Source of the DNA: Candidatus Kaelpia imicola
GTDB taxonomy: Bacteria; Omnitrophota; Gorgyraeia; Kaelpiales; Kaelpiaceae
Assembly (NCBI GenBank): GCA_030765505.1
Contig: JAVCCL010000018.1
Span: 1,064-65,063, forward strand
Direction of reading: 5' to 3'
Length of the DNA: 64,000 nucleotides
Part shown: positions 1-64,000 of the stretch, piece by piece
How the letters are laid out: each line of letters starts with the position of its first letter
Position numbering within the stretch: the stretch's first letter is position 1
The notes under the pieces: generated by a model
Told to the model about the DNA's origin: nothing
Database searches by the model: none
What the model saw: only the letters and a program-made list of their open reading frames with translations
Translations under genes and position numbers: made by a program

Positions 1-2
1 CA

Positions 3-185
3 ATTGATAAAGCAGAGATTATCGGGCAGCTTTGTCAGATATTTGGGCTTGATGAAAATGTGTTTTTACCAATCTATAAGGATTCTGCAAATGATGAAAA
101 GATAGCCAAGCAGGATGTAGTTGTTTTTTTGGAAAAGTATTTAAGCCAGATTGAAAAATTAACAGGCATAGTAGATAAGTTGTAA
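3..185 (+). CDS. 3' end of an upstream gene (partial, product unknown)
   Basis: Open frame runs from the window edge to a TAA at 183-185, translating to ...IDKAEIIGQLCQIFGLDENVFLPIYKDSANDEKIAKQDVVVFLEKYLSQIEKLTGIVDKL. No recognisable motif. Confidence 0.35.
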   Translation: MDKAEIIGQLCQIFGLDENVFLPIYKDSANDEKIAKQDVVVFLEKYLSQIEKLTGIVDKL

Positions 186-193
186 TAGAAGAT

Positions 194-976
194 ATGGGTA
201 AAATTTCTAAATACGTTTTGGTTCCTATTTTTTTCTACATGTTGTTTTCTTTTATGAGCTTTGCGGGAGATGCGGTGTCTATTCCATCCCGTGGACAGGA
301 TTATGTAAATGATTTTGCGGGACTACTAAATTATTCTGATAAAGTTACTATAGCCAGGTTTGCTGCTGAGTTGGAGAAAAAAACTACAGCACAGATAGCT
401 GTTGTAACTATTAAAACAGCCAAACCAGAAACCATACAAGGTTTTTCTGTAAGACTTTTTGACCAATGGAAAATTGGACAAAAAGGGGAGGATAACGGGA
501 TATTGCTTTTGATGGCGGTTGATGACCGTAAAGCGTGGATTACAACAGGTTATGGCCTCGAGGGAGCAATTCCGGATCTAATTGCCAATAAAATTGTTCG
601 GGATGTAATGATTCCTTATTTTAAGCGCGGGCAATATTCCGAAGGTATTACAAAGGGTGCGGTTGCTATTATTAGTCTTGTTGCCAAAGAATATGATGCT
701 GAAATAACCGGGCAGGAAACACAGGTCTATCAGACGGTACATCGTAAGAAAAGTGGTTTAGAAGTTATCTTCACAATATTGCTTCTTCTTTTCGTTATAA
801 GCATGCGCTCTGGGCTTCTGGGGTATTTTCTGATAGGTTCAATGATAGGGGGACGTAGACGAGGCGGTTATTGGCATGGGGCTGGATTGGGCGGTTCTGG
901 TGGAGGGTTTAGCGGAGGTTTTGGAGGTTTTGGAGGCGGTATGACCGGAGGAGGAGGCGGAGGCGGCGGCTGGTAA
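194..976 (+). CDS. TPM-domain protein (YgcG/TLP18.3-like phosphatase fold) with a TM helix and a Gly-rich C-terminal tail
   Basis: N-terminal signal/TM segment. The TPM-like core is GQDYVNDFAGLL...IAVVTI...GILLLMAVDDRKAWITTGYGLEG. The C-terminal poly-Gly tail is typical of the YgcG family. It is adjacent to a LemA gene, a common pairing. Confidence 0.8.
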   Translation: MGKISKYVLVPIFFYMLFSFMSFAGDAVSIPSRGQDYVNDFAGLLNYSDKVTIARFAAELEKKTTAQIAVVTIKTAKPETIQGFSVRLFDQWKIGQKGEDNGILLLMAVDDRKAWITTGYGLEGAIPDLIANKIVRDVMIPYFKRGQYSEGITKGAVAIISLVAKEYDAEITGQETQVYQTVHRKKSGLEVIFTILLLLFVISMRSGLLGYFLIGSMIGGRRRGGYWHGAGLGGSGGGFSGGFGGFGGGMTGGGGGGGGW

Positions 977-1004
977 CCAATAAATAATTTAAAGGAGTGA
1001 TGAA

Positions 1005-1574
1005 ATGAAAAAGATTTGGATTGTCTTAGGCGTTCTCGCAGTTTTAGCTGTTATGCTTTTTAGCTGGTATAGGAATGGTTATAATCAGGCTATTGCCAAA
1101 GATGAAGAGGTAAAATCAGCTTGGGCACAAATTGAAAACCAGCTGCAAAGAAGAAATGATTTAATCCCCAATCTTATAAATACTGTTAAAGGTTTTGCTT
1201 CCCAGGAAAAAGAAATCTTTACAGAAGTGACCCGCTTAAGAAGTCAATGGGGTAAGTCTGCTTCTATTGAAAGCAAAATAGAAAATGCTAATGCAATGGG
1301 CGGAGCGCTGTCACGCCTTCTATTAGTTGCCGAGAACTATCCTCAATTAAAATCAAACGAGAACTTTTTGGCGCTGCAGGCGCAGTTAGAAGGTACGGAG
1401 AATAGAATTGCTGTTGAGCGCATGCGTTACAATCGTGCGGTCAAAGATTTCAATCGGTTTCAACGTTTATTCTTTGGCCGGTTTTTTTCCGCGCAAGCCG
1501 GCGTTACTGAGCCAGCAGTATACTTTGAAGCTGAGGAATCTGCTTCTGAAGTTCCTGTGGTCAAGTTCGATTAA
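1005..1574 (+). CDS. lemA: LemA family protein
   Basis: N-terminal TM helix, then NQAIAKDEEVKSAWAQIENQLQRRNDLIPNLINTVKGFASQEKEIFTEVTRLR, characteristic of LemA. AGGAG lies upstream of the ATG. Confidence 0.85.
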   Translation: MKKIWIVLGVLAVLAVMLFSWYRNGYNQAIAKDEEVKSAWAQIENQLQRRNDLIPNLINTVKGFASQEKEIFTEVTRLRSQWGKSASIESKIENANAMGGALSRLLLVAENYPQLKSNENFLALQAQLEGTENRIAVERMRYNRAVKDFNRFQRLFFGRFFSAQAGVTEPAVYFEAEESASEVPVVKFD

Positions 1575-1648
1575 ACTGCACTGTATTTGATGAGCTGGTA
1601 TGTTTTGTTAATCGCCTCAACACCATTGACGGAGAAAGGGATAAATAT

Positions 1649-2281
1649 ATGGGATTGCTATCGCTTTTATTTAGAGATCCAATAGCGTTTTTTTTGTTAG
1701 TTCCGCTGCTTCTTTATTCGGTTATTGCTCATGAGGTGGCGCACGGTTGGATTGCTTCGCTGTTTGGCGATAATACGGCAAAGTATTCCGGTAGATTATC
1801 GTTCAACCCAAAGTCTCATATTGATCCAATGGGGATGCTTGCGCTTTTTATTGTAGGGTTTGGCTGGGCAAAGCCGGTGCCTGTTGACTATAGAAACCTG
1901 AATAGTTCCCGCCGGGCTATTATTGCTGTCTCTTTGGCAGGGTGCGTGACGAACATACTTATTGCAACTGTTGCGATATTTTTGCTTCAGTTTCAAATCT
2001 TTCAAGCAAATCATTTCTTTGCGCCGGCGCTTTTAATTACCGCAAGAATAAACATTATATTGGGAGCGTTCAACTTGATTCCTATTCCTCCTTTGGATGG
2101 GTCCCGGGTGCTTATGGAATTTCTTCCCCTTAACGTCAGGTATAAACTTGCCAGGCTTGAACCCTACGGGTTTTTCATAATTATTATTTTGCTTTGGACG
2201 GGAATGTTAAGCCCTGTAATTACATTTATTCAAAGCATTATTCTTGGATTAATCGGGATGCTATTGAGTTTTATCAGATAA
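1649..2281 (+). CDS. Site-2 protease family zinc metallopeptidase (peptidase M50)
   Basis: HExxH motif (AHEVAHGW) within a polytopic membrane protein, plus the LDG motif (IPPLDGSRV) typical of M50/S2P. Confidence 0.75.
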   Translation: MGLLSLLFRDPIAFFLLVPLLLYSVIAHEVAHGWIASLFGDNTAKYSGRLSFNPKSHIDPMGMLALFIVGFGWAKPVPVDYRNLNSSRRAIIAVSLAGCVTNILIATVAIFLLQFQIFQANHFFAPALLITARINIILGAFNLIPIPPLDGSRVLMEFLPLNVRYKLARLEPYGFFIIIILLWTGMLSPVITFIQSIILGLIGMLLSFIR

Positions 2282-2301
2282 TCAAAAATTGGAAAAGAGT
2301 G

Positions 2302-3273
2302 ATGAAGCTTTTTAATAAGGAAAAAACAAAAATTGGTTTAGCATTAGGCAGTGGCGCAGCAAGAGGCTTAGCACATATAGGAGTGTTAAAGGCGCTGATA
2401 GAATAAAATGTATCTATAGATATGATAGCAGGCTCAAGCATAGGAGCGCTTGTCGGAGCCTGTTATGCAGGGAAGGGAGAGATAGCAAGCCTTGAGGAGA
2501 TAATACTAAAGACTGATTGGAAGAAATTAGTTCGATTGGCAGATCCTAATTTAGCATTTATGCTTAAAGGATTTATCCATGGCGAAAAGGTTAAAGAGCT
2601 TCTACTGACCATTATTGGAGATATAGATTTTAAAGATTTAAAAATTCCATTAGCAGTAGTTACTACGGATGTTAATACAGGAGAGGAGGTAGTAATAAAA
2701 AAAGGTTCTGTAATTGAGGCGGTAAGAGCAAGTATTTCCATGCCTGTTGTGTTTATGCCTGTAAAATTTAAAGATAGATTTTTGATAGATGGAGGAGTGG
2801 TAAATCCTATTCCGGTGAATGTGGCTAAGAATATGGGTGCAGAGATTGTCATTGCTTGTAATGTAATCCGTAAGCTTCAAAGAAGCAAAACGCTTGATTC
2901 TGTAAAAAAGCGAAAACTATCTACATCAATTTTCAAACCAGAAACTAAAAATGAGACTTTAGTGATATTTCACGATAAAATCAATAGATTTATTCAGGAG
3001 AATAAAAAATCGGTAGATGTTTTTAAATCTAAAATTCATAAGAGGGTGCAAAAAATAGACCTGAATACTCCCAATGTATTTAAGGTTATAATTCAGGCGA
3101 TTTATGCTATGGAATATGAAATAGCAAAGGCAAAAATAAAAGAAGCGGATATAATAATAACTCCTGACGTACAACAGATTGCCGTATTGGATTTCTATCG
3201 AGGAAGAGAAGCAATAGCAAAAGGATATAAAGCGGCAAGGGATGCTATCTCTGGAAACCGTCTCAAAGTATAG
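2302..3273 (+). pseudogene. Patatin-like phospholipase interrupted by an in-frame TAA at 2404-2406
   Basis: The oxyanion-hole motif GSGAARGLAHIGVLKAL (track ORF 2194-2406) and the GxSxG nucleophile motif IAGSSIGALVGA (track ORF 2422-3273) are in the same reading frame. They are separated only by TAA: ...ALIE*NVSIDMIAG. The Asp-Gly dyad region (FLIDGGVVNPIPV) is present downstream. Confidence 0.7.
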
Positions 3274-3485
3274 TTATAGTCCATCTATGTTGTTTATTGA
3301 GAATAAAACATACTGGATATAGAAATCTTTAATTCTACGCAGGATTTTTAAATTGATGGTTTTTATTCCAAGGAGTATCATTTACCTTTAGACAGTAAAG
3401 TTTTGTAAGGAGAGAAAGAGAGTTCTCATAATTGGGAGTTTTAAGGCAAAGAGGCAAAAGACGGCATTAAGCAAGGAGGTTTTTA

Positions 3486-5627
3486 ATGTCTAAATTGATA
3501 TTTAAAAATTACGGCGGCAGCTACCAGCTTAGAATTCAAAATGCTCAGGATTTGGAGAAGATTCAGGTTCTTGATGATGCGCATTGGGCAGCTACCAGCA
3601 TTCCAATTGACAGTCTCAATTGCGATTGTGCATTTGCCTCTTATGTAGATACAGATAAAAATGGCCGCATAAGGACTAACGAGCTTAGGGCGGCTTTAGT
3701 ATGGTTATTTCGATTTCTTGCCAATCGCAGTCATCTCTCCGAAGGCACTGAGATACTAAACTTAGAGGATATTGATATTAGTCACCTCCAAGGTCAAAAA
3801 TTAAAAGCTTCAGCAGAGTTAATTTTAACCAATCTTAACTCTCTAAACACACAGGAGATTAGCTTAGCTCAGGTACGGGATGTACAAAGCATTATGGCTA
3901 ACATGGCGAATAATGGTGATGGTATTATTCCTCCTGAAGTCACAACTGACTTTGATCTGTCTCAATTCATCACCTCGGTCATGGAGACTGCAGGTTCTAC
4001 TTTAGATATCTGCGGTAAGCCGGGGATTAACCAAGAGCAGCTTGAGATATTCTTCCAGGAGGCTGAAAGTTATCTTGCATGGCAAAAAAGGGGAGAGATT
4101 CCTAAAGGAGATAAAACTACAGAGATTATGTTTTGGGGAACCGAAACGCCGCAAGCTTATGAGTCGATGGTTAACTTAGAATGGAAGCTTGACCAATATT
4201 TTGCACAGTGTGCAATGGTCAAGTTCGATAAACGGGCGATAGTCCAGATGCAGCTTCGCCAGAAGGAGCTTGAGGAAATCGATTTTAGGGATAAGTCAAT
4301 AATGGAATCCCAGCTTAAAGACGCTCCTCTGGCTTTACCGAATCCAGAAGGTATTCTGGATTTAGAGGCGATGATCAATCCCGAATATGTTGAGTGCCTG
4401 TTTGAATTTAGGGAGAAGGTTCTAAAGCACGCCCTTGGAGAGCCGGTTAAGCAGTTTACTGAAAAACAGTGGAATAAGGTAAAAGATATTTTTATTCCAT
4501 ATAGAATATGGTTAAAAAGTAAGCAGGGTGTGAAAGTAGAAAAGCTGGGTCAAGAGAGACTGCGTACCTATCTTAAGGGACCGTACAGGCGAGAGGCGAG
4601 TGAGTTGATTGCAAAGGATCTGGCTGCGGCTGATGATTTAAACCAGCTACATAATTTGGAAAAACTGATTCTTTATCAGAGATGGTTAATGGAACTGGCG
4701 AACAATTTTGTCAGTTTTACAAATTTTTATTCTCCTCAACATCGTTCCCTCCTTGAAATGGGGAGATTAGTAATTGATGGCAGGGAGATGACTTTTACAA
4801 TGAAAGTTCAGGATAGACTCTCCCATAAAAAAATAGCAAAAAACAGCTTTATCTACCTGCTCTATTTGGAGATTACCGGCCGTCAGGAGAAAGATATTAA
4901 ATTTGAGATTGTGATTGCGGTAACTTCTGGGAGCACAGGCCGATTGCGTATCGGTAAACGCGGTATCTTTTTTACCATAGACGGTATAGAGTGGGATGCT
5001 GAGGTAGTAGATGTTGTGGAAAACCCTATCAGTCTCTGGGAATCAGTGAGAGCACCTTTTAAGCAAATTACTAATCTGGTGAAAAAACAGATAGATAAAT
5101 TCAGTAAATCCCGTCAAGATAAATTGGAAACAGCCATCTCTTCTCCTGGAGGGTCAGGTATAGTACGCGATCTCTTATTAGGCGGAGGTGTGGCTATTGC
5201 AGTTCTTGGTTCGGCATTTGCTTATATTACTAATGTACTTTCTCAGGTCAAACTGGTTCATATTTTGGGTATGTTAGCGGGGGTAGGGGGTATTATCTTA
5301 TTGCCGGGTATGATTATAGGTTTCACCAAGATATGCAAACGGGATATGAGTGTTCTTTTGGAAGCATCGGGTTGGGCGGTAAATGTACAGATGCGGTTAA
5401 ATACTACCTTAGGGCGGCTTTTCACCCATACGCCATGTTTGCCGAAAGGTACATCTAGAGAACGAAGAGATGTAGCGGTACAGTTTGTAAAAAAGCTTGG
5501 TTATACTTCCTTCTACCCAAAAAAGTTGTTTATGATAGTTTTAATTATTACTTTTATTATCCTTTGCTTGATATTGTTTCTGGGTACATATTCTGAACCA
5601 AAGTCATTATTTAACATTTTTAAGTAG
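3486..5627 (+). CDS. Large hypothetical membrane protein with a canonical EF-hand Ca-binding loop and three C-terminal TM helices
   Basis: 713-aa ORF with GGAGG upstream. The loop DTDKNGRIRTNE fits the D-x-[DN]-x-[DN]-G-x-[ILV]-x-x-x-E EF-hand pattern. Hydrophobic stretches occur near aa 540-600 and 685-705. No other family was recognised. Confidence 0.6.
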   Translation: MSKLIFKNYGGSYQLRIQNAQDLEKIQVLDDAHWAATSIPIDSLNCDCAFASYVDTDKNGRIRTNELRAALVWLFRFLANRSHLSEGTEILNLEDIDISHLQGQKLKASAELILTNLNSLNTQEISLAQVRDVQSIMANMANNGDGIIPPEVTTDFDLSQFITSVMETAGSTLDICGKPGINQEQLEIFFQEAESYLAWQKRGEIPKGDKTTEIMFWGTETPQAYESMVNLEWKLDQYFAQCAMVKFDKRAIVQMQLRQKELEEIDFRDKSIMESQLKDAPLALPNPEGILDLEAMINPEYVECLFEFREKVLKHALGEPVKQFTEKQWNKVKDIFIPYRIWLKSKQGVKVEKLGQERLRTYLKGPYRREASELIAKDLAAADDLNQLHNLEKLILYQRWLMELANNFVSFTNFYSPQHRSLLEMGRLVIDGREMTFTMKVQDRLSHKKIAKNSFIYLLYLEITGRQEKDIKFEIVIAVTSGSTGRLRIGKRGIFFTIDGIEWDAEVVDVVENPISLWESVRAPFKQITNLVKKQIDKFSKSRQDKLETAISSPGGSGIVRDLLLGGGVAIAVLGSAFAYITNVLSQVKLVHILGMLAGVGGIILLPGMIIGFTKICKRDMSVLLEASGWAVNVQMRLNTTLGRLFTHTPCLPKGTSRERRDVAVQFVKKLGYTSFYPKKLFMIVLIITFIILCLILFLGTYSEPKSLFNIFK

Positions 5628-5834
5628 TGGATTTGTCCCAATAGAAGAGGGTAAGATATACCGCTTCAGTAAAGGTGGGGTTCAATATTTCGTTTGAAAA
5701 TTTTTTAAAATAATATTTGTTGCTTTTATCATCCCTCCCCTTTTTTTCTTAAAATATTAGAATATCTTTTGTATGATTTTAGATTATCGAAAACCATCAG
5801 TTGGTTTTAAATATCTATCTAATGCAGATGTTCT

Positions 5835-8186
5835 GTGTTATTTATGTTACAATATTTAGAAATGAGAAACCTTTATTCGGACTATACCCAGAATATTCTT
5901 TGGTTAATAGAAGAGAGTAAATGGGCAAGAAAGCTGCAAAGTATACGGGAAGCCCAGTTTACTCTGGGGAACGGTTATTTGGGTATCAGGGGGATTTATG
6001 AAGAGATTCCTTATGATTGCCATCCCGGTACTTATATTGCCGGAATTTACGATAAGATGGCTGCCCAGGTTTCGAAAATAGTTAATTTACCCAATCCTAT
6101 TAGTTTTAAACTTACCGTGAAGGGGGAGAAACTCGATGTTATTGCCATGGATGTTCTTAGGCACAAAAGAACTCTTAATATGAAAAAGGGGGTATTACTC
6201 AGACATACTATATATAAAAATAGTAAAGGTAAGAATTTTGACTATCAATCGTTACGTTTTGTTTCCCAGCTGGATAAAAATATCGGTGTTATACAGGTTG
6301 CATTCACCCCTCTTAATGCAGGGTGTGAGGTTGATATCAGTACGAGTATCGATACCGCTGTTACTAATGTAGGTGCGGTAGCTGAGGGGAGACGGAAGCA
6401 TTTCCGGGTTAAAGAACTGGGTCAGCATCGAGGGACTGAGTATCTTGTCGCAGAGGCTTTGGAGAAAAAATATTCGATAGTCTATTGGTCTGGATTGTAC
6501 TATCAAGTTAATGGTAGAAAAATAATTGCCAGAGATAATATATTTCGTTTGAAGGTTAAAAAAAATCAGACTGTTGTATTTACCAAAATTTTTTGCATTA
6601 AACATTTTAATCACAACAATGATTATACTGCCCAGAAGAATGATGCCTTTGAAATTTTTTATACCGCTTTTCGGACTGGATTCAATATCTTGTTGAAAAA
6701 CCATATAACTGCCTGGGAACGGTTATGGAGGAGAGCGGATATTGTTATTGAAGGAAGAGCAAATATTCAGCAAAAACTGCGCTTCAATATTTATCATATG
6801 CTTATCTGCGCTCATTGCAACCAGGGGTTTTCGAGTATTGGAGCGCGGACCTTAAGCGGAGAGGGTTACCGCGGACATATCTTTTGGGATGCGGAAATCT
6901 TTCTTCTCCCTTTCTATCTATTCACTTTTCCTCAAGTAGCGAAAAATATGCTGCTCTACCGCTATCAAAGGCTTGATCAGGCGCGGGCAATTGCCAAAAG
7001 AGGAGGTTTTCAAGGAGCTCAATTTCCCTGGGAATCGGCAGGAACAGGGGAAGAAGAGACTCCCGAATGGGCTAGAGATATCGACAGAACAATTATCAAG
7101 ATTCATACCCATGAAATGGAACATCACATCAACGCCGATATATCCTATGCTGTTTACAGATATTATATTGCAACAGGAGATGTAAAATTTATCGAGAAAT
7201 ATGGCTGTGAAATGCTTGTAGAGACGGCGCGGTTTTGGGCCTCGCGTGTTCAGTGGAATGAGAAAAAACAGAGATATGAAATCAGGCATGTTATCGGTCC
7301 CGATGAGTTTCATATCGACGTTAATAATAATGCTTTTACCAATATGATGGCAAAGTGGAATTTGCTCAGTGCCTATAAAACGTGCAATATGCTTAAGAAA
7401 GATTCTGATTTCTATACCTTATTGAAAGCCAAACTGAATCTTAAAGAGCAGGAAGTAAAGTCATGGAAGAAAATTGCTTCTAAAATATGTGTCCTCAGCA
7501 ACAAAAAAAATGTCATTGAGCAGTTTGGTGGTTTTTTCAAATTAAAAAAGATTATTTTATCCAGGTTTGACGAAAATGGAATTCCTCTGATACCTGCTAA
7601 ATTAAAAGCGAAAGATTTTGGGAAGACTCAGATAATAAAACAGGCTGACGTATTGATGCTTATTACGCTTTTGAACGATATTTTCAGCAAAAAAACAAAA
7701 TTAGCGAATTATAAATTTTATCTTCCCAGGACAGTGCATCGTTCCTCCTTAAGTGTTGCGACACATGTTATAAACGCCTGTGAAGTCAGGGATCTACATA
7801 GGGCCAATGAGCTGTTCAATGTTGCTTTAAATACGGATATAAGCAATCTTTACGGTAATACTTCCGAGGGAATTCATGCTGCTTCTCTGGGAGGAAGCTG
7901 GCAGGCGATAGTGTTTGGTTTTGCCGGAGTTAAGATTAAAAGAGAGAAATTATTTATCAATCCTTACCTGCCGCGTTCATGGCAGAAGTTAAATTTTCAT
8001 CTGGCCTGGAGAGGAAGTTTGATTAATTTAGAAATGACTAATGAGATAATCAAAATAAAAGTTTCTTCTTCCCGGCTCAAAGATATAGAGATAGGTATTT
8101 TTGATAAATTAGGTTCCTTTAGAACTAATAGAGTCTATACTTTCAAACGTTCTATTGAGGGTTATAAAAAAGAGGATTATTACTGA
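5835..8186 (+). CDS. Glycoside hydrolase family 65 phosphorylase (kojibiose/trehalose/maltose phosphorylase-like)
   Basis: FTLGNGYLGIRG near the N-terminus. The GEGYRGHIFWDAEIFLLPFY catalytic-region motif is typical of GH65 (alpha/alpha)6-barrel phosphorylases. The stop TGA overlaps the next ATG (ATGA). Confidence 0.88.
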   Translation: MLFMLQYLEMRNLYSDYTQNILWLIEESKWARKLQSIREAQFTLGNGYLGIRGIYEEIPYDCHPGTYIAGIYDKMAAQVSKIVNLPNPISFKLTVKGEKLDVIAMDVLRHKRTLNMKKGVLLRHTIYKNSKGKNFDYQSLRFVSQLDKNIGVIQVAFTPLNAGCEVDISTSIDTAVTNVGAVAEGRRKHFRVKELGQHRGTEYLVAEALEKKYSIVYWSGLYYQVNGRKIIARDNIFRLKVKKNQTVVFTKIFCIKHFNHNNDYTAQKNDAFEIFYTAFRTGFNILLKNHITAWERLWRRADIVIEGRANIQQKLRFNIYHMLICAHCNQGFSSIGARTLSGEGYRGHIFWDAEIFLLPFYLFTFPQVAKNMLLYRYQRLDQARAIAKRGGFQGAQFPWESAGTGEEETPEWARDIDRTIIKIHTHEMEHHINADISYAVYRYYIATGDVKFIEKYGCEMLVETARFWASRVQWNEKKQRYEIRHVIGPDEFHIDVNNNAFTNMMAKWNLLSAYKTCNMLKKDSDFYTLLKAKLNLKEQEVKSWKKIASKICVLSNKKNVIEQFGGFFKLKKIILSRFDENGIPLIPAKLKAKDFGKTQIIKQADVLMLITLLNDIFSKKTKLANYKFYLPRTVHRSSLSVATHVINACEVRDLHRANELFNVALNTDISNLYGNTSEGIHAASLGGSWQAIVFGFAGVKIKREKLFINPYLPRSWQKLNFHLAWRGSLINLEMTNEIIKIKVSSSRLKDIEIGIFDKLGSFRTNRVYTFKRSIEGYKKEDYY

Positions 8187-9370
8187 TGAAGAAATTGAAT
8201 ATTGCGCAGTTCCATTGGGGGTTTCCTCCTATTATTGGCGGGGTAGAGACTCATCTTACGATTATTTTACCTCAGATGGTAAAATTAGGTCATTGTGTGA
8301 GTCTACTTACGGGTTCGGTCGAAGGGGTTGAAGGAAGATATAAATATCAAGGTGTGGATATTTACCGCGATCCTCTTATGGATTTAAACTGGCTTTATAA
8401 GAGAGGTTTAAGCGGACTGGAGGAGGAAATCAATAAAGCTTTTACTGCTTTTTTCGACGAATCGCAGCCGGATATTATTCATGTGCATAATATGCATTAT
8501 TTCAGTTCGATTCATATAAAGTTAATAGAGCGTTCAAGTAAAGAGAGGGGTATTCCTCTTATTCTCACTGCGCATAACGTTTGGGATGAGCTTCTGTTTT
8601 TAGAGCTTTGCCATAAAATTGACTGGTCGCATATAATTGCAGTGAGCCATTTTATTAAAAAAGAGCTTATCGGAATAGGAGTGGATGATACTAAAATTAC
8701 AGTTGTGCATCATGGGATAGATCAAGATAAGTTCAAATCCGGTGTGGATACGACAAATATATTAGAGAAATATCCGCAATTGAAGGGTAAAAAAATTATA
8801 TTTCATCCGGCCAGAATCGGTCTAGCTAAGGGGTGTGATACCAGTATCAAGGCAGTCAATATTCTTAAAGATATGGTCTCGGATGTGATGTTGGTTTTGG
8901 CTGGTTCAAAGAATATTGTTGACTGGGGAGGAACTCAGCAGAAAGATATTGCTTACCTGGTGAATCTTATCAAGCATTTTAATATTGAAGAGAGTGTTTT
9001 GATAGATATGTATACCTTGGATGAAGTAAAAGAGCTGTATGAGATAAGCGATGTCTGCCTTTACCCTTCTACAGCTTCAGAGCCTTTTGGGTTGACTATG
9101 CTGGAAGCTATGGCAATGGCAAAGCCGATAGTTGTTACCGAAATGGGTGGTATGCCGGAAATTATTGATGATGGAATAAATGGATTTGTTGTTCCTGTGA
9201 GAGATTTTGAGGCTCTGGCTGCAAAAACGTATCAATTGCTGAAAAATGTAAAATTAAAAAAAAGATTTGGCTATACCGGAAGACAGATAGTCGAAGCTCG
9301 GTATACAAAAGAGAAGGTAACACAGGAGACGCTTTCAATCTATAAGAAAGCATTAAACACTGTAAACTAG
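8186..9370 (+). CDS. Glycosyltransferase family 4 (GT-B retaining)
   Basis: C-terminal E-x7-E region EPFGLTMLEAMAMAKPIVVTEMGGMPEIIDDGINGFVV and the FHPARIGLAKG motif. Start is translationally coupled to the GH65 gene. Confidence 0.82.
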   Translation: MKKLNIAQFHWGFPPIIGGVETHLTIILPQMVKLGHCVSLLTGSVEGVEGRYKYQGVDIYRDPLMDLNWLYKRGLSGLEEEINKAFTAFFDESQPDIIHVHNMHYFSSIHIKLIERSSKERGIPLILTAHNVWDELLFLELCHKIDWSHIIAVSHFIKKELIGIGVDDTKITVVHHGIDQDKFKSGVDTTNILEKYPQLKGKKIIFHPARIGLAKGCDTSIKAVNILKDMVSDVMLVLAGSKNIVDWGGTQQKDIAYLVNLIKHFNIEESVLIDMYTLDEVKELYEISDVCLYPSTASEPFGLTMLEAMAMAKPIVVTEMGGMPEIIDDGINGFVVPVRDFEALAAKTYQLLKNVKLKKRFGYTGRQIVEARYTKEKVTQETLSIYKKALNTVN

Positions 9371-9388
9371 AAACAGCTTTAGGATGGT

Positions 9389-10414
9389 ATGGTAAGAACA
9401 AAAATTATTGCTACCTTAGGTCCGGCAAGCAGTTCTGAGACAATATTAAGAAAAATGTTTACCAGCGGTCTTGATGTAGCACGTTTGAATTTTTCCCACG
9501 CTACGCACTCCGATCATTTAGAAAAGGTCAAACTTATTCGTGCCCTCAATAAAAAAATGAAGCGGGCGATAAAAATAATGCAGGATTTAGAGGGGTACCG
9601 CATACGAGTGGGGAAGTTGATTGAGCCGCTTCAGTTAAAGAGGAGAGAACAGTTTTATTTCACCCAGGAAGATATTATGGGTAATGAGAAAGAGGTACCA
9701 TTCGATTATCAAGGTTCATTAAAATTAATTAAGATAGGTACTTTAATTTATGTTGATGACGGTAAAATAACACTGGAAGTTAAATCTATTGAAAAAAGAC
9801 GTCTCAAGGTAAAAGTTCTTCTCTCAGGTATACTTAGGGAGCATAAAGGGGTAAACATTCCTGATGTAAAATTAGATTTTGAGTCACTGACTCAAAAAGA
9901 CAAGAGGGATCTGGAGATTGCAATAATACATAAGTTTGATTATCTTGCCCAGTCGTTTGTAAGGGGAGCTCACGACATAAAATTACTCAAAAGTATTGTT
10001 AAACCAAGGCATGCCCAATGTAAAATATTTGCCAAAGTGGAAAGCAGGGAGGCTCTTGCCAACATAGAAGAGATAATAGCTGAAGCTGACGGTATTATGG
10101 TTGCACGCGGCGATTTAGGAATTTGCATTCCTATCTATCAAGTTCCTGTAGTTCAGAAAAAGATTATAGAGATGTGCTGCCTAAAAGGAAAGCCGGTGAT
10201 TGTAGCTACGCAGATGCTTGAAAGCATGACCGAAGAGCGTCTTCCTACAAGAGCCGAGGTAAGCGATGTTGCAAATGCTATTTTAGATGGAGCGACGCAT
10301 CTGCTTCTTTCAGGCGAGACAGCCGTAGGTAAACACCCCCATAGGGTGATTAATATGATGAATAAAGTTATCAAATATACAGAGAGTTACAAAAATAGAT
10401 TGAAAGATTGTTAG
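9389..10414 (+). CDS. Pyruvate kinase A/B-domain protein lacking the C-terminal domain
   Basis: KIIATLGPAS, NFSHATHSDH and MVARGDLGICIPIYQVPVVQKKIIEMC...PVIVATQMLESM...PTRAEVSDVANAILDG...LLLSGETAVGKHP align along pyruvate kinase domains A and B. The ORF stops roughly 20 aa after the end of domain A, and the next gene starts 35 nt later. Confidence 0.75.
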   Translation: MVRTKIIATLGPASSSETILRKMFTSGLDVARLNFSHATHSDHLEKVKLIRALNKKMKRAIKIMQDLEGYRIRVGKLIEPLQLKRREQFYFTQEDIMGNEKEVPFDYQGSLKLIKIGTLIYVDDGKITLEVKSIEKRRLKVKVLLSGILREHKGVNIPDVKLDFESLTQKDKRDLEIAIIHKFDYLAQSFVRGAHDIKLLKSIVKPRHAQCKIFAKVESREALANIEEIIAEADGIMVARGDLGICIPIYQVPVVQKKIIEMCCLKGKPVIVATQMLESMTEERLPTRAEVSDVANAILDGATHLLLSGETAVGKHPHRVINMMNKVIKYTESYKNRLKDC

Positions 10415-10448
10415 TGAGAAAGGTTTTGGCAGAACTAAGGAATAAAAA

Positions 10449-11243
10449 GTGAAAATCCTTTTAGGGGCGGTTCTTTTTATTATCATTTTCTTAATAGGTA
10501 TCAGATATATTGAAAGACGTGATATATATTTTCCTGTAAGAGAGATTTTTACTTCACCAGAGATAATTGGATTGCCGTATCAAGAGATTTATTTTCAGAC
10601 AGTTGATAATAAACGATTAAATAGCTGGTTCATCCCTAATGATGAGGCAAAATTCACAGTTATTTTTTGCCATGGCAACGCAGGTAATATCAGCCATAGA
10701 ATAGAGAAGATAGGGTTATTACATAAATTAGGCCTCAATATATTTATTTTTGATTATCGGGGTTATGGAAAAAGCCAGGGTTCACCTTGTGAGCCAGGTT
10801 TATATAAAGATGCAGTCGCTGCCTATAGTTACCTGGTTAAGGAACGTAGAATTTCAGAAGATAATATCATTCTTTATGGAGAGTCTCTCGGCGGAGCCAT
10901 TGCTATTAATCTGGCACATAGAGTTAGAGTACGGGCGTTGATTACAGAAGGGACATTTACATCAATCAGAGATATGGCCAAAATAACATATCCATTTCTT
11001 CCTTATTTTATATTTTCAAGCAGCTTTAATTCTATTTCTAAAATAAGGGAAGTTAAGTGTTTGAAATTAATTATTCATAGCATAGATGATGAGATTGTAC
11101 CATTTTATTTAGGAGAGAGATTGTCTGATGCTGCGAAATCGCCAAAGAAATTTCTTAAAATAAGAGGTTTTCACAATACAGCTTTTTTAGACTCGGAGGA
11201 GCAATTTGTCGAAGGCATAAAAGTTTTTTTAGATGATTTGTGA
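10449..11243 (+). CDS. Alpha/beta hydrolase (GxSxG serine hydrolase)
   Basis: HGNAGN oxyanion region and the GESLGG nucleophile elbow. A C-terminal D...H arrangement is consistent with an alpha/beta hydrolase catalytic triad. GTG start. Confidence 0.7.
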   Translation: MKILLGAVLFIIIFLIGIRYIERRDIYFPVREIFTSPEIIGLPYQEIYFQTVDNKRLNSWFIPNDEAKFTVIFCHGNAGNISHRIEKIGLLHKLGLNIFIFDYRGYGKSQGSPCEPGLYKDAVAAYSYLVKERRISEDNIILYGESLGGAIAINLAHRVRVRALITEGTFTSIRDMAKITYPFLPYFIFSSSFNSISKIREVKCLKLIIHSIDDEIVPFYLGERLSDAAKSPKKFLKIRGFHNTAFLDSEEQFVEGIKVFLDDL

Positions 11244-11346
11244 AAGATAATAAATAGAAGAACAAATAACAGTCGATGCCTATTTATAGACCTAGTATTT
11301 GGAGATAATACTATAGCAAATATTTGCGTGGAGAGCTAATTGATTT

Positions 11347-11386
11347 AACCAGTTGTAATTGAGAAGGTTGCAACTGGTTTTTGTTT
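11347..11386 (+). terminator. Rho-independent terminator candidate
   Basis: Perfect 9-bp stem AACCAGTTG/CAACTGGTT with a 15-nt loop, followed by TTTTGTTT. Lies about 100 nt downstream of the hydrolase stop. Confidence 0.5.
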
Positions 11387-11445
11387 GGGATAAAATTAGA
11401 GAGTAAGAGAAAACCCTATAAGATAAGTCAAAAACACCTCTGTTT

Positions 11446-12840
11446 ATGATAGGTAAATTATTTATGATGAAAAAAGTTCAAAGAAAAACAGGGTTCATGC
11501 AAAAAATAGGATTTATTATTTTTGGCGTTATATTGTCTCTATTCTTTCTTGAAATATTATTGTATACAGGAGGATTTTTAATAACATCGATTAAAGAGTA
11601 TAAGAATAAAAAAGCTTTTTTGAAAAAAGCCGATTATTGTGTTCTCTGCTTAGGAGAGTCTACTACGGATAGGCAATGGCCGGTGTTTCTTGGAGAGATT
11701 TTGAATAATCAAAATACTGGCGTAACGTTTAAAATAGTAGATAAAGGAATGACTGCGGTAAACACAAGACTCATTGCAGCTCGTTTAGAAGAATATTTGA
11801 ATATTTATAACCCCGATATAGTAGTTACAATGATGGGAATAAACGATGGAACTGCGATTGTCGAAAATAATAGAGCTGCTTCAAAGCCTCTATTTTTTCT
11901 TAAACAACTTAAAGTATACAAGTTAGTAGATCTGTTATTGAAATATATTAGATATACCTTTAATTTTGATGGGCAGATAAACGAAGAAGAGAGGCTTAAG
12001 GGGAAAATTGCTCAATATCCGCTTAGCTACAACACCTATGCCGAATTAGGTTATTATTATTGGAGAGACGGAAGGTCAGGAGATGCAGAAAGAATGCTGA
12101 AAAAAAGTATCGAACTTGGTCCTAAAAATGATATGGCATATGCTGCGTTAAGCTCTTGCTATCTGCACGAGGGTAGGATGGAAGAAGGGGAAACTGTAGC
12201 TCGAAAAGCAATAGAGATTAATCCTATGAACAAAACAGGCTTTGTGACTTTAGGATGGTGTTTATTAAATCAAGGAAAGCATAAAGAAGCAGAAGAGCTA
12301 TTAAGAGAGTCTGTTGATCTGCCTTCTTGCGGTGCAGAAGCATATTTTGCGTTGGGGATGTGTTATATTAATCAGAAAAAATATGAAGAGGCGTCAAAAT
12401 TGTTTAAACAAGCGATTATTGATTTTCCCAATAATGATAGATTTTACAGCTCTTTAGCCGATTGTTATTATAATTTGGGACAGGAGAGACTCTCAGAAGA
12501 ACATAAAAAACAGTCGTACGTAGTAAGAAGACAGACATATAATCCTGTAACATACTTGAACTATAATAAGTTAAAAATTATTCTTGCCGGGAAAGGTGTG
12601 TATTTTATATGCGTACAATATCCTATGATGAATATAGAATCATTAAAAAAGATGCTTAGGCCTAATGAAGGAATTATTTTTGTTGACAATGAGATGCTTT
12701 TTAAAAATGCAACAGAAGAAGAAGGATATGATGAATATTTTACAGATAGCTTTGCTGGAGATTTTGGTCATTGTACGGTTAAAGGCAATAAGCTGTTGGC
12801 AGAAAATATTGCAAAGGTTATATTAAAGGAATTATTTTAA
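11446..12840 (+). CDS. Membrane-anchored SGNH/GDSL-type hydrolase with an inserted TPR-repeat domain
   Basis: N-terminal TM helix. SGNH block I CLGESTT (Ser nucleophile), block III GINDG and block V DFGHCT (Asp-x-x-His) are present. Roughly 200 aa of TPR-like repeats (YAELGYYYW..., AYAALSSCYL..., GFVTLGWCLL..., AYFALGMCYI..., FYSSLADCYY...) sit between blocks III and V. The exact start is uncertain; ATGs occur at 11446 and 11461. Confidence 0.6.
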   Translation: MIGKLFMMKKVQRKTGFMQKIGFIIFGVILSLFFLEILLYTGGFLITSIKEYKNKKAFLKKADYCVLCLGESTTDRQWPVFLGEILNNQNTGVTFKIVDKGMTAVNTRLIAARLEEYLNIYNPDIVVTMMGINDGTAIVENNRAASKPLFFLKQLKVYKLVDLLLKYIRYTFNFDGQINEEERLKGKIAQYPLSYNTYAELGYYYWRDGRSGDAERMLKKSIELGPKNDMAYAALSSCYLHEGRMEEGETVARKAIEINPMNKTGFVTLGWCLLNQGKHKEAEELLRESVDLPSCGAEAYFALGMCYINQKKYEEASKLFKQAIIDFPNNDRFYSSLADCYYNLGQERLSEEHKKQSYVVRRQTYNPVTYLNYNKLKIILAGKGVYFICVQYPMMNIESLKKMLRPNEGIIFVDNEMLFKNATEEEGYDEYFTDSFAGDFGHCTVKGNKLLAENIAKVILKELF

Positions 12841-13012
12841 AAAAATATAAGTTTTATATAACTCATCAGTTTCTTCAATAGAGAGCCAGTTGCAAAACTT
12901 ATTCAACCTGGGAAGCTATATATCGGTAAGTTTTTTTATTAAACTTCTTCTGCTGATAGCAAATATAAGATATAAACTTGGTTAAATCTTTATAATGTTG
13001 TAATATGTAGAA

Positions 13013-13354
13013 ATGAAAATAATAACAAGAGTATTATCAATAGATGATCTTAAACAGATGGCCGATACCATGTTTGGAAATTTAGTGAAGGCTGTTGTTG
13101 ATGTCGATAAAGAATCTATTGCTGTTGATGCTGAACTTCATTCTGATTTAGAAGCATTGCTCATTAAAGATGGTTCAAAACAGAAGAGTCTTTGGGGGAT
13201 CAATTTTTATCTAGAGATAGAAGGGGATGATTTTATTGAATTTGATTCTATGATTAATATTCGTCCATCTCAGGGCAATGTAATTCGAGGGGTAAAAGAT
13301 GAAATAGTCCGTCAAAAGATAATTGAAATTGTTGGCAGGTGGATTAAAAAATGA
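13013..13354 (+). CDS. Small conserved hypothetical protein (first of an overlapping pair)
   Basis: 113-aa ORF. A possible near-consensus -10 TATAAT lies at 12991-12996, and a TAATAT at 13001-13006 sits immediately before the ATG. The stop overlaps the next ATG (ATGA at 13351-13354). Confidence 0.5.
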   Translation: MKIITRVLSIDDLKQMADTMFGNLVKAVVDVDKESIAVDAELHSDLEALLIKDGSKQKSLWGINFYLEIEGDDFIEFDSMINIRPSQGNVIRGVKDEIVRQKIIEIVGRWIKK

Positions 13355-13683
13355 ATATCCAACATAAAAAACTTGCTTCCGGGGGTTGGAAACAATTGTC
13401 ATTTTTTGAACAGATGGCAAATATCGGAAGTGAGGTAGAACGTGCTCTAAATTGGCAAGTGAAACATAATACCGAATATTGCAGGCAGGCTTTTGAACGA
13501 GCCCTTGAATTAATAGATTTGACTTTAGACAATAGCGCGATTTTTACTCGTCTTAAAGAAGTTGCTCGTTTACGTGAAGCAATTGTGGATTATTTTTATG
13601 GGACGAATCAGTTTATGTCTACTGAAGCATCATGGAGGAAATATTTTTTAGCTTTTACTTATGCTGCACGTAGAGGCCGTTAA
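13351..13683 (+). CDS. Small conserved hypothetical protein (second of the overlapping pair)
   Basis: 110-aa helical-looking ORF, translationally coupled to the preceding gene. No catalytic motif recognised. Confidence 0.5.
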   Translation: MNIQHKKLASGGWKQLSFFEQMANIGSEVERALNWQVKHNTEYCRQAFERALELIDLTLDNSAIFTRLKEVARLREAIVDYFYGTNQFMSTEASWRKYFLAFTYAARRGR

Positions 13684-13900
13684 TATCTCTCTATCCATAA
13701 TTAAGTTAGTAAAGATTTATTCTTAATTAGAGATAGTTCTATACAAAGAGTTATAATTGCAACTTTTAAAATAGTCTCTTTATCAGGAGAGGTTTTTTAT
13801 ATCTATTCAGTGTTAAGATGATTATAATACTGAACTTATAAATATTAGTATTAAAATAAATATTAAAGAAGAGCTGTTACTAAAAGGGAGTATCTTTCAT

Positions 13901-14962
13901 ATGAAAATAGGAATCATCGGCTTACCTCAAGCAGGAAAGAAGACTATATTTAAACTATTAACAGGGTATAAATTTTCTGAGAAAGATTTAACAGTCAATA
14001 AAGTTATAAAAGGTTTTACTCAGATAAGAGATCCCAGATTTGATTTTCTGTCCAATCTGTATAAACCTAAAAAACAAGTAAGGGCAAAGATTGATATTGA
14101 ATTACTATCCAGGGTAGATCCAGACTCTATTAGGCAGGGCGATATATTTGAAAATATTGCTGAGTTTGATGCTGTCTGTCATATAGTTAGAGCATTTAAA
14201 GACGACTCTGTCTATCATATAGATGGTTCGGCGGATCCAAGACGTGATATTGAGAATATCAATTCTGAGTTAGTGCTGCACGATCTTCTCTTTATTGAAA
14301 AAAGAATCGAGCGTATTGATGAAGCTGCAAAGAGAGTTAAAGATGAGAGAGCATTAAAAGAGAGAGAGCTGCTGCTAAAACTTAAAGACCATTTAGAGAG
14401 AGAGCTGCCCTTGCGGTTATTTGATTTAACCGAACAAGAATTAGGTCTAATCTCAAGCTATCCGTTTATTACACTGAAAAAGATGATAGTCGTTCTAAAT
14501 ATCTCTGAAGATAATCTTAGCGATGAGTCTAATATCGAGAAACTGCAGCAAGACTATATTGACATTATGCAGGTATCTGCTAAGGTTGAGTCTGAGATTG
14601 CCGCTCTGGACTCCGAAGCTGAAAGAGAGGAGTTTTTGGGAGCCCTTGGAGTTAAAGAGCTGGCGGTGGACTCTCTCACCAGGTTATGTATAAAGGCATT
14701 AGATTTGATATCATTCTTTACTGTTGGTTCTGATGAGGTCAGGCAGTGGTTATTACGCAAAGGGTATTTAGCGCCTCAAGCAGCAGGTCTGATACATAGC
14801 GACCTAGAGAAAGGTTTTATTCGTGCCGAAGTCATGAAATACGATGATATTTATTCTTTAGGCACCGAAGCAGAGCTTAGGCAAGAAGGCAAGATATATC
14901 TAAAAGGTAAAGATTATATTATCAAAGACGGTGATATAGTAGATATAAGGTTTAATATCTAG
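13901..14962 (+). CDS. ychF: Obg-like ATPase YchF/OLA1 family with a C-terminal TGS domain
   Basis: The C-terminal IHSDLEKGFIRAEVMKYDDI...GKIYLKGKDYIIKDGDIVDIRFNI matches the YchF TGS domain closely. The N-terminal P-loop reads GLPQAGKKT, an atypical Walker A. Confidence 0.75.
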   Translation: MKIGIIGLPQAGKKTIFKLLTGYKFSEKDLTVNKVIKGFTQIRDPRFDFLSNLYKPKKQVRAKIDIELLSRVDPDSIRQGDIFENIAEFDAVCHIVRAFKDDSVYHIDGSADPRRDIENINSELVLHDLLFIEKRIERIDEAAKRVKDERALKERELLLKLKDHLERELPLRLFDLTEQELGLISSYPFITLKKMIVVLNISEDNLSDESNIEKLQQDYIDIMQVSAKVESEIAALDSEAEREEFLGALGVKELAVDSLTRLCIKALDLISFFTVGSDEVRQWLLRKGYLAPQAAGLIHSDLEKGFIRAEVMKYDDIYSLGTEAELRQEGKIYLKGKDYIIKDGDIVDIRFNI

Positions 14963-15007
14963 AGATTACAGGTTCTTCCAGTATATGTTCCTACCCGTTG
15001 TAGAAGA

Positions 15008-15958
15008 CTATTTTTTAGGTTCTGATTTTTTGAGTAGTTGATAATATTCGCTTTCCGTTGTTAAGAGCATTATGGTATTTTCGTCTATAGTATTCTTATA
15101 TGTGTCTAATGTCTTAATGAAGGCGTAGAACTCCGGATCTTCTTCGTAAGCCTGGGCATAGATCTTTGTTGATTCAGCATCAGCCTGACCTTTGATCTTC
15201 TGTGCTTCGCGGTAGGCTTCAGATCCTATCTTCTTAAGTTCTTTTTCCATCAATCCTTCAACCTTTGCGCGTTGGCCTCGTCCTTCAGAGCGGTACTGTT
15301 CGGCGGCACGCTTTCTCTCTGCGATCATCCTGTCATAGACTTTTTTTCTGACTTCGGTTACATAGTTTACGCGTTTGATGCGCAGGTCTATAAGTTCAAT
15401 GCCATACTGAACGACTGTAGGTTTTGCCTTTTGGAATATTATATTTTCTAGGTTTCTACGGCCAAGCTCTATTCTTTCAATAACCTCTTTGCTCTTTGTC
15501 ACATCTTCATCTTTGATGAGGTTATCTATGATGGTATTGGAGTTACGGACCGTCTCTACCAGAAGATGGCCTGTTACAGCATCTCTAGTGGCGGAGTTAA
15601 TAATATCATCAAGTCTTGCATGGGCAAGGCTCTCACTGCCTACCGACTCTAAGAATTTTAAAGGATTATTTATTCTCCAGCGGGCTGTTGTATCTACCCA
15701 GATATATCTTTTATCTTTAGTTGGAATCTGGTTGGCGTCACCATCCCATTCCAGGATTCTCTTTTCGAAGTAGCGTGCCTGTTGAATAAAAGGTTTTTTA
15801 AAATATAGCCCTGCATCTACTATTTCGGCTATAGGTCTGCCAAACTGGGTAATTACAACCTGTTTAGTCTCATCAACAGTATAAACAACTCCGGAGATGA
15901 ACATTATTATTACTAAGACAACAATCGAGATAAGCACCTTTGTCATTATCTTTACCAT
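15008..15958 (-). CDS. hflC: HflC (SPFH/band-7 membrane protease modulator)
   Basis: N-terminal TM helix and an SPFH domain. Immediately downstream of hflK on the same strand with a 1-nt overlap. Confidence 0.82.
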   Translation of the reverse strand: MVKIMTKVLISIVVLVIIMFISGVVYTVDETKQVVITQFGRPIAEIVDAGLYFKKPFIQQARYFEKRILEWDGDANQIPTKDKRYIWVDTTARWRINNPLKFLESVGSESLAHARLDDIINSATRDAVTGHLLVETVRNSNTIIDNLIKDEDVTKSKEVIERIELGRRNLENIIFQKAKPTVVQYGIELIDLRIKRVNYVTEVRKKVYDRMIAERKRAAEQYRSEGRGQRAKVEGLMEKELKKIGSEAYREAQKIKGQADAESTKIYAQAYEEDPEFYAFIKTLDTYKNTIDENTIMLLTTESEYYQLLKKSEPKK

Positions 15959-16953
15959 TACTGGCCTCCTTCCTTTCTTATATTAAACAATGGCAGCAGC
16001 GATGACTGCTCGGAATCAATTATATATTTCTCTTTTACTTTAGGCAGAATATCCGTCATTGCCTCTAGGTACAGCCTCTTTTTAGTAACCAGCGGAGCTT
16101 TTTTGTATTCTTTAAGCAGCGCGGTGAATCGTTCAGCATCACCTTGAGCGCGGTTCACTTTATCTAAAAGATAACCCTCGGATTTGCTGATTGTTTTTTC
16201 TGCTTCACCCTTTGCCCGGGGCACAGCCTTATTATATGCTTCCCAGGCTTGGTTTATAAGACGCTCTTTCTCCTGTTTTGCTTCATTGACTTCATTAAAA
16301 GCCGCTTTTACTTCTTGAGGAGGGTTGACATCCAGCAGTTTTACGGTCACAATCTGTATACCGCTGTTATAATTATCCAATAGCTCCTGCATCTGAAGTT
16401 GCGCCAGGTGGTTTATCTCCTCTCTCTTTATAGTCAGTATCTCATCTACTCTATAGTCTCCGACTAAACGCCTGATAATAATCTCAGAGATATCCTGAAC
16501 ATTTTTTCTTGGGTCTCTGGTTGCGAAAAGAAATTTTACCGGGTCTTTTATCTGGTATTGAACAACCCAGCGTACATCCAGAATATTTAGGTCACCCGTA
16601 AGCATAATAGATTCATCGTTATAATTTCTCTGAGAGTATCTTGTCTTTACGCCTGACTGCATCGTTCTAAATCCAAACTCTTCTTTGTATACTCTCTTTA
16701 CTTTTACTTTCTGGACCCGCTCTATTATAGGAGGAAGTTTGAAATGCAGACCCGGGGAAGTAGTTGTGATATATTTACCAAAACGCTGCACGACTCCCAC
16801 CTCTTCCGGGTTAATAGAGTAGATCATACCTTTAAGCATAATCAGCAAAAATATTCCGGCAGCTATGGGCAGTATCGGCAGAATCGACCTTTTGATATTC
16901 TTGAAATCCTGCTTGGCTTTACCAAAAAGCTCTTCTGGAGTCGTAAAATCCAT
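15958..16953 (-). CDS. hflK: HflK (SPFH/band-7 membrane protease modulator)
   Basis: TM helix, then INPEEVGVVQRFGKY and an SPFH domain with a C-terminal coiled coil, characteristic of HflK. Confidence 0.82.
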   Translation of the reverse strand: MDFTTPEELFGKAKQDFKNIKRSILPILPIAAGIFLLIMLKGMIYSINPEEVGVVQRFGKYITTTSPGLHFKLPPIIERVQKVKVKRVYKEEFGFRTMQSGVKTRYSQRNYNDESIMLTGDLNILDVRWVVQYQIKDPVKFLFATRDPRKNVQDISEIIIRRLVGDYRVDEILTIKREEINHLAQLQMQELLDNYNSGIQIVTVKLLDVNPPQEVKAAFNEVNEAKQEKERLINQAWEAYNKAVPRAKGEAEKTISKSEGYLLDKVNRAQGDAERFTALLKEYKKAPLVTKKRLYLEAMTDILPKVKEKYIIDSEQSSLLPLFNIRKEGGQ

Positions 16954-17169
16954 ATTGACACTCCTTTTAATAAGTTAATCCTAATAAAGTATAACCATTT
17001 TCAAGATACGATACCACCGGGAGATACCATTAGCAAGGCGATTCTTTAGGCGGTCTAAATTGAACTATTATATAAAACCCACACTCTATCTATTTTATGT
17101 GGTAGAATAAGTCAGTCTTAATAGGGGTTTTCGTAATTTTCAATCACAATAAAGAGGGAAGGTGGAGAT

Positions 17170-18750
17170 ATGGAAGAGTTTAAAAAATTAGGGTTATCAG
17201 AGCAGACGATTGAAGTTTTAAAAAGAAAAGGTTTTGAAAAACCTACGCTTATTCAAGAGAAGGTCATTCCTGTTATATTCAACAGCAATAACGATGTAGT
17301 TGGGCAGGCTCAGACTGGCACCGGTAAGACCGCTGCTTTTGGTCTGCCTATTATTGAACTGCTTAAAGAGAGGGCGGGTTTTGTTAGTGTTTTGGTCCTT
17401 ACTCCTACAAGAGAGCTGGCTATTCAGGTTGCTGAAGAATTAAACTCGTTAAAAGGGAAGAGAGATTTAAGCATTGTGCCTATCTATGGAGGTCAATCCA
17501 TAGATTTGCAGCTCAAGCGTCTTAAGAAAGGTGTAGATATAGTTGTCGGTACTCCCGGCAGGGTTATCGACCATATAAAACGCAAGACCTTAAAGATTGA
17601 TAGGGTCTCGTATTTTATCTTAGATGAAGCAGATGAGATGTTGAATATGGGATTTATTGATGATGTTAAAGAGATAATGGATAAGACTAGCTCCAGTAAG
17701 CGGGTTCTGCTTTTTTCAGCGACGATGCCGAATGAGATAATGCAGATTGCCAAAAAATATATGGCAGGATACGAAGTCTTGAAGACAGTAGAGGGCCGGC
17801 TTACAGTTAGTCAGACCGATCAGATCTATTTTGAGGTATCAGCCGGAGATAAGTTTGAGGCGCTATGCAGAATTATAGATGTCGAAGAAGAGTTTTATGC
17901 CCTTGTATTTTGCAGGACAAAGGTCAATGTAGATATGGTTGCCAACAAGTTGATGGAGCGCGGATATGATGCAGATGCTCTGCATGGAGATATGTCTCAA
18001 TCATTGCGGGAGAAGATCCTTAATAAGTTCAAAAGACGCCTGGTAACTATCTTAGTGGCGACTGATGTTGCAGCAAGAGGTATAGATGTGCAGGATTTAA
18101 CCCATGTTATAAACTACTCTATTCCCCAGGACCCCGAATCATATATTCATAGGATTGGCCGTACAGGCAGAGCGGGCAAAGATGGTAATGCTATAACTTT
18201 TATTACTTCTGAAGAGTATAGGAAGCTGAAATTTATCAAAATGAAAGCTCAGACCGATATCCGCAGACAGAGACTACCAAAGGTAAAAGATGTTATAGAG
18301 AGAAAGAAGAACAGGATTAAAACTCAATTAGAGAGTGTTGTAATGTCGGGTATTAAAGATGAATATCTTAATATCTCTAGAGATTTACTTGAAAATAATA
18401 ACCCTGAAGATCTTCTTGCAGCTCTCCTTGAGGTCTCTTTTAAAGATGAGTTGGATGAGAAGAGATATGTTGAAATAGGAGATGTTGCTTTTGTTGATAA
18501 GAAAGGTAAGACGCGCCTCTTTGTAGGTAAAGGCAGACAGGATGGATTTAATGCCAAAAAACTGGCAAAGATAATAAGAGAGAGATGTAATATTTCAGAT
18601 AACAGGATACAGGATATACAGATATTAGACGGATTCTCTTTTATTACCCTGCCTTTCAATGAAGCTGAAAAAGTTTTAGCCTATTTTAAGAGAGGTAAGA
18701 ATAGATCAGAGATATTTATTGAGAAAGCAAAAAAGAGAAAGAAGGAATGA
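17170..18750 (+). CDS. DEAD-box ATP-dependent RNA helicase with a C-terminal RNA-binding extension
   Basis: Q-motif region, AQTGTGKT (motif I), DEAD (ILDEADEML), SAT and HRIGRTGRAG (motif VI). C-terminal DbpA/CsdA-like domain. Confidence 0.9.
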   Translation: MEEFKKLGLSEQTIEVLKRKGFEKPTLIQEKVIPVIFNSNNDVVGQAQTGTGKTAAFGLPIIELLKERAGFVSVLVLTPTRELAIQVAEELNSLKGKRDLSIVPIYGGQSIDLQLKRLKKGVDIVVGTPGRVIDHIKRKTLKIDRVSYFILDEADEMLNMGFIDDVKEIMDKTSSSKRVLLFSATMPNEIMQIAKKYMAGYEVLKTVEGRLTVSQTDQIYFEVSAGDKFEALCRIIDVEEEFYALVFCRTKVNVDMVANKLMERGYDADALHGDMSQSLREKILNKFKRRLVTILVATDVAARGIDVQDLTHVINYSIPQDPESYIHRIGRTGRAGKDGNAITFITSEEYRKLKFIKMKAQTDIRRQRLPKVKDVIERKKNRIKTQLESVVMSGIKDEYLNISRDLLENNNPEDLLAALLEVSFKDELDEKRYVEIGDVAFVDKKGKTRLFVGKGRQDGFNAKKLAKIIRERCNISDNRIQDIQILDGFSFITLPFNEAEKVLAYFKRGKNRSEIFIEKAKKRKKE

Positions 18751-19300
18751 AAGCGCTGGCTTTAATAGCAGGACCCCGTAAGGGCCAGGTCACCGATCAT
18801 ATCGCTGATGCAGTACTTAAAGGTATCAGTGAACAACAGATTGAGACCGAGAAGATATAAATATAAAACCGTGTTTGGGCTGCGGTAATTGCCGTAAGAG
18901 TAAAGAGTGTATTATAAAAGATGACCATCAGACGGTTTTAGATAAGATGGATAAATCAGATATAGTAATCTTTGCTTCTCCTACTTACGTTAGCAATGTA
19001 ACTTCTGTTGCCAAAGCATTCATGGATAGAAGCATCAGGTTCTTTGAGATGACCAAACTTGGGCCTAGACGTCTCTCTGATAGACCAAGTAAGGCAATCT
19101 TAATTACAAGCTGCGGAGCTCCGTTTCCTTTTTCTCATATTCTTGGTTTTGCCAGCGGCTGCATGCGGGCCATGAAATTATTTTTTAAGTTTATGAATCT
19201 AAAGATCAAAACAGTTGCTGCTGCCGGAATGGAAGATTTTGATTCTAAATCTTGTAGTAAAATATTAAAGAAAGCCTATAGGTTAGGCAGAAGTATTTAG
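18747..19300 (+). pseudogene. NADPH-dependent FMN reductase/iron-sulfur flavoprotein-like gene split by a frameshift near 18855-18858
   Basis: Frame A gives MKALALIAGPRKGQVTDHIADAVLKGISEQQIETEKI* (18747-18860). Frame B continues ...DINIKPCLGCGNCRKSKECIIKDDHQTVLDKMDKSDIVIFASPTYVSNVTSVAKAFMDR... to 19300. Together they form a typical flavodoxin-like FMN reductase with the CxGCxxC motif. The break lies in an AT run, AGATATAAATATAAAACC. Confidence 0.6.
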
Positions 19301-19324
19301 TGTAATAAAAAAAAGGAGATAAGT

Positions 19325-19717
19325 ATGAATATTTCAGTATTCATTGCAAAGCTTCTTGGACCCTGTTTTAGTATTATAGCATTAGGTATTATCTTCAATC
19401 CAAAATTTTACCAAAAGATGATGGAGGATTTTACCAAAAGCTCTGCCTCTATATATTTTGGAGGTTTGTTTGCACTTCTCTTCGGTCTTCTCGTTGTACT
19501 ATTTCACAACCTATGGGTTAGAAATTGGACAGTAATAATAACAATCTTTGGTTGGAGCGGCTTGGTTAAAGGTATCTGGTTAATTTTGTTCCCCGGATCG
19601 GTATCTAAATTTATGCAGATTTATAAAAACAATAGTATTTTATTAAAAATTCATTCTGTTTTAATCCTTGCTCTCGGTATAACTCTAACTATATTTGGAT
19701 ATCTCTTAGCTGTTTAA
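19325..19717 (+). CDS. Hypothetical 4-TM membrane protein
   Basis: 130-aa ORF with AGGAG upstream and four hydrophobic helices. Confidence 0.5.
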   Translation: MNISVFIAKLLGPCFSIIALGIIFNPKFYQKMMEDFTKSSASIYFGGLFALLFGLLVVLFHNLWVRNWTVIITIFGWSGLVKGIWLILFPGSVSKFMQIYKNNSILLKIHSVLILALGITLTIFGYLLAV

Positions 19718-19727
19718 ATATTTTTTT

Positions 19728-20693
19728 ATGAATATTCTTATAACAGGTTCAACCGGATTTATTGGCCGGCATTTAGTCGATAGATTGGCTAAGGATAACA
19801 GCAATAATGTATATTGCCTATTGCGCAGCAGGAAGAGAGCTCAGAAGTATCTTCCTTCTAATGTCAATTTGATCTATCAGGATATAAGAGATTATGATCG
19901 ATTGAAGAAGAAGATAGATATACCTATCGATATTATGTTTCATTGTGCAGGTTATGTCTCAAATAGAGATAGCCGGAAACTCTATGAGGTAAATATCTTA
20001 GGAACTGAAAATATTTGCAGGTTATCATTAGAGCTTAAAATAAAAAAACTGGTCTATCTAAGCTCTGTTGCTGTTGTTAGCGCTAATAACGAAGTACCTC
20101 TTAAAGAGGAGCTGGGCTATAAAGCATCAAATCCATATGGAGAGTCCAAGATTGAGGCAGAAAGAATAGTCTTAAATTATAGAGATGGGGGTTTGAGAGT
20201 TGGAATACTTAGGCCTTGCATGGTCTACGGAGAAGATGAGCCGCATCTCTTAAGAAGATTGCTCTTCTTACTTAAATACCGTCTCTATCCTATTATAGGC
20301 AGTGGAGAGAATAAGTTTCATCTTGTCTATGTAGAGAGCGTTGTTGACTCTATGATTTACGCAGCAGTTAATGAATTTTTTACTCAAGAGCCGGTCTTTA
20401 TAGCCGATAAAGAAGTCTTGAGTTATAAAGAGGTTATGAATATTATGGCTGATTCAATAAGCGCGTCTCGTCCTTTTGTTTTGCCTAAGTGTTTGACTCC
20501 TCTATTAGTCAATCTTCCTATCTTGGGTGCTAAGTTTAAGCTGCTCTTGCGGGATAGATGGTTCAGTATCGATAGACTTCTCTCGACAGGTTTTAAATAT
20601 AGATATAACGTAAGAGATAGTCTTATCACCTCATGCAGGAAGCCGTCCTCTAAACCCTCTTTTATGCTGTTTTCCTTTAAACTTGACAACTGA
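19728..20693 (+). CDS. NAD-dependent epimerase/dehydratase (extended SDR)
   Basis: N-terminal Rossmann TGSTGFIGRHLVDRL and an extended-SDR YxxxK-like region. Confidence 0.78.
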   Translation: MNILITGSTGFIGRHLVDRLAKDNSNNVYCLLRSRKRAQKYLPSNVNLIYQDIRDYDRLKKKIDIPIDIMFHCAGYVSNRDSRKLYEVNILGTENICRLSLELKIKKLVYLSSVAVVSANNEVPLKEELGYKASNPYGESKIEAERIVLNYRDGGLRVGILRPCMVYGEDEPHLLRRLLFLLKYRLYPIIGSGENKFHLVYVESVVDSMIYAAVNEFFTQEPVFIADKEVLSYKEVMNIMADSISASRPFVLPKCLTPLLVNLPILGAKFKLLLRDRWFSIDRLLSTGFKYRYNVRDSLITSCRKPSSKPSFMLFSFKLDN

Positions 20694-20745
20694 AGAGAGG
20701 GGTGTATAATTTCAACTAACTCGTTATTAATTTCACGAAGTTATC

Positions 20746-21411
20746 ATGAATAGGTTATCACATAATACAATATCCCGGGTCTTCCTCTATATAAGGATAC
20801 TGGAGGGATTAATTAAAAAAAAGAATTCCAGTATATCCAGTAAGCAGCTTGCAGGTTTTGCAGGCTCAAGCGATGTTCAGGTCAGAAAAGATATATCCAA
20901 TTTCGGAAAAGTAGGGATTCCTGGAATAGGTTATAATACAGTTGAGTTAAGAGATACCCTTGTAGATTTTGTTTTAAAGGATCATGTTGTCTCTGCTGTC
21001 CTTTTTGGTGTCGGCAATCTTGGTACGGCTATTCTTAGGTACCCCTCTTTTTACAAAGAACGGATAAGGATAGTTGCTGCTTTTGATAGGTCCGATAATA
21101 AGATCGGCAAAACCATAAATGGTGTAGAGGTCTTCTCTGCAGCTAGCGCCAAAGGAGTCATAAAAGAGAAGAGTATAGATATTGCTATCATTGCTGTTCC
21201 TGAAGAGTCAGCTCAGGGGGTGGCTGATATTGCAGTTGATTCCGGGCTTAAGGGGATAGTAAATTTCTCGCCCATTATGATAAATATTCCTAGCGGGGTA
21301 TTCGTAAAAGATATGGATTTTACAATAGAGTTCTTGTCTCTCTATTGTGATGCTTATATGGCGGATGGAAGAAGAGCTAAGGATAGAAAAGAGGTAATCT
21401 CCAGGAGGTAG
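20746..21411 (+). CDS. rex: Redox-sensing transcriptional repressor Rex
   Basis: Winged-helix N-terminus (TISRVFLYIRILEGL) and a CoA-binding/Rossmann GVGNLGTAIL motif. Lies directly upstream of the hydrogenase genes. Confidence 0.8.
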   Translation: MNRLSHNTISRVFLYIRILEGLIKKKNSSISSKQLAGFAGSSDVQVRKDISNFGKVGIPGIGYNTVELRDTLVDFVLKDHVVSAVLFGVGNLGTAILRYPSFYKERIRIVAAFDRSDNKIGKTINGVEVFSAASAKGVIKEKSIDIAIIAVPEESAQGVADIAVDSGLKGIVNFSPIMINIPSGVFVKDMDFTIEFLSLYCDAYMADGRRAKDRKEVISRR

Positions 21412-21413
21412 AG

Positions 21414-21782
21414 ATGGCAAAGATATTAATGGTAGATGATGATTTAGAATTTTTGGAAGCAAGCAAGAGGGTTTTAGAGGGAGCAGGCAATAAGGTTAAG
21501 ACTTTAAACAATATTAAAGATGCTGAGAGTTCTGTTAAGGATGAAGAGCCTGACCTTGTGCTGCTTGATATCATGATAGAAGAGGCTGATGATGGAATAG
21601 CTCTTGCTCATAAGTTGAGAAGAGAGGGGTTTCAGGGCTCCATTATTATGCTTAGTGCTGTTGGTAAGGTCACAGGTTTTGAGTATGGCAAATGTGATGA
21701 GGTATTACCTTGTAATGATTTTCTTGAAAAACCGATTACACCCCAGGATTTAATAGAGAAGGTTAATAAATACGTTAAATAG
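21414..21782 (+). CDS. Stand-alone response-regulator receiver (CheY-like) domain protein
   Basis: DDD acidic pocket, phospho-acceptor Asp in VLLDIMI, and a conserved Lys in LEKPI. No output domain. Confidence 0.7.
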   Translation: MAKILMVDDDLEFLEASKRVLEGAGNKVKTLNNIKDAESSVKDEEPDLVLLDIMIEEADDGIALAHKLRREGFQGSIIMLSAVGKVTGFEYGKCDEVLPCNDFLEKPITPQDLIEKVNKYVK

Positions 21783-21796
21783 GAGAGGAGTTTAAA

Positions 21797-22276
21797 ATGG
21801 CAAAATACTGCGCTGTTGGAAAGAGAGCTGATAAAGACAGTAAAGAGTATAATATTTGCGATGAGTCCCGCTCTGAACTTCTCCCTATCTTAGAGAAGAT
21901 TCAGGATAAGCGGGGTTATATATCGGATAAGGATATGCAGCAGATTGCCGATAGGCTGGGAATACACCCTGTTGAGGTCTATTCTGTAGTTACATTCTAC
22001 TCTTTTTTAAATTCTGAGAAGGCAGGCAAGCATACGATACGGGTAAGCAATTGCATCTCTTCTGTTATGAAAGGAAGTAAAAGAATAGTCAGAGAGTTTG
22101 AGAAGGAGCTTGGAATAAATATTGGCGAAACGACAAGAGATAAGAAGATAACTCTTAAGGAGATAAGCTGTATCGGAATGTGCGATCTGGCTCCTGCTGT
22201 TATGGTGGATAGTCAATTAGTGGGAAGAGTAACAACTCAGAAAGTAAAAGATATAGTAAAGGAGCTTAAGAGATGA
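21797..22276 (+). CDS. NuoE-like [2Fe-2S] thioredoxin-fold subunit (HydC-like)
   Basis: SCIGMCDLAPAVMVD cluster-binding region typical of NuoE/HoxE/HydC. Confidence 0.85.
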   Translation: MAKYCAVGKRADKDSKEYNICDESRSELLPILEKIQDKRGYISDKDMQQIADRLGIHPVEVYSVVTFYSFLNSEKAGKHTIRVSNCISSVMKGSKRIVREFEKELGINIGETTRDKKITLKEISCIGMCDLAPAVMVDSQLVGRVTTQKVKDIVKELKR

Positions 22277-23475
22277 AAAGAGAAGGAGTAATAATATTTA
22301 GCGATATAAAGCTAGGTGAGGCTCTAAAGAAGGCTCTTAAGATCGGCCGTCTTGAGGTTTTGGATGTTGTGCGTGACTCCAATTTAAAGGGACGGGGAGG
22401 AGCCGGTTTTCCAACAGGTGTTAAATGGAATCTTGCTGCAACATCATCCGATAACAAAAAATATATTGTTACTAATGCCGATGAAGGTGAACCCGGTACT
22501 TTTAAAGACAGGATTCTTTTAACAGAGTATCCTAAGCTCCTATTTGAAGGCATGATTATAGCAGCCTATGCAATAGGGGCAGAGAAGGGGTTTCTCTATC
22601 TTAGAGGAGAGTATAAGCTGCTCTTGCCTAAGCTTAAGAGAGTCTTAAAAGATATCAGAGCTAAGAACCTGCTTGGAGATAAGATACTTGGAAATAAAGA
22701 TTTCAGCTTTGATATTGAGATAAGGCTTGGTTTTGGAGCCTATGTCTGCGGTGAAGAGACTGCTCTCATTGAGTCACTCGAAGGTCATAGAGGTGAACCG
22801 AGGAATAGGCCTCCCTTCCCTGTCTATACCGGTTATAACGGTCATCCGACAGTCGTAAACAATGTTGAGACGCTCTCAAATATAGCCCCTATAATATTAA
22901 AGGGGCCGGAGTGGTTTAAGAGTATTGGGACTGAGGCCTCAGCAGGATCTAAAATAATAAGCGTCTCTGGTGACTGTAAGAAGCCTGGAGTATATGAGGT
23001 ACCGTTTGGTACTTCAATAAATAAAATATTAAAATTGGTCGATGCCTCTGATATAAAGGCTGTTGTGGTTGGCGGTGCATCAGGTCTTTGCATTGGAAAG
23101 GATCAGTTTAATCGTAGAGTAGGGTTTGAGGACTTACCAACAGGCGGTTCTATCATGGTCTTTAATAATAAGAGGAGTCTCATGGATGTTGTTGAGAACT
23201 TTTTAGAGTTCTTTAAGGATGAGTCCTGCGGGCAATGCACTCCTTGCAGAGAAGGTATTCCTGTTTTAATTGAAGGTGTTAATATGATTAAGAGAGGAGA
23301 GTGTAATGAATCCTATCTTAAGAGTCTTCTGTCGCTCTCCGAGACAATGCAGTTGGCTTCAAAGTGCGGCCTGGGCCAGTCTGCACCTAATATCTTTGTC
23401 TCGGTGATAAATGATTTTAAAAAAGAGTATAGACTGTCCAGTAAAAAAAGAGAGGAGATAGCATTCAATGGATAA
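22273..23475 (+). CDS. NuoF-like NAD(P)H/FMN-binding [4Fe-4S] subunit (HydB-like, short form)
   Basis: GRGGAGFPTGVKW FMN/NADH motif and ESCGQCTPCREG [4Fe-4S] motif. Only 400 aa, so it lacks the extra ferredoxin domains seen in bifurcating HydB proteins. Confidence 0.85.
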   Translation: MKREGVIIFSDIKLGEALKKALKIGRLEVLDVVRDSNLKGRGGAGFPTGVKWNLAATSSDNKKYIVTNADEGEPGTFKDRILLTEYPKLLFEGMIIAAYAIGAEKGFLYLRGEYKLLLPKLKRVLKDIRAKNLLGDKILGNKDFSFDIEIRLGFGAYVCGEETALIESLEGHRGEPRNRPPFPVYTGYNGHPTVVNNVETLSNIAPIILKGPEWFKSIGTEASAGSKIISVSGDCKKPGVYEVPFGTSINKILKLVDASDIKAVVVGGASGLCIGKDQFNRRVGFEDLPTGGSIMVFNNKRSLMDVVENFLEFFKDESCGQCTPCREGIPVLIEGVNMIKRGECNESYLKSLLSLSETMQLASKCGLGQSAPNIFVSVINDFKKEYRLSSKKREEIAFNG

Positions 23476-25390
23476 GAAAAAGAGACCATTTTCGGAGAAG
23501 ACTTCTAGGGCCCCTGTTAGTCAGAGGCCTCAGAGTTTTGAAAAAACTGCTAAAGGTGCACTTGGCGCAACGGTTAAAGTTATAATAGATGATATAGAGC
23601 TGCATGTTCCAATGGGTACTACTATTTTAGAGGCGGCAAAGTCAATAAACGTCAATATTCCTACGCTCTGTCAGCATGACGATCTCTGTCTTGCCGGAGT
23701 ATGCAGGGTCTGCATTGTTGAGGTTGAGGATCAGAAGACTCTTCAGGCGTCCTGTGCTTATCCTATAACCGTACCTATAAAGGTTAAGACTTATTCTCCA
23801 AAAGTACGCCGGGGGAGAAGAAATATTATTCAGCTGTTACTTCGTAACCATTATGGAGAGTGTTACTCTTGCTCTAAAAACAATAACTGTGAACTGCAGT
23901 CTCTGGCTAAAGAGTATGGGGTTAAGTCCTATACTTTTGGTCATATTGAGGAGCCCAGATATGAGCAGGATAATTCAAGCTACTCTGTTGAGCGTGATAT
24001 GAATAAATGTGTCTTATGCCGCAGGTGCGTAAGAACCTGTATAGATTTACAAGAAGTAGGAGTACTTGAAGCAGTAGAGAAGGGGGCTGAAACAAGGATA
24101 GCAACTTATCTTGATAAACCCCTCAATGACGTTATATGTATTAACTGCGGACAGTGTATCAATAGATGCCCCACCGGAGCTTTAAAAGCGAAAGACCCGG
24201 CTGAGGAGGTTTGGGCTGCAATAGATGATCCAGCTAAGCATGTCATTATCCAGACTGCTCCCTCACCGCGTGCTGCAATAGGAGAGGAGTTTGGTCTGGC
24301 TCCCGGAACAAGCGTTACAAAGCAGCTCAATACAGCACTAAGACGCATGGGTTTTGATAAAGTTTTCGATACTAACTTTACAGCTGATCTAACTATCATG
24401 GAGGAAGGTACAGAGTTACTTTTAAAACTTAGAGATGTATTGGTTAATAAAAAGAAAATTGCTCTGCCTCAATTTACATCCTGTTCTCCGGGCTGGGTCA
24501 AATATATTGAACATTTCTATCCTGATAAATTAGGACATGTTTCAACTGCCAAGAGTCCTCAGCAGATGTTCGGAGCTATTGTTAAGACCTGGTATGCTGA
24601 AAGAGAAGGGATAGACCCGGCTGATATTGTAAGTGTATCTCTGATGCCCTGCTCTGCGAAGAAGTTTGAATGTGAGAGGCCTGAGATGGATGATTCCGGG
24701 TTTAAAGATGTTGATTTTGCACTTACTACCCGTGAGCTTGCAGGTATGATAAAGGAATGCGGGATGGACTTACCCAACTTACCTAAATCAGAGTTCGATA
24801 ATCCCCTGGGTACAGGAACAGGCGCGGCTCTTATATTCGGCACAACAGGCGGTGTTATGGAAGCTGCTATAAGGACTGTATATGAGATAGTTACAGGAGA
24901 AGAGGTGCCGTTCAATAAGCTGCGCGTAACCCCTGTAAGAGGTACTGAAGGCATAAGAGAGGCGGCGCTTCCGGTTAAAAAAGCAAAAAAAGAGTGGAAG
25001 TTTTTAGAAGGAGTGACTCTAAAGGTTATGGTCGGCCACGGTACTGCAAATGCCAAAAAGATTATGGATATGCTCTGCCGAGGTGAGTTAAGCGGTTACC
25101 ACTTTATTGAGATTATGGCCTGTCCCGGCGGGTGTCTTGGAGGAGGAGGTCAGCCTATTCCAACAAGCCCTGAAATAAGAGAGGCCCGTGCAAAGGCAAT
25201 ATATAAGGAAGAGGAAGGCCTGCCTTATAGAAAGTCTCACGAGAATCCGTTCATAAAGCTTATCTATAAGGAGTTCTTAAAAGAAGGGCCTTGCGGAGAT
25301 TTAAGTCATAAGCTGCTCCATACTAAATATACCCCCAGGGGCAAGTGGATCGGTAAGAAAAAAGTTGCCAAGCGACTTATAGCGGTTTAA
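23468..25390 (+). CDS. hydA: [FeFe]-hydrogenase catalytic subunit (M3 architecture: 2Fe-2S, His-ligated 4Fe-4S, 2x[4Fe-4S], H-cluster domain)
   Basis: N-terminal plant-type ferredoxin region, then two CxxCxxCxxxCP motifs. H-cluster motif L2 is MPCSAKKFE and L3 is EIMACPGGCLGGGGQP. L1 reads FTSCSPGW rather than the canonical TSCCPxW. Confidence 0.88.
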   Translation: MDKKKRPFSEKTSRAPVSQRPQSFEKTAKGALGATVKVIIDDIELHVPMGTTILEAAKSINVNIPTLCQHDDLCLAGVCRVCIVEVEDQKTLQASCAYPITVPIKVKTYSPKVRRGRRNIIQLLLRNHYGECYSCSKNNNCELQSLAKEYGVKSYTFGHIEEPRYEQDNSSYSVERDMNKCVLCRRCVRTCIDLQEVGVLEAVEKGAETRIATYLDKPLNDVICINCGQCINRCPTGALKAKDPAEEVWAAIDDPAKHVIIQTAPSPRAAIGEEFGLAPGTSVTKQLNTALRRMGFDKVFDTNFTADLTIMEEGTELLLKLRDVLVNKKKIALPQFTSCSPGWVKYIEHFYPDKLGHVSTAKSPQQMFGAIVKTWYAEREGIDPADIVSVSLMPCSAKKFECERPEMDDSGFKDVDFALTTRELAGMIKECGMDLPNLPKSEFDNPLGTGTGAALIFGTTGGVMEAAIRTVYEIVTGEEVPFNKLRVTPVRGTEGIREAALPVKKAKKEWKFLEGVTLKVMVGHGTANAKKIMDMLCRGELSGYHFIEIMACPGGCLGGGGQPIPTSPEIREARAKAIYKEEEGLPYRKSHENPFIKLIYKEFLKEGPCGDLSHKLLHTKYTPRGKWIGKKKVAKRLIAV

Positions 25391-25414
25391 GATAGTCTTT
25401 TAAGGAGGTGTTCT

Positions 25415-25756
25415 ATGCAGTATGATCCTAAAGAGACTCTGAATGAGTTTAACCGTCTGATGACGGATATCAAAAATACAGTACCTAAGGAGTATCAGGC
25501 ATTTATTCAGGAGAAAGATCAGATTACCTCATCCGGAAAATTGCCGGAGAAAGAGAAGCGGCTCTTGCTTCTTGTATCTGCTGTTACAGCAAAATGCCCT
25601 GTCTGTATTCCAAGAGCTGTAAAGCACTGTCTCGATGCAGGATATTCTAAAGAGGAGATGCTTGAAGCCTGCATGGTTGCTGTCTTAGTCGGCGGCTCAA
25701 GCGTTATGACTTATGTCACCTTAGTAGATAAGGCGATAGAAGAGTTTTCAGGATAG
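25415..25756 (+). CDS. Carboxymuconolactone decarboxylase (AhpD-like) family protein
   Basis: About 110 aa with the LLLLVSAVTAKCPVCI...MLEACMVAVLVGGSS pattern typical of the CMD/AhpD-like family. Confidence 0.65.
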   Translation: MQYDPKETLNEFNRLMTDIKNTVPKEYQAFIQEKDQITSSGKLPEKEKRLLLLVSAVTAKCPVCIPRAVKHCLDAGYSKEEMLEACMVAVLVGGSSVMTYVTLVDKAIEEFSG

Positions 25757-25868
25757 AAATTGTTTAAACGGTTTTAATATATAGGAATTGCTTTTTTAAC
25801 ACCTTTGTTAAAATGATTAAATTATCTTGAAGGATGTTTGTCTTTAAATTTCTGAAAAATTTAATGCA

Positions 25869-26978
25869 ATGGATTTAAAGAATACTCCCATTAGTAATAT
25901 TCATAAAGAGTTAGGGGCAAAGATGGCTCCTTTTGGCGGATTCTTAATGCCTATTCAGTATCAGGGTATAATAGCCGAGCATAATTGGACAAGAAGCAGC
26001 TGTTCACTCTTTGATATCTGCCATATGGGTGAGTTTATAATTCAGGGCGACTATCTTAGGAGCGGATTGGATAAGATAGTGACAGTCAATCTCAAAGAGA
26101 TGCCGATTCAATCCTGCAGGTACGGCTTTATGCTAAACCCCAGAGGCGGAGTAATAGATGATTTGATAGTCTATAGAGTTGAACAGGAAGAGTGGATGAT
26201 AGTTATAAATGCTGCAACCGTTGGGAAGGACGAGGAGAATATAAAGAAGAATTTAAGCTGGGACTCTCATTTTAAAAATATATCTTCTAATATTGCAAAG
26301 CTCGACCTTCAGGGCCCTCTATCTTTAGATGTTCTTAAGAGTGCTGCAGGTGAGACCATAACAAAGCTCTGTTACTATACGTTTGATGACTTTATGATTG
26401 AAGGTGAGGAGTACCTTATAAGCAGGACCGGTTATACCGGAGAGCTTGGCTATGAAATCTATGCAGCGGCTTCCCGCGCAGAGAGTCTCTGGAAAGTCTT
26501 TTTAGAAGATAAGAGAGTTAAGCCTGCCGGTCTTGGCTCAAGGGATATATTAAGACTTGAGATGGGATACCCTTTATACGGACATGAGTTAAATGAAGAG
26601 ATAACACCCCTTGAGGCTTCTCTTATGAGATTCGTTGAGATGGATAAAGATTTCATAGGAAAAGATGCGCTCATTAAGCAGAAAAAGAGAGTCTTGAGTA
26701 AGAGATTAGTTGCTTTAATTGCTGACGGAAGGCGTTCACCCAGAGAGGGTTATAAAATATTCTCTTCAGATAGAGAAGTGGGTTATGTAACCAGCGGTTC
26801 TTTCTCTCCATCTCTGGGCTCCGGCATAGCTCTTGGGTATATCAACCCTGAATATAGCAGGGTAGGTTTAGAGGTCATTATAAAGTCTAATAATATTCAG
26901 ATAGAGGCTAAAATAGTTAAGAGGCCGATCTATGCTGAGGGTACATTTAATAAGGAGGTCTCTCGTGAATATAGCTGA
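25869..26978 (+). CDS. gcvT: Glycine cleavage system T protein (aminomethyltransferase)
   Basis: Typical GcvT N-terminus (TPISNIHKELGAKMAPFGGFLMPIQY) and length. First gene of the gcv block. Confidence 0.88.
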   Translation: MDLKNTPISNIHKELGAKMAPFGGFLMPIQYQGIIAEHNWTRSSCSLFDICHMGEFIIQGDYLRSGLDKIVTVNLKEMPIQSCRYGFMLNPRGGVIDDLIVYRVEQEEWMIVINAATVGKDEENIKKNLSWDSHFKNISSNIAKLDLQGPLSLDVLKSAAGETITKLCYYTFDDFMIEGEEYLISRTGYTGELGYEIYAAASRAESLWKVFLEDKRVKPAGLGSRDILRLEMGYPLYGHELNEEITPLEASLMRFVEMDKDFIGKDALIKQKKRVLSKRLVALIADGRRSPREGYKIFSSDREVGYVTSGSFSPSLGSGIALGYINPEYSRVGLEVIIKSNNIQIEAKIVKRPIYAEGTFNKEVSREYS

Positions 26979-27354
26979 AGATTTGCTCTATACAAAAAAG
27001 CATGAGTGGGTAAAGATTGAAGGTAGTAGAGCACGGATAGGGATAACAGATTATGCTCAAGAGTTATTGGGCGATATTACTTTTATTGAGCTTCCTAAAG
27101 CAGGAGATACTCTGGAGCAGTTTAAGCCTTTCTCTTCCGTTGAATCTGTTAAAGCGGCAACTGATATCTTCTGTCCTTTAAGCGGAGAGGTTCTCTTGGT
27201 AAATGAGGTTTTAAGCTCTTCTCCTGAGCTTTTGAACTCATCTCCCTATATAGACGGCTGGGTCGTAGTAGTTGAGATCAAAAATCAAAGCGAGAAAGAT
27301 AATCTTATGGATACTGCAGCTTACAAAAGTTATTTAGAGGAGGTCTCTGGTTGA
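26966..27354 (+). CDS. gcvH: Glycine cleavage system H protein
   Basis: GTG start preceded by AAGGAGG. (M)NIAEDLLYTKKHEWV start and a lipoyl-lysine motif ESVKAATD. Confidence 0.88.
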
Positions 27355-28688
27355 GTTTTGTTCCTCACTCCCCTCTTGAGGTAAAGAGCATGCTGGATAC
27401 TATCGGCGTCAGTTCTATCGACGAGTTATTCAGCGATATACCTGAGGATTTAAAGCCTAAATCTTTTAATATTCCGGAAGGCAAGTCGGAGTTTGAGGTC
27501 ATAGAATATCTAAAAGGATTATCTTTCAAAAATGCGACCTCTCTGATTAACTTTTTAGGGGCCGGATTCTATGACCATTATATTCCGGCTGCAGTGGATG
27601 AGATCTCCTCCCGCAGTGAGTTCTATACCGCCTATACCCCTTATCAGCCGGAGTGTTCCCAGGGCTGGCTGCAGTCTATATACGAGTATCAGACTGCAGT
27701 ATGTCAATTGACCGGGATGGATGTTAGTAATGCTTCGCTCTATGATGGCGGGACAGCGCTCTATGAGGCCTGCATGATGGCGATACGGATAACCGGAAGA
27801 AACAAAATTGTTATGGACAGCGGTGTCAATATGACCTATCGCGCTATACTCTATACCTATACCTCTAATTTAAATATTGAGTTTATTGAGACCTCTGTTG
27901 TCCACGGACAGAGCTCGCGTAGAGAGATATATAAACACTTAGATGATAAGACCGCTGCTGTCATAGTCCAGAACCCTAATTTCTTCGGTGCGATAGATGA
28001 CCATTCAGATATCGTTAAAGAGGCGCATGCCCGCGGTGCTCTACTAATTCAATCGGTCTATCCTTTAGCGCTTGGGATATTAAAAACACCTTCTGAGATG
28101 GATTGTGATATTGCAACCGGAGAGGGTCAGAGCTTGGGTCTTCCCTTATCATTCGGCGGGCCATACCTTGGTTTTATGGCGACAAAGAGAGAGTATCTGC
28201 GTAAGATGCCGGGTAGAATTGTAGGTAAGACAGTCGATAAAAAAAATAGGGCTGGTTACGTATTAACCCTTCAGACAAGAGAGCAGCATATCAGACGCGA
28301 GAGAGCGACGTCTAATATCTGTTCCAATGAGGCGCTCTGCGCTTTGCGAGCGGTAGTATACCTCTCTCTGATAGGCAAAGTCGGTTTTAAAGAGCTTGCG
28401 GAGTTAAACTATCAGAAATCAGAGTTTGCAAAGTCAGTGATTGATAAGATTCCGGGGGTAGAAGTAAAGAGAAGCTCTCCTACTTTTAATGAGTTTACAG
28501 TCTTACTGCCTAAGAATGCTGATGAGGTTGTGAGTAAGATGGTTGCCAAAGGTTATGCCTCCGGTTTTCCCTTGGGCAGGTTCTATAAAGGTATGGATGA
28601 TTACCTTTTAATTGCGGTGACTGAGAAGAGGAGTAAAGAAGAGATTGTTAAGTTGGCAGAGTCTCTGGAGGCTGTATTATGCGATTGA
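27351..28688 (+). CDS. gcvPA: Glycine dehydrogenase (decarboxylating) subunit 1
   Basis: Typical GcvPA N-terminus and length (445 aa). Overlaps gcvH by 4 nt. Confidence 0.88.
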   Translation: MSFVPHSPLEVKSMLDTIGVSSIDELFSDIPEDLKPKSFNIPEGKSEFEVIEYLKGLSFKNATSLINFLGAGFYDHYIPAAVDEISSRSEFYTAYTPYQPECSQGWLQSIYEYQTAVCQLTGMDVSNASLYDGGTALYEACMMAIRITGRNKIVMDSGVNMTYRAILYTYTSNLNIEFIETSVVHGQSSRREIYKHLDDKTAAVIVQNPNFFGAIDDHSDIVKEAHARGALLIQSVYPLALGILKTPSEMDCDIATGEGQSLGLPLSFGGPYLGFMATKREYLRKMPGRIVGKTVDKKNRAGYVLTLQTREQHIRRERATSNICSNEALCALRAVVYLSLIGKVGFKELAELNYQKSEFAKSVIDKIPGVEVKRSSPTFNEFTVLLPKNADEVVSKMVAKGYASGFPLGRFYKGMDDYLLIAVTEKRSKEEIVKLAESLEAVLCD

Positions 28689-30130
28689 TATTTCAGAAGA
28701 GCATAGAAGGAAGACGCGGTTTTAAGATACCTAAAAAAGATTCTCCCTTAGATACTCCTTTTCCTAAAGAGTACAGAAGAGAAGAAGATGCAGAGCTGCC
28801 TCAGGTATCAGAGCTTGATGTTGTGAGGCACTACTCTAATCTCTCCAGAATGAACTTTTCTGTCGATACTAATTTCTATCCCCTGGGGTCATGCACCATG
28901 AAGTATAATCCTAAATTTACAGAAAAAATAGCAAGGCTTCCCGGTTTTGCAGAGCTGCACCCTTTAATACCTCAGCTGTTGGGCGGGGGGCTGCTTGCTC
29001 AGGGTTCACTTGAGGTGATATACAGGACTGAAGAGCTGCTCTCTGAGATAACAGGTATGAGTGCATTTACCACCCAGCCTATGGCAGGTGCTCATGGAGA
29101 GTTAACAGGTGTTATGATTACGGCTGCCTATCATAAATTCTGCGGCAATAGGCGTAAGTATATAGTTATTCCTGACTCATCTCATGGTACGAATCCAGCC
29201 TCTGCTGCGATAGCAGGTTATGAGGTTGTTGTTGTCCCGACAGATGAACAAGGCTGTATGGATATAGATAAGTTTAAAGAATATTTAAACGAAGATCTTG
29301 CAGGTGTTATGCTGACCTGCCCCAACACACTTGGACTTTTTAATCCTAAGATAAAAGAGATAACGGATCTGGCTCATAAAGTTGGTGCTTTAATGTATTA
29401 TGACGGAGCTAATCTTAACGCTATAATTGGTAAGGCAAGACCCGGAGACTTAGGTTTTGATATCCTGCATTTAAATCTCCACAAGTCATTCTCTACTCCT
29501 CACGGCGGAGGCGGTCCCGGTTCAGGTCCGGTTGGAGTTAGAGAGGAGCTGGTTAAGTTCTTACCTATTCCAAGGGTTGCTAAGAGAAAAGATGGAAGCT
29601 TTGCTCTAGATTATGAACATTCTGATTCAATTGGTTATATTGCGCCTTTTTACGGCAACTTCTCTGTCTTACTTAAAGCCTATGCTTATATGGTCTATCT
29701 TGGTAAGTCCGGATTGATAGATGTATCTGAGAAAGCTGTCTTAAATGCAAACTATATTAGGGTAAAACTTAAAGATTATTTTAATATTCCCTATGATAGA
29801 GTCTGCATGCATGAGTTTGTCTTATCCGCTCAAGAGCAGGCCGAGTGCGGAGTCAGGGCGATAGATATTGCAAAGTATTTGATAGATAATGGGATACACC
29901 CTCCAACAGTATATTTTCCGTTAATTGTCAAAGAGGCGATGATGATTGAGCCTACTGAAACAGAGTCCATGGAGACACTGGATAACTTTATTGATGTTAT
30001 GATAGAAGCAGCAAGGTTAAGTAAAGAAGATCCCCAGAGGCTCCATAGAGCACCGGAGAATATGCCTGTCGGCAGGCTTGATGAGACAAAAGCAGCGAGA
30101 GATTTAAATTTAAGATGGCAAAAAGCTTAA
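28679..30130 (+). CDS. gcvPB: Glycine dehydrogenase (decarboxylating) subunit 2
   Basis: PLP-lysine region HLNLHKSFSTPHGGGGPG typical of GcvPB. Confidence 0.88.
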   Translation: MRLIFQKSIEGRRGFKIPKKDSPLDTPFPKEYRREEDAELPQVSELDVVRHYSNLSRMNFSVDTNFYPLGSCTMKYNPKFTEKIARLPGFAELHPLIPQLLGGGLLAQGSLEVIYRTEELLSEITGMSAFTTQPMAGAHGELTGVMITAAYHKFCGNRRKYIVIPDSSHGTNPASAAIAGYEVVVVPTDEQGCMDIDKFKEYLNEDLAGVMLTCPNTLGLFNPKIKEITDLAHKVGALMYYDGANLNAIIGKARPGDLGFDILHLNLHKSFSTPHGGGGPGSGPVGVREELVKFLPIPRVAKRKDGSFALDYEHSDSIGYIAPFYGNFSVLLKAYAYMVYLGKSGLIDVSEKAVLNANYIRVKLKDYFNIPYDRVCMHEFVLSAQEQAECGVRAIDIAKYLIDNGIHPPTVYFPLIVKEAMMIEPTETESMETLDNFIDVMIEAARLSKEDPQRLHRAPENMPVGRLDETKAARDLNLRWQKA

Positions 30131-30948
30131 GAAGATTCCGCCTTATTCTCTCCGGCTGCTCTCACCCTTATTGCAACATGGCGTTTGACCAGGCGCTTAT
30201 AAGTTCAGTATCTAATTTAGACAGCCCTCCTATATTTAGAGTCTATGGCTGGAGACCGTATGGGGTCTCGTTCGGTTTCACTCAGAAGATTGAGACTGTT
30301 CTTGATCTAGAGAGATGCGATGCCAAGAATGTTCCTTATGTCCGCAGGATGACAGGGGGTAGTGTTATCTTACATAGAGATGATATCTCATATAGCGTTA
30401 TATCAAAGAGAGAGGATCTATGTATTAGAGGCGGGGTGCTGGACTCTTATAAAACTATAAACTCTTTTCTAATCCGGTTCTACGAGAGCCTGGGTTTAAA
30501 AGTAGAGTATGCCGAAAATAAAGATAGCGGTATTGATTCAGGAGTCTGCTCTTTTTTTAAGGAGAGATATGATGTAATATATAAAGGTCTTAAGATAGGG
30601 GGCAATGCACAGAGAAGGAGAGGAGATGTTCTTTTTCAGCATGGTTCAATATCTTTAAAGGACAGCAGCTCTGAATTGCTGATGCTTTTAAAAGAGAGCA
30701 GCAGGAGGAGTGAAGCGAAGAGCATCTCTTTAAATAGAGCATTAAATAGGGAGATAGGTTTTAGAGAGGCTGAAGCTCTTTTAGCGGGAGCTTTTAAAGA
30801 TACCTTTGAGGTAGAGTTTAAAGAGTCCAGCCTTCTAGATGAAGAGCTGTTAAAGATTGAGTTTTTAGATAAGAATAAGTATTCAACCAAGGATTGGAAT
30901 TTAGAAAGGAGAGATTATGCTAAAGAGACATCCAGTTTGGTTAAATAA
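30115..30948 (+). CDS. Lipoate-protein ligase/octanoyltransferase family (BPL/LPL catalytic domain)
   Basis: BPL_LPL catalytic-domain architecture. Sits between gcvPB and lipA, with overlapping starts. Confidence 0.7.
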   Translation: MAKSLRRFRLILSGCSHPYCNMAFDQALISSVSNLDSPPIFRVYGWRPYGVSFGFTQKIETVLDLERCDAKNVPYVRRMTGGSVILHRDDISYSVISKREDLCIRGGVLDSYKTINSFLIRFYESLGLKVEYAENKDSGIDSGVCSFFKERYDVIYKGLKIGGNAQRRRGDVLFQHGSISLKDSSSELLMLLKESSRRSEAKSISLNRALNREIGFREAEALLAGAFKDTFEVEFKESSLLDEELLKIEFLDKNKYSTKDWNLERRDYAKETSSLVK

Positions 30949-31777
30949 GAAGATCAGTTTCAATAAGATGACCCAGATGCAGGCTCTGCTTAATAAGTTC
31001 AAGTTAAATACTGTATGTCAGTCTGCAGCCTGTCCCAATATAGGAGAGTGCTTTGCAGAAGGTGAGGCAGCATTTATAATTTTGGGCAAGTATTGCAGCA
31101 GGAACTGCAGCTTCTGTAATATAGACAACTTAGAGCCTGAGAGTGTTGACCATGATGAACCGCGCAGGATAGCAGAGGCGGTCAGAGAGCTTAACCTTAA
31201 ACATGTTGTTATAACTTCAGTTACAAGAGATGACTTGTCTGATGGCGGAGCAGGGGTATTTGCCAGTACAGTGAGAAATATAAAAGAGAATACACAGGAT
31301 CTAATAATTGAAGTATTGATACCGGACTTTCAGCTTAATAGAGAGTCTTTAAATATTGTTATAGATTCAAAGCCTGATATTATAGCCCATAATCTTGAGA
31401 CTGTCGGCAGGTTATATTCAGAGGTGAGGCCTCAGGCAGATTACGAGAGGTCTTTAGAGGTGCTTGATATAATAAAGAGGACAGATAGAGATATATTTAC
31501 AAAGTCCGGGCTAATGCTGGGATTAGGGGAGAGAGAGGAGGAGATCTTAGAAGTCTTTGATGACCTGAGAGCTGTAGCCTGTGATTTCCTGAGCATCGGT
31601 CAGTATCTGGCTCCAACGCTTAAACACTATCCAATATCTGATTATGTCGAACCTAAGAAGTTCAGAGAGTATAAAGAGCAGGCTATCAAGAGAGGGTTCT
31701 CCTATGTTATGAGCGCCCCTTATGTACGGAGTTCCTACCGGGCTGGAGAGTATTTAAGAAACAGGGTTAAATTTTAG
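30917..31777 (+). CDS. lipA: Lipoyl synthase (radical SAM)
   Basis: N-terminal auxiliary cluster Cys motif (CQSAACPNIGEC) and radical-SAM CSRNCSFC. Confidence 0.88.
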   Translation: MLKRHPVWLNKKISFNKMTQMQALLNKFKLNTVCQSAACPNIGECFAEGEAAFIILGKYCSRNCSFCNIDNLEPESVDHDEPRRIAEAVRELNLKHVVITSVTRDDLSDGGAGVFASTVRNIKENTQDLIIEVLIPDFQLNRESLNIVIDSKPDIIAHNLETVGRLYSEVRPQADYERSLEVLDIIKRTDRDIFTKSGLMLGLGEREEEILEVFDDLRAVACDFLSIGQYLAPTLKHYPISDYVEPKKFREYKEQAIKRGFSYVMSAPYVRSSYRAGEYLRNRVKF

Positions 31778-31847
31778 TTGTAGCTAATTTATCTTTAGGA
31801 GTATAATTTTCTAAACTTCTTTAATATTGAATTGATAAGGTATTTTT

Positions 31848-33536
31848 ATGTTAGAACAGTTAGAAGATATACTTTCAAAGATATCAGTTGCTCATCTTAA
31901 TGTGCTTCTGCTCTTGGGTCTGGCACTATTTGGCGGTACAGTTGGCGGAAGAGTGTTTGAGCGTCTCAAGATTCCCAAAGTCGTAGGCTATATTATAATC
32001 GGCGTTCTTATAGGCAGGACCGGATTTAAGCTTGTTAATCTGGAGGTAATTCACTCTCTTCAGCCATTCAGTTATTTTGCACTTGGATTGATAGGCTTTA
32101 TGGTTGGAGGAGAACTAAAACGTGAGATCTTTCAGAAGTATGGAAAGCAGCTAATCTATATTCTTCTCTGTGAGGGTATAGCTCCTTTTGTACTTGTTAC
32201 TCTCTTTATGGGTTTCACCTGTACGGTTATATTCGGTAATGCTCAGTCTGCTTGGGCATTGGCTATATTGGTCGGGGCTATTGCATCAGCAACTGACCCT
32301 GCTACGACTACGAATGTTTTAAAAGAGTATCGAGCCAGAGGACCGTTAAGTTCAACAGTACTTGGAATAGTTGCTTTAGATGACGGTCTTGCGCTTATGC
32401 TCTTTGTCTTAGCCTCTTCTGTTGCAGGAAGACTGATAGGCCAGGGCAGTTCCTCCCTTCTAAATACTTTTATCTATCCCTTATATGAGATTGGAGGTGC
32501 TATAGTACTCGGCCTGACATCAGGATTTATACTCAATAAGATTATTCGTCACTACTCTGAAGCTGCAAGAATATTGGCATTTGCAATAGGCATGGTTCTT
32601 TTAGTTAGCGGTATAGCCCTTGCTGCCCGTATCGATATGCTTCTTGCGACGATGACGCTTGGAATCATAGTGGTTAACTCTACACCCCGTAAGAGCAAAG
32701 AGGTTTTTAAGCTTGTAGAAGGGTTTACTCCTCCTATATACGTGCTCTTCTTCGTGCTGGTTGGAGCAAGACTGGATCTAAGGAATCTAACTCTGCCTAT
32801 AATAGTGCTTGTAATCATATATCTATTTGGAACTATGGGAGGTAAAATCTTAGGTGCCAGGTTCGGAGCAAAGATATCGCATGCAACAGATAGTGTCAGA
32901 AGATATCTGCCTTTAGCACTATTTCCTCAGGCAGGGGTTGCAATAGGTCTATCTATTCTTGCATCAAACTATTTTCCCGGCGAGATCGGTAATACACTTA
33001 TTATAATAATAACAACGACAACTTTTATAACTCAAATAATAGGTCCTCCTCTTACAAAGTTAGCCTTAAAGAGAGCAGGCGAGGTAGGTTTAAATATAAC
33101 AGAAGAGGATATCATGCTCCAGAGCCATGCCGATGATATCATGGATAAAAACCCTCCTCTTATATATGAGAATATGAGTCTGGTGGATATTCTGGATGTA
33201 TTTAGTAAGAGCAACAATCTTTACTATCCGGTAGTAGATGGAGAGAGAAAACTGAAGGGTATAATTACAATAGATAATATTAAAAGAAGCATGGCAAGTG
33301 TTGATTTAGGTCCACTTGTCTTAGCTTATGATCTCATGGATACAGAAGTTATTCTTACCCATCCTGAGATGGAGATGATAGAGATAAAAGAGACTATCGA
33401 TATGTATAATCTGGACTTCCTTCCGGTTGTAGATGAAAAGAGATATTTGCTTGGTTTTATTGAGAGAAGTGGATTTGAGAGGTTCATATCTACTCGTATG
33501 ATTGAGCTTCAAAAGCAGACTGAGTCTTTGGGTTGA
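31848..33536 (+). CDS. Cation:proton antiporter (CPA/Kef/NhaP-type) with a C-terminal CBS-domain pair
   Basis: About 12 TM helices of a Na_H exchanger fold, plus about 150 aa of C-terminal CBS-like repeats. Confidence 0.78.
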   Translation: MLEQLEDILSKISVAHLNVLLLLGLALFGGTVGGRVFERLKIPKVVGYIIIGVLIGRTGFKLVNLEVIHSLQPFSYFALGLIGFMVGGELKREIFQKYGKQLIYILLCEGIAPFVLVTLFMGFTCTVIFGNAQSAWALAILVGAIASATDPATTTNVLKEYRARGPLSSTVLGIVALDDGLALMLFVLASSVAGRLIGQGSSSLLNTFIYPLYEIGGAIVLGLTSGFILNKIIRHYSEAARILAFAIGMVLLVSGIALAARIDMLLATMTLGIIVVNSTPRKSKEVFKLVEGFTPPIYVLFFVLVGARLDLRNLTLPIIVLVIIYLFGTMGGKILGARFGAKISHATDSVRRYLPLALFPQAGVAIGLSILASNYFPGEIGNTLIIIITTTTFITQIIGPPLTKLALKRAGEVGLNITEEDIMLQSHADDIMDKNPPLIYENMSLVDILDVFSKSNNLYYPVVDGERKLKGIITIDNIKRSMASVDLGPLVLAYDLMDTEVILTHPEMEMIEIKETIDMYNLDFLPVVDEKRYLLGFIERSGFERFISTRMIELQKQTESLG

Positions 33537-33652
33537 TCTTAGATTTTAATTTACATAGATACAGAATAAGAGCAATTTAGTTGGTCAAGCTATTATTGAA
33601 AGAGAAATAATCTCGTTTTGTCTTATAATCAGAGTGGTTTTTATTGAAAGTT

Positions 33653-33698
33653 ATACCATGAAATAAGAAGTTGACAATTTAGTATTTCATGGTATATT
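33653..33698 (+). promoter_or_regulatory. Palindromic operator overlapping a near-consensus sigma70-type promoter; transcript likely leaderless
   Basis: Perfect 13-bp inverted repeat ATACCATGAAATA (33653-33665) / TATTTCATGGTAT (33683-33695) flanks TTGACA (33671-33676). A 16-bp spacer separates it from TATATT (33693-33698). The ATG of the downstream gene is at 33705, so there is no room for an SD sequence. Confidence 0.5.
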
Positions 33699-33704
33699 TA
33701 AAAT

Positions 33705-34856
33705 ATGATAGAGCGAAAAAGATATATTGATTCCATTAAAAAGGTACTTAAGAGAAGTCGGGCGGCTGCTCTTTTAGGTCCTCGTCAATGCGGTAAAACT
33801 ACACTAGCACAGAATCTCATTGACGTCCGTTCCCCTAATTATTTTGATCTTGAAGATCAAAGCAGTCTTATTGCTTTGGTTAACCCCAAAGGTGTACTTG
33901 AGCCGCTGAAAGGTCTGGTTGTTATTGATGAAGTTCAGCAGCGGCCTGAACTTTTCTCCGTTTTACGTGTTCTCTTAGATCGAAAACCTTTGCCTGCAAA
34001 TTTCCTTATTCTCGGAAGCGCATCTCCTGATTTTTTACGGCAATCATCAGAGTCTCTTGCAGGACGTTTGGAATTGATTGAAATGGGCGGGTTTAATCTT
34101 GCTGAGATTGGTGAAAAAAAAGTCTTACGGTTATGGTTAAGAGGGGGGTTTCCGTTATCGTTTTTAGCTAAAAGTGACGCAGATAGTTTTGCTTGGCGAA
34201 AAAGTTTTATTAAAACATTTTTAGAACGTGATTTGCGTGAACAGGGAATTGAACTGCCGTCTGTGACATTATATCGTTTTTGGGCTATGCTTGCCAACAG
34301 TCATGGGCAGATATGGAATGCAGCTCCAATTGCTTCTTCATTAGGTATTTCAGAGCCGACAGTCAGAAAATATTTGGATATTCTTACAGGTGTGTTTATG
34401 GTGCGTCAACTTCAGCCATGGCATGTAAATATTAAAAAGCGTCAAGTTAAATCACCAAAATTATATTTTCGTGATACGGGAATATTGAATTCTTTTTTGG
34501 AATTAAAAACGGAAGCAGAAGTTTTGCGTCACCAAATATGCGGAGCATCTTGGGAAGGTTTTGTAATCGAACAATTGATTTATATTCTTGAGATTGACCA
34601 TCCGTATTTCTGGGCAACACATCAAGGAGCAGAGATTGATCTGGTATTTAACAAAGGCGGGGCTATGTATGGCATTGAGATTAAACGAGCGGATGCTCCG
34701 ACGATAACTCTATCTATGAAGAATGCACTAAAGGATTTAAAACTCAGACGCATTGCTGTTATCTATCCTGGTAAAAAACGATATTCGATTCATAAACAGA
34801 TTGAGGTCGTGCCATTTGATGAAATTTTAGGCGGAATGAAGGGGTTATTGGGATAA
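33705..34856 (+). CDS. AAA+ ATPase of the DUF4143 (AAA_14 + DUF4143) family, copy 1
   Basis: Walker A LLGPRQCGKTTLA and Walker B VVIDEVQ. The characteristic C-terminal DUF4143 region is present. Confidence 0.85.
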   Translation: MIERKRYIDSIKKVLKRSRAAALLGPRQCGKTTLAQNLIDVRSPNYFDLEDQSSLIALVNPKGVLEPLKGLVVIDEVQQRPELFSVLRVLLDRKPLPANFLILGSASPDFLRQSSESLAGRLELIEMGGFNLAEIGEKKVLRLWLRGGFPLSFLAKSDADSFAWRKSFIKTFLERDLREQGIELPSVTLYRFWAMLANSHGQIWNAAPIASSLGISEPTVRKYLDILTGVFMVRQLQPWHVNIKKRQVKSPKLYFRDTGILNSFLELKTEAEVLRHQICGASWEGFVIEQLIYILEIDHPYFWATHQGAEIDLVFNKGGAMYGIEIKRADAPTITLSMKNALKDLKLRRIAVIYPGKKRYSIHKQIEVVPFDEILGGMKGLLG

Positions 34857-35138
34857 TTGTACGGAGTTTAAATTAACAGTGCTATTTTTAAGTGATATTT
34901 GGGTTAAACTCTTTACTATTATACCAATTTGTTGATTATCTTATGGTAAGAGATTGGTATTATACGATATTCTTGCCCCAAGAAAATGGCTCTAGGCTTA
35001 AAGTGTAAATCTCAAAGATAACAGCAATATGACAATATATTCTTTCGTGATTATTGAATAGAGAGATATTAGGGGATTTGATAATATAGAGCATTAGGTA
35101 AAGGTTGAAGCGGCGGTTAAACCTTAAAAGGAGGAGAG

Positions 35139-35384
35139 ATGCTTAGTATCCATACATTGTCTATAGCGGCAGAGGTTATCATTGTTTTGATCGGGTTGGC
35201 AATACTGTTATTCAAGAAGAGGATTATAGGTTTGGGTGTTGCTCTTACTTATGGGATATACGTATTTTATGATATTGCAAAGTTTACTCATTATAGTATC
35301 AATCAGTCTCTTCTCTATGGCCTATTCTTTATAGCAACTCTCTCTATGCTTTTAGTTGTTATAAGAATATATAGAACAGGTTGA
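35139..35384 (+). CDS. Small hypothetical membrane protein (81 aa)
   Basis: Strong RBS AAAGGAGGAGAG upstream and two or three hydrophobic helices. Confidence 0.5.
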   Translation: MLSIHTLSIAAEVIIVLIGLAILLFKKRIIGLGVALTYGIYVFYDIAKFTHYSINQSLLYGLFFIATLSMLLVVIRIYRTG

Positions 35385-35605
35385 AAGTAATTTATCTAAC
35401 ATAGATGAGAATATTAGTTGTTTTATTAGTTTTTTTTATTCTATCAGGTTCTATTTTCATTCTTAATCAAAGAGAGAATTACAATATAGTTGAGTTGACC
35501 GACTATACCTTAAGTTATGATCTTTTATCTGAAGAGAACCTTAAACCTTAGTATAGTTTTCCCAATCTTTACAGGGAGTATTCCCGGATTATATCAGAGG
35601 ATGAA

Positions 35606-36394
35606 TTGAAGAGTATAATTACCCAATCAGAAGTATTCCTAGAGCAGGAATATTTTGACGATAAGAGTACCTCTTTAAAAGATATTATAATAGATGGTTT
35701 AAACATAAGATTCCTTCTTAAGGACGTAGACTCTAGAGAGTTAAGAGTAACTACGATATCAGATAAAGAGAGGGATGGTTATCATGAAAGAGAGCTGCTA
35801 TTTGAAGATCAGAATGTAGGTACTTTTTTTGTTACATTGCTTATTCCTCATGAAGAGAGAGATAGTTATTTTGCTATTTTAGGCCTTCCCGGCCATGGTA
35901 CATGGAATCAAGATTTTATAGAAAACTACCATGCTGGTGATCTAGCAAGAGCCGGCTTTATAGTTATAATACCATTTATGCGGGCTATGATGGATTGGGA
36001 GTCCGATCATGCAGTAAGTAAACATCTGTTATGTAATGGGTTTACCCTGATGGGTCTTAGAGTCTATGAATCCCTGCTTACCCTTAAATATCTTAAGTAT
36101 CTTGAAGAGGTTGATAGTAATAAGATTGGTATTTTAGCTCATTCAGGAGGTGCTGCTATTGCAAACCTTCTTATCTATGTAACTGATGATTTTAAAGCCC
36201 TCTTAAGAGATTATAATAGCAACTATCTCGATATTATCCTTGAAAAGCTTCACTGTGAGACTATACCCAGCATCTTTCCTTTCTATATGCTTATCAACTC
36301 TAAAGAATCTACCCCTATAGCTATTCTAGAAACACCATATGGATTTAAAGTTAATAGAGAGGATATAATAGTATTTTTTAATCAACATCTTTGA
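35606..36394 (+). CDS. Alpha/beta hydrolase (dienelactone hydrolase/esterase-like)
   Basis: GxSxG elbow AHSGGA. TTG start at 35606 preceded by AGAGGA, with no in-frame ATG upstream. Confidence 0.55.
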   Translation: MKSIITQSEVFLEQEYFDDKSTSLKDIIIDGLNIRFLLKDVDSRELRVTTISDKERDGYHERELLFEDQNVGTFFVTLLIPHEERDSYFAILGLPGHGTWNQDFIENYHAGDLARAGFIVIIPFMRAMMDWESDHAVSKHLLCNGFTLMGLRVYESLLTLKYLKYLEEVDSNKIGILAHSGGAAIANLLIYVTDDFKALLRDYNSNYLDIILEKLHCETIPSIFPFYMLINSKESTPIAILETPYGFKVNREDIIVFFNQHL

Positions 36395-36481
36395 TTTTAG
36401 AAAGCTTTAGCCTTTTTGACTAAAATCATTTCTTAATATATAATATAACCTCATTGACAACATAATTTTTTAGGAGGAATA

Positions 36482-38101
36482 ATGAGTGAGCCTAATTTTG
36501 ATGCTGTAATATTTGATCTTGACGGGGTTATTACCGATACTGCCGTCCTGCATGTTGAATCCTGGAAGGATATTTTTGACGACTATCTTAAGAAACTGGA
36601 AGCCCGAGGGGGTGAAAAGTTCCGCGAGTTTACCCATAAAGGCGACTACCTTCCCTATGTAGACGGTAAGCCGCGCTATGAAGGGGTTAAGAGTTTTCTT
36701 GCTTCACGCGGTATTGAGCTTCCATTTGGGGACTCAGGTGATGAAGCAGAGAGAGAGACTATATGCGGGTTGGGTAATAAGAAGAACGAACAGTTCGTCA
36801 AGCATCTTAAAGCTGAGGGTGCAGAGGTCTTTCAGTCAACGATTGAGTTTATTAAGGAGCTGCAGAGAAGAGGTATCAAGACAGGAGTTGCTTCATCATC
36901 TAAAAACTGTAAGACTATTCTTGAGTCTGTTGGTATCGAAAATGTGTTCCAAACCCGCGTTGACGGAGTAGTATCTGTAGAGTTAGATTTAAAAGGTAAA
37001 CCCGAAGCCGATATATTCCTGAAAGCAGCCTCTGATATAGGTGCAGAGCCGTCGCGTTCAGTTGTTGTTGAAGATGCAACGAGCGGTGTTATGGCGGGAC
37101 GTAACGGCGGATTTGGTCTGGTCCTTGGTATTGCGCGTGAGGGCCGTATTGAAGACTTGCTTGATAACGGTGCTGATATTGTTGTTTCCGACATGGCTGA
37201 TATATCTGTTGACTGGGTCGATAATTGGTTTAAGAAGAGACCCAGAGAACTCTTCAATAATTGGGATAAGAGCGATAGTGCTATAGATATTGATGGAGAG
37301 CTTATAGATAGTAGTTCTAATGTAAAGATAAACCCTCTCTATCTCTCTTCTGGTTTAGATCTATTCAAGGATAGGAGGCCTGTCATATTTCTTGATTATG
37401 ACGGTACTCTTACTCCGATAGTGGATAGACCTGAGCTTGCTCTGCTCTCAAGTGATATGCGGGAGGTAATCAAAGAGCTGATTGGGAAGTATACCGTAGC
37501 TATTGTAAGCGGGAGAGGGAGAGAGGATGTTGAGAACCTTGTAGATATTAAAGGTATATTCTATGCCGGTAACCATGGTTTTGATATCAAAGGCCCTTCC
37601 CTCTCCATGGTTCAGCCTGACGCAGAACGCGTAATTCCCGCAGTTAAAGAAGCAGTAGATTATTTAAAAAATAGGCTCTCATCTATTGATGGTCTATTGG
37701 TAGAGGAGAAGAAGTTTTCGGTTGCTGTCCATTATAGGCTTGTAGCTGAGGATAGATATCTGAGAGTTATTGAAGATGAGGTTAAGAAGGTAGTAGATAG
37801 AGAGGACTCTTTACGTCTTATGCATGGTAAGAAGGTCTTTGAGATCTTGCCCAATATTTACTGGAACAAGGGCTGCGTGATAAGATGGATAGTCGATATA
37901 CTCAGTCTCTCTTTTAAAGACAATTCAATTGTATATATAGGTGATGATACAACAGATGAAGATGCTTTTAGGGTTATCCGTTCTAGAGGCTGCGGTATTC
38001 TGGTAGCGGAAGAGCTGCGTTCTTCAGCTGCTGATTTTTGGGTCAGGAATCCTGATAGTGTTAAAAAGCTATTTAAGAGACTGATTGAATTGAAAGATTA
38101 A
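36482..38101 (+). CDS. Fused beta-phosphoglucomutase-like HAD domain (N) and trehalose-6-phosphate phosphatase-like HAD domain (C)
   Basis: N-terminal HAD motif I FDLDGVITDT with a beta-PGM-like cap region. A second HAD motif I FLDYDGTLTP and a C-terminal GDDTTDEDAF are typical of OtsB/T6PP. Confidence 0.78.
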   Translation: MSEPNFDAVIFDLDGVITDTAVLHVESWKDIFDDYLKKLEARGGEKFREFTHKGDYLPYVDGKPRYEGVKSFLASRGIELPFGDSGDEAERETICGLGNKKNEQFVKHLKAEGAEVFQSTIEFIKELQRRGIKTGVASSSKNCKTILESVGIENVFQTRVDGVVSVELDLKGKPEADIFLKAASDIGAEPSRSVVVEDATSGVMAGRNGGFGLVLGIAREGRIEDLLDNGADIVVSDMADISVDWVDNWFKKRPRELFNNWDKSDSAIDIDGELIDSSSNVKINPLYLSSGLDLFKDRRPVIFLDYDGTLTPIVDRPELALLSSDMREVIKELIGKYTVAIVSGRGREDVENLVDIKGIFYAGNHGFDIKGPSLSMVQPDAERVIPAVKEAVDYLKNRLSSIDGLLVEEKKFSVAVHYRLVAEDRYLRVIEDEVKKVVDREDSLRLMHGKKVFEILPNIYWNKGCVIRWIVDILSLSFKDNSIVYIGDDTTDEDAFRVIRSRGCGILVAEELRSSAADFWVRNPDSVKKLFKRLIELKD

Positions 38102-38102
38102 T

Positions 38103-40517
38103 ATGGTAGATTCCAGCTGGAAAGTAGTCTATAACGGATTTGATCCTGAAGAAGAGTCTCTTCGGGAATCGATCTGCACTCTTGCAAACGGCTATATCGG
38201 GGTAAGAGGAGCTGCTTATGAGTCCGGTGCTTCGCGTATCCATTATCCCGGGTCTTATCTCGGGGGAGGTTATAATAAGCTCCCTACCAATATTGCGGGA
38301 AGGACTGTATACAATGAAGACCTTGTCAATATTCCAAACTGCCTGCCTATAACGTTTAAGATTGCAGGTAGTGACTGGTTCTCTCCTTCAAGAGCCAAGA
38401 TAAGATTTTATCGTCAGGAGCTTGATATCAGGCGCGGGGTCTTAAAGAGGGATATAAGGTTCCAGAACCGGCTGGGACATAAGACACATATAGAGAGTCT
38501 TAGAGTTGTAAGTATGGCCAATCCCCATCTAATAAGCTATAAATATATTATAACCCCGGAAAATTACAGCGGCTGGATTACTGTCAGGACTATGCTTGAC
38601 GGTGCGGTTATAAATGCAGGTGTTGAGCGCTATAGACAGCTTAACTCAAAACATCTGATTCCTGTATCTTTAGGAAAGTTCAGCTCTAATGGTGTCTATC
38701 TTGTAATGAAGACCTCTCAATCTAAGATTACAATTGCTCAAGCCTCAAAAGTCCGTGTCTTTACTTCTAGTGCTGAGAAGAGAGTCAATATAAAACATAT
38801 CAGCAGAGGTAAGGAGAGGATAGATCAGGTATTCAGGTTATATCTAAAGCAGGGCAGGTGTTATGAGATAGAGAAGGTAGTAGCGGTCTATACATCTAAA
38901 GATCAGGGAATAGAGGAGCCTCTGGATTCTGCAATTCACTTGGTTAGGAGAGTATCAAAGTTTGAGAGCGTTCTAAAACCCCACGAGAGTCTCTGGGATG
39001 ATCTGTGGAGGAAGTTTGATATTCAGATTGATAGCGATATCTTCTCTCAGAAAGTATTAAGGCTCCACATCTTCCACCTTCTTCAGTCGGCCTCAGCTCA
39101 TATCACAAAGATAGATGCCGGCCTTCCTGCTAGAGGTTTACATGGCGAGGCATATAGGGGTCATATCTTCTGGGACGGGATATTTGCGATGGCGCTGTAT
39201 GACCTTCATCTGCCTGAGATATCTGAGTCTCTCCTGCTCTATCGCTACAGGAGATTGGATTGGGCTAGAAAGTATGCCAGAAGAGAGAAGGCCAAAGGAG
39301 CAATGTTTCCCTGGCAGAGCGGCTCAACGGGAGAAGAGGAGACCCAGATTGTCCACCTCAATCCCTTATCGGGTGAGTGGGGCCCGGACTACAGCCGTAA
39401 CCAGCGCCATGTCTCACTTGCAATTGCCTATAACGTTTGGCGTCATTATATGAAGACAAAGGATGCCGGCTTTCTTGCAGATTACGGAGCTGAGCTGATA
39501 CTCTCTATTGCCAGGTTCTTTGCCTCGATATCTAAGTTTGATCAGGAAGACGGCAGGTACCATATTGAGGGTGTTATGGGCCCGGATGAATTCCATGAGA
39601 AGTATTCAGATTCAGAAGAAGCGGGTTTAAAAGATAATGCCTATACGAATCTTATGACTGTCTGGCTGCTTATAAGAGCAAAGGAGACATTAAGTATCCT
39701 CTCATCTCAAGATAGACGCCGAATATCACGCAAGATAGGTTTTAAGAAAGAAGAGCTTGCGCTTTGGGAAGATATTACCCAGAAGATGAATGTTATCATA
39801 AATGAAGATGGTATTATTGCGCAGTTCGATGGCTACTTCGGGCTTAAGGAGCTTGATTGGGATAAGTATCGTGAAAGCTATGAGAGCATAGAGCGTCTGG
39901 ACAGGATTCTTAAAGCCGAAGGTAAGTCTCCTGATGATTATAAAGTAACTAAACAGGCTGATCTTCTGATGTTTTTCTATCTATTGAATTTGGCAGAGGT
40001 AAAAGAGATATTTAATAATCTGGGTTATGAATTCAGTAAAGATACTCTGAATAAAAACTATAAATATTATGTTAAGCGTACTTCTCATGGTTCTACCTTA
40101 AGCAAAGTAGTACACTGTTATATTGCTCACCTTTTGAATAAACCTAAAGAGACCTGGAGATGGTTCAATGAGGTGCTGGAGTCCGATATCTTTGATATTC
40201 AGAGCGGTACAACCTCTGAGGGAATACATATCGGTGTTATGGGCGGCTCTATAGATATTGTATTGCGCGGTTTTATAGGTTTAAGTGTTTTGAAGGATAG
40301 AATTAAACTCAACCCCCGTATTCCAAGGCGATGGCAGAGGATAAAATTTAGGATTAACTACAGAGGCAGCTGGATAACTTTCTCTGTAACAAATAGGCAG
40401 GTTATTGTCTTTGTTCAGGGGCCTAAGAATAAGATCTTTCCTACAGCTATTGAGATTGGTTCTAAGACTTACAGTGTTATCTATGGAAAACGCTCTAGAT
40501 TTACTATTAAGAATTAA
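38103..40517 (+). CDS. Glycoside hydrolase family 65 phosphorylase (second copy; trehalose/trehalose-6-P/kojibiose phosphorylase-like)
   Basis: GEAYRGHIFWDGIFAMALYDLHLPE catalytic motif and the same domain order as the 5835-8186 copy. Starts 2 nt after the upstream fusion gene. Confidence 0.88.
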   Translation: MVDSSWKVVYNGFDPEEESLRESICTLANGYIGVRGAAYESGASRIHYPGSYLGGGYNKLPTNIAGRTVYNEDLVNIPNCLPITFKIAGSDWFSPSRAKIRFYRQELDIRRGVLKRDIRFQNRLGHKTHIESLRVVSMANPHLISYKYIITPENYSGWITVRTMLDGAVINAGVERYRQLNSKHLIPVSLGKFSSNGVYLVMKTSQSKITIAQASKVRVFTSSAEKRVNIKHISRGKERIDQVFRLYLKQGRCYEIEKVVAVYTSKDQGIEEPLDSAIHLVRRVSKFESVLKPHESLWDDLWRKFDIQIDSDIFSQKVLRLHIFHLLQSASAHITKIDAGLPARGLHGEAYRGHIFWDGIFAMALYDLHLPEISESLLLYRYRRLDWARKYARREKAKGAMFPWQSGSTGEEETQIVHLNPLSGEWGPDYSRNQRHVSLAIAYNVWRHYMKTKDAGFLADYGAELILSIARFFASISKFDQEDGRYHIEGVMGPDEFHEKYSDSEEAGLKDNAYTNLMTVWLLIRAKETLSILSSQDRRRISRKIGFKKEELALWEDITQKMNVIINEDGIIAQFDGYFGLKELDWDKYRESYESIERLDRILKAEGKSPDDYKVTKQADLLMFFYLLNLAEVKEIFNNLGYEFSKDTLNKNYKYYVKRTSHGSTLSKVVHCYIAHLLNKPKETWRWFNEVLESDIFDIQSGTTSEGIHIGVMGGSIDIVLRGFIGLSVLKDRIKLNPRIPRRWQRIKFRINYRGSWITFSVTNRQVIVFVQGPKNKIFPTAIEIGSKTYSVIYGKRSRFTIKN

Positions 40518-40590
40518 TCTTAGCTAAAATAGCTGTATAAAAAACGAAATAGTCATATAATGTAGCATATATAATATAAAGGAATAAGGG

Positions 40591-41511
40591 ATGGCTGTAT
40601 TCAACAATATTTCAGAGACTGTTGGAGGAACACCGCTTTTGAGATTGTCTAATATCTCAAACGGTTTAGATCTGGAGATAGTTGCCAAACTTGAATACCG
40701 TAATCCTACTCTGAGCATTAAAGATAGAGCTGCTCTCTCTATGATAGATAGAGCCCGGGAAGAAGGACTTATAGATAGAGATACGACTATTGTTGAGGCT
40801 AGCAGCGGAAATACCGGTATCGCCCTGGCTTCTATAGCTGCCTGGTGTGGTTATAAGCTGATTCTTGTTATGCCTGAAAATATGTCGGATGAGCGCAAAT
40901 ATCTTTTAGAGCTTTTGGGGGCGGAATTAGTGCTTACGCTATCCGAGGAAGGTATCCGGGGCGCGATTAGAAAGGCGGAGGATATCTCTTCTGAGATTGA
41001 GAACTCTTTTTTCATAAACCAGTTTAAAAATGCTGCCAATCCGGAAGCCCATTACAAAAATACTGCAGAGGAGATATTAAAAGATTTGGATTCTAAGCTG
41101 GATATTCTGGTTGCCGGTGTTGGGACAGGCGGTACCATTACAGGGATTGGTGAGTGCTTGAAAGAGAGAGTCAAAGATATTAAGATTATAGCTGTTGAGC
41201 CGGAGAGTTCTGCTGTATTATCAGGTACTAGCCCTGGAGCTCACAGCATAGAAGGAATAGGAGCAGGTTTTATTCCTGATATTTTAAAAAGAGAGTTGAT
41301 AGATGAGATAATTAAAGTCAGTGATGGAGATGCATTTTTGATGGTTGCCGAACTTGCAAAGCGTGAAGGAGTATTAGCCGGGCCCTCTTCCGGAGCGGCC
41401 TTAGCAGCTGCTCTTGAAGTTGCGAAGAGAGAGAGCAGTAAGGGTAAAAGAATAGTTGTTATTTTTCCTGATAGTATTGAGAGATATATTTCAGAATTTA
41501 AGAGAGAGTAA
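40591..41511 (+). CDS. Cysteine synthase family PLP enzyme (CysK/CysM-like)
   Basis: PLP-lysine motif PTLSIKDRAALSMI and Gly-rich loop GVGTGGTITG. Confidence 0.85.
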   Translation: MAVFNNISETVGGTPLLRLSNISNGLDLEIVAKLEYRNPTLSIKDRAALSMIDRAREEGLIDRDTTIVEASSGNTGIALASIAAWCGYKLILVMPENMSDERKYLLELLGAELVLTLSEEGIRGAIRKAEDISSEIENSFFINQFKNAANPEAHYKNTAEEILKDLDSKLDILVAGVGTGGTITGIGECLKERVKDIKIIAVEPESSAVLSGTSPGAHSIEGIGAGFIPDILKRELIDEIIKVSDGDAFLMVAELAKREGVLAGPSSGAALAAALEVAKRESSKGKRIVVIFPDSIERYISEFKRE

Positions 41512-41523
41512 AAGGAGAGCTAG

Positions 41524-42726
41524 ATGGTTAAGACGATAACGGATATCAATAAGAGGATAAAGAAGGGCAAGGCTGTTGTTGTAACGGCTGATGAGATGAT
41601 ATCTATTGTTAAGGAGAGAGGCCTTAGAAAGGCTGCAGCTGATATAGATGTTGTGACAACAGGAACATTTGCTCCGATGTGTTCATCCAGCATCTATCTT
41701 AATCTGCCTCAGCCGGCGCCGAAGATAAAACTTGGCGGGGGAAAGGTCTATCTAAACGGAGTAGAGGCTTATGCGGCTTTAGCGGCGGCCGATATATCTC
41801 TTGGAGCCAATGCGTTACCCAGCGATGATCCCAGGAATAAAGTCTATCCTGGTGAGTTTAAATACGGCGGCGGCCATCTTATTGAAGATCTAGTGAGGAG
41901 AGAGGAGATAAAACTAGAGGCATCTGCCTATGGGACTGACTGTTATCCAAGGAGAGAGCTGGCAATAAAGATAAGATTGAAGGATCTAAACGAAGCTGTA
42001 CTCTTTAACCCCCGCAACTGTTATCAGAACTATAACGTTGCTGTAAATCTCTCCAAAGATATTATCTATACATATATGGGTGTTCTAAAGCCTTCTCTGG
42101 GCAATGCAAATTACTGCAGTGCCGGAGAGCTCTCACCTCTGTTGAACGACCCTTACTATAAGACCATAGGGATAGGTACCAGAATATTCTTAGGCGGCGG
42201 AGAGGGTTATATATCTTTCTGGGGTACTCAGCATAACCCGACAGTTAAGAGAAGTAAAAAAGGAATACCGGTATCTCCTGCTGCTACTATTGCCGTTATA
42301 GGGGACCTGAAGAAGATGAGTCCAAAATGGATTAAAGGTATTAGTATGCTCGGTTACGGCGCATCTCTTGCGGTAGGCATTGGTATACCGATACCTGTTT
42401 TAAATACAGATATCGCGCGTTATACATCAATCTCAGATAAAGATATCTGGACTAAGGTTATAGATTACAGTAAGGCCTATCCTAAAGGAATCAGCGGTTT
42501 CCTTGAGAGAGTAAACTATGCTCAGCTAAGGTCCGGTAAGATAAAGATAAACAATAAAGATGTTCCTACAGCTTCGCTCTCAAGTTATAGTAAGGCTAAA
42601 GAGATTGCCCTGACTTTAAAAGATAGAATAGAGAAGAAGAGATTTTTGCTCACAGAGAGAGTTCAGGCTTTTCCGGATGAGAACTCCGGTTATAGTTATA
42701 AGAGTCTTAAGATTAAGAGGTTCTGA
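41524..42726 (+). CDS. COG1900/DUF39-like protein (homocysteine-biosynthesis sulfur-incorporation enzyme family), without CBS domains
   Basis: N-terminus ...INKRIKKGKAVVVTADEM... and IDVVTTGTFAPMCSS resemble the DUF39 (MA1821/MJ0100-type) family from memory. It sits between a CysK-like gene and mnmA. The assignment is tentative. Confidence 0.45.
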   Translation: MVKTITDINKRIKKGKAVVVTADEMISIVKERGLRKAAADIDVVTTGTFAPMCSSSIYLNLPQPAPKIKLGGGKVYLNGVEAYAALAAADISLGANALPSDDPRNKVYPGEFKYGGGHLIEDLVRREEIKLEASAYGTDCYPRRELAIKIRLKDLNEAVLFNPRNCYQNYNVAVNLSKDIIYTYMGVLKPSLGNANYCSAGELSPLLNDPYYKTIGIGTRIFLGGGEGYISFWGTQHNPTVKRSKKGIPVSPAATIAVIGDLKKMSPKWIKGISMLGYGASLAVGIGIPIPVLNTDIARYTSISDKDIWTKVIDYSKAYPKGISGFLERVNYAQLRSGKIKINNKDVPTASLSSYSKAKEIALTLKDRIEKKRFLLTERVQAFPDENSGYSYKSLKIKRF

Positions 42727-42750
42727 TACTCTTCTATTTTAATTTAAGTT

Positions 42751-43806
42751 ATGAAAACTCCTTCTGTGTTAGTTGCAATGAGCGGCGGTCTTGATTCATC
42801 TTTAGCAGCATTCCTACTAAAGAGAGACGGCTATAGAGTAGAAGGGGTAACCATGCTTTTAAATAGTGACCCCTCTCTTGATTCTAAGCCCGGAGGCAGT
42901 GAGTCGCTTAAAGATGCTAAACAGGTTGCAGACTATCTGGGCATAGAGCATAGAGTATTAGAGCTGTCAAAAGAGTTTAAAGAGAAGATTGTAGCTTACT
43001 TTATATCTGAATATCTTAGTGCCAAAACCCCCAATCCCTGCATCTACTGCAATAGTATATTTAAGTTCGGTTATCTGTTCGATTGGGCAATGGGAGAGGG
43101 TTTTGATTATCTTGCTACGGGCCACTTTGCAGCTATTAAAGAAGCAAAAGGCAGACTCTTCTTAAGAAAAGCGAAGGATAGATCCAGGGACCAGAGTTAT
43201 TTTCTCTATGCCGTAGATAGAGAGTCTCTCTCTAAGATATTATTTCCTCTCTCTGATTATAGCAAGGAAGAGCTTTTGAGTATTGCAGAGAGAGAGAGTA
43301 TCCCTCTCTGTAGGAAGAGGTCCAGTCAGGATATCTGCTTTATTCCGGATAATAATTATCGTAACTTCATAAAAGGTTATCTAAGTCAGGAAGAGGGTGA
43401 TATTGCGGATTTAGATGGTAATATTTTAGGCAGACATAAAGGGTTAGCCCTTTATACGGTGGGCCAGCGTGAAGGTTTAGGTATTAGTAAAGGTACCCCG
43501 CTCTATGTCTATAGCATTGATCCGGCCAATAATAGGATTACTGTTGGAGAGAGAGAAGATTTAGAAGCAGAAGGTCTCATTGCCCGCTCTTTAAATATGT
43601 TTGATTCTGATTTAGAGGCTGAAGTTTTTGCTAAGATTCGCTACAATCATCGGCCTGTAAGGTGTACAATATGCAAAATTGAATCCGGGAGAGTTAAGGT
43701 TTTATTCTCCCAAAGGCAGTTTGCGGTCACTCCCGGACAGGCTGTTGTCTTTTATAGAGATGACTATCTCTTAGGCGGAGGAGTTATAGAGGAGGCTGTA
43801 AGGTGA
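42751..43806 (+). CDS. mnmA: tRNA-specific 2-thiouridylase MnmA
   Basis: PP-loop SGGLDSS, conserved Cys residues and a C-terminal beta-barrel region. Confidence 0.88.
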   Translation: MKTPSVLVAMSGGLDSSLAAFLLKRDGYRVEGVTMLLNSDPSLDSKPGGSESLKDAKQVADYLGIEHRVLELSKEFKEKIVAYFISEYLSAKTPNPCIYCNSIFKFGYLFDWAMGEGFDYLATGHFAAIKEAKGRLFLRKAKDRSRDQSYFLYAVDRESLSKILFPLSDYSKEELLSIAERESIPLCRKRSSQDICFIPDNNYRNFIKGYLSQEEGDIADLDGNILGRHKGLALYTVGQREGLGISKGTPLYVYSIDPANNRITVGEREDLEAEGLIARSLNMFDSDLEAEVFAKIRYNHRPVRCTICKIESGRVKVLFSQRQFAVTPGQAVVFYRDDYLLGGGVIEEAVR

Positions 43807-44708
43807 ATTTAGTAGAGAGAATAAGAGAGTTAAAAAAGCAGAAGAGAGCGGTAATACTTGCCCATAACTACCAGCTGCCTGAGATTCAGGATGCTGCAGA
43901 CTATCTGGGCGACTCTTTAGGTTTAAGCATCAAGGCCTCTGAAACAGATGCTGATATTATAGTCTTCTGCGGGGTTAAGTTCATGGCTCAGACAGCCAAG
44001 ATGTTATCTCCCGATAAATTAGTTCTCTTACCCGATATCGATGCCGGCTGCCCTATGGCTGATATGATAACAGCTTCTGAGTTAGAAACTCTTAAGTTTA
44101 CTCACCCGGATGCTAAAGTACTCTGTTACGTAAATACCTCTGCGGAGGTAAAAGCCTACTCCGATATCTGCTGTACATCCGCAAACTCTGTTAAGATAGT
44201 CAGGAAGGCTTTTCTAAAAGAGGATGAGGTGATATTTGTCCCGGATAAGAATCTTGCTTTATATACTAAAAGAGAGACCGGGCGTGACTTTATCATTTGG
44301 GATGGATATTGTCCTATCCACGCAGATATAACTGAAGAGAATGTAGAGAGAGCCAGGAGAGAACATCCGGATGCTGATTTAATTGTTCACCCTGAATGCA
44401 GCCCCGAAGTGATAGATTTAGCAGACGGAGTCTACTCTACGTCCGGCATGTCAAGATATGTGAAAGAATCAGATAAAGAAAGCTTTATTATCGGTACTGA
44501 AGTAGGAATGCTGTATAGATTAAAAGAGGATAATCCTCAGAAGGAGTTCTATCCTTTATCGGAGAAGGCGGTATGTCTGGATATGAAAAAGATTACCTTA
44601 GAGAGACTGCTCAGCTCTTTAGAAGATGAGTCGGGGAGTATAGAATTGGAAGTAGAGATAGTAGAGAGAGCAAAAGGCAGTATCGACAGGATGTTAAAAT
44701 ATAGATAG
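43803..44708 (+). CDS. nadA: Quinolinate synthase
   Basis: ILAHNYQLPEIQDAADYLGDSLGLS N-terminus and conserved Cys ligands. 301 aa. Confidence 0.88.
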   Translation: MNLVERIRELKKQKRAVILAHNYQLPEIQDAADYLGDSLGLSIKASETDADIIVFCGVKFMAQTAKMLSPDKLVLLPDIDAGCPMADMITASELETLKFTHPDAKVLCYVNTSAEVKAYSDICCTSANSVKIVRKAFLKEDEVIFVPDKNLALYTKRETGRDFIIWDGYCPIHADITEENVERARREHPDADLIVHPECSPEVIDLADGVYSTSGMSRYVKESDKESFIIGTEVGMLYRLKEDNPQKEFYPLSEKAVCLDMKKITLERLLSSLEDESGSIELEVEIVERAKGSIDRMLKYR

Positions 44709-44737
44709 TATGTTTTAATAGGGTGTTTTGTAGTTAT

Positions 44738-44785
44738 ATACCATGAAATATTAACTTGCAATAGTTAAATTTCATGGTGTATTAA
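44738..44785 (+). promoter_or_regulatory. Second copy of the palindromic operator/promoter (ACCATGAAAT ... ATTTCATGGT around TTGCAA)
   Basis: ATACCATGAAATA (44738-44750) and ATTTCATGGT (44769-44778) flank a TTGCAA -35-like hexamer. It has the same architecture as 33653-33698 and lies directly upstream of the paralogous ATPase gene. Confidence 0.45.
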
Positions 44786-44789
44786 TAAT

Positions 44790-45941
44790 ATGATTGAACG
44801 GAAGAAGGTTATAGATCGTATTACCGGAGCTTTAAACAGGGGGCGGATAGTCTCATTGCTGGGACCTCGCCAGTGTGGAAAAACAACTCTAGCTTGATAT
44901 TTTGCACAACCAGGATCATCTCTGTACTTTGATCTTGAGGATCCTGTTGACAGTGCAAAGATGATAGAGCCTAAAAATGTTTTAGAGAACCTTAAAGGAA
45001 CGGTTGTTATAGACGAGATTCAGCATCAGCCGGAGTTGTTTCCTCTTTTGCGGGTTTTGGCGGATAGAGCTCCATTGCCTGCTAAGTTTCTTATTCTCGG
45101 CAGTGCATCGCCCGATCTGGTCAAAGGCTCTTCTGAATCATTAGCCGGGAGAGTAGAGCGCATTCAGATAGGAGGGTTCTCTTTAGATGAGATTGGTGAG
45201 GAAAACTTTGAATCTCTTTGGCTGCGCGGAAGGCTGCCCCGGCCGTTTCTTGCTGATACAGATGATGAAAGTTTTATTTGGCTGAAAGAGTATACGCAGA
45301 GTTTTGTAGAGAGAGACCTTCCATTGCATGGGCTCTCTTTACCGCCTATGACGCTGTTGCGGTTTTGGACTATGCTGGCGCATTATCATGGGCAAGTTTT
45401 CAATGCCAGCGAAATAGCTCGTTCTTTAGGGATAAGCGTGATGACAGTTAAACGTTATCTGGATGTATTGACAGGTGTTTTTATGATTAGGCAGGTACAG
45501 CCATGGTTTGGAAATATTAAAAAGCGCCAAGTAAAATCTCCAAAGATTTATTTTTATGATACGGGTATTTTGCATTCTCTTCTAGGAATAGGGACGAAGA
45601 ATGATCTATCGGCTCACCCAAAGTACGGTGCTTCTTGGGAGGGTTTTGTCATGGAAGAGATTATTAATTCAGTTAAGCTTCATGAGGTTTATTTTTGGAG
45701 GACACATCAAGGGGCGGAGATTGATTTAATATTTAACAAGGGCGGGCGAATGTATGGTGTTGAGATCAAACGTGCTGATGCACCGGTTATGACACCATCA
45801 ATGCGTATTGCTCTAGAAGATTTAAAACTCAAGCGCATTGCCGTCATCTATCCCGGGAATCGGCACTATTCTATTCACAGGCAGATTGATGTTGTGCCGT
45901 TTAATGAGATTTTAGGCGGGATGGAGGGGCTGTTTAGGTAA
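44790..45941 (+). pseudogene. AAA+ ATPase DUF4143 family, copy 2, with an in-frame TGA at 44895-44897
   Basis: MIERKKVIDRITGALNRGRIVSLLGPRQCGKTTLA*YFAQPGSSLYFDLED...: the Walker A segment and the rest of the protein (track ORF 44961-45941) share one frame. They are broken only by TGA where family members usually carry Arg (CGA). Confidence 0.7.
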
Positions 45942-46050
45942 CGGAGGCCTCTTCTCACTTGCTATGAGAGGCAGCCTTTTTGATAAGGATGCCTCTTTTA
46001 TAGTGAGCTGATTCTTAATAAAAACAATTATTTTTTAATAATTATTATTG

Positions 46051-46078
46051 TTGACAAAAAATGTTCTTATGGTAGTAT
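46051..46078 (+). promoter_or_regulatory. Candidate sigma70-type promoter for fur (TTGACA-16-TAGTAT), giving a leaderless or very short-leader transcript
   Basis: TTGACA at 46051-46056 and TAGTAT at 46073-46078. The likely Fur ATG is at 46087. Confidence 0.4.
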
Positions 46079-46086
46079 TCTTGCCT

Positions 46087-46500
46087 ATGGGAGAGAGCCT
46101 TAAGTCTTTAAATGGAGCCGGGATCAGGATAACCCCTCAGAGGCTTGCGGTATATAAGGTCTTAAATGAAGGCAGCCATTCCAGAGCCGACTTTATATAC
46201 AAGAGAGTAAAAAAGCGGTCTCCTTCGATATCCTTTGCTACGGTCTATACGATACTGCAGTTCTTCAAGAGCAAGGGGCTGATATCAGAGAGCAGGATAG
46301 ATTTTGAAAGGTCTACCTTTGAGATCAGGACTGATTCTCACCACCATTTTATGTGTAAAGAGTGCAGAAATATTTTTGATATCGATATACCGCCATGCAG
46401 TGCTCTTAAGAAGATGAAAGCAGCCGGCCTTTATATCGAGAGTTTTCAGGGTTATTTCTATGGGCTATGTAAAGAGTGCAGGAGTAAGAGAGATGCTTGA
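46087..46500 (+). CDS. fur: Fur family transcriptional regulator
   Basis: N-terminal RITPQRLAVYKVL DNA-binding helix and C-terminal HHHF...CKEC...CKEC metal sites. The track start at 46048 is a TTG inside the promoter, so the ATG at 46087 is preferred. Confidence 0.75.
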   Translation: MGESLKSLNGAGIRITPQRLAVYKVLNEGSHSRADFIYKRVKKRSPSISFATVYTILQFFKSKGLISESRIDFERSTFEIRTDSHHHFMCKECRNIFDIDIPPCSALKKMKAAGLYIESFQGYFYGLCKECRSKRDA

Positions 46501-47209
46501 GATCAAAAACCTTAAAGTTAGCATTGAAGATAAAGATATCATTAAAAACGTATCCCTCTTTTTAGAGCAGGATGACGTGATGATCCTCTTTGGCCCAAAC
46601 GGCAGCGGTAAGAGTACACTTATTAAGACAATAATGGGTTTTAGCGGCTATAAGCTTAAAGGCGGAGAGATAATATTTGATTCTAAAGACCTTAAGTCTC
46701 TTTCAATAGATAAAAGAGTGAAGCTTGGAATAGGGATAATGTATCAGCATCCTCCTCAGATACGGGGAGTAAGATTAGGCCGGTTAGCAGAGTATCTATC
46801 TTCTGATAAGGATAGAATAGCTGAGCTCTCTAGAGAGCTGTCATTAGATCAGCATCTTGAACGTGAGATAAATATGGGCTTCTCAGGCGGTGAGATGAAG
46901 AGGGCTGAGCTTTTTCAGATTCTGCTTCAGCGCCCATCTCTTCTTCTTCTGGATGAGCCTGAGTCCGGGGTGGATATAGAGAATATCTCTATAATGGGTA
47001 AGGCTATTAACAGCTATCTTAAGGAGAGCCATGCTCAGGCTTTGATTATAACCCATACCGGATATATCTTGGATTATATAGATGTTGTTAAGTCATCTGT
47101 TATGGTCGATGGTCAGATATCATGTTCAGGAAAGCCTCGGGATATATTTAAATTTATACAGGAACATGGTTATGAGAGATGCAGGGAGTGTAAATGTCCG
47201 AGTCAATAG
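46493..47209 (+). CDS. sufC: Fe-S cluster assembly ATPase SufC
   Basis: Walker A GPNGSGKSTL, ABC signature-like FSGGEMKR and Walker B LLLLDEPESG. Confidence 0.85.
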   Translation: MLEIKNLKVSIEDKDIIKNVSLFLEQDDVMILFGPNGSGKSTLIKTIMGFSGYKLKGGEIIFDSKDLKSLSIDKRVKLGIGIMYQHPPQIRGVRLGRLAEYLSSDKDRIAELSRELSLDQHLEREINMGFSGGEMKRAELFQILLQRPSLLLLDEPESGVDIENISIMGKAINSYLKESHAQALIITHTGYILDYIDVVKSSVMVDGQISCSGKPRDIFKFIQEHGYERCRECKCPSQ

Positions 47210-48294
47210 ATAGAAAGATAGCTAAGGAAGATCTGGATAATATGTCTCTCTCGGGGCTGGATAAGAACGAAGAGAACCGTGGAGGCAGTTTTATCCAGCA
47301 GGATAATGAACTGCTTATATCTCATAGTCTCTTTAAAGGTGTTGAGATATTGAGCATAGAAGAGGCTTTAGATAAGTACCCGGAGGTTAGAGAGCTTCAT
47401 GGTTCAGCTTTCGGTTATCTTGACAAGGAGTTTCCCAAGGATACAGAGGGCGGCTATTTTATAAGAGTAGAGAGAGGCAAGAGAGTAGAGCTGCCTATTC
47501 AGGCATGTCTATATCTAAAGAAGAAGAATTTCAAACAGAGAGTACATAACATAATAATCATTGAAGAGGGAGCCAGTGCTCACCTTATAACAGGCTGCGC
47601 GGCATCAAAAGCAACCAGCGAGGCAGAACATCTGGGGGTATCAGAGTTCTATGTTAAGAAGAACGGCTACCTTAATTTCAGCATGATACATTCCTGGCAT
47701 AAAGATATCAGCGTAAAACCTATCAGCGCAGCTATAGTAGAAGAGAGCGGCAGCTTTATATCCAATTATGTCTCTCTGCGGCCTGTTAAGGATATCTCCA
47801 TGTATCCAACGGCTATCCTTAAAGGTTCCGGCAGCAGAGCCTCTTTTAACTCTCTTATTCTCTCGCACCCCGGAACTATTCAGGATATAGGCAGCCGTGT
47901 TGTACTTAAATCTTCTAATACGTCAGCTGAGATAACGTCCCGGGTTGTGAGTTTAGGCGGAAAGGTTATTGTAAGAGGCAATCTTAAAGCCGAGGCTAAA
48001 GATGTAAAGGCTCATCTTGAATGCCGTGGATTGATAATAAATGAGTGCGGCATTATTCGTGCGGTACCGGAGATAGAGACAGAGTTTAGAGATGTAGAGA
48101 TCTCTCATGAAGCTGCAATTGGGAAGATAAGCAGAGAGGAGATAGAGTATCTCTGTTCCCGCGGCTTTAGCCATGAAGAGGCTCAATCTATTATTGTAAG
48201 AGGTTTTATGGATATTGAGATACTGGCTTTGCCGGATATTTTAAAGAGAGAGATAAGAGAGCTTGAAGATAAGACCCTCCAGGGGAGTCTCTAG
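47194..48294 (+). CDS. SufB/SufD family Fe-S assembly protein
   Basis: SufBD beta-helix core. At 366 aa it is more SufD-like in length. Overlaps the sufC stop. Confidence 0.78.
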   Translation: MSESIDRKIAKEDLDNMSLSGLDKNEENRGGSFIQQDNELLISHSLFKGVEILSIEEALDKYPEVRELHGSAFGYLDKEFPKDTEGGYFIRVERGKRVELPIQACLYLKKKNFKQRVHNIIIIEEGASAHLITGCAASKATSEAEHLGVSEFYVKKNGYLNFSMIHSWHKDISVKPISAAIVEESGSFISNYVSLRPVKDISMYPTAILKGSGSRASFNSLILSHPGTIQDIGSRVVLKSSNTSAEITSRVVSLGGKVIVRGNLKAEAKDVKAHLECRGLIINECGIIRAVPEIETEFRDVEISHEAAIGKISREEIEYLCSRGFSHEEAQSIIVRGFMDIEILALPDILKREIRELEDKTLQGSL

Positions 48295-48337
48295 GCGGAT
48301 TTTATAAAAGAACAAGAGGTTAAAAAAGGAGAGAGGG

Positions 48338-48559
48338 ATGAAAGAGAGAGTCGAAGAGGCACTTAATAATATCAGGCCTATGCTTCAGGCTGACGGCGGT
48401 GATGTTGAGCTTGTTGATGTAACTGATGACGGAGTTGTAAAAGTAAGACTTAAAGGTGCCTGCGGGTCCTGCCCTATGAGCAGCTATACTTTAAAGCTTG
48501 GAATAGAGCAGAGACTGAAAGAAGAGGTTCCCGAGATAAGAAAGGTAGTATCTGTTTAA
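48338..48559 (+). CDS. NifU-like (Nfu) domain protein
   Basis: GACGSCPMS CxxC motif in a 73-aa protein. Confidence 0.75.
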
Positions 48560-49000
48560 AAGGGGTGAAGCATAAGTATAGAGAGTCTGAGATACAGCAG
48601 CTTTGAAGCATTGTTAAGCTCCAAGAGAGTGTCCGGATTCTCTTATTGCGGCATCCTATTGTAATATCCATGGCAGTGTTGATATAAAACTTTAAATTTT
48701 TAGAGGTTAACTATGATTCCTATTGAAGCATTAGAGATTGCGCTTAAGAGAGATAAGAAGATGATAGAGAAGAAGATTGTCGAATTAAAGTCTTCTTAAA
48801 TAGCTGGATATCTATTGCGGCTGTTATAAGAAAAGTTTTTGGTGTCAAAGTTTAATCTTTGGTTTTTATTCTAAAGTTATTAGTTAACCATTCTTTTTTC
48901 TCTATTAACATAATTTATTTTTTATTTTTTTGTTGCAAAGTTTTCTTAAATGGGTTATAAATTTCCTAGGATAAAAAAATCCTGAAAAAGGAGGTGAATC

Positions 49001-49135
49001 ATGGCAGTAAAGAAGAAAGCAGCAAAGAAGCCGGCTAAGAAGAAAGCTGCACCAAAGAAGAAAGCTGCACCAAAGAAGAAAGTAGCTAAGAAGAAAGCTG
49101 CACCAAAGAAGAAAGTTGCTAAGAAGAAAAAATAG
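49001..49135 (+). CDS. Small Lys/Ala-rich basic protein (histone H1-tail-like KKAAPKK repeats)
   Basis: ATG preceded by AAAGGAGGTG. 44 codons, MAVKKKAAKKPAKKKAAPKKKAAPKKKVAKKKAAPKKKVAKKK. Not in the ORF track (under 60 aa). The track's minus-strand ORF 48955-49149 is its antisense. Confidence 0.55.
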   Translation: MAVKKKAAKKPAKKKAAPKKKAAPKKKVAKKKAAPKKKVAKKKK

Positions 49136-49163
49136 GATTTTAGTATCAAGATAGAATAGGGTT

Positions 49164-49196
49164 AAAGGAGGCTTTAAAGCCTCCTTTGCTCTTTTA
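49164..49196 (+). terminator. Rho-independent terminator candidate (perfect 24-nt palindrome, then T-run)
   Basis: AAAGGAGGCTTTAAAGCCTCCTTT is self-complementary and is followed by GCTCTTTT. Lies immediately 3' of the small basic protein gene. Confidence 0.5.
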
Positions 49197-49203
49197 GGGT
49201 CAT

Positions 49204-49686
49204 ATGGATATAAAACACTCTCTTAAAACAGGGATAAGTTTCGGTCTTACCTCTGGAGTCATAACGACTCTAGGCGTTATGGTAGGATTAAACTCTACAA
49301 CCCATTCCAAGATTGCAGTAGCAGGAGGGGTAATGATAATTGCAGTTGCGGATGCATTCTCAGATGCCTTAGGGATACATATGTCTGAGGAGTCTGAGGT
49401 AAAACATAGTCCTCTTGAAGTATGGCTGGCTACTATATCAACATTCTTCGCTAAAGCTCTCTTCGCTTCTATCTTTATAATTCCGGTTATCTTCTTTTCG
49501 ATTCAGACTGCCGTCTATGTAAGTATCGGATTAGGTTTTTTGATACTTACACTCTTTAGTCATTATCTGGCGCTTAAGCAGAAGATATCACCCTTAAGGA
49601 CAATAACTGAACATTTATCTGTTGCAGCTGTTGTTCTCATTTTGAGTCACTATCTGGGCATTATGGCATCGCAGCTGTTTAAATAG
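49204..49686 (+). CDS. VIT1/CCC1-like membrane protein (tentative)
   Basis: GISFGLTSGVITTLGVMVG resembles the Gly-rich helix of the VIT family. About four TM helices. Weak assignment. Confidence 0.4.
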   Translation: MDIKHSLKTGISFGLTSGVITTLGVMVGLNSTTHSKIAVAGGVMIIAVADAFSDALGIHMSEESEVKHSPLEVWLATISTFFAKALFASIFIIPVIFFSIQTAVYVSIGLGFLILTLFSHYLALKQKISPLRTITEHLSVAAVVLILSHYLGIMASQLFK

Positions 49687-49764
49687 CACAGTTTTTGCTT
49701 GACTTCTATACTCTTTAGAATAATAATTATTATAAAATAATCGTTATTAATTAGGAGATAGTAG

Positions 49765-50727
49765 ATGATGAATAGCTTAAATCCGAAGATATCTATTATA
49801 GGTGCTGGTAATGTAGGCATGCGCTATGCCTATGCTCTTACAATAAAAGGTTTAGCCAGAGAGATCGTTATAGTTGACCTTGATAAGGAGAGGCTCAGCG
49901 GTGAAGTCATGGACCTATCTCATACAGCACCATACGTATCTCCTGTTGAGATTATTGGAGGAGACTACTCAGATACTGCCGGTTCTGATCTGGTTGTTAT
50001 TACTGCCGGAGCGAAGCAGAGAGCTGGACAGAGCCGGCTTGAGCTCATTAAAGCCAATGTGGGATTATTTAAAAAAATAATACCGCTTCTTATGAAGTAT
50101 ACTCCGGAAGCAGTGTTTTTAAATGTTACAAATCCGGTTGACTTGCTAAGCTATGTAAGTTATAAACTTTCATCTAAACTATCAAATGAGGTTATAGGTT
50201 CAGGTACTGTCTTAGATACCGCAAGGTTCAGAAATTTACTTGCTCATCATGTTGGAGTCGATACTAGAAATGTACATGCCTATATCTTAGGTGAACATGG
50301 CGATAGCGAATTTCCTGTCTGGAGTAAGGCTATGGTTGGGGGAGTTCTGTTTAAAGATTATTGCCTTAAGTGCTGCAGGAGAGGTGAATACTGCAACCAT
50401 AAAGAAGAGCTGGGTAAGATATCTAAAGAGGTAAAGAACTCTGCTTATAAGATAATAGAGAAAAAAGGTGAGACCTCCTACGGTATCGGCCTTGCTTTGG
50501 TCAGAATAACAGAAGCGATTCTGAATAATGAGAATGCGATACTTCCTGTATCATCTCTTATTCAGGGCTATCTTGGACTTAAGGATCTCTATCTAAGCTT
50601 GCCCGCCGTCGTTAACGGAGAAGGTTTAGACTTTATACTTAATATAGAACTTGATCAGGAAGAGCAGAAGTTATTAAAGAACTCTGCAAAGGTTATAAAA
50701 GAGAATTTAGTTAAAGTAGGATTTTAA
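49765..50727 (+). CDS. ldh: L-lactate/malate dehydrogenase family (L-LDH-like)
   Basis: KISIIGAGNVGMRYAYAL Rossmann motif, catalytic-loop region GEHGDSEFPVWS and length. Confidence 0.85.
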   Translation: MMNSLNPKISIIGAGNVGMRYAYALTIKGLAREIVIVDLDKERLSGEVMDLSHTAPYVSPVEIIGGDYSDTAGSDLVVITAGAKQRAGQSRLELIKANVGLFKKIIPLLMKYTPEAVFLNVTNPVDLLSYVSYKLSSKLSNEVIGSGTVLDTARFRNLLAHHVGVDTRNVHAYILGEHGDSEFPVWSKAMVGGVLFKDYCLKCCRRGEYCNHKEELGKISKEVKNSAYKIIEKKGETSYGIGLALVRITEAILNNENAILPVSSLIQGYLGLKDLYLSLPAVVNGEGLDFILNIELDQEEQKLLKNSAKVIKENLVKVGF

Positions 50728-50739
50728 AAAGAGAGTTTT

Positions 50740-51195
50740 ATGTATTTAGATCTTGATCTTAAATTGAAGGAAGAGGAGTTTGATGTTAAGTCAAAGAGCA
50801 GCGGAGTAAGTTTTAAAATCGGTTTTAGAAAAGAGAATTAGAGTAAACCTAATCCACTGGAACTATTTCTATCTTCACTTGCATCCTGCCTGGGAGTATT
50901 TGCGGTTAAATATTTTAAAGGAGCAAAGATTAATTTTAATAGATTGAATATTAATGTTAAGCCTAGCCTAATACAGGAAGGAAGTACGAAGCTGGATAAT
51001 ATAGTTGTATCTTTAGATACCGACGCGGAATTAGCAGACCGCAGAGAAGCTCTCTTAAGGTTCATGCACAGATGCCCGATAGATAATACTATTTTAAATA
51101 CAGATAAAATAGATATTGTCTTAAAAGAGCAGCAGACTCTCTGGTTTTTGATTAGACTATCTTATTTATTGAAATCAATTGTAAACTTATTGTAA
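50740..51195 (+). pseudogene. OsmC/Ohr-family protein with an in-frame TAG at 50839-50841
   Basis: MYLDLDLK...GFRKEN*SKPNPLELFLSSLASCLGVF... The OsmC hallmark NP.EL...ALASC lies downstream of the TAG in the same frame. The track reports only the 3' part (50944-51195). Confidence 0.65.
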
Positions 51196-51221
51196 ACATT
51201 CGGTCTAATATTATTGTCAAC
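51178..51221 (+). repeat. 44-bp composite direct repeat, copy A (ATTGTAAAC-TTATTGTAAAC-13 nt-TTATTGTCAAC)
   Basis: Matches copy B at 52254-52297 in architecture, differing at one A/C and in the spacer. Overlaps the stop codons of the convergent OsmC-like and HTH-GHKL genes. Confidence 0.7.
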
Positions 51222-52236
51222 CAATATGTTTTATCATTGCATCAATAGCTTTATTGGTATTTATGGTCTCTATTTCAATACTTGGATAGTTATTTTTAAA
51301 AACTCTAAATATCTCATCTGCAAAACCTTGTCCTATGCCTCTAACTCCTTTAAAGTTAAGTCTTATCTCTTTAAACTTTTTTAAATTGAATAATAATCTT
51401 TTAGCCTCAGAGCGGGAGAGATAGGAGTCTTTCTCCTTAGTGAAAAGATTTATAGTTACAGCGGTTTTAGAAAATTTATAATCGTATTTTTCGTTACTAT
51501 ACTCATCAAAAATAGTTTTTAATCTCTTTTTGGAGTTTTTGCTGATTGTGAAATTGACTGAAGTTCCTCTTTTGTATTTTATCTTTTGTGTAAATAGATC
51601 ATTTTTTATGTTATCAAAGGTAACCTCTATGTTATGGCTCTTTATGAGAAGCTTATTAGATGCTTTTGATGTAAAAAACAATCCTTCTCCGGAATGGTAT
51701 TTTTTTGCCGTAGTAGTTTTGCCTTTGATCAATTCTTGTAAAGCTTCGTACTCATCCTCTAAGCCGAATTTTTTTTTAATGTTTTCAAATATTCCTATCC
51801 CTTGGTCGTTTATTACAAAGTTTATATTATAGTTATCAACTTTTAATTTAACTTTGGATCTTTTTGATTTAGAATGGTCGATTGCATTATTAAGTATTTC
51901 TGTAAAGGCATAGGATAGGATATCAAATATATTTTTTCTCAGTAGATGTTTTAAATCATATTGAACATTGATTTTATTAAAAACTCTATCTTCTTTTAAA
52001 TTATGAAGTAAACAATCTCTACTTAGCTCTATCGTTAAGTTGTCTGTTTTTTTATCTTTTAGTGCATACTTTACGCCCCTAGTGGTGCCGATTTTTTTTA
52101 TTACCCCTTCAGCGATTAGTCGTTTGATATGTTTATGTATTCCTTGTCTAGTTAACCCCGTAGCTTTAGCTATCTCTTCTATTGTAATATATTCTTGTTG
52201 TCCCAACCTGCTTAAAATTCTATTTTTAATATTCAC
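51217..52236 (-). CDS. HTH - GHKL (histidine-kinase-like) ATPase - DUF4325 (STAS-like) protein
   Basis: Winged HTH EEIAKATGLTRQGIHKHIKRL. GHKL N-box NNAIDHS, G1 DQGIGI and G2 GEGLF. C-terminal ...LNFKGVRGIGQGFADEIFRVF resembles DUF4325. Preferred start is GTG at 52236 (MNIKNRILSRL...). The track's TTG at 52296 would translate the repeat array. The gene is very AT-rich. Confidence 0.65.
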   Translation of the reverse strand: MNIKNRILSRLGQQEYITIEEIAKATGLTRQGIHKHIKRLIAEGVIKKIGTTRGVKYALKDKKTDNLTIELSRDCLLHNLKEDRVFNKINVQYDLKHLLRKNIFDILSYAFTEILNNAIDHSKSKRSKVKLKVDNYNINFVINDQGIGIFENIKKKFGLEDEYEALQELIKGKTTTAKKYHSGEGLFFTSKASNKLLIKSHNIEVTFDNIKNDLFTQKIKYKRGTSVNFTISKNSKKRLKTIFDEYSNEKYDYKFSKTAVTINLFTKEKDSYLSRSEAKRLLFNLKKFKEIRLNFKGVRGIGQGFADEIFRVFKNNYPSIEIETINTNKAIDAMIKHIG

Positions 52237-52243
52237 GGTAATA

Positions 52244-52272
52244 ATTTTAACATATTGTAAACTTATTGTCAA
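52244..52272 (-). promoter_or_regulatory. Near-consensus promoter inside direct-repeat copy B (TTGACA-17-TAAAAT on the minus strand)
   Basis: Minus-strand TTGACA is the reverse complement of TGTCAA at 52267-52272. TAAAAT is the reverse complement of 52244-52249, 7 nt before the GTG start at 52236. Confidence 0.45.
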
Positions 52273-52297
52273 CCTTGCATTAAATATTATTGTCAAC
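52254..52297 (+). repeat. 44-bp composite direct repeat, copy B (ATTGTAAAC-TTATTGTCAAC-13 nt-TTATTGTCAAC)
   Basis: See copy A. Lies in the 5' region of the minus-strand HTH-GHKL gene. Confidence 0.7.
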
Positions 52298-52428
52298 TCC
52301 TTGATGTATATACAGATTCTATAAGATGAGATTTTACTTGTTTTGATGGTTGCTTAGGAGTATTTTACATATGAGAGTATTGGATAGTAGAGATAGGATT
52401 TGATTTAAAGAGAGGAGAGAGAAGTATT

Positions 52429-52788
52429 ATGAGAAATGGCAAGGTTTTTATCTCTTTGTTTTTAATCTTTTGCTGCCTATCGTTTATTTTTAATGAAGTA
52501 TCTTCTGCACATTCCCCCGAACGGGTAGAGATTAAATTCGTAGGCAGCCTGCTTAAAATTAAGGTATACCATAGCGTGGGAAATACAAATATGCATTATG
52601 TAAAATATATTAACGTATATGTAAATGGGAAGTGGGTTGCTAAGCAGCGTTTCTTCTCCCAGCAGTATGACAGTTATCAAGAGGCGGTCTTTAATATCCC
52701 GGACTTAAAAGCCAAAGATGTACTTCTGGTAATAGCCCATTGCAGTAGAAAGGGAAGAATAGATAAATCAATAATAGCTCCGAATTGA
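52429..52788 (+). CDS. Secreted small protein, paralog 1, with superoxide-reductase-like (desulfoferrodoxin Fe-domain-like) motifs
   Basis: Signal peptide, then AHSPE...VYHSVGNTNMHYVKYINVYV...AHCSRKG. AGGAGAG upstream. Confidence 0.5.
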   Translation: MRNGKVFISLFLIFCCLSFIFNEVSSAHSPERVEIKFVGSLLKIKVYHSVGNTNMHYVKYINVYVNGKWVAKQRFFSQQYDSYQEAVFNIPDLKAKDVLLVIAHCSRKGRIDKSIIAPN

Positions 52789-53132
52789 TGATTAGAATAA
52801 GAAAGATTACGGTTTTGGTCTTCTGCTTATCCTCCTTGCTCTTAACTGTTAGTTTTGCCCATCCTCCCTGGAAGATAACAATAGAGACCCGGGGTAAAGA
52901 TATAGAGGTAACTGTATATCATGAGGTGGCTGACCCTGAAGAGCATTATATAGAGAGAATAGATGTATACTTAAATGGCATCAGACATGCGGACATGGAG
53001 TTTTCTACTCAAACAGACGATCTCCAGATTGTAAGGCTTAGTCTTCCCCCTTTGAAAAAAGGAGATTTTATAGATGTTATGGCCTTTTGTAATAGAGGGG
53101 GAGAGCTAATTGAAAATTTGACTGTAGAATAA
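52785..53132 (+). CDS. Secreted small protein, paralog 2, with superoxide-reductase-like motifs
   Basis: Signal peptide, then AHPPW...VYHEVADPEEHYIERIDVYL...AFCNRGGEL. Compare SOR KHVPVIE...AHPMEEKHYIQWIEL...YCNIHGHW. Overlaps paralog 1 by 4 nt. Confidence 0.5.
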   Translation: MMIRIRKITVLVFCLSSLLLTVSFAHPPWKITIETRGKDIEVTVYHEVADPEEHYIERIDVYLNGIRHADMEFSTQTDDLQIVRLSLPPLKKGDFIDVMAFCNRGGELIENLTVE

Positions 53133-53178
53133 TCTTTAAATAGGTTAGATTTGAATAGGTTAAAAAGGAGGTATAGAG

Positions 53179-53367
53179 ATGAAAAAGCTGGCTCAGTTTT
53201 TAGTAGTAGTCGGAGGTTTAAACTGGGGGCTGGTTGGTTTTTTCAATCTAGACCTTGTTGCCAGAATCTTCGGCGGGTTCTCAACGGTATCGAGGGTTAT
53301 CTATGCCCTTATAGGCCTCTCAGCACTTCACCTGGTTATTATTTCACTTAAGAGAAAGGTAAATTAA
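53179..53367 (+). CDS. DUF378 family small membrane protein
   Basis: GGLNWGLVGFFNLDLVARIFGG...YALIGLSALHLV matches the DUF378 signature. AAAGGAGG RBS. The overlapping track ORF 53151-53351 is in another frame and is rejected. Confidence 0.7.
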   Translation: MKKLAQFLVVVGGLNWGLVGFFNLDLVARIFGGFSTVSRVIYALIGLSALHLVIISLKRKVN

Positions 53368-53566
53368 TTTAAGTGATTTTTGTTCTTCAGAGAGTTTCCT
53401 TCCTTTATATATACAGTATAAGAGACGAGTTTAGTTTTGAGTCAGATTTTAAGCGGTCAAAAGAATGAAAAAAAGTTTTAGAAGATGATTTTTTTTCTTG
53501 ACGTAGTAGCATAATTTAAATTATTATCTTAACAGTTATATATAAACATATTAGTAATCTTAATAT

Positions 53567-56008
53567 ATGAGAAAAAAAACAAGCTTACAATATAGACCAG
53601 AAGCAAAGAGACTTCTGGTTTTTCTTTTAGCAGCTCTCTTACTAACTTCCTTAAGCCCTGCATTATATGCTGCCGGTAGAGACTCTTCCATTGAAGAGGA
53701 GAGAGCAAAGGCTCAGAAGTTAATCCAGCAGGAAGAGAAGGAAGATAGGCGTGAGAAGCAGGCCAGAATAAACAGCCTTTATAAAGAAGCACTCTCTTTC
53801 TATTACGAAGATAATCTAAGAGCAGCTCAGGAGACATTTGAATTGATTCTCCTTATAGCTCCGGATGAGAAAAAAGCAAATAGTTTTATAGAGAGTAAGA
53901 TTCCTGCAAGATCTGAAAAGTTAGTAGAGTTAAAACAGAGAGAGGCAGAGAGAGAAGCAAAGAAGAGGGAAGAGGAGCTTAAGCGTTTAAGAGCCAGGGC
54001 AGAGAGAGAGGCTAAGAGACAGATAGAAGAGCAGGAGCGTGACCAGAAAAAGGCAGAGCTTGAGAGAGAACGTGCCCAGCGTGAAGCAGAGCGTATAAGA
54101 GAGAGACAGAGCATAGAGGAAGAGAAGCAGGCTAAGACAGCAGAGAGAGAGAGGAAGCGTGCTGATAAGGAAGCAGAATTAGAGAGAAAACGCGCAGAGA
54201 AAGAAGCTAAAAGAGCAAGGCAGGATAGAGTAGGTGAGATTTGTGAAGAAGCACTATCTTATTACAAAGAAGGTAATATAGACCAGTCTATAAATTCATT
54301 CCAGCAGGTTCTTAAATTAGATCCGGATAATAAGAGAGCAGAGAGCTACTTAAATAATAAGATTCCTGCTAAGAGAGAGCGCCTTAATGAGATTGCAGAG
54401 CGCGAAAGAGAGAGTCAGAGAGTAGAGAAAGAGAAAGAACTATCTAAATTAAAAGAGAGAGCCCAAAAAGAGGCTCAAGCTCAAGAGAGAGAGCTGGCCA
54501 AAGAGAAGAAGCTTGCTGAAGCTATAGCCGGGAAGCAGGCCAAGAGAATAGAGAGAGAGAAGAAGCTTGCTGAGGCTGAAGCCGAGAAGCATGCCAAGAG
54601 AATAGAAAAAGAGAAGAGGTTGGCTGGAAAAGAGGCTAAGAAGCAGGCTGAGATAGCAGAGAAAAAGGCTCAAAAAGAAACAGCGAAGTTAGAGAGAGAG
54701 AAGAAGCGCGCTGAAAAAGAGGCTCAAAAACAGGCTAAGAAATTAGAGAGAGAGAAGAGGTTGGCTGGAAAAGAGGCTAAGAAGCAGGCTGAGATAGCAG
54801 AGAGAGAGGCTCAAAAGGAATCTAAAAAGTTAGAGATAGAGCAAAAAAGCGCCAGTATAGATACTAAGAGAGAGACAGCAAGGTTAGAAAAAGAGAAGAG
54901 GTTGGCTGAAAAAGAAGCTAAGAAGCAGGCTAAGATAGCAGAGAAAGAAGCCAGAAAACAGGCAAAAATAGCTAAGAAAGAAGCTAAGAAACTTGCAAAA
55001 GCAGAAGGAGTAGAGGAGGAAGTTAAAGAGGTAAGAGAGAAAAAAGAGAAGGCTCCTCGAGTAATCAGTGAAGATAAGCTTAAGAGAAAAGCAGAGGTAG
55101 AAGAGAAGCTTAGAAAGAAAAGAGAGGCCAGGGAAGCAAAGCTTGCCAAGAAAAAAGGGAAGCTGGAAGATAAGAAAGCTGAGAAAATTAAGACAAGAGA
55201 AGATAAAATAAGAGTTGAAGAAGAAGCCCGTATTGCAGCTACGCAGAGCGATTTCATTACTATAAACAGAGTTGTTACTACGCCTGGCTTGGTTCAGGAT
55301 GCAGATGCTTTTGTTGAGGCTAAAAGAGAAGAAGAGTCTATCGCTCTATATAACTACGCGTTAGATGTAACAAAAGATAAATCAATCAGGAAAGAGATTG
55401 CGCTTAAGAAGAGAGCTGCTTTAAAGGCGATAAAGAAGAAAGATAAGCAGAAGGCAAGAGACGAGTATAAGCAGGAAGTGAAGAAAAAGCATGAGACTCA
55501 TCGTGCCAAGATAGAGGCTAAGAGAGAGCAGCGTACTCAAAAGAAAGAGAATAGTAGAAAGATAAACGACCTCTATAGAGAAGCGCTTTCATTATATTAT
55601 GATAATAAGTTTGATGAAGCAGAGGCTAAGTTTAATGAGATCTTAGGATTCTCACCTGATGAAAAAAGAGCCAGGAAGTTTATAGACGTTAAGATTCCTG
55701 CAAGAAAAGAGCAGCTTGAGAATTTAGAAAATAAAACTAAATTACGTAAAGATAAAATAGAAGAGAAGAGCCGTGCTGATAGAGAGGCTAAGAAGCAGGC
55801 TGAGATAGCAGAGAGAGAGGCTCAAAAAGAAACAGCGAAGTTAGAGAGAGAGAAGAAGCGTGCTGAAAAAGAGGCTCAAAAACAGGCTAAGAAATTAGAG
55901 AAAGAAAAGAGGTTAGCTGATAAAGAAGCTGAGAAGGCTCGCATTAAAGCTGAAAGAGAAGAGAAGAAGCAGGAAAAAGAAGAGGAAATTCAGGGAGATA
56001 TAAAATAG
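53567..56008 (+). CDS. Secreted Lys/Glu-rich coiled-coil protein with three conserved TPR-like modules
   Basis: Signal peptide MRKKTSLQYRPEAKRLLVFLLAALLLTSLSPALYA. Three copies of an approximately 55-aa module, each ending in KIPA[RK]xExL (aa ~60-120, ~225-285, ~635-695). Long charged low-complexity helical runs (AKKQAEIAE..., EKKRAEKEAQKQAKKLE...) lie between them. Stop TAG at 56006-56008 directly abuts the tpsB ATG at 56009. Confidence 0.7.
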   Translation: MRKKTSLQYRPEAKRLLVFLLAALLLTSLSPALYAAGRDSSIEEERAKAQKLIQQEEKEDRREKQARINSLYKEALSFYYEDNLRAAQETFELILLIAPDEKKANSFIESKIPARSEKLVELKQREAEREAKKREEELKRLRARAEREAKRQIEEQERDQKKAELERERAQREAERIRERQSIEEEKQAKTAERERKRADKEAELERKRAEKEAKRARQDRVGEICEEALSYYKEGNIDQSINSFQQVLKLDPDNKRAESYLNNKIPAKRERLNEIAERERESQRVEKEKELSKLKERAQKEAQAQERELAKEKKLAEAIAGKQAKRIEREKKLAEAEAEKHAKRIEKEKRLAGKEAKKQAEIAEKKAQKETAKLEREKKRAEKEAQKQAKKLEREKRLAGKEAKKQAEIAEREAQKESKKLEIEQKSASIDTKRETARLEKEKRLAEKEAKKQAKIAEKEARKQAKIAKKEAKKLAKAEGVEEEVKEVREKKEKAPRVISEDKLKRKAEVEEKLRKKREAREAKLAKKKGKLEDKKAEKIKTREDKIRVEEEARIAATQSDFITINRVVTTPGLVQDADAFVEAKREEESIALYNYALDVTKDKSIRKEIALKKRAALKAIKKKDKQKARDEYKQEVKKKHETHRAKIEAKREQRTQKKENSRKINDLYREALSLYYDNKFDEAEAKFNEILGFSPDEKRARKFIDVKIPARKEQLENLENKTKLRKDKIEEKSRADREAKKQAEIAEREAQKETAKLEREKKRAEKEAQKQAKKLEKEKRLADKEAEKARIKAEREEKKQEKEEEIQGDIK
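54632..54767 (+). repeat. Intragenic near-identical DNA repeat, copy 1 (~136 bp)
   Basis: GAGGCTAAGAAGCAGGCTGAGATAGCAGAG...GAAATTAGAG...GAGGTTGGCTG recurs at 55784-55919 with a handful of mismatches. Partial further copies lie at about 54526-54610 and 54775-54815. Confidence 0.7.
55784..55919 (+). repeat. Intragenic near-identical DNA repeat, copy 2 (~136 bp)
   Basis: See 54632-54767. Confidence 0.7.
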
Positions 56009-57778
56009 ATGAAGTTTATTAACTTGCTTATTGCCTATGCTCTTATATTGAGTGTCCCGGTCTATGCGGATGAAGCAGCTAGTGCGGGGGATATGCAGCA
56101 GATTCTTGATAGATTGGACCAGCTTCAGGGTAAGGTAACTCAACTTGAGAGTAAGGTCAAAGAGCAGGATGAAGTGATTAAGAGGCAGAATCAGGCTCTG
56201 GATAAATTAGGTGAGATGGTACCGGAGGTTAAGAAAGCTATGGCACCGCCTGAGCCTAAGGTTGTTGTCAGTAATTTTGTCTTAAGCGGTGTAAATCTCT
56301 TTGATCCGATAGACTTTGAGCCTGTACTTAAGAAGTACAGGAGTAAAGAGTTAGGAATAAGCGACTTAAAGACTATATCCGATGAGTTAACAGCGTTCTA
56401 CCGTTCTAAAGGTTATATTACATCTCTTGCCTATGCTCCGACTCAGGAGATTGAGAATGAGACTGTTGAGTTTAGGGTAATAGAGGGTAGAGTAGGTAAT
56501 ATTGAATTGGAAGGCGGAGAGTACTTTAAGAAAGAGACAATGGCCAAGAGAATTACGATTGAAGAGGGTCAGGTCCTTAATTATGAAAGACTTCAGCGTG
56601 ATGTAAGAAAATTAAATAAGCAGCCTGACAGAACTATGAAGGCAATCCTTCTTCCGGGTCAAGATAAAGGAACAACAGATATACTCATCAAGATGGAAGA
56701 AGAGAGCGATCCAAAACATTTCTATTTCGACTGTAGTAATACTGGAACTGAAGAGACAAAGACAGCCCGTTTTGGTCTAGGTTTTGCTCATAATAATCTT
56801 CTTGGTTATGATGATATCTTATCCATTAAAGCTAGAGTCGGTGACTGGGATATCTACTCAATAAGCGCGGACTACAATGTTCCAATTAATAAGTATAATA
56901 CCCGTATCGGTGCCTATGGAATATTTTCTCATACGGATATAGGCGGTCAGTTTACAGTTATCGAGCCTGAGGGTTCAGCCACAGCATTAGGTGCATATAT
57001 TACTCACCCTCTATTTGATAAAGATTATTTTGATCCAGTGGCTATCAATCTATCAAGTGATGTTATAGCAGGACTTGATTTAATAGATGTTAAAAACATG
57101 CTGTTAGGTGAAGAGACTTCTCACGATGTCTTACGCGTTGCTAAATTAGGTATTAGCTTTGATGAGAGAGATGCATTGGGAAGAACGTTCTTTAATAATG
57201 AGTTTAGAGTTGGAATCGATGGGCTTGGTTCGATGGATAGCAATGATGAATCCTCATCCATTATAGATGCAGGAAGTGAGTTCATGAAATATACCGGTAC
57301 TCTAACTCGTATAACACGTCTTCCATTCAGCATGATGTTTATAAATAACTTAAAGTTCCAGCATACAAATAATCCGCTTGTTACAAGCGAACAGCTGAGT
57401 CTGGGCGGAGCTGATACAATAAGAGGTTATCCTCAGAATGATTACTTAGCAGACTTTGGTTATGTATGTACGTTGGAGCTGCGTACACCCGCATTTATAT
57501 TCCCACGTGAAATTAAAGTTCCTTACGATGATAAAAAGACTCCAATTATGGATGCAGTTCAGTTTGTATACTTTGTTGACTTTGGTAAAGGACATCGTAA
57601 GAATCCGCGTGTAGGTGAAACAAAAGATCAGTTTATGATTGGAACCGGTTTCGGTTTCAGGTTTGATCTATATGAACATCTGCGTGCCAGACTGGACTTT
57701 GGATTCCCTGCGGGTAATGAAGAACCTTCAGACGGATCCTCCGGTACAGTCCACGTAGGCGTACAATACGAATTCTAA
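56009..57778 (+). CDS. Two-partner-secretion outer-membrane transporter (TpsB; ShlB/FhaC/HecB family)
   Basis: Signal peptide, an approximately 60-aa coiled-coil N-region, a POTRA-like segment (ITSLAYAPTQEIENETVEFRVIEGRVGNIELEGGEYFKKETMAKRI), and a C-terminal beta-barrel ending in an aromatic residue (...VGVQYEF). Confidence 0.82.
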   Translation: MKFINLLIAYALILSVPVYADEAASAGDMQQILDRLDQLQGKVTQLESKVKEQDEVIKRQNQALDKLGEMVPEVKKAMAPPEPKVVVSNFVLSGVNLFDPIDFEPVLKKYRSKELGISDLKTISDELTAFYRSKGYITSLAYAPTQEIENETVEFRVIEGRVGNIELEGGEYFKKETMAKRITIEEGQVLNYERLQRDVRKLNKQPDRTMKAILLPGQDKGTTDILIKMEEESDPKHFYFDCSNTGTEETKTARFGLGFAHNNLLGYDDILSIKARVGDWDIYSISADYNVPINKYNTRIGAYGIFSHTDIGGQFTVIEPEGSATALGAYITHPLFDKDYFDPVAINLSSDVIAGLDLIDVKNMLLGEETSHDVLRVAKLGISFDERDALGRTFFNNEFRVGIDGLGSMDSNDESSSIIDAGSEFMKYTGTLTRITRLPFSMMFINNLKFQHTNNPLVTSEQLSLGGADTIRGYPQNDYLADFGYVCTLELRTPAFIFPREIKVPYDDKKTPIMDAVQFVYFVDFGKGHRKNPRVGETKDQFMIGTGFGFRFDLYEHLRARLDFGFPAGNEEPSDGSSGTVHVGVQYEF

Positions 57779-57963
57779 AGAAGTATTTGTTCTTTATATA
57801 TAAGCCTTTCCTTTATATATAGGAAGGTAGATGGAAAAAGCCGAATATGGACCTGACCAATAGGTTAGGATACTATAGAGAAGAAGAACTAGAAGTACAC
57901 AGGCGAAGAGAAGGAAGAAAGAAATAAAAAGATTAATAAACTTTTTAAAAAGGAGTAACTAAA

Positions 57964-60900
57964 ATGAATACCAAAAAAATGGGTATTTGTAATCGTTTTT
58001 TTAGAATACTGTTTGCAGCACTATTTTTGCAGTATATGGCACTGCCGCCTACCCCCGTCTATGCCGAGGGTTTGCCTACTGGTATATCTGACCAGATAGG
58101 CTCATCCACGGTTACTGTTGAAGGGGATGCAATGACCCATACAACAGGCGATATGAAGTATTGGGGTGATGCTGAGTCTTTTGATATCGGTGTCAATAAT
58201 ACTTTAAATAGTATTGGTCCTAATGCTGGTGCGGTTATGCTCTATAATGTTACAGGTGATGCTGGTTCTAGCTTAGCGGGTGTTTGGAACAGTAACTGTA
58301 ACCAATTCCTGCTTAACCCTAACGGTATACTATTTACTGAGACTGCTCAGTTAAACCTTGGAGGTCTTGTAGCATCAACTCTGTCTATGACAAAAGAGGA
58401 TTTCTTATCTGGTAGTTATGTGCTATCAGGAGCTGATGTAGTTACTCTTGGCAATAATATAATAAATGAAGGTGCTATTGAGACTACCAATCCTTTTGGT
58501 GTTACCTTTGCATCAGGTGCAATAAGAAATACAGGCTCTATTAAAGCTAATCTTGGTGTCGTTAATATGATATCAGGTAAAGGCGTTACCCTTAATGTTG
58601 CAGGAGATGGTTCTATTCAGGCAGCAGTATCTCAGGATTTACTTAATAATGTCTATGATTCTGATGGGAGAAGAGTAGCTGTTGGTGTTGATAATGTCGG
58701 AACTATTCAAGCTGATGGTGGTGAAATAAGAATAGAAGTAGGAGCAGTTCAGGATGTCTTTGATACTCTTATAAATCAAGAAGGTGTAGTAAGAGCTGGT
58801 TCATTGGTTGAGAAAAATGGAAAGATTGTACTTATTTCAGATGATGAAGGAATAATACAGAATACAGGTACTATAACAGCATCTGCCATTGAAGATGGAG
58901 CAGATGGTGGAACAATTGAGATGCGTGGTTCAAAAGTTGGTCAGTTTGGTGAAGTAAGAGTTGATGCACTTGGTGAAGGTGATGGTGGAAGTATAACTTT
59001 ATATGCTAATGATGTAGTTGCTTTATCAAGTGGAAGTATTACAACTGCTAATGCAAATGTGGATGGAAGTGGTGGTGAAATAATAGTTTATTCACCTGAG
59101 ACAGCTTTATTCTGGCAGAATGCAAGAATCGAAGCTAAAGGTGGTTCTGCTTCTGGAGATGGTGGATTTGTTGAGGTGTCAGGTAAAGAACACATTGAGA
59201 TATATGGTATAGTTGATGCTAGCGCAGCTAATGGCTCTAGCGGTTTGTTCTATATGGATCCTACCGATGTTACTCTTTCCGATGCGACAGTTGGTATGGA
59301 TAACTCTCCTACTTGGGATCCGATTGCTGTTGATCCTAATACTGGCACTATTAACGTAGCCACTATTGTAACATCTCTTGAAGCTGGTACATCTGTGTCA
59401 GTTGATACTTTTGATGATAATGCCGGTGGTGGTACTGGAAGAATTATCGTGGCTAACGCAATTAGTGTAGATTTATCAGCTGCTGGAGGATTGACTGTTG
59501 AGGCTCCTACGTTAACCCTGAATGCGCAGGATGATATTGATATTAACGCTTCAATTGGTGTAAGCGCTACTGATGCTGGTGGCGATTTGCTCAACTTAAC
59601 TTTGAACGCAACTAATGGTGTCGATGTTGGCGCTAATATCACCGATCTATCTGGCGGTACGTTTACATCCATTGGAACAACATTTAATAATACCGGTGGT
59701 GCAATTACCACTGGCGGTGGCGCAGTAGATCTTAGCGGGCACACAGGCGCAATAACTATCGGCGCAGCAATAAATGCTGGTGCTGGTACCTTTCATTCTC
59801 ATGGAACTAATTTTAATAACACTGATGGCATAATTACTACAACAGATACTAGCGCAACAGCTGTACAAATAAACAATACTGGGATAGTAACCATTGGTGC
59901 TAATATTCTATCTTCAGGCGAAATAACCATTGATAGTGCTTCAAGCGTTTCAGTAGCAGCCGCAGCAACTGGTAATACTTGTACTAATTTAGATATTGAT
60001 ACAACAGGTGCGTTTGCTGCAACTGGGGGTTCAAAAATTACCGGTGGCGGAGATGGAACAGACCTCAACATTAACGCGGCAGGCATAGCCTTAGATGGAA
60101 CAGCAGGCGGGCAGTTAATAAATACGGCAGGTGGAAAAATAACCCTTGTTTCAACTGGCGCTAATAGTGTATTTTTAGAAAATGATTCCATAAATAATGC
60201 AACAGGGCTTGTGAGTTTGACTTCAGCAGGCCAAATTAGAGGTTCTACCTTTGGCGGTAACGATGGTATTGCAGAAATTGATGCTGATGGTAATGTTACC
60301 TTTTCTGCCAATGGCACTGGTAATCCAGCCCAGCTTGAGATTACTGGCGATGGAAGTGGAGATAGCACTCTAACTATTACCAACACCGGAGCAAATAACG
60401 TAGATATCCAGGAATTAACCAATCAGTTCAACCAGGTTACTATTACCCAACAGAATGCTTCATCTTGGATTGACATAGATTTTAGCGATGCGGATCTTGT
60501 TGACATCGACGGCGCTATTATAGAGAACCTTGTCTTGAGCAATGGCGACGTAGGCTTTACCTATTCACTTACACCTGTCGCAGCTTTAAATGTCTGCGGA
60601 ACTGCCTTTACCACCGGAGCGACCTCTGCAGTAAGCATAACAGCAAATGGCGTAATTACTCAAACCAGTGCCGTAACAGTTAACGGAGGAGGCGTTACTT
60701 TTGCAGCCGGTGCAGCAAATGACATAACTTTAAGTAATGCCAATAATGATTTTATTGGTGCTGTAGCTGTTACTACGGGTGATGATGTAACTTTAAGAGA
60801 TGTAAATGCCATAATTTTAGGTGCATCCACTATTTCCGGAAACTTAGCCGTAACCTCTTCCGGTAATATAACCGATAATGGTAGCGCATTATCTGTAACG

Positions 60901-63900
60901 GGAACGACCACGCTGATCCCGGGAGCGGGAAACAGCATCATCTTGGATACTGCCGGAAACAATTTTACCGGCGCTGTATCAGTAACCAATGGAACAGATG
61001 CAACATTTGTAGATACCAATGCTTTGGCTATGGGGACAACGTCTATTACAGGAGTATTAACCCTTACAGCTGGCGGCAACATAACAGATAGTGGAGTAAT
61101 AACTGCAGGAACCCTTACCACAACCAATGCTACCGGATCTACGATATTGGATCAGAACAATATCATTTCTAACCTTGGTGCAACAATCACCTCCATCGGT
61201 GGCAACTTTGAGTTAACCAACACCACACCCCTTGCTTTAACCGATATAACAGCCACAGGCCATGATATAACCATAGACAACACTGGTAATGCTGTGACAT
61301 TTAATACAGGAAGCAATATAGCCGCGAATAACTTTACAGTAACAGCTTCAGCAATTACTACTTTGAATAATTCAGATTTAAGTGCTGTAGCTACTTCAAC
61401 AACACTTCAGCCTAATGCAGCAGGAACTGCTATAGGGCTAGCTGGCGGTGCAGGAGCATTCAGTCTTGATGCAAGTGAAATAACAGTTCTTAAGGCATCC
61501 GGCGGTTCGGTAGTAATAGGAAGAGTTGCGGGAGCAACAGGCGCGCTTACACTCGGAGCAGATGTAGACCTTGCAGGTAAAACTGCAACTATCTACAGCG
61601 GCCGAATTAATGATGCTAGTAATACAATTTCAGCAGACACTCTTACCTTAATTTTAAGTTCTACTGCAGCAGGCGGCAATACAGTAAAGACCAATGTAGC
61701 AACACTGGCAGCTGATACTACAGGCGGCACAGCCACAGCAGACAGAGCCTTGATTGTCACCGAAACAGATGGAGTAGCTCTGAGTACCATTACACTTAAT
61801 GACGGTGCATTAAATGTTACTACCAGCGGTGCAGTTACAACTTCAGGGGTAATTACTACTACCGGCATTACTACCATTGCAGCCGGCGCGGGGAATAATA
61901 TAACCCTTAACAATGCAGATAATGATTTCAGCACCGTAGCCATAACCACAGGTAACGATGTAACTTTAAGAGATACCAATGCTATAGTCTTAGGAGCATC
62001 TACTATTTCCGGAGCATTAGATGTAACATCCTCTGGCTCTATAACAGATAATGGCGGTGCATTAGTTGTAACCGGGACAACTACTCTTGCACCAGGTGCA
62101 GGAAGCAGTATTGTTTTAAATACCGCAACAAATGACTTCACCGGTGTTGTATCAATAACTAATGGCATAAATGCAACATTGGTAGATGTCGATGATATAA
62201 CCCTTGGAGCAATGGCAATTACCGGGACATTGAATATAACAGCTGGCGCTGCAATTGCAGATGATTTGATCCAGGCTACATTAGTAAATGCCTCCAGTTT
62301 GATTATGACTGCTGCAACGTCAATAGGTGCTGCAGGTGACGGAGATATTGATACGACGAGTGTTACTTCTTTGACAGTAGATGCCAATGATGATATATAC
62401 GTTGACGGTGATAGTCAGCTGGCATCATTGACAATCACATTAGATCCTAACGGAGCTGCAACATATGATTTGACAAACTTTACAAACCTTACAGAAAATA
62501 TTACTACAGATGGGACAAACCTGACAATAGCCCAATTAGACACAAGTACTGCTACGGCAATGTCCTTAACTGCAGATACAGGAAACATCGCAGTCACAAG
62601 TTTTGATTCTGTTACTACAGGTACACTTAATTTAACTGCCAGTAGCGGAAATATAGCTGTGGGAGAGATTGGGATAGCTACTGGAAGCGGAGATGTCACC
62701 TTAAGTGCATCCGGCACAATCACTGATTCTAATGCTAATGTAAATACCAATATTACTACTACAGGAGCTGTTAGCTTAACAGGTCTTACTGGCATTGGTA
62801 TAAGCGGTGGAGATGCTGTTGATATTGCAAGCGCCACAGCTTTGACGATTGACACCAATGGTTATTTTAGCGTTATCGGTACTGGCGGGGGATTAACCTT
62901 AACCGACCTGACAATAACTCTTGATACGGCTGGTGCTGGAGTATATTCGCTGACCGGTATCAACAACAACACCCTGACGCTGGTCGATGATGTTGGTAAT
63001 TTAACCCTGACAGCTTTTAATAACATAGGTACAACAAATCTTTCACTCACAAATGATACAGGAAATATTACAGTTGCAAGTTTTGATACAACCGGTGCAG
63101 GTACGCTTAGTTTGACTGCCAGTAGCGGAAATATAATTTTGACTAACGCTGCTGATACAATGGTTACCGGGAGCGGTGCCGTATCGGTTACAGCCAGCGG
63201 TACGATAAATGATACTGCTGATGCTGCAGGAAATGCAGTCACTACTACAGGAACTCTGACACTGGATTCAAATAGTACTATCGGAGCAAGTGGCAACTAT
63301 TTGGATGTAGAAGTTGATGGTCTAACTGTTGATAGTCAAGGTATAGCATATATACGTAATAATGTAGCCGCAGATACTACATTATATATTGATACCAATA
63401 ACACGGATTATCATTATATTCAGCCTACTAATAACATTCTTATTAATAGGGTAGATGCCGGGACTGCTGATGTTTATATAACAGCAACAGCAGGATCTGT
63501 ATTGGATCATGCTTCAGATTCTACAGTTGATATAATAGGCGATGATCTGACTATAATAATATCTAGTGGTGTTTATGATATTGGTGCCTCAGGTAATGCA
63601 CTTGATACTCAAGTTACTAATATCTATACTCTGTCTACAGCGAATGGTGACATCTACATTAATGAGACAGATAGCGGTGTTACACAGACTGGCGGAGCAG
63701 GAATTTCAGCTGTTGGGTCTGATGTAAATATTACAGTTGCAGGTCCTTATACAGCCAGCACTGCTATTTCTGCAGGTACAACTGGTACTATCACAATAGA
63801 TGTTAATGATAATGTTGCTGATGATGGAGTCTTTACTACCAATGCTGCTGGTACTCTAACTGCAGGTTCAGGTAGTGGTGGGATTACTATTACAGCAGAC

Positions 63901-64000
63901 GGCGGTGTCACTTTAGGTCTTGCTGCAGTAACAACAGACGGTGCTATCTCAATTGATGCTGATAATGATTCAAATAATATCGGTACATTTACAAGCAATG
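57964..64000 (+). CDS. Giant TpsA exoprotein (filamentous-hemagglutinin-like beta-helical adhesin/toxin), 5' end with TPS domain; 3' end beyond the window
   Basis: ATG at 57964 preceded by AAAAAGGAG. Extended signal peptide MNTKKMGICNRFFRILFAALFLQYMALPPTPVYA. TPS secretion domain with the hallmark ...NQFLLNPNGILFTETAQ... (NPNGI). The remainder is Gly/Thr/Asn/Ala/Val-rich beta-helix repeats. Frame 1 was checked open at roughly 15 spot points through to 64000. It is absent from the ORF track because there is no in-window stop. All minus-strand track ORFs in 59250-63998 are antisense artefacts. Confidence 0.85.
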   Translation, partial: MNTKKMGICNRFFRILFAALFLQYMALPPTPVYAEGLPTGISDQIGSSTVTVEGDAMTHTTGDMKYWGDAESFDIGVNNTLNSIGPNAGAVMLYNVTGDAGSSLAGVWNSNCNQFLLNPNGILFTETAQLNLGGLVASTLSMTKEDFLSGSYVLSGADVVTLGNNIINEGAIETTNPFGVTFASGAIRNTGSIKANLGVVNMISGKGVTLNVAGDGSIQAAVSQDLLNNVYDSDGRRVAVGVDNVGTIQADGGEIRIEVGAVQDVFDTLINQEGVVRAGSLVEKNGKIVLISDDEGIIQNTGTITASAIEDGADGGTIEMRGSKVGQFGEVRVDALGEGDGGSITLYANDVVALSSGSITTANANVDGSGGEIIVYSPETALFWQNARIEAKGGSASGDGGFVEVSGKEHIEIYGIVDASAANGSSGLFYMDPTDVTLSDATVGMDNSPTWDPIAVDPNTGTINVATIVTSLEAGTSVSVDTFDDNAGGGTGRIIVANAISVDLSAAGGLTVEAPTLTLNAQDDIDINASIGVSATDAGGDLLNLTLNATNGVDVGANITDLSGGTFTSIGTTFNNTGGAITTGGGAVDLSGHTGAITIGAAINAGAGTFHSHGTNFNNTDGIITTTDTSATAVQINNTGIVTIGANILSSGEITIDSASSVSVAAAATGNTCTNLDIDTTGAFAATGGSKITGGGDGTDLNINAAGIALDGTAGGQLINTAGGKITLVSTGANSVFLENDSINNATGLVSLTSAGQIRGSTFGGNDGIAEIDADGNVTFSANGTGNPAQLEITGDGSGDSTLTITNTGANNVDIQELTNQFNQVTITQQNASSWIDIDFSDADLVDIDGAIIENLVLSNGDVGFTYSLTPVAALNVCGTAFTTGATSAVSITANGVITQTSAVTVNGGGVTFAAGAANDITLSNANNDFIGAVAVTTGDDVTLRDVNAIILGASTISGNLAVTSSGNITDNGSALSVTGTTTLIPGAGNSIILDTAGNNFTGAVSVTNGTDATFVDTNALAMGTTSITGVLTLTAGGNITDSGVITAGTLTTTNATGSTILDQNNIISNLGATITSIGGNFELTNTTPLALTDITATGHDITIDNTGNAVTFNTGSNIAANNFTVTASAITTLNNSDLSAVATSTTLQPNAAGTAIGLAGGAGAFSLDASEITVLKASGGSVVIGRVAGATGALTLGADVDLAGKTATIYSGRINDASNTISADTLTLILSSTAAGGNTVKTNVATLAADTTGGTATADRALIVTETDGVALSTITLNDGALNVTTSGAVTTSGVITTTGITTIAAGAGNNITLNNADNDFSTVAITTGNDVTLRDTNAIVLGASTISGALDVTSSGSITDNGGALVVTGTTTLAPGAGSSIVLNTATNDFTGVVSITNGINATLVDVDDITLGAMAITGTLNITAGAAIADDLIQATLVNASSLIMTAATSIGAAGDGDIDTTSVTSLTVDANDDIYVDGDSQLASLTITLDPNGAATYDLTNFTNLTENITTDGTNLTIAQLDTSTATAMSLTADTGNIAVTSFDSVTTGTLNLTASSGNIAVGEIGIATGSGDVTLSASGTITDSNANVNTNITTTGAVSLTGLTGIGISGGDAVDIASATALTIDTNGYFSVIGTGGGLTLTDLTITLDTAGAGVYSLTGINNNTLTLVDDVGNLTLTAFNNIGTTNLSLTNDTGNITVASFDTTGAGTLSLTASSGNIILTNAADTMVTGSGAVSVTASGTINDTADAAGNAVTTTGTLTLDSNSTIGASGNYLDVEVDGLTVDSQGIAYIRNNVAADTTLYIDTNNTDYHYIQPTNNILINRVDAGTADVYITATAGSVLDHASDSTVDIIGDDLTIIISSGVYDIGASGNALDTQVTNIYTLSTANGDIYINETDSGVTQTGGAGISAVGSDVNITVAGPYTASTAISAGTTGTITIDVNDNVADDGVFTTNAAGTLTAGSGSGGITITADGGVTLGLAAVTTDGAISIDADNDSNNIGTFTSN
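60704..61110 (+). repeat. Intragenic ~400-bp repeat in tpsA, copy 1
   Basis: Protein-level AAGAANDITLSNANNDFIGAVAVTTGDDVTLRDVNAIILGASTISGNLAVTSSGNITDNGSALSVTGTTTLIPGAG... parallels copy 2 at 61880-62290. Confidence 0.6.
61880..62290 (+). repeat. Intragenic ~400-bp repeat in tpsA, copy 2
   Basis: AAGAGNNITLNNADNDFSTVAITTGNDVTLRDTNAIVLGASTISGALDVTSSGSITDNGGALVVTGTTTLAPGAG... A further shorter repeat pair lies at 62578-62660 and 63058-63140 (TGNIxVxSFD...GTLxLTASSGNI). Confidence 0.6.

Follow-up and report, generated by a model that had tools for sequence, protein, structure and literature searches.

A 39-bp palindrome overlaps the predicted promoters of both AAA_14+DUF4143 ATPase genes in the window (the whole stretch of 64,000 nucleotides of Candidatus Kaelpia imicola that was analyzed), and the same element, with 20 exact bases at a fixed spacing, recurs over about 15 phyla, which is unusual for a non-coding element. 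Judged from its position and distribution, it appears to be the portable promoter-operator of one large clade of AAA_14+DUF4143 genes. We consider it probable that palindrome and gene form a self-contained cassette, in which the ATPase-nuclease would bind its own palindromic promoter-operator and repress itself and from which a leaderless mRNA would be made; the actual binding, the sign of the regulation and the transcription start site (TSS) we infer from sequence.

Two palindromes at predicted promoters and their genes

Copy 1 of the element, on the + strand, contains a perfect 13-bp inverted repeat, formed by ATACCATGAAATA at 33653-33665 and TATTTCATGGTAT at 33683-33695. Within this repeat the pattern ACCATGAAAT-N19-ATTTCATGGT spans 33655-33693 and ends 11 nt 5' of the ATG of an AAA_14+DUF4143 gene. 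The left outer arm ACCATGAAAT (33655-33664, palindrome positions 1-10), a 10-mer that is found exactly in at least 109 N19 sites elsewhere, is followed by the left inner arm AAGAAGT (33665-33671, positions 11-17), which belongs to the variable part of the element and is proposed to determine specificity. The dyad centre is occupied by the -35 hexamer TTGACA (33671-33676, positions 17-22), which was identified in the promoter scan; similar hexamers recur in other loci. On the gene side follow the right inner arm ATTTAGT (33677-33683, positions 23-29) and the right outer arm ATTTCATGGT (33684-33693, positions 30-39), of which the segment TGgT provides both the TG of an extended -10 and the first T of the -10 hexamer TATATT (33693-33698). 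In the promoter scan the two hexamers are separated by a 16-nt spacer, TG precedes the -10 and 11 of the 12 consensus positions are matched. Between the -10 and the ATG at 33705 there are 6 nt, too little for a Shine-Dalgarno sequence. The 19-nt 'spacer' between the outer arms is itself largely palindromic, resulting in 22-nt arms with 86% complementarity. An ATG within the right arm was rejected as start codon, since it is out of frame and the N-terminal homology begins at 33705. The gene (33705-34856, + strand) encodes a protein of 383 aa with AAA_14 ATPase, winged-HTH and PD-(D/E)XK-like (DUF4143) parts that matches PDC-S01 of PADLOC, and its neighbours are a Na+/H+ exchanger gene on one side and trehalose-phosphatase and GH65 genes on the other.

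Copy 2 (44740-44778, + strand) consists of ACCATGAAAT (44740-44749), the inner arm ATTAACT, the centre TGCAA, the inner arm TAGTTAA and ATTTCATGGT (44769-44778). The gap of 19 nt is the same as in copy 1, TTGCAA is located at 44756-44761, and the palindrome again ends 11 nt before the ATG (44790) of its AAA_14+DUF4143 gene. The -10 of copy 2 (TGTATT, 44778-44783, + strand) is degenerate, with G for A at the second position. The gene (44790-45941, + strand), which belongs to the same family and is otherwise full length, is interrupted by a single in-frame TGA (44895-44897, codon 36) that falls directly past the Walker A motif; its neighbours are nadA and fur. This TGA makes the gene a probable pseudogene, and with the degenerate -10 as well, copy 2 appears to be in decay.

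An orthologue of copy 2 was found at a locus, L098, where the gene order mnmA-nadA-[palindrome+ATPase]-fur-ABC equals that of the copy 2 locus and NadA is 77% identical. Its -10 is intact (TATATT), and the encoded protein is 87% identical to copy 2 over 325 residues (58-382); an N-run lies in the middle of the 5' region of this locus, and codon 36 falls outside the comparable sequence. The gap of 166 nt between palindrome and gene in L098 was dismissed as an assembly artefact, consisting of the N-run with a duplicated flank. Since the order nadA-[palindrome+ATPase]-fur is shared by two species, the insertion can evidently pass vertically for some time.

Where the alignment of the two window copies is ungapped, their coding DNA is about two-thirds identical, and their half-sites are 100% identical. 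A search of the whole window that allowed as many as 3 mismatches to the 10-N19-10 pattern gave these 2 sites only, compared to 0.01 expected; the pair of palindromes is not explained by chance. At the protein level the window is 100% identical to a MAG of Candidatus Kaelpia imicola, a member of the Omnitrophota. An earlier note on this DNA had described copy 1 as a repeat bracketing TTGACA-16-TATATT with the ATG 6 nt past the -10, and copy 2 as having the same core around TTGCAA. The coordinates and the promoter scan agree with the first description, and the identity of half-sites and 19-nt gap bears out the second. As for the surroundings, neither copy lies in or beside a known defence system according to both gene neighbourhoods, which is a statement on these two loci and not on the whole family; proximity to known defence systems was what had led to the PDC assignment.

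Distribution and anatomy of the element

An exact scan for ACCATGAAAT-N15-23-ATTTCATGGT, performed on one genome per species (185,579 species, 596 Gb), resulted in at least 120 sites. The spacing is exactly N19 in at least 109 of these, from about 15 phyla, compared to about 0.5 site expected per spacing in 596 Gb, a value that was calculated as 596e9/4^20 and not obtained from a shuffle control. Among the matches listed, all other spacings together account for 11 sites, which is near chance. The phyla with sites include Chloroflexota, Pseudomonadota, Omnitrophota, Planctomycetota, Myxococcota, Acidobacteriota, Cyanobacteria, Bacteroidota, Verrucomicrobiota, Desulfobacterota, Elusimicrobiota and Fibrobacterota, a list that is not exhaustive. 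Sixty-two of the 109 listed N19 sites are located 9-42 nt (mode 11) 5' of the start codon of a homologue that is 40-85% identical to copy 1, and their orientation is always the same; at about a dozen further listed sites a homologue lies farther off, or a second palindrome or a decayed remnant is found alongside. The earlier note had called for such a genome-wide search and had considered that the palindrome might belong to a repeat family unrelated to these genes. The motif indeed recurs widely and forms a large family, but with these 62 sites directly preceding a homologue it is tied to the ATPase genes. No other conserved neighbour gene was found at the palindrome loci, and both window copies lie among housekeeping genes.

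A second set of loci was assembled blind to the motif, with a protein profile as the sole criterion for retrieving 80 metagenome loci, 72 of which had a usable start and upstream sequence. In about 55-60 of these 72 homologues (43-71% identity), a recognizable N19 variant could be identified about 11 nt from the ATG. Homologues are also present on plasmids (122 records, of which 46 are conjugative), and in the three plasmid records that were checked (Rhizobium, Mesorhizobium and Paracoccus) TCCTTGCAAw-N19-wTTGCAAGGA abuts the ATG. A phage origin was rejected, as 2.9 million viral contigs contained one match, which lies inside an ORF, has a non-palindromic spacer and is probably due to chance.

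In the full element of 39 bp, a centre of 5 nt is flanked by arms of 17 bp each. Within each arm the outer 10 bp are conserved and the inner 7 bp are variable yet symmetric; in most loci the 'spacer' itself is made up of the two 7-bp inner arms and the 5-nt centre, as for instance in TCCGCCA..TGGCGGA, CTCGGTG..CGCCGAG and TCGAAAG..CTTTCGA. Across loci, positions 6-8 (G, A, A) are near-invariant, positions 12-16 show several base-pair types apiece, and the centre (positions 18-22) is asymmetric. In 54 motif-blind sequences 81.9% of the arm cells are complementary, compared to 66.2% after shuffling, and shifting the register of the palindrome removes the symmetry signal. Compensatory double changes were counted 179 times, compared to 73 in shuffles, and none of 500 shuffles reached the observed values.

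The promoter sequences of the window copies were compared with those of the other loci. Of the 62 listed genome loci, 13 have a TTGACA-like hexamer with at least 5 of 6 matches beginning at position 17 when the gene strand is read, and 6 when the other strand is read; in the metagenome set the corresponding counts are 15 and 4 of 46; a good -35 is present in a minority of loci only. TAnnnT is found at the gene-side edge of 40 of the 62 listed loci and at the mirror edge of 8, the extended -10 being TGgTAnnnT. The -10 is separated from the start codon by 6-9 nt in most loci, and the distance between arm and ATG is 11-14 nt in 41 of the 62 genome loci listed and in 33 of the 46 metagenome loci. 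A Burkholderiales-type class has an arm-to-ATG distance of 20-21 nt, with a second ATGGTAnnnT or ACCATGA-like segment nearer the gene, and tandem palindromes are present in two loci (L024 and L074). The geometry of -35, extended -10 and ATG thus recurs in dozens of homologous loci, in agreement with the proposal of a conserved palindromic element around the promoter. With the -10 this close to the ATG in the conserved geometry, transcripts are expected to be leaderless or nearly so.

For about a quarter of the listed exact palindromes (about 25-33 of 109) no ATPase was detected within 2.5 kb. These orphans are mostly intergenic, often just past a stop codon or between convergent genes, and TAnnnT is absent on both sides in 25 of 33. 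At L013, L064 and L089 a few N-terminal codons of the gene remain, at L035, L039 and L054 the last ~55-60 codons stand alone beside the palindrome, with a direct fusion in L039, and L115 retains the start codons together with the C-terminal ~215 codons; at L009 the gene probably just runs past the end of the retrieved sequence. Because gene remnants adjoin the palindromes, many orphans are taken to be relics of gene loss. A pure cis-operator model accommodates orphans only as such relics or as trans sites; they may be maintained as trans sites, and the palindrome may also provoke deletions or serve as nuclease substrate.

The ATPase-nuclease and its covariation with the inner arms

Both genes contain AAA_14 (PF13173; 3.6e-22 for copy 1 and 1e-11 for the truncated copy 2 ORF) and DUF4143 (PF13635; 1.3e-43 and 2e-48 for the two copies). 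In an alignment of diverse homologues the Walker A motif GPRQxGKTTLA and the D75-E76 pair of Walker B are invariant. The PD-(D/E)XK signature is intact, with E284, E310-x-D312 and E325-x-K327 all invariant except K327, which is nearly so. The PADLOC profile PDLC04790 was matched at 4e-84, together with six more PDC-S01 models. By both Pfam domains, the PADLOC profiles and the PD-(D/E)XK signature, the window proteins are members of the PDC-S01 / COG1373 ATPases.

A helix-turn-helix is predicted at codons 203-230 of copy 1 (34311-34394, + strand), where helices 203-212 and 217-230 of the AF2 model are predicted to adopt the classic HTH arrangement. The model has a mean pLDDT of 74.3, with values below 50 in the putative wing (233-251), and is only moderate because the sequences in the input alignment are 64-86% identical. 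An invariant basic segment, N-x-x-KRQVKSPK (residues 242-252), lies mostly inside this low-confidence region. A PDB sequence search with the window protein gave no match, and a Foldseek search of the AF2 model against the PDB returned generic AAA+ matches plus 2qen only. The latter, the Walker-type ATPase PABY2304 of Pyrococcus abyssi, is the best whole-chain match to the model, but with a low TM-score (0.42/0.45) and 15% sequence identity to the window protein. To our knowledge, no operator has been described for PABY2304.

Covariation between protein and palindrome was studied in 95 loci with a palindrome and a full-length protein. Raw mutual information between protein columns and inner-arm bases was discarded, as high-entropy C-terminal columns scored high. 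Because column entropy confounded this measure, it was replaced by a regression in which the similarity at a DNA position was regressed on residue identity per protein column, with control for overall identity. All ~225 variable protein columns were used as null; phylogeny was controlled via overall identity and this column null, not via a tree model.

Residue 217 was linked to DNA position 12/28 (z 7.6 in all loci), ranking first both in the genome set (z 5.6) and in the metagenome set (z 5.9). Residue 218 was linked to position 14/26 (z 7.9 in all loci; rank 1 in both sets, with z 4.6 for genomes and z 7.8 for metagenomes) and to position 15/25 (z 8.5 in all loci; rank 2 with z 5.0 for genomes and rank 1 with z 8.3 for metagenomes). 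The genome and metagenome sets are disjoint, and the links 217-12 and 218-14 came out on top of the 225 columns in both. A link of residue 222 to position 16/24 (z 5.2 in all loci; rank 5 with z 2.5 in the metagenome set) is tentative; in the genome set the column of this residue did not pass the variability filter, and the link emerges in the combined set only. In copy 1 the proposed base-reading residues are E217, P218 and K222 (34353-34370, + strand), named from their covariation with positions 12, 14, 15 and 16. The second HTH helix of the AF2 model (217-230) starts with residues 217 and 218, its positions 1 and 2, and residue 222 is its position 6; in classical HTH proteins this side of the helix points into the major groove.

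Different residue pairs at 217-218 are accompanied by different inner arms. D-T or D-K is found with nTCGGnn, E-S with TCCnnCA and V-M with ATTAACT; E-P is found with TCGAAnn, and the Omnitrophota form AAGAAGT retains GAA at positions 13-15. Within the window, copy 1 combines E217-P218-K222 with AAGAAGT and copy 2 combines V217-M218-R222 with ATTAACT. Because they differ at the specificity residues and the inner arms, the two paralogues have probably diverged in specificity and are insulated from each other rather than co-regulated. The centres of the two inner arms are 12 bp apart, a separation that suits a symmetric dimer. These comparisons are strong evidence, of a statistical kind, that the ATPase-nuclease recognizes the palindrome in front of its own gene.

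Proposed self-repression, alternatives and related systems

In the proposed mechanism, a sigma-70-type promoter would sit inside the 39-bp palindrome, with the -35 often carried by the centre and the TG and first T of the extended -10 supplied by the end of the right arm, and transcription would start at, or adjoining, the A of the ATG to give a leaderless mRNA. The AAA+ ATPase / winged-HTH / PD-(D/E)XK protein would occupy the palindrome as a symmetric dimer or in a larger oligomeric form, with residues 217, 218 and probably 222 of the recognition helix reading inner-arm positions 12-16. The invariant outer arms would be read by some invariant part of the protein, for which the basic wing N-x-x-KRQVKSPK is a guess. 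Since the bound protein would lie over the -35, the extended -10 and the spacer between them, negative autoregulation of the potentially harmful nuclease is expected. Paralogues within one genome would be insulated from each other once their reading residues and inner arms have diverged. The spread across phyla and onto conjugative plasmids fits a circuit that works without a host-specific factor.

Beyond its role as an operator, the palindrome could be the cognate DNA ligand of a widespread ATPase-nuclease sensor, which would be parked at the promoter and at the orphan copies, possibly on a cruciform. In response to infection or DNA damage, this sensor would be released or activated in an ATP-dependent way, which would both lift the repression of the gene and set the nuclease free. 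Such a sensor seems unlikely; if it were real, residues 217, 218 and 222 and positions 12-16 would constitute a simple re-programmable recognition code present in at least 15 phyla.

Perfect 17-bp arms could also permit cruciform or hairpin formation, and the functional form of the element might be a nucleic-acid hairpin, either an RNA stem-loop that ends or insulates read-through or a DNA cruciform that is recognized, for example, by the PD-(D/E)XK part. The compensatory changes by which the arms hold their complementarity, the single-strand folding of -10.3 and -12.1 kcal/mol (z -5.5 and -7.3) and the frequent position of orphans just past stop codons or between convergent genes would suit a hairpin. 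For an RNA, however, G-T mismatches should be favoured over A-C mismatches and they are not (31 versus 23 in the motif-blind set, and 28 versus 21), transversion-type mismatches dominate the motif-blind set (141 of 195), unlike in RNA stems, and transcription is predicted to start only past the palindrome. With neither G-U enrichment nor strand asymmetry in the mismatch test, the RNA-hairpin reading was rejected. A pure structure model, moreover, predicts no covariation with two specific HTH residues, and overall we judge a hairpin as the functional form to be decidedly unlikely. A cruciform recognized by the same protein could coexist with the operator role. A terminator was also discarded, as the scan detected no T-run and no terminator-like site at either copy, and an Rfam search of 33400-33900 at E<=10 gave microRNA and intron noise only (E>6).

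Little probability is given to the idea that the palindrome serves a selfish mobile unit as its site of recombination, cleavage or targeting, with regulation being secondary, although such a role may exist in addition to that of an operator. An intact PD-(D/E)XK signature, the presence of homologues on plasmids, including conjugative ones, the frequent orphans, the relics in which the palindrome adjoins the last codons of the gene or the remnant at L115, and the tandem palindromes of L024 and L074 would be in line with mobility. Each gene, however, has a single palindrome and none at its 3' side, and neither flanking direct repeats nor target duplications were noticed in a non-systematic inspection of the loci. 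The arrangement nadA-[palindrome+ATPase]-fur was inherited vertically in two species and the only viral match is probably due to chance. The tight, oriented overlap with -35, -10 and ATG befits a promoter-operator and not a transposon end.

The earlier note had proposed a dedicated regulator shared by both paralogues, but a separate, host-encoded HTH protein that binds the palindrome and co-regulates them is very improbable: the two window copies have the same outer arms and a second HTH protein is present in the window (51217-52296), but the exact element in ~15 phyla without a conserved neighbour would imply a host factor of identical specificity everywhere, the variable inner positions follow residues of the adjacent ATPase on top of ~225 columns in two disjoint sets, and the paralogues differ at just those residues and inner-arm positions. 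The regulator is most likely the ATPase-nuclease itself, since no other neighbour is conserved and the inner arms covary with its own residues 217 and 218.

Self-repression by the ATPase-nuclease resembles several known circuits. In C.PvuII the main transcript is leaderless and the palindromic C-box operator is interleaved with -35 and -10 (PMC2175313). Like the cassette proposed here, the C-protein/C-box circuits of R-M systems are portable autoregulatory circuits that are attached to a nuclease gene and move between hosts (PMC2175313). However, a C protein is a small HTH protein with a gene of its own, which acts as activator at first and as repressor later, and its operator consists of two adjacent short palindromes. 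Here the HTH lies inside a 383-aa ATPase-nuclease, a single 39-bp palindrome has composite arms, and repression is deduced from the overlap with the promoter. The C-protein systems have no sequence relationship to the window element and the resemblance is functional only; neither R-M genes nor a small HTH gene were found among the neighbouring ORFs tested (Pfam or NCBIfam).

In AbiEi, winged-HTH protomers occupy two 23-bp inverted repeats, one per repeat, that are 3 bp apart and overlap its own promoter (PMC7319586). As in the proposed cassette, AbiEi and Rv2827c are winged-HTH proteins that belong to defence or toxin modules and are negatively autoregulated (PMC7319586, PMC3985639). AbiEi, however, is a dedicated antitoxin-repressor beside a separate toxin, whereas here a single polypeptide that includes an AAA+ ATPase would be regulator as well as effector, and both protein family and operator sequence differ. 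With its HTH within an effector-like protein and its composite arms, the window element belongs to neither the C-box nor the AbiEi family. Likewise, BrxR/CapW (PMC9122601) and RptR (PMC12255303) are HTH proteins on inverted repeats that keep phage-defence promoters low, but they are encoded by separate regulator genes, often over multi-gene systems. The window protein is without a WYL or equivalent sensor domain of the BrxR/CapW type, a role that the ATPase may fill.

PDC-S01 has been reported to rank fourth in abundance among the candidate defence systems of prokaryotes, with ~39,000 instances in one survey (PMC12988326), and DUF4143 is listed as a PD-(D/E)XK family (PMC3424549). The single PDC-S01 representative that has been tested was outside the 4 of 8 candidates that protected E. 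coli B from T4, T5 or T7 (bioRxiv 10.1101/2024.09.26.614923). The literature found on DUF4143, COG1373, AAA_14 and PDC-S01 concerns prevalence and domain content, with no operator, promoter or DNA ligand, and a literature text search for both half-site sequences returned unrelated papers only. For a large PDC-S01 clade, the present analysis supplies a precise candidate DNA ligand, a predicted promoter and TSS, and a hypothesis of which residues read which bases. It also offers an example of a mobile, potentially toxic gene that would carry host-independent control, with an extended -10, a predicted leaderless mRNA and the proposed self-repression. Culturable hosts with a plasmid-borne cassette include Rhizobium leguminosarum WSM1325, Mesorhizobium japonicum MAFF 303099 and Paracoccus denitrificans. 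In annotation, the motif flags the true start codons of these genes as well as relics of lost copies.

Probable decay of copy 2 and partial ATPase genes

Copy 2 of the two AAA_14/DUF4143 ATPase genes (window 44790-45941) is probably a recent pseudogene. The reading frame is interrupted by a single in-frame TGA at codon 36 (44895-44897), and in the -10 hexamer at the right edge of its palindrome (44778-44783) the key second position is changed from A to G. TATATT is retained in L098, the locus of another genome that holds the syntenic orthologue of copy 2. In this locus an N run (4970-5060, numbered within the locus, as for all loci below) is flanked on both sides by identical sequence (ATGATTGAACGGAAGAAGATTG...), resulting in a false palindrome-gene gap of 166 nt, which is a masking or assembly artefact of the public record.

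Partial ATPase genes were identified beside palindromes in other genomes. Only the last ∼55-60 ATPase codons adjoin the palindrome in three loci, L035 (1953-2185), L039 (3682-3909) and L054 (7595-7898), and in L039 the C-terminal remnant is fused directly to the palindrome. L115 (3095-3854) still has the start codons of the ATPase together with ∼215 codons from its C-terminal part. Internal deletion has thus recurred in these four loci, each time with one endpoint in or close to the palindrome.

Orphan and doubled palindromes

Among the matches listed, about 25-33 loci carry a perfect palindrome without an ATPase gene inside 2.5 kb, for example L047 (4009-4047), L079 (4905-4943), L100 (2744-2782) and L114 (5374-5412). 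Most of these orphan palindromes lack the -10; often a stop codon lies a few nucleotides before them or convergent genes flank them. They may be either relics or sites acting in trans.

Additional copies of the element were observed in other loci. L024 (2157-2273) contains two complete, outward-facing palindromes 78 nt apart, one directed toward an ATPase gene and the other toward a 200-aa ORF, and in L074 (573-700) an exact palindrome is followed by a degenerate second copy and then by the gene. In the Burkholderiales-type sub-class (L011, L016, L028, L045, L092, L120), with an arm-to-ATG distance of 20-21 nt, an additional half-site-like segment (ATGGTAGCCT or ACCATGAG) is found between palindrome and start codon, at a distance of 10-20 nt beyond the right arm. 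This segment may be a third half-site or, alternatively, a -10 in a displaced position.

Other genes and composition of the window

For the 81-aa (35139-35384) and 262-aa (35606-36394) ORFs downstream of copy 1 (region 34857-36394), no match was found in Pfam. On the minus strand, a low-GC stretch (0.33) holds the gene for a further HTH-ATPase fusion protein, of 359 aa (51217-52296), composed of an N-terminal winged HTH, a GHKL (HATPase_c) ATPase and a C-terminal DUF4325 STAS-like domain. An extreme purine skew at 54001-56000 (AT skew 0.49, GC skew 0.40) is caused by the Lys/Glu/Ala-rich repetitive segment (54400-55300) of an 813-aa TPR protein (ORF 53567-56008), directly downstream of which a ShlB/FhaC-type two-partner-secretion transporter is encoded (56009-57778). 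The window is probably part of a single replichore; strand bias is strong, almost every long ORF as far as ∼58 kb being on the plus strand, and the GC skew is positive across the whole window.

Follow-up and report, generated by a model that had tools for sequence, protein, structure and literature searches.

Two adjacent genes of the uncultured Omnitrophota bacterium Candidatus Kaelpia imicola encode three predicted activities that could together turn glucose phosphates into trehalose, a protective sugar, with no nucleotide sugar. The same trio recurs in many phyla, and occurs as one protein in relatives of M. tuberculosis OtsB1. In the stretch of DNA that we analysed (64,000 nucleotides, hereafter the window), a gene encoding a beta-phosphoglucomutase (beta-PGM)/trehalose-6-phosphate (T6P) phosphatase fusion protein is directly followed by a gene of family GH65. 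Nucleotide-sugar-independent trehalose synthesis by these two proteins is, with moderate confidence, our best reading of the locus.

Gene layout of the locus

Both open reading frames were confirmed in existence and coordinates, namely the fusion gene (36482-38101, + strand, 539 aa) and the GH65 gene (38103-40517, + strand, 804 aa). A single spacer base separates the stop codon TAA of the former (38099-38101) from the ATG of the latter at 38103. The open reading frames, the domain profiles and this one-base spacing bear out the initial annotation, which had described a beta-PGM/T6P phosphatase fusion directly upstream of a GH65 enzyme. The fusion protein is 100% identical to the NCBI entry 'trehalose-phosphatase [Candidatus Kaelpia imicola]' (P0001). 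The features of the locus are as follows:

36416..36444, + strand: promoter-like TTGACT-17-TATAAT upstream of the fusion gene, 11/12 match, consensus match only
36454-36483: second promoter-like site, 11/12 match, consensus match only
36472..36477, + strand: strong Shine-Dalgarno sequence AGGAGG, read from the sequence, 4 nt ahead of the fusion-gene ATG
36500..37231, + strand: HAD1, beta-PGM-type HAD-IA domain, residues ~7-250, by TIGR02009 and identity to 8h5s
37373..38086, + strand: HAD2, T6P phosphatase HAD-IIB domain, residues ~298-535, by the TIGR00685 equivalog and identity to OtsB2
38103..40517, + strand: GH65 phosphorylase of predicted T6P-phosphorylase type, 804 aa, by Pfam, solved relatives and signature

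The two promoter-like sites are the top scorers within 35000-41600 and both lie in the 87-nt intergenic stretch that precedes the fusion gene, as consensus matches whose overall number is not above chance. The catalytic residues are intact by alignment in all three modules (HAD1, HAD2 and GH65), and the two genes probably form one operon encoding three activities for trehalose synthesis from hexose phosphates.

The two HAD domains of the fusion protein

Residues 7-211 of the fusion protein, within HAD1, match TIGR02009, the beta-PGM family hydrolase model, with 161.2 bits (cut-off 153.35), and the domain scores below the cut-off of the strict beta-PGM equivalog model TIGR01990 (116.6 vs 189.4 bits). 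Its full-length identity to the solved beta-PGM PDB 8h5s, which we take to be Rv3400, is 46.2%. For Rv3400, beta-PGM activity has been validated in vitro, and the knockout accumulates beta-G1P 30-fold (bioRxiv 10.1101/2025.11.20.689507). Alignment to the L. lactis beta-PGM 1lvh placed the nucleophile at D12, the acid/base at D14, and the hinge T20 and H24, together with the distal phosphate site R65/S140/K141/N142, S138, K173 and the Mg site E197/D198. The beta-PGM catalytic and distal-phosphate residues are all conserved, and on this evidence and the 46% identity to 8h5s the N-terminal domain is, as had been proposed, beta-PGM-like.

HAD2 (residues 298-535) matches the trehalose-phosphatase equivalog TIGR00685 with 167.8 bits, against a cut-off of 68.05, and Pfam Trehalose_PPase with 163 bits. 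Motifs I-IV are intact (D305-Y-D307-GTL; S343-G-R; H365-G and K463; GDDTTDED from residue 487), and the domain is 38.2% identical to the catalytic domain of M. tuberculosis (Mtb) OtsB2 (Rv3372; PDB 5gvx), which together uphold its earlier description as OtsB-like. The two-domain layout is also common to OtsB2 and the fusion protein, with N-terminal residues 87-164 of OtsB2 aligning to query residues 177-254. However, on the query side this alignment is confined to the linker and the C-terminal end of HAD1, and the N-terminal domain of OtsB2 is non-catalytic, whereas HAD1 of the query is fully intact.

Class of the GH65 phosphorylase

The N-terminal, central and C-terminal GH65 domains were detected by Pfam with 229, 395 and 45 bits, respectively, and both the catalytic acid (E496) and the phosphate site (R344, S664/T665, H709) are present. 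The best solved relative is 9lb6 (525 bits), followed by kojibiose phosphorylase (377 bits) and maltose phosphorylase (206 bits). As a reciprocal control, GH65b of L002 scored the opposite way, with 264 bits to 9lb6 and 593 bits to the kojibiose phosphorylase 3wiq. Going by the name under which it was deposited, by an active site of the phosphorylase type and by the title of Feng et al. 2025, 9lb6 is probably a T6P phosphorylase.

The specificity residues D73, Q405, G407, Q415 and E606, which correspond to CsKP positions 64/392/394/402/585, fit the DQGQDE motif of T6P phosphorylase subgroup 22 (PMC8537180) at five of its six positions; the sixth, 416, lies in a gapped loop where the alignment is ambiguous, and the signature was scored on the other five. 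A member of this subgroup, Caldithrix CaGP, accepted G6P alone among 46 acceptors and forms T6P out of beta-G1P and G6P (PMC8537180). The bit scores and the signature argue against a maltose or kojibiose phosphorylase, the clustering that would have spoken against the initial annotation, and by sequence the enzyme is of the T6P-phosphorylase type, not of the trehalose, maltose or kojibiose type.

Known relatives are the T6P phosphorylases (EC 2.4.1.216) of GH65 subgroup 22, comprising L. lactis TrePP, the Ca. Kuenenia stuttgartiensis enzyme, Caldithrix abyssi CaGP and probably 9lb6. They share with the Kaelpia protein the three-domain GH65 fold, the catalytic Glu, the phosphate site and the D-Q-G-Q-x-E signature. 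In Lactococcus, the gene is catabolic and has a trehalose PTS and a separate pgmB gene as neighbours, whereas in Kaelpia it is translationally coupled to the beta-PGM/T6P-phosphatase fusion, with no uptake genes in the window.

Conservation of the gene pair and triple fusions

The fusion gene is directly followed by GH65 in eight of the nine contexts examined, with flanking genes that are otherwise unrelated. This order extends across four phyla, with Omnitrophota, Thermodesulfobacteriota, Gammaproteobacteria and Binatia among the hosts and Desulfuromonas soudanensis (Thermodesulfobacteriota) as a cultured one. All GH65 partners of the fusion gene keep the T6P phosphorylase signature; the exception to the order is a Methylomirabilales contig where the fusion gene has no adjacent GH65 and TreT is nearby. 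Beside the pair in relatives are genes for glycogen phosphorylase, alpha-PGM and GlgC, TreZ/TreY-like genes, and MscS or OsmC.

HAD1, T6P phosphatase and GH65 also occur on one polypeptide of ~1300 aa, in at least six clusters at 50% identity, and in four of six all three active sites are intact. Hosts include Nocardia and many Mycobacterium species, with at least 551 relatives in Mycobacteriales, and P0373, which breaks off after the N-terminal GH65 domain, is probably a triple fusion in Chloroflexota. The Nocardia transvalensis protein WP_040754421.1 aligns over the whole concatenated pair (46% identity in HAD1, 38% in HAD2, 42% in GH65) with all active-site motifs intact, whereas many triple fusions of Mycobacterium and Mycolicibacterium have lost the beta-PGM nucleophile region. 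Judging by its length (1327 aa) and by Mycobacterium homologues from 80 listed loci, none of them from M. tuberculosis, Rv2006 appears to have this triple-module architecture. According to the literature, this protein, OtsB1, has neither an assigned function nor a biochemical characterisation (PMC11046441; bioRxiv 10.1101/2024.11.12.623260). Its Mycobacteriales relatives and, it appears, OtsB1 itself share with Kaelpia the order of a beta-PGM-type HAD, a T6P phosphatase and a T6P phosphorylase-type GH65, but on one polypeptide instead of two genes and in organisms that also have OtsA, TreS and TreYZ.

The 150 best representatives contain one OtsA fusion and ~11 times as many GH65 fusions. In the OtsA fusion (P0177), the di-HAD unit, its beta-PGM motif intact, is joined to an OtsA (GT20) domain; this protein and the Methylomirabilales contig indicate that the di-HAD protein can serve other trehalose routes too.

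Proposed route and its direction

In the proposed route, HAD1 would interconvert G6P and beta-G1P, the GH65 enzyme would form T6P and Pi from beta-G1P and G6P by reverse phosphorolysis, and HAD2 would hydrolyse T6P to trehalose and Pi, an irreversible step pulling both reversible ones forward. The net reaction would be 2 G6P + H2O -> trehalose + 2 Pi, with neither NDP-glucose nor OtsA. If G6P came from glycogen phosphorolysis, no ATP or UTP would be spent, a saving that would fit a fermenter living on little energy in a cold, saline lake.

The beta-PGM equilibrium lies ~28:1 towards G6P. Formation of beta-G1P is thermodynamically uphill, so that flux would need either the pull of the phosphatase or a further supply of beta-G1P. 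Reviews treat T6P phosphorylase as degradative only; in vitro it works efficiently as a synthetic enzyme, with a yield of 93% (PMC13121652). In vitro T6P cascades that combine maltose phosphorylase, beta-PGM and T6P phosphorylase (Taguchi 2020; PMC13121652) likewise use the latter synthetically with beta-PGM and demonstrate thermodynamic and kinetic feasibility, but they are engineered, are called 'new-to-nature', and run from maltose to T6P. The canonical OtsA/OtsB (TPS/TPP) pathway has the same intermediate and the same final conversion, in which a HAD-IIB phosphatase of the OtsB family makes trehalose from T6P. There, however, a GT20 synthase makes T6P from UDP-glucose or ADP-glucose, whereas here a phosphorylase would make it from beta-G1P.

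The initial annotation had proposed such an OtsA-independent route and left its direction open. The enzyme classes assigned by sequence, the synteny and the triple fusions support the route, and we infer its physiological role and flux direction from these observations. The anabolic direction is favoured because the conserved synteny and the triple fusions include the irreversible phosphatase, which, as the sole such step, would be useless or counterproductive in T6P catabolism and points towards trehalose.

A different arrangement, which we consider unlikely, would have an OtsA elsewhere make T6P, with HAD2 as the organism's OtsB and GH65 plus beta-PGM as a reversible overflow valve, returning excess toxic T6P as G6P at high phosphate or when trehalose is unneeded. 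The OtsA fusion P0177, the known presence of OtsA in Actinobacteria with triple fusions (PMC11046441) and the toxicity of accumulated T6P in nematodes (PMC4081830) are consistent with it. Against it, tblastn with the GT20 domain found no OtsA in the whole 64 kb, extending the earlier remark that no otsA-like gene is nearby, and in the nine neighbourhoods fetched no GT20 lies close to the pair. With the exception of a few ORFs 100-160 aa long and those lying within other genes, the larger ORFs throughout the window were also scanned with Pfam, and no GT20, TreS/Y/Z/T, PTS, sugar transporter or sugar regulator was detected. The OtsA search covered the window, and we infer a probable absence from the genome; the description of Kaelpia credits it with glycogen synthesis only and no recognised trehalose pathway (PMC8542988). 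A valve and a productive phosphatase on one polypeptide would, moreover, compete for T6P, and the predominance of GH65 over OtsA fusions also argues for synthesis through the phosphorylase.

It is improbable that the two enzymes work on a phosphorylated alpha-glucoside other than T6P, built for instance on a different hexose-6-phosphate acceptor, and so yield a compatible solute different from trehalose. Specificity is predicted here, the nearest solved or characterised relatives are only 38-47% identical, L. lactis T6P phosphorylase takes certain other acceptors in vitro (Taguchi 2017, as cited in PMC11442529), and substrate recognition by T6P phosphatases depends on shape and not on a residue motif (PMC4081830). 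Nevertheless, both enzymes independently indicate T6P, the phosphatase by its equivalog model and the GH65 enzyme by its signature and best solved relative, and the Caldithrix enzyme with the same motif was confined to G6P.

Least credible is Lactococcus-type catabolism, in which T6P from imported or recycled trehalose would be split by GH65 with Pi into beta-G1P and G6P and HAD1 would convert beta-G1P to G6P for glycolysis: it is the sole physiological role documented for T6P phosphorylase (Andersson 2001, through PMC11442529 and PMC12125463), and Rv3400-type beta-PGM supports Mtb growth on trehalose, but no PTS, trehalose kinase, transporter or TreR-like regulator was found in the window or the nine related neighbourhoods, and the covalently fused phosphatase would hydrolyse the very T6P on which the pathway runs, a futile cycle.

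A second GH65 gene in the window

Overlooked in the initial annotation, a second GH65 gene and a glycosyltransferase gene occupy 5835-9370:

5835..8186, + strand: second GH65, kojibiose-phosphorylase (KP) type, by Pfam GH65 N/m/C and the KP signature FPWESAG...EETP
8186..9370, + strand: GT4 glycosyltransferase, its start codon overlapping the second-GH65 stop codon by one base

No NCBIfam model reached its cut-off for the GT4 protein. The second GH65 shares 67% identity with GH65b of L002, a neighbour of the trehalose module there, and the GH65-GT4 pair adjoins the module in two other Omnitrophota. A link to the Kaelpia module, 30 kb downstream, is possible, with this enzyme as an alternative source of beta-G1P; beta-PGM would then run downhill and supply the G6P acceptor.

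Organization of the gene pair and its genomic context

Both open reading frames lie where the initial annotation placed them, with a gene encoding a fusion of two HAD domains at 36482–38101 and a GH65 gene at 38103–40517, in a window derived from an Omnitrophota metagenome-assembled genome of Ace Lake, Antarctica. The first gene encodes a protein of 539 aa that matches the NCBI entry "trehalose-phosphatase [Candidatus Kaelpia imicola]" at 100% identity. Since a single base lies between the TAA stop codon of the fusion gene (38099–38101) and the ATG of the GH65 gene, the two are almost certainly co-transcribed and translationally coupled. Within the region, the two highest-scoring promoter-like matches fall in the 87-nt gap 5' of the fusion gene, and the number of terminator-like matches near the module is not above chance. 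Neither tRNAs nor Rfam elements were found in the window, and hence no riboswitch 5' of the module. The signal preceding the pair and the other carbohydrate-active genes considered here are as follows:

36472–36477, + strand, strong ribosome-binding site (AGGAGG) 5' of the fusion gene
5835–8186, + strand, second GH65 gene, of the kojibiose phosphorylase (KP) type, with the signature FPWESAG...EETP
8186–9370, + strand, GT4 glycosyltransferase gene, whose start overlaps the stop of the second GH65 gene by one base and which has no NCBIfam name

The genes surrounding the pair are of a housekeeping character, comprising functions in glycine cleavage, lipoate ligation and synthesis, Na+/H+ exchange, cysteine/homocysteine synthesis, MnmA, NadA, Fur and Suf. 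The earlier remark that no otsA-like gene lies nearby holds throughout the 64 kb, where no OtsA (GT20) was detected either by tblastn with a GT20 domain or by Pfam. Likewise, a Pfam scan of the substantial ORFs of the 64 kb, which left out a few ORFs of 100–160 aa and those nested in other genes, identified no TreS, TreY, TreZ or TreT, no PTS, no sugar transporter and no sugar regulator. The pair formed by the KP-type GH65 and the GT4 gene, with an MscS channel gene before it, adjoins the trehalose module in two other Omnitrophota loci (L002 and L005), and may serve to synthesize and break down another alpha-1,2-glucoside.

Domain assignment of the fusion protein

The first domain, HAD1 (residues ~7–250), scored 161.2 bits against the beta-phosphoglucomutase (beta-PGM) subfamily model TIGR02009, above its cut-off of 153.35, and 116.6 bits against the strict beta-PGM equivalog TIGR01990, below its cut-off of 189.4. 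The residues that we take to form the catalytic and distal-phosphate sites of Lactococcus lactis beta-PGM (1lvh/1o08; D8, D10, T16, H20, R49, S114, S116, K117, N118, K145, E169 and D170) are all conserved in the alignment to 1lvh, corresponding in the same order to D12, D14, T20, H24, R65, S138, S140, K141, N142, K173, E197 and D198 of HAD1. The closest solved relative is the beta-PGM 8h5s (211 bits, 46.2% identity over 234 residues), which we take to be Rv3400 of M. tuberculosis and which shares a cap insertion of ~25 residues with the clade of HAD1. Rv3400 has been validated as a beta-PGM both in vitro and through its knockout, which accumulates beta-glucose-1-phosphate (beta-G1P) 30-fold (bioRxiv 10.1101/2025.11.20.689507).

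The second domain, HAD2 (residues ~298–535), exceeded the cut-offs of both the trehalose-6-phosphate (T6P) phosphatase equivalog TIGR00685 (167.8 bits; cut-off 68.05) and Pfam PF02358 (163.1 bits; cut-off 27), and is 38.2% identical to M. tuberculosis OtsB2 (5gvx). HAD motifs I–IV (DxDGT, SGR, K and GDDxTDE) are complete, with D305/D307, S343-G-R, K463 and GDDTTDED at 487. In T6P phosphatases no single residue is critical and shape complementarity drives substrate recognition (PMC4081830); because recognition is by shape, with no crisp motif, specificity residues provide no sharp test for HAD2.

In addition, the N-terminal domain of OtsB2 (residues 87–164 of 5gvx) aligns with residues 177–254 of the fusion, which comprise the end of HAD1 and the linker, which suggests that OtsB2 descends from the same two-domain protein and has degenerated.

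Class and predicted specificity of the GH65 enzyme

The 804-aa GH65 protein contains the N-terminal, (alpha/alpha)6 catalytic and C-terminal domains of its family (PF03636, PF03632 and PF03633, with 229, 395 and 45 bits, respectively). GH65 phosphorylases are distinguished from hydrolases by a phosphate site formed by K/R330, S631, S632 and H675 in CsKP numbering (PMC11442529). In the window enzyme, the catalytic acid is E496 and the phosphate site consists of R344, S664/T665 and H709, with Ser-Thr in place of Ser-Ser, as is also the case in the solved structure 9lb6; with this site intact, assignment as a hydrolase was rejected. The catalytic Glu and the phosphate-site residues are invariant across all syntenic partners.

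Specificity in GH65 was assigned by De Beul et al. to six positions, CsKP 64, 392, 394, 402, 416 and 585, at which the T6P phosphorylase subgroup 22 carries the motif DQGQDE; a Caldithrix member of this subgroup used glucose-6-phosphate (G6P) as its sole acceptor among 46 (PMC8537180). The window enzyme matches this motif at D73, Q405, G407, Q415 and E606. The position equivalent to CsKP 416 falls in a loop with gaps and aligns ambiguously: pairwise alignment gives W426, followed three positions later by D429, and 9lb6 is alike in this respect. A control GH65 of the KP type, from the Omnitrophota locus L002, carries E, A and P at positions 392, 394 and 402.

Against the solved structures, which include no trehalose phosphorylase, the window enzyme scored 525 bits for 9lb6, 377 for KP, 273 for glucosylglycerol phosphorylase and 206 for maltose phosphorylase, and the control showed the reverse pattern, with 593 bits for KP and 264 for 9lb6. 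Because the window enzyme favours 9lb6 and the control with the KP motif scores the other way, bit scores and motif together set the enzyme apart from the maltose and kojibiose phosphorylases, and its initial reading as an enzyme of the trehalose/T6P phosphorylase type stands. Assignments as trehalose, maltose or kojibiose phosphorylase were rejected on the same motif and bit-score pattern. The enzyme is thus classified from its sequence as a T6P phosphorylase (EC 2.4.1.216; De Beul subgroup 22), predicted to catalyze the reversible phosphorolysis of T6P to beta-G1P and G6P.

The entry 9lb6 was deposited as a "trehalose-6-phosphate hydrolase" despite its phosphorylase-type phosphate site. This title is likely a misannotation of what would be a T6P phosphorylase, and the structure probably belongs to Feng et al. 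2025; no citation of the PDB code was found in the literature.

A candidate route to trehalose and its alternatives

Taken together, the three activities would comprise a freely reversible interconversion of beta-G1P and G6P by HAD1, a freely reversible reaction of T6P and Pi to beta-G1P and G6P by the GH65 enzyme, and an irreversible hydrolysis of T6P to trehalose and Pi by HAD2. The sole net conversion that would use all three is 2 G6P to trehalose and 2 Pi. From standard free energies, we estimate that the overall reaction would be favourable by roughly 10–15 kJ/mol. The beta-PGM step would be uphill, so steady-state beta-G1P should be low unless another GH65 supplies it, a role that the KP-type enzyme at 5835–8186 could fill. 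With G6P drawn from glycogen phosphorolysis, the route would carry no ATP or UTP cost. The synthetic direction of T6P phosphorylase has been shown in vitro (PMC8537180), and has been reported with a 93% yield (PMC13121652). We propose, with middling confidence, a natural and unrecognized trehalose route that combines beta-PGM, T6P phosphorylase acting in reverse and T6P phosphatase without a nucleotide sugar, and that is distributed as a two-gene operon over at least seven phyla and exists in Mycobacteriales as one trifunctional enzyme. This would give M. tuberculosis OtsB1 its function, namely the formation of trehalose from hexose phosphates under scarcity of nucleotide sugars and energy.

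Three other explanations were weighed. The module could instead buffer T6P produced by an OtsA encoded elsewhere in the genome; the two-HAD unit can indeed partner with OtsA, as in the fusion protein P0177. We judge this alternative unlikely. The Kaelpia paper argues slightly against it, as it credits Kaelpia with glycogen synthesis only and assigns trehalose synthesis to other Omnitrophota genera (PMC8542988); in the accessible part of its supplementary files, no trehalose or ots genes were found. It is quite improbable that the three enzymes carry out equivalent reactions on another phosphorylated glucoside. Finally, trehalose catabolism of the Lactococcus type is very improbable, since the fused phosphatase would drain T6P into a futile cycle, so that its repeated fusion makes no sense for T6P catabolism, and since none of the traits of such an operon (trehalose PTS or transporter, stand-alone pgmB, sugar regulator) was found in the window or in nine related neighbourhoods.

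Distribution and synteny of the module

The two-HAD fusion is abundant: among the matches listed, more than 100 Omnitrophota proteins are 55–81% identical to it. An exhaustive search of 1.84 billion representatives returned 2125 matches to the fusion at E<=1e-30. The best 150 of the 2125 are mostly two-domain proteins of about 500–550 aa, and 97 of these 150 representatives keep both nucleophile motifs. By profile search, the fusion also occurs in Thermodesulfobacteriota, including the cultured Desulfuromonas soudanensis and Desulfuromonas sp. AOP6, as well as in Chloroflexota, Binatia, Methylomirabilales, Abyssubacteria, and Gamma- and Alphaproteobacteria.

The order fusion then GH65, with the genes overlapping or a few bases apart, was found in eight of nine genomic contexts (five Omnitrophota contigs, D. 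soudanensis CP010802.1 within 1871211–1888785, and one MAG each from Gammaproteobacteria and Binatia) with unrelated flanks, the exception being a Methylomirabilales contig with TreT nearby. All partner GH65s keep the T6P phosphorylase signature. The neighbours of the pair in these relatives fit a storage and osmoprotectant theme: glycogen phosphorylase lies immediately 5' of the pair at locus L006, an alpha-PGM gene is near it at L087, TreZ-like, MalQ/TreY-like and GlgC genes accompany it at L089, GlgX/GlgB-like genes at L090, and MscS and OsmC at L002 and L005. On the gammaproteobacterial contig L089, the MalQ/TreY-like gene (2855–8008) encodes a 1717-aa protein with a MalQ (GH77) and an alpha-amylase/TreY-like part, and is situated directly 5' of the pair and 3' of the TreZ-like gene.

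Triple fusions and the relationship to OtsB1

HAD1, T6P phosphatase and GH65 occur as one polypeptide of 1270–1340 aa in six independent 50%-identity clusters, one of which is Nocardia transvalensis WP_040754421.1. When joined, the two window proteins align over their full length with the six triple fusions (HAD1 and HAD2 at 24–52% identity, GH65 at 34–47%), and in four of the six all active-site motifs of the three modules are intact. A partial Chloroflexota protein that ends after the GH65 N-terminal domain (P0373) suggests that triple fusions exist in that phylum too. Many fusions and triple fusions bear the JGI label "alpha,alpha-trehalase", which is likely a misannotation.

A scan of species genomes with the Nocardia triple fusion as query returned at least 551 relatives, of which the best 80 all belong to Mycobacteriales (Nocardia, Rhodococcus, Prescottella, Mycobacterium and Mycolicibacterium); M. 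tuberculosis was not among these 80. The GH65 T6P phosphorylase signature is kept in ~78 of the 80 loci. At least 31 (Nocardia and some Mycobacterium) retain an intact beta-PGM nucleophile motif, and in ~45 (within L007–L086), mostly Mycolicibacterium and Mycobacterium, this region is truncated or mutated (e.g. FDLGGVV). The loci with the altered region still carry the GH65 and phosphatase signatures, and the pattern looks like a lineage-specific decay of one module.

OtsB1 (Rv2006) of M. tuberculosis is a member of the DosR regulon and is induced by carbon starvation. It is a T6P phosphatase homologue of 1327 aa whose mutant has no phenotype and whose function is described as "yet unknown" (PMC11046441). 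On the basis of its size and its Mycobacterium homologues, we infer that OtsB1 unites the two genes of the window in fused form. The window would then hold the split form of an OtsB1-type architecture, in which the same order of modules is distributed over two genes, with a stop codon and a single base between them.

Among the best 150 representatives, unusual architectures include ~11 GH65-containing fusions versus one OtsA(GT20)-HAD-T6P phosphatase fusion (P0177, 990 aa). Three proteins (P0227, P0230 and P0264) join a beta-PGM-type HAD directly to GH65 without a phosphatase domain, and the two-HAD unit is fused to adenylate kinase in P0169 (700 aa) and to a response-regulator receiver domain in P0354 (671 aa). 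The top match to the fusion, P0006 (871 aa; cluster member P0300, 998 aa), contains four tandem beta-PGM-type HAD repeats with DxDG at 12, 264, 516 and 768, and may either be a genuine multi-domain protein or reflect an assembly artefact.

Implications for trehalose metabolism

Trehalose acts as a major protectant against stress and, in mycobacteria, also as an essential precursor of the cell envelope, and its recognized biosynthesis routes are OtsAB, TreYZ, TreS, TreT and TreP. A 2025 review lists T6P phosphorylase (TrePP) only as a degradation pathway (PMC12125463), a 2024 review describes GH65 enzymes as typically catabolic (PMC11442529), and a 2026 paper terms a synthase-independent T6P route "new-to-nature" (PMC13121652). 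In the non-subscription literature we found no proposal of this route in vivo. The three enzyme families are already known, public annotation already names the genes "trehalose-phosphatase" or, probably in error, "alpha,alpha-trehalase", and the mechanism is chemically unsurprising; the new element appears to be the pathway itself, so far unrecognized.

If the proposal is correct, a synthase-independent T6P route is already in wide natural use, glycogen can be converted to trehalose free of ATP and UTP, and metabolic reconstructions of uncultured phyla would change, as for Kaelpia, which is scored as lacking trehalose synthesis. Biotechnology would also gain a compact cassette of two genes or a single gene. 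What OtsB1 does has been asked for roughly twenty years; with the distribution, the fusions and the link to OtsB1, this long-standing question can be tested directly and would become a matter of direct experiment, and the cultured carriers (Desulfuromonas soudanensis and Nocardia species) open the proposal to testing.

Other genes of the window

Two ORFs precede the genes discussed here, and neither is kept beside the module in relatives: a 713-aa ORF (3486–5627, + strand) 5' of the second GH65 gene has no Pfam or NCBIfam match, and a 262-aa ORF (35606–36394, + strand) 5' of the fusion gene has no Pfam match and contains a GxSxG-like AHSGG motif. Two AAA_14/DUF4143 ATPase genes (33705–34856 and 44961–45941, + strand), the latter without the N-terminal part of the AAA domain, flank a block of ~10 kb that includes the trehalose module. 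Further downstream, the segment 53567–57778 (+ strand) encodes an 813-aa repetitive coiled-coil protein rich in K, E, A and R, with an N-terminal hydrophobic segment that by eye is signal-peptide-like, followed directly by an ShlB/FhaC-type POTRA outer-membrane transporter, a layout that resembles two-partner secretion. The extreme AT and GC skew at 54–56 kb is due to this repetitive protein.

Follow-up and report, generated by a model that had tools for sequence, protein, structure and literature searches.

Two direct repeats of 44 nt bracket a single gene in the genome of Candidatus Kaelpia imicola (Omnitrophota), and the question they raise is whether they mark the ends of a small mobile cassette or the binding sites of the protein encoded between them. 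The first-pass annotation of this locus left both readings side by side. Within the 64-kb stretch of DNA that was analysed (hereinafter, the window), the two copies, designated A and B (Table 1), form the top repeat family: they are identical at 37 of 44 positions, their starts lie 1076 nt apart, and the similarity traced by the repeat search extends to 59 nt at 76% identity. Each copy is an array of three GTTGACAAT-type iterons in the same orientation, spaced by 24 + 11 nt. The TTATTGTMAAC 11-mer occurs four times in the window, always in copies A and B, against an expectation of 0.08, and 0 of 100 shuffled sequences reached this number; six of the eight occurrences of the shorter ATTGTMAAC 9-mer (1.08 expected) also fall within the two copies. 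Copies A and B were the sole high-scoring arrays in a relaxed triple-array scan of the whole window. Thus, direct reading, the repeat search and the 11-mer counts all confirm that composite 44-nt direct repeats with three iterons each surround one gene. It had been considered that the 11-mer might be a generic promoter motif or that homologous loci might lack the repeats; neither was borne out. The 11-mer is confined to copies A and B in the 64-kb window, and homologous loci do carry the repeats (see below).

Table 1. Features of the locus, in window coordinates; iterons and promoter elements are given in the direction of their strand.
Feature	Position	Strand	Details	Basis
OsmC-like gene, convergent, seemingly decayed	50740-51195	+	in-frame TAG 50839-50841; native stop lost	
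Copy A, downstream array	51178-51221	-	ATTGTAAACTTATTGTAAACATTCGGTCTAATATTATTGTCAAC	direct reading, repeat search, iteron scan
Copy A iteron 1	51221-51211	-	GTTGACAATAA; holds the regulator's last sense codon and TGA, then 13-nt spacer	
Copy A iteron 2	51197-51187	-	GTTTACAATAA	
Copy A iteron 3	51186-51178	-	GTTTACAAT	
Regulator gene, 339-aa protein	51217-52236	-	GTG start 52236-52234; TGA stop 51219-51217	Pfam, Foldseek
Sigma-70-type promoter	52244-52272	-	-35 TTGACA 52272-52267; 17-nt spacer; extended -10 TGtTAAAAT (-10 52249-52244)	
Copy B, upstream array	52254-52297	-	ATTGTAAACTTATTGTCAACCTTGCATTAAATATTATTGTCAAC	direct reading, repeat search, iteron scan
Copy B iteron 1	52297-52287	-	GTTGACAATAA, then 13-nt spacer	
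Copy B iteron 2	52273-52263	-	GTTGACAATAA; its TTGACA is the -35	
Copy B iteron 3	52262-52254	-	GTTTACAAT; within the promoter spacer	

The enclosed gene and its promoter

The product of the enclosed gene (hereinafter, the regulator) is 100% identical to the NCBI entry 'DUF4325 domain-containing protein [Candidatus Kaelpia imicola]', and its start position is common to orthologues. It combines a winged helix-turn-helix domain (wHTH; residues ~4-50), a SpoIIAB/RsbW-like GHKL ATP-binding domain (~100-232) and a STAS-like DUF4325 domain (~278-330); the respective Pfam matches were HTH_24 (5e-10), HATPase_c (2.5e-8, with HATPase_c_2 also matched) and DUF4325 (7e-14). With these three domains in that order and a length of ~340 aa, the regulator belongs to the PF14213-containing wHTH-HATPase_c-DUF4325 family, for which we found at least 6571 matches of 326-359 aa with the same Pfam set, and 656 representatives of 50% clusters at E <= 1e-30. 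Clustered at 90% identity, the DUF4325 family as a whole numbers at least 6,500 clusters, which represent more than 20 phyla and nearly all stem from uncultured bacteria; in the literature, DUF4325 surfaced in only three mentions, all incidental, and PF14213 in none.

The AF2 model of the regulator (pLDDT 82) gave SpoIIAB as the best Foldseek match (E = 8e-6, TM(target) 0.68-0.72), and the C-terminal domain corresponded to RsbS/RsbV. The signatures of a Bergerat fold, namely the N box (E..NN..H/D), G1 (DxGxG) and G2 (GxG), are all found in the regulator, and none of their residues (E113, N116, N117, H121, D144, G146, G148, G183 and G185) varies among 24 diverse homologues. Another invariant motif, SRSEA, contains the serines S274 and S276. 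At the equivalent of the SpoIIAA DSSG motif, a manual alignment made with no structural superposition places I-G-Q-G-F, with no serine; G302, Q303 and G304 in this segment are invariant or nearly so. A profile search against the PDB matched the wHTH alone, the best sequence match being the centromere-binding protein AspA of pNOB8 (E = 7e-5), and returned neither a full-length relative nor a sequence-level match to CapS chains. What PADLOC and NCBIfam models picked up were for the most part fragments of generic HTH or histidine-kinase type, almost without exception well under the curated cut-offs; the PADLOC matches were limited to the N-terminal HTH region, except for a marginal one (E 6e-4) in the GHKL region.

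The first-pass annotation had placed a near-consensus promoter of this gene within copy B, and the promoter scan bears it out: TTGACA and TAAAAT, 17 nt apart, fit the consensus at 11 of 12 positions, and the extended TG is present. The GTG start codon lies 7 nt past the -10. Upstream arrays of homologues (described below) repeat this layout. A -10 scoring >=4/6 follows 36 of the 39 upstream arrays in loci with flanking arrays. Across all loci, 42 upstream arrays have such a -10, and in 24 of them the start codon comes 6-7 nt after its end. With the start codon this close to the -10, the regulator mRNA is predicted to be leaderless. No usable -10 follows copy A, where the promoter scan gives only weak 9/12 matches.

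Arrays in homologous loci

We compared 82 non-redundant homologous loci from more than 20 phyla, with GC contents of 31-69% and 625 kb in total. An upstream triple array was found in 77 of them, at -58/-35/-24 from the start codon, and a downstream array at the stop codon in 41, with 39 loci carrying both; only three arrays lay outside these expected places in the entire 625 kb. Nearly all arrays, on whichever side of the gene, have their iterons spaced by 22-24 + 11 nt. Flanking arrays are present, for instance, in K. aquatica (75% identical protein, syntenic locus) and in an Elusimicrobia homologue (53%, unrelated neighbours), with spacings of 1078 and 1079 nt, respectively. The triple GTTGACAAT array at 52254-52297 assigns the gene of the window to the TTGACAAT subfamily, the triple-array criterion being a definition of the present analysis and not one from the literature. 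Distant subfamilies have different repeats or palindromes near the gene, as is expected for cognate operators.

The second array is not always downstream. In approximately 24 loci, which belong mostly to Nitrospira, Gamma- and Betaproteobacteria, no array follows the gene, and at least two stand in tandem ahead of it, the commonest distance between them being 62-67 bp. No recognisable -10 follows the proximal array in this class, so that its promoter logic may differ. Given these loci, there seems to be a need for a second array, whatever its position. It is not obligatory, since about a third of loci have only one array at the threshold used. Intrinsic terminators were equally scarce in both architectures (3/38 vs 2/39), and on this test the idea that a roadblock replaces the terminator was dropped.

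The gene has no fixed company in these loci. An all-vs-all BLAST of 519 flanking ORFs from 75 loci revealed no recurrent partner or conserved adjacent gene, and no sigma-factor gene as a conserved neighbour. Among 148 immediate neighbours searched with Pfam, no family occurred more than twice, and there was no recurrent integrase or transposase. Housekeeping genes of various kinds, in either orientation, directly adjoin the regulator gene, with no immune or stress operon beside it. Judging from these comparisons, the array layout is conserved with the gene and not with the locus.

In most homologues, iteron 1 of the downstream array is coding and specifies a C-terminal VDN(K)/VVDNK, with iterons 2 and 3 past the stop codon; in two loci (L020 and L037) the whole array is non-coding, 100 and 8 nt past the stop, and still intact. 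The downstream copies of four Kaelpia lineages have cores invariant at 21 of 24 positions and a spacer invariant at 3 of 16. Comparison of spacers further indicates that close orthologues keep each copy separately, identity being 0.85 for the upstream and 0.77 for the downstream copy, and 0.56 between the two copies of one locus. Over the 30 nt to the right of the arrays, identity is the same within loci as between loci (0.263 vs 0.266). The similarity of the copies thus ends at the array edges, which means that what is kept is a site array and not a duplicated promoter. An excess of spacer similarity within loci is real (0 of 5000 permutations), but host base composition is a partial confounder, and no such excess is seen between close orthologues. 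We therefore read it as episodic homogenisation and set aside concerted evolution of the spacer as proof that both copies were made from one template.

The locus in Kaelpia lineages

The module, with both arrays, occupies the same position in four Kaelpia-like lineages. The convergent OsmC gene beside it is intact in K. aquatica (L002) and in L224, and frameshifted in L220; in K. imicola, as compared with K. aquatica, the native TAA has become CAG, and the frame runs ~20 codons on into copy A. Thus, OsmC decays in two lineages, whereas the array-gene-array module stays intact. In K. aquatica, non-coding DNA separates the intact OsmC gene from the array. The first-pass annotation had stated that copy A overlaps the stop codons of both convergent genes. 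This stands for the regulator, whose TGA lies in the TTGACA of iteron 1, while the OsmC stop found there is secondary; the overlap of copy A with OsmC results from the decay of OsmC and not from the geometry of a cassette. Att-like cassette ends at the 3' end of the OsmC gene are not supported in the form first proposed, given the four syntenic lineages, the intact OsmC of K. aquatica and the absence of a recombinase. Comparison of these lineages indicates that the array-gene-array module is passed on as a whole and that the common ancestor of the Kaelpia lineages sampled already had it. In the suggested search for an empty site, conducted via LDH homologues, the Kaelpia relatives with 80-89% LDH identity proved to be all occupied, and the relative with 69% has a rearranged locus with neither OsmC nor the module.

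The regulator gene is AT-rich, as had been remarked, with a GC content of 29.0% vs 38.5% in the 3-kb flanks, and genes in 69 of 78 loci are AT-richer than their flanks. Since gene GC follows host GC (slope ~1.1), we rejected AT-richness as a sign of recent transfer.

Competing readings and related systems

Overall, we consider it probable, reading from sequence comparisons, that the two repeats are paired operator arrays through which the product of the enclosed gene regulates its own expression. Twin operators for the encoded HTH protein, the second of the two readings offered initially, are favoured because the same array accompanies homologues across phyla in unrelated contexts, the upstream copy overlaps the gene's own promoter, some clades carry both arrays upstream, and the cores of the downstream copy are conserved but its spacer is not. 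We infer the assignment of the protein to the iterons from their co-occurrence, with the N-terminal winged helix as the likely binding domain. Because the -35 is formed by iteron 2 and the promoter spacer contains iteron 3, binding would switch off a strong leaderless promoter, a case of presumed negative autoregulation. Copy A, having the same geometry on the stop codon and no -10, would be a second binding platform. Most likely it cooperates with copy B through bridging or looping via the dimerising SpoIIAB-like GHKL domain, and it may also act as a 3'-end roadblock. The GHKL and STAS-like domains might constitute a built-in, ATP-dependent partner-switch sensor that would tune DNA binding to a signal, by analogy with CapK/CapS (discussed below); control by ATP or phosphorylation is what we infer from these domains. 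Admittedly, a purely self-controlling regulator makes little biological sense, and the model as it stands contains neither targets nor an effector activity.

Alternatively, the repeats might be att- or LTR-like terminal repeats of a minimal one-gene mobile cassette that is excised or integrated by recombination between them, with the arrays serving primarily as recombination or synapsis sites. The unit does recur in unrelated contexts with no conserved neighbour, and in a pair of copies that share a contig (90% identical), the similarity runs exactly from outer iteron to outer iteron. Of the 80 metagenome loci listed from 120 matching stretches, 14 are solo arrays without the gene; all lack a -10, which fits array-by-array deletion or a retained downstream copy, and none was matched to an occupied orthologous site. 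One locus (L056) has a second array with a decayed 5' gene fragment, and in another (L157) the order is array-gene-array-toxin-antitoxin genes-array. Three loci show duplications of host sequence beyond the arrays, namely ~42 nt in L033, taken from the 3' part of a convergent gene, 10 bp in L053 and 13 bp in L002, and long flank repeats are enriched over cross-locus controls. The episodic homogenisation of the spacer between both copies and the AT-richness of the gene relative to its flanks could be added to this list. However, the single enclosed gene contains no recombinase domain according to Pfam, none is encoded nearby among the housekeeping neighbours, and the surroundings of the locus yielded no Rfam match (E <= 1) and no tRNA. 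All loci are on chromosomal contigs, complete chromosomes among them, and complete genomes with the gene include OZ244846.1, CP070686.1 and CP092081.1; tblastn gave no match in 72,556 PLSDB plasmids or 50,697 INPHARED phage genomes and 11 matches in 2.9 million viral contigs, and the exact 44-nt consensus array, a pattern too strict to inform, had 0 matches in IMG/VR. In a target-site-duplication test on 30-nt flanks, the longest repeats averaged 4.9 nt within loci vs 4.5 nt in cross-locus controls, and the outliers (10, 13 and ~42 nt, at distances of 4-46 nt) are rare and inconsistent in length and distance. Furthermore, the four Kaelpia lineages are syntenic with both arrays, orthologous copies evolve independently, gene GC follows that of the host, tandem upstream arrays cannot be the ends of an element, and the repeat is the gene's own promoter and operator and, in many homologues, also its C-terminal codons. 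Taken together, a cassette of this kind seems unlikely. Solo arrays and host-sequence duplications nevertheless hint at mobility beyond what twin operators would explain, and there are some signs that array-gene-array may be duplicated, inserted or lost as a unit. A bolder version, in which it is a selfish unit whose protein synapses the arrays as an ATP-driven clamp and brings about excision, copying or re-insertion without a conventional recombinase, is in our opinion very improbable. If it were true, solo arrays would be footprints, and the consensus -35/-10 with a leaderless start would be a host-independent expression device usable in any phylum.

The remaining alternatives concern the downstream array in particular or the arrays as a class. 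Copy A could be the operator of another transcription unit, either the neighbouring gene or a transcript antisense to OsmC: the second CapS site lies downstream of capS and is where the regulated operon has its promoter, and as the iteron core is a -35 hexamer, any array is potentially half a promoter. Yet a -10-like hexamer (scoring >=4/6) stands at the right spacing in only 3 of 41 downstream arrays of the genome set and 0 of 16 of the metagenome set, the promoter scan at copy A gave only weak 9/12 matches, and the downstream genes are unrelated, 45 of 75 facing the array and 30 of 75 being co-directional. We regard such a role as quite unlikely. The overlap with C-terminal codons (VVDNK) in most homologues and the existence of decayed partial gene copies (in L056 and L117) would also agree with copy A being a functionless relic of an old tandem duplication of gene or promoter, kept only through that overlap. 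This is distinctly improbable, considering that iterons 2 and 3 past the stop keep their cores and exact spacing across phyla, that the spacer diverges among Kaelpia lineages while the cores stay, and that fully non-coding arrays are still intact. Finally, a gene with an upstream cluster over its promoter resembles P1/F-type replicons, and the AspA match of the wHTH could point to iterons of a replication or partition system, akin to plasmid rep genes between iteron clusters. The chromosomal position of all loci among housekeeping genes, the lack of plasmid matches and a kinase-like GHKL plus STAS-like domain in place of a Rep fold make this exceedingly improbable.

Under the paired-operator reading, the DUF4325 family gains a cis-regulatory model in which three sites with a 9-bp recognition core stand in a fixed geometry, the promoter is near-consensus and leaderless, and a second array doubles as C-terminal codons. 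The operator core is the same as the -35 hexamer of sigma-70 promoters, the protein itself has an anti-sigma-factor fold, and the same operator is kept in genomes from 31% to 69% GC. For these reasons, the system lends itself to studies of how operators and repressors are conserved together, and it might serve as a portable cassette for regulated, host-independent expression.

As for known systems, the anti-sigma kinases SpoIIAB and RsbW inhibit their cognate sigma factor and phosphorylate a STAS antagonist on a conserved serine. The regulator shares the SpoIIAB fold in its middle domain and an RsbS/RsbV STAS-like fold at its C-terminus. Unlike the SpoIIAB-SpoIIAA and RsbW-RsbV/RsbS modules, it fuses both domains to each other and to a DNA-binding domain, has no evident sigma-factor partner, and carries DUF4325 and not a canonical STAS Pfam domain. 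In the P1 incC-repA-incA and F oriS-repE-incC regions, the gene of a winged-helix protein lies between iteron clusters of the same orientation, and the upstream cluster covers the promoter and mediates autorepression. Pairing of iteron clusters by the protein is termed 'handcuffing' (PMC5397158). Our regulator differs in being no replication initiator, in being chromosomal and absent from the plasmid database, and in having three iterons per cluster at a fixed 24 + 11 spacing. Tandem direct repeats about one helical turn apart (11 nt, as between iterons 2 and 3) are also bound by winged helices of the OmpR/PhoB type, for example on the 11-bp direct repeats (DRu) of Streptomyces PhoP (PMC2275107), but the regulator has no receiver domain, its third site is two turns off, and a second identical array stands at the other end of the gene.

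Among known systems, CapK/CapS, a damage-sensing switch described by Chambers et al. (EMBO J 2026; PMC13373217), comes closest. CapS is a STAS-wHTH repressor that is controlled by a GHKL kinase, CapK, and binds two sites, which lie on opposite sides of capS; CapK has the order HTH-STAS-GHKL, capS follows directly, and the pair is located upstream of the immune or stress operon under its control (PMC13373217). The common features are a repertoire of HTH, anti-sigma-type GHKL kinase and STAS domains, and sites on either side of the gene, through which CapS achieves kinase-switched autoregulation. On the other hand, the regulator is one polypeptide (wHTH-GHKL-STAS-like) and not two proteins, has no partner gene or downstream immune operon, uses triple GTTGACAAT direct repeats where CapK/CapS uses TTAA palindromes, and, as the PDB search indicates, has no match to a CapS chain at the sequence level. 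The apparent replacement of the canonical STAS phospho-acceptor serine, as judged from the manual alignment, weakens the direct analogy. If the link to CapK/CapS holds, the regulator would be a one-polypeptide version of the kinase/STAS/repressor circuit.

Paired iteron arrays at the Kaelpia locus

The gene for the wHTH-GHKL-DUF4325 protein (hereafter, the module gene) lies between two 44-nt direct repeats, downstream copy A and upstream copy B (see the table), which, read directly in the window, are identical at 37 of 44 positions and start 1076 nt apart. A repeat search ranked this pair as the top family; in its extended form, it covers 59 nt (76% identity). In the gene (minus-strand) orientation, each copy represents an array of three iterons, GTTGACAATAA, a 13-nt spacer, GTT(G/T)ACAATAA and GTTTACAAT, with start-to-start distances of 24 and 11 nt in both copies, just as the first-pass annotation had described. 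The 11-mer was found four times in 64 kb, every time in copies A and B (expected, 0.08); a relaxed scan of the whole window for the triple arrangement gave no further strong array. The enclosed gene is indeed single and AT-rich (GC 29.0% vs. 38.5% in the flanks), and copy B does hold the near-consensus promoter ascribed to it, TTGACA-17 nt-TAAAAT with an extended TG, matching at 11 of 12 positions. The first-pass observation holds and is well beyond what chance would give.

Copy A had also been said to overlap the stop codons of both convergent genes. This stands for the module gene, whose stop codon in Kaelpia is a TGA within iteron 1, while the overlap with OsmC is an accident, since OsmC has decayed. 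In a two-species alignment, the in-frame TAG of K. imicola replaces a CAG of K. aquatica and the native TAA has become CAG, so that the frame is ~20 codons longer and ends inside copy A; in K. aquatica, a non-coding stretch of ~67 nt lies between the array and the stop of OsmC. OsmC is intact at L002 (K. aquatica) and L224, and is broken by frameshifts in a third Kaelpia-like lineage (L220).

Coordinates of features in the window and at homologous loci (L-numbers)
Locus	Feature	Coordinates	Strand	Characteristics
Window	OsmC-like gene	50740-51195	+	Pseudogene-looking; in-frame TAG at 50839-50841
Window	Copy A	51178-51221		Downstream array
Window	Module gene	51217-52236	-	339 aa; GTG start
Window	Copy B	52254-52297		Upstream array
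Window	Tandem paralogues	52429-52788, 52785-53132	+	~115-119 aa; signal-peptide-like N-termini; weak sub-threshold Desulfoferrodoxin-like Pfam matches; overlapping stop/start junction TTGA (TTG start, TGA stop)
Window	813-aa protein	53567-56008	+	Very high K, E, A, R content; several repeated TPR-like modules (…SFYYEDN…A…FE.IL…PD..KA..F…); AT skew up to 0.63, GC skew up to 0.48
L220	Broken OsmC	1599-1983		Frameshifts
L002	13-mer host direct repeat	2280-2292 / 3470-3482		Outside the unit
L033	~42-nt direct repeat	3870-3912 / 5067-5110		85% identical; 3' end of convergent 168-aa gene
L053	10-bp direct repeat	3912-3921 / 5057-5066		4-5 nt from both arrays
L047	Module surroundings	2300-2430, 3540-3700		On CAYHGV010000043.1
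L080	Module surroundings	3816-3940, 5060-5216		On CAYHGV010000043.1
L056	Second, near-identical array	8429-8640		With ~28 nt of left-flank sequence plus ~130-nt decayed gene 5' fragment; 4.4 kb downstream of intact gene, which has no downstream array
L157	Three same-orientation arrays	2018-4801		Third array 1.6 kb further on; MazF/PemK-like toxin, small RHH-like gene and AbiEi-like gene between second and third
L091	19-20-nt direct repeat AGGACAATGRCAAYTRAAT	4277-4296 / 5493-5512		Flanks gene; 1216-nt spacing
L095	19-20-nt direct repeat AGGACAATGRCAAYTRAAT	4776-4794 / 5992-6010		Flanks gene; 1216-nt spacing
L097	Two 17-nt palindromes TTATAGTTSAACTATAA	4914-4951		Upstream of gene
L130	Long tandem tract (TTTTTTGACAAT)n	~1570-1800		Simple repeat made of iteron core
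L103, L109, L111, L119, L121, L122, L124, L128, L132, L134, L141, L155, L168	Solo perfect-core arrays			Gene absent from contig

Arrays across the gene family

An NCBI entry from a MAG of Candidatus Kaelpia imicola (Omnitrophota) matches the protein with 100% identity. The K. aquatica orthologue (75% identical) shares both the position, between LDH-OsmC and small DFX-like genes, and the flanking arrays. The arrays accompany the gene beyond Kaelpia as well. In a wholly different neighbourhood, a homologue from Elusimicrobia (53% identity) carries GGTTGACAATAAAAAG...GGTTGACAATAGGTTGACA upstream and at its 3' end, 1079 nt apart. When one genome per GTDB species was scanned, 80 loci from >20 phyla (GC 31-69%) emerged; adding the window, K. 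aquatica and Elusimicrobia loci gave a non-redundant set of 82. An upstream triple array was present in 77/82, with TTGACA typically at -58, -35 and -24 relative to the start codon; in 41, another array sat at the stop codon, and 39 had both. Approximately 24 of the 82, mostly from Nitrospira, Gamma- and Betaproteobacteria, had two or three tandem upstream arrays (commonest distance, 62-67 bp) and none downstream. Only three arrays were located elsewhere in 625 kb. The spacing of 22-24 and 11 nt holds almost throughout, upstream and downstream alike, and iteron variants co-vary at both ends of a locus (CTTTACAATT in L088, GTTTACAAAAA in L013). Distant family members lack the VDN C-terminus (see below) and have other repeats or palindromes near the gene, among them L091, L095 and L097 (33-40% identity, on IMG/VR contigs), where the signals differ.

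Among loci with flanking arrays, a -10 scoring at least 4/6 follows 36 of 39 upstream arrays and is a perfect TATAAT in 14. When upstream arrays with such a -10 are taken from all loci, the start codon lies 6-7 nt past it in 24 of 42, predicting a leaderless mRNA. Iteron 2 represents the -35 hexamer and iteron 3 occupies the promoter spacer, so a protein bound there would have to occlude RNA polymerase. In six Nitrospira loci (L040, L059, L061, L062, L077, L170), a GTGACACCGTC motif is conserved after iteron 3, ~10-25 nt before the start codon, with no recognisable sigma-70 -10; promoters of the Nitrospira-type clade may be organised differently.

Downstream arrays are not promoters: a -10-like hexamer accompanies only 3/41 in genome loci and 0/16 among the matches listed from an independent metagenome sample. 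Their first iteron is mostly coding. The typical C-terminus is ...HVVDN(K), with GTT GAC AAT encoding V-D-N, and [V/I/L]-D-N was found within the last 16 residues in 65 of the best 120 protein clusters; in some homologues, the frame runs on through iteron 2 (R-L-T-I) and stops at the TGA of iteron 3. Likeness between the upstream and downstream copies ends exactly at the array edges, the next 30 nt being 0.263 identical within loci vs. 0.266 between loci. By a hand count on four Kaelpia downstream copies, 21/24 positions of the three 8-nt cores and 3/16 positions of the 16-nt spacer are invariant. For proteins at least 80% identical, orthologous spacers (identity 0.85 upstream, 0.77 downstream) are closer than the two copies of one locus (0.56), which indicates that each copy is kept on its own. 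At greater divergence, within-locus similarity (0.59) exceeds the orthologous value (~0.41), base composition common to both copies adding to the former. This excess and the near-identical spacers of L020 (0.93), L005 and L029 (both 0.88) point to occasional gene conversion or re-duplication.

Mobility of the module

The suggestion that the repeats are att-like sites of a mobile cassette, inserted at the 3' end of OsmC, is largely unsupported, even though the array-gene-array unit is evidently capable of duplication, insertion and loss. Two 90%-identical modules share a contig, and their likeness spans precisely the stretch bounded by the outer iterons; L056 has an extra array and a decayed 5' gene fragment, and L157 reads array-gene-array-[MazF-like, AbiEi-like]-array. 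A metagenome scan for exact arrays gave 120 matching stretches, of which 80 loci were listed; 49 of these are upstream and 16 downstream copies, while 14 are true solo arrays, with no module gene. In L033, L053 and L002, duplications of host sequence close outside the arrays also favour mobility, but their length and distance are inconsistent and most loci lack them. Gene GC is below flank GC in 69/78 loci (mean gap, 4.6 points), yet it follows the host (slope 1.1), which argues against recent transfer, and nothing marks the arrays as recombination sites or the protein as a recombinase. No clean empty site emerged: two more Kaelpia-like lineages (LDH 84% and 80% identical) are occupied, with arrays, and a remoter relative (LDH 69%; LDH-ferritin-desulfoferrodoxin) lacks both OsmC and the module.

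The gene was not found in 72,556 plasmids or 50,697 phage genomes and is rare in IMG/VR. An all-vs-all comparison of 519 flanking ORFs gave no conserved neighbour beyond syntenic Nitrospira genes, and no Pfam family recurred in more than two of 148 immediate neighbours, which include tRNA synthetases, DNA polymerase III alpha, Lon and queuosine synthesis genes. No -10-like hexamer was seen at the solo arrays among the matches listed; these arrays may mark past deletions or act as targets in trans. Heptanucleotide tandem repeats (CTTTACG/CCCTACG-like) lie on either side of both CAYHGV010000043.1 modules, and similarity is bounded by the outer iterons.

A putative autoregulatory switch and comparable systems

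The protein combines a winged HTH, a GHKL ATPase (HATPase_c/HATPase_c_2) and DUF4325 (STAS-like), in a family of 656 representatives of 50% clusters at E <= 1e-30. Across 24 diverse homologues, the N-box (E113, N116, N117, H121), G1 (D144, G146, G148), G2 (G183, G185) and the SRSEA motif ahead of the STAS-like domain are invariant. An AlphaFold2 model (mean pLDDT 82, pTM 0.69) best matched SpoIIAB, the anti-sigma-F kinase (E = 8e-6, TM(target) ~0.7), its C-terminal domain resembling RsbS and RsbV; a PDB sequence-profile search returned wHTH proteins only, with AspA and AdcR scoring highest.

Promoter overlap and conservation of the arrays with the gene family support the other reading of the first-pass annotation, and we lean towards the view that these are twin operator arrays for the encoded wHTH protein. 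Three wHTH domains would sit on each array, and occupancy upstream would repress the leaderless promoter. The downstream array, identical in geometry, would serve as a second platform, a role that in other clades would fall to a second upstream array ~six helical turns away. SpoIIAB-like domain dimers could bridge both arrays by looping or 'handcuffing' (a concept described in PMC5397158), the switch presumably being set by ATP binding and the STAS-like domain. The output might lie in targets elsewhere or in the phosphorylation of host proteins by a kinase activity. Overall, the data show the sequence architecture, its conservation, the promoter overlap and the protein fold, and from these we infer binding, repression, bridging and signal control; the protein would be a one-component regulator that controls its own gene through a kinase/STAS switch, with a cis-architecture that is unusually conserved and compact.

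We found no study of the DUF4325/PF14213 family in the literature. The module recalls the iterons-gene-iterons layout of P1/F plasmid replicons, although its protein is no Rep and the loci are chromosomal. The nearest described system is CapK/CapS, a GHKL kinase of the anti-sigma type with a STAS-wHTH repressor, CapS, which binds a site on either side of its own gene and, once DNA is damaged, comes off through phosphorylation (PMC13373217). Our family falls outside that system: its domain order differs, it is a single polypeptide without capS or a downstream immune operon, apparently without the canonical phospho-serine, and its sites are direct repeats, unlike the palindromic ones of CapK/CapS. 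The domain repertoire and the two-site topology are, however, common to both.
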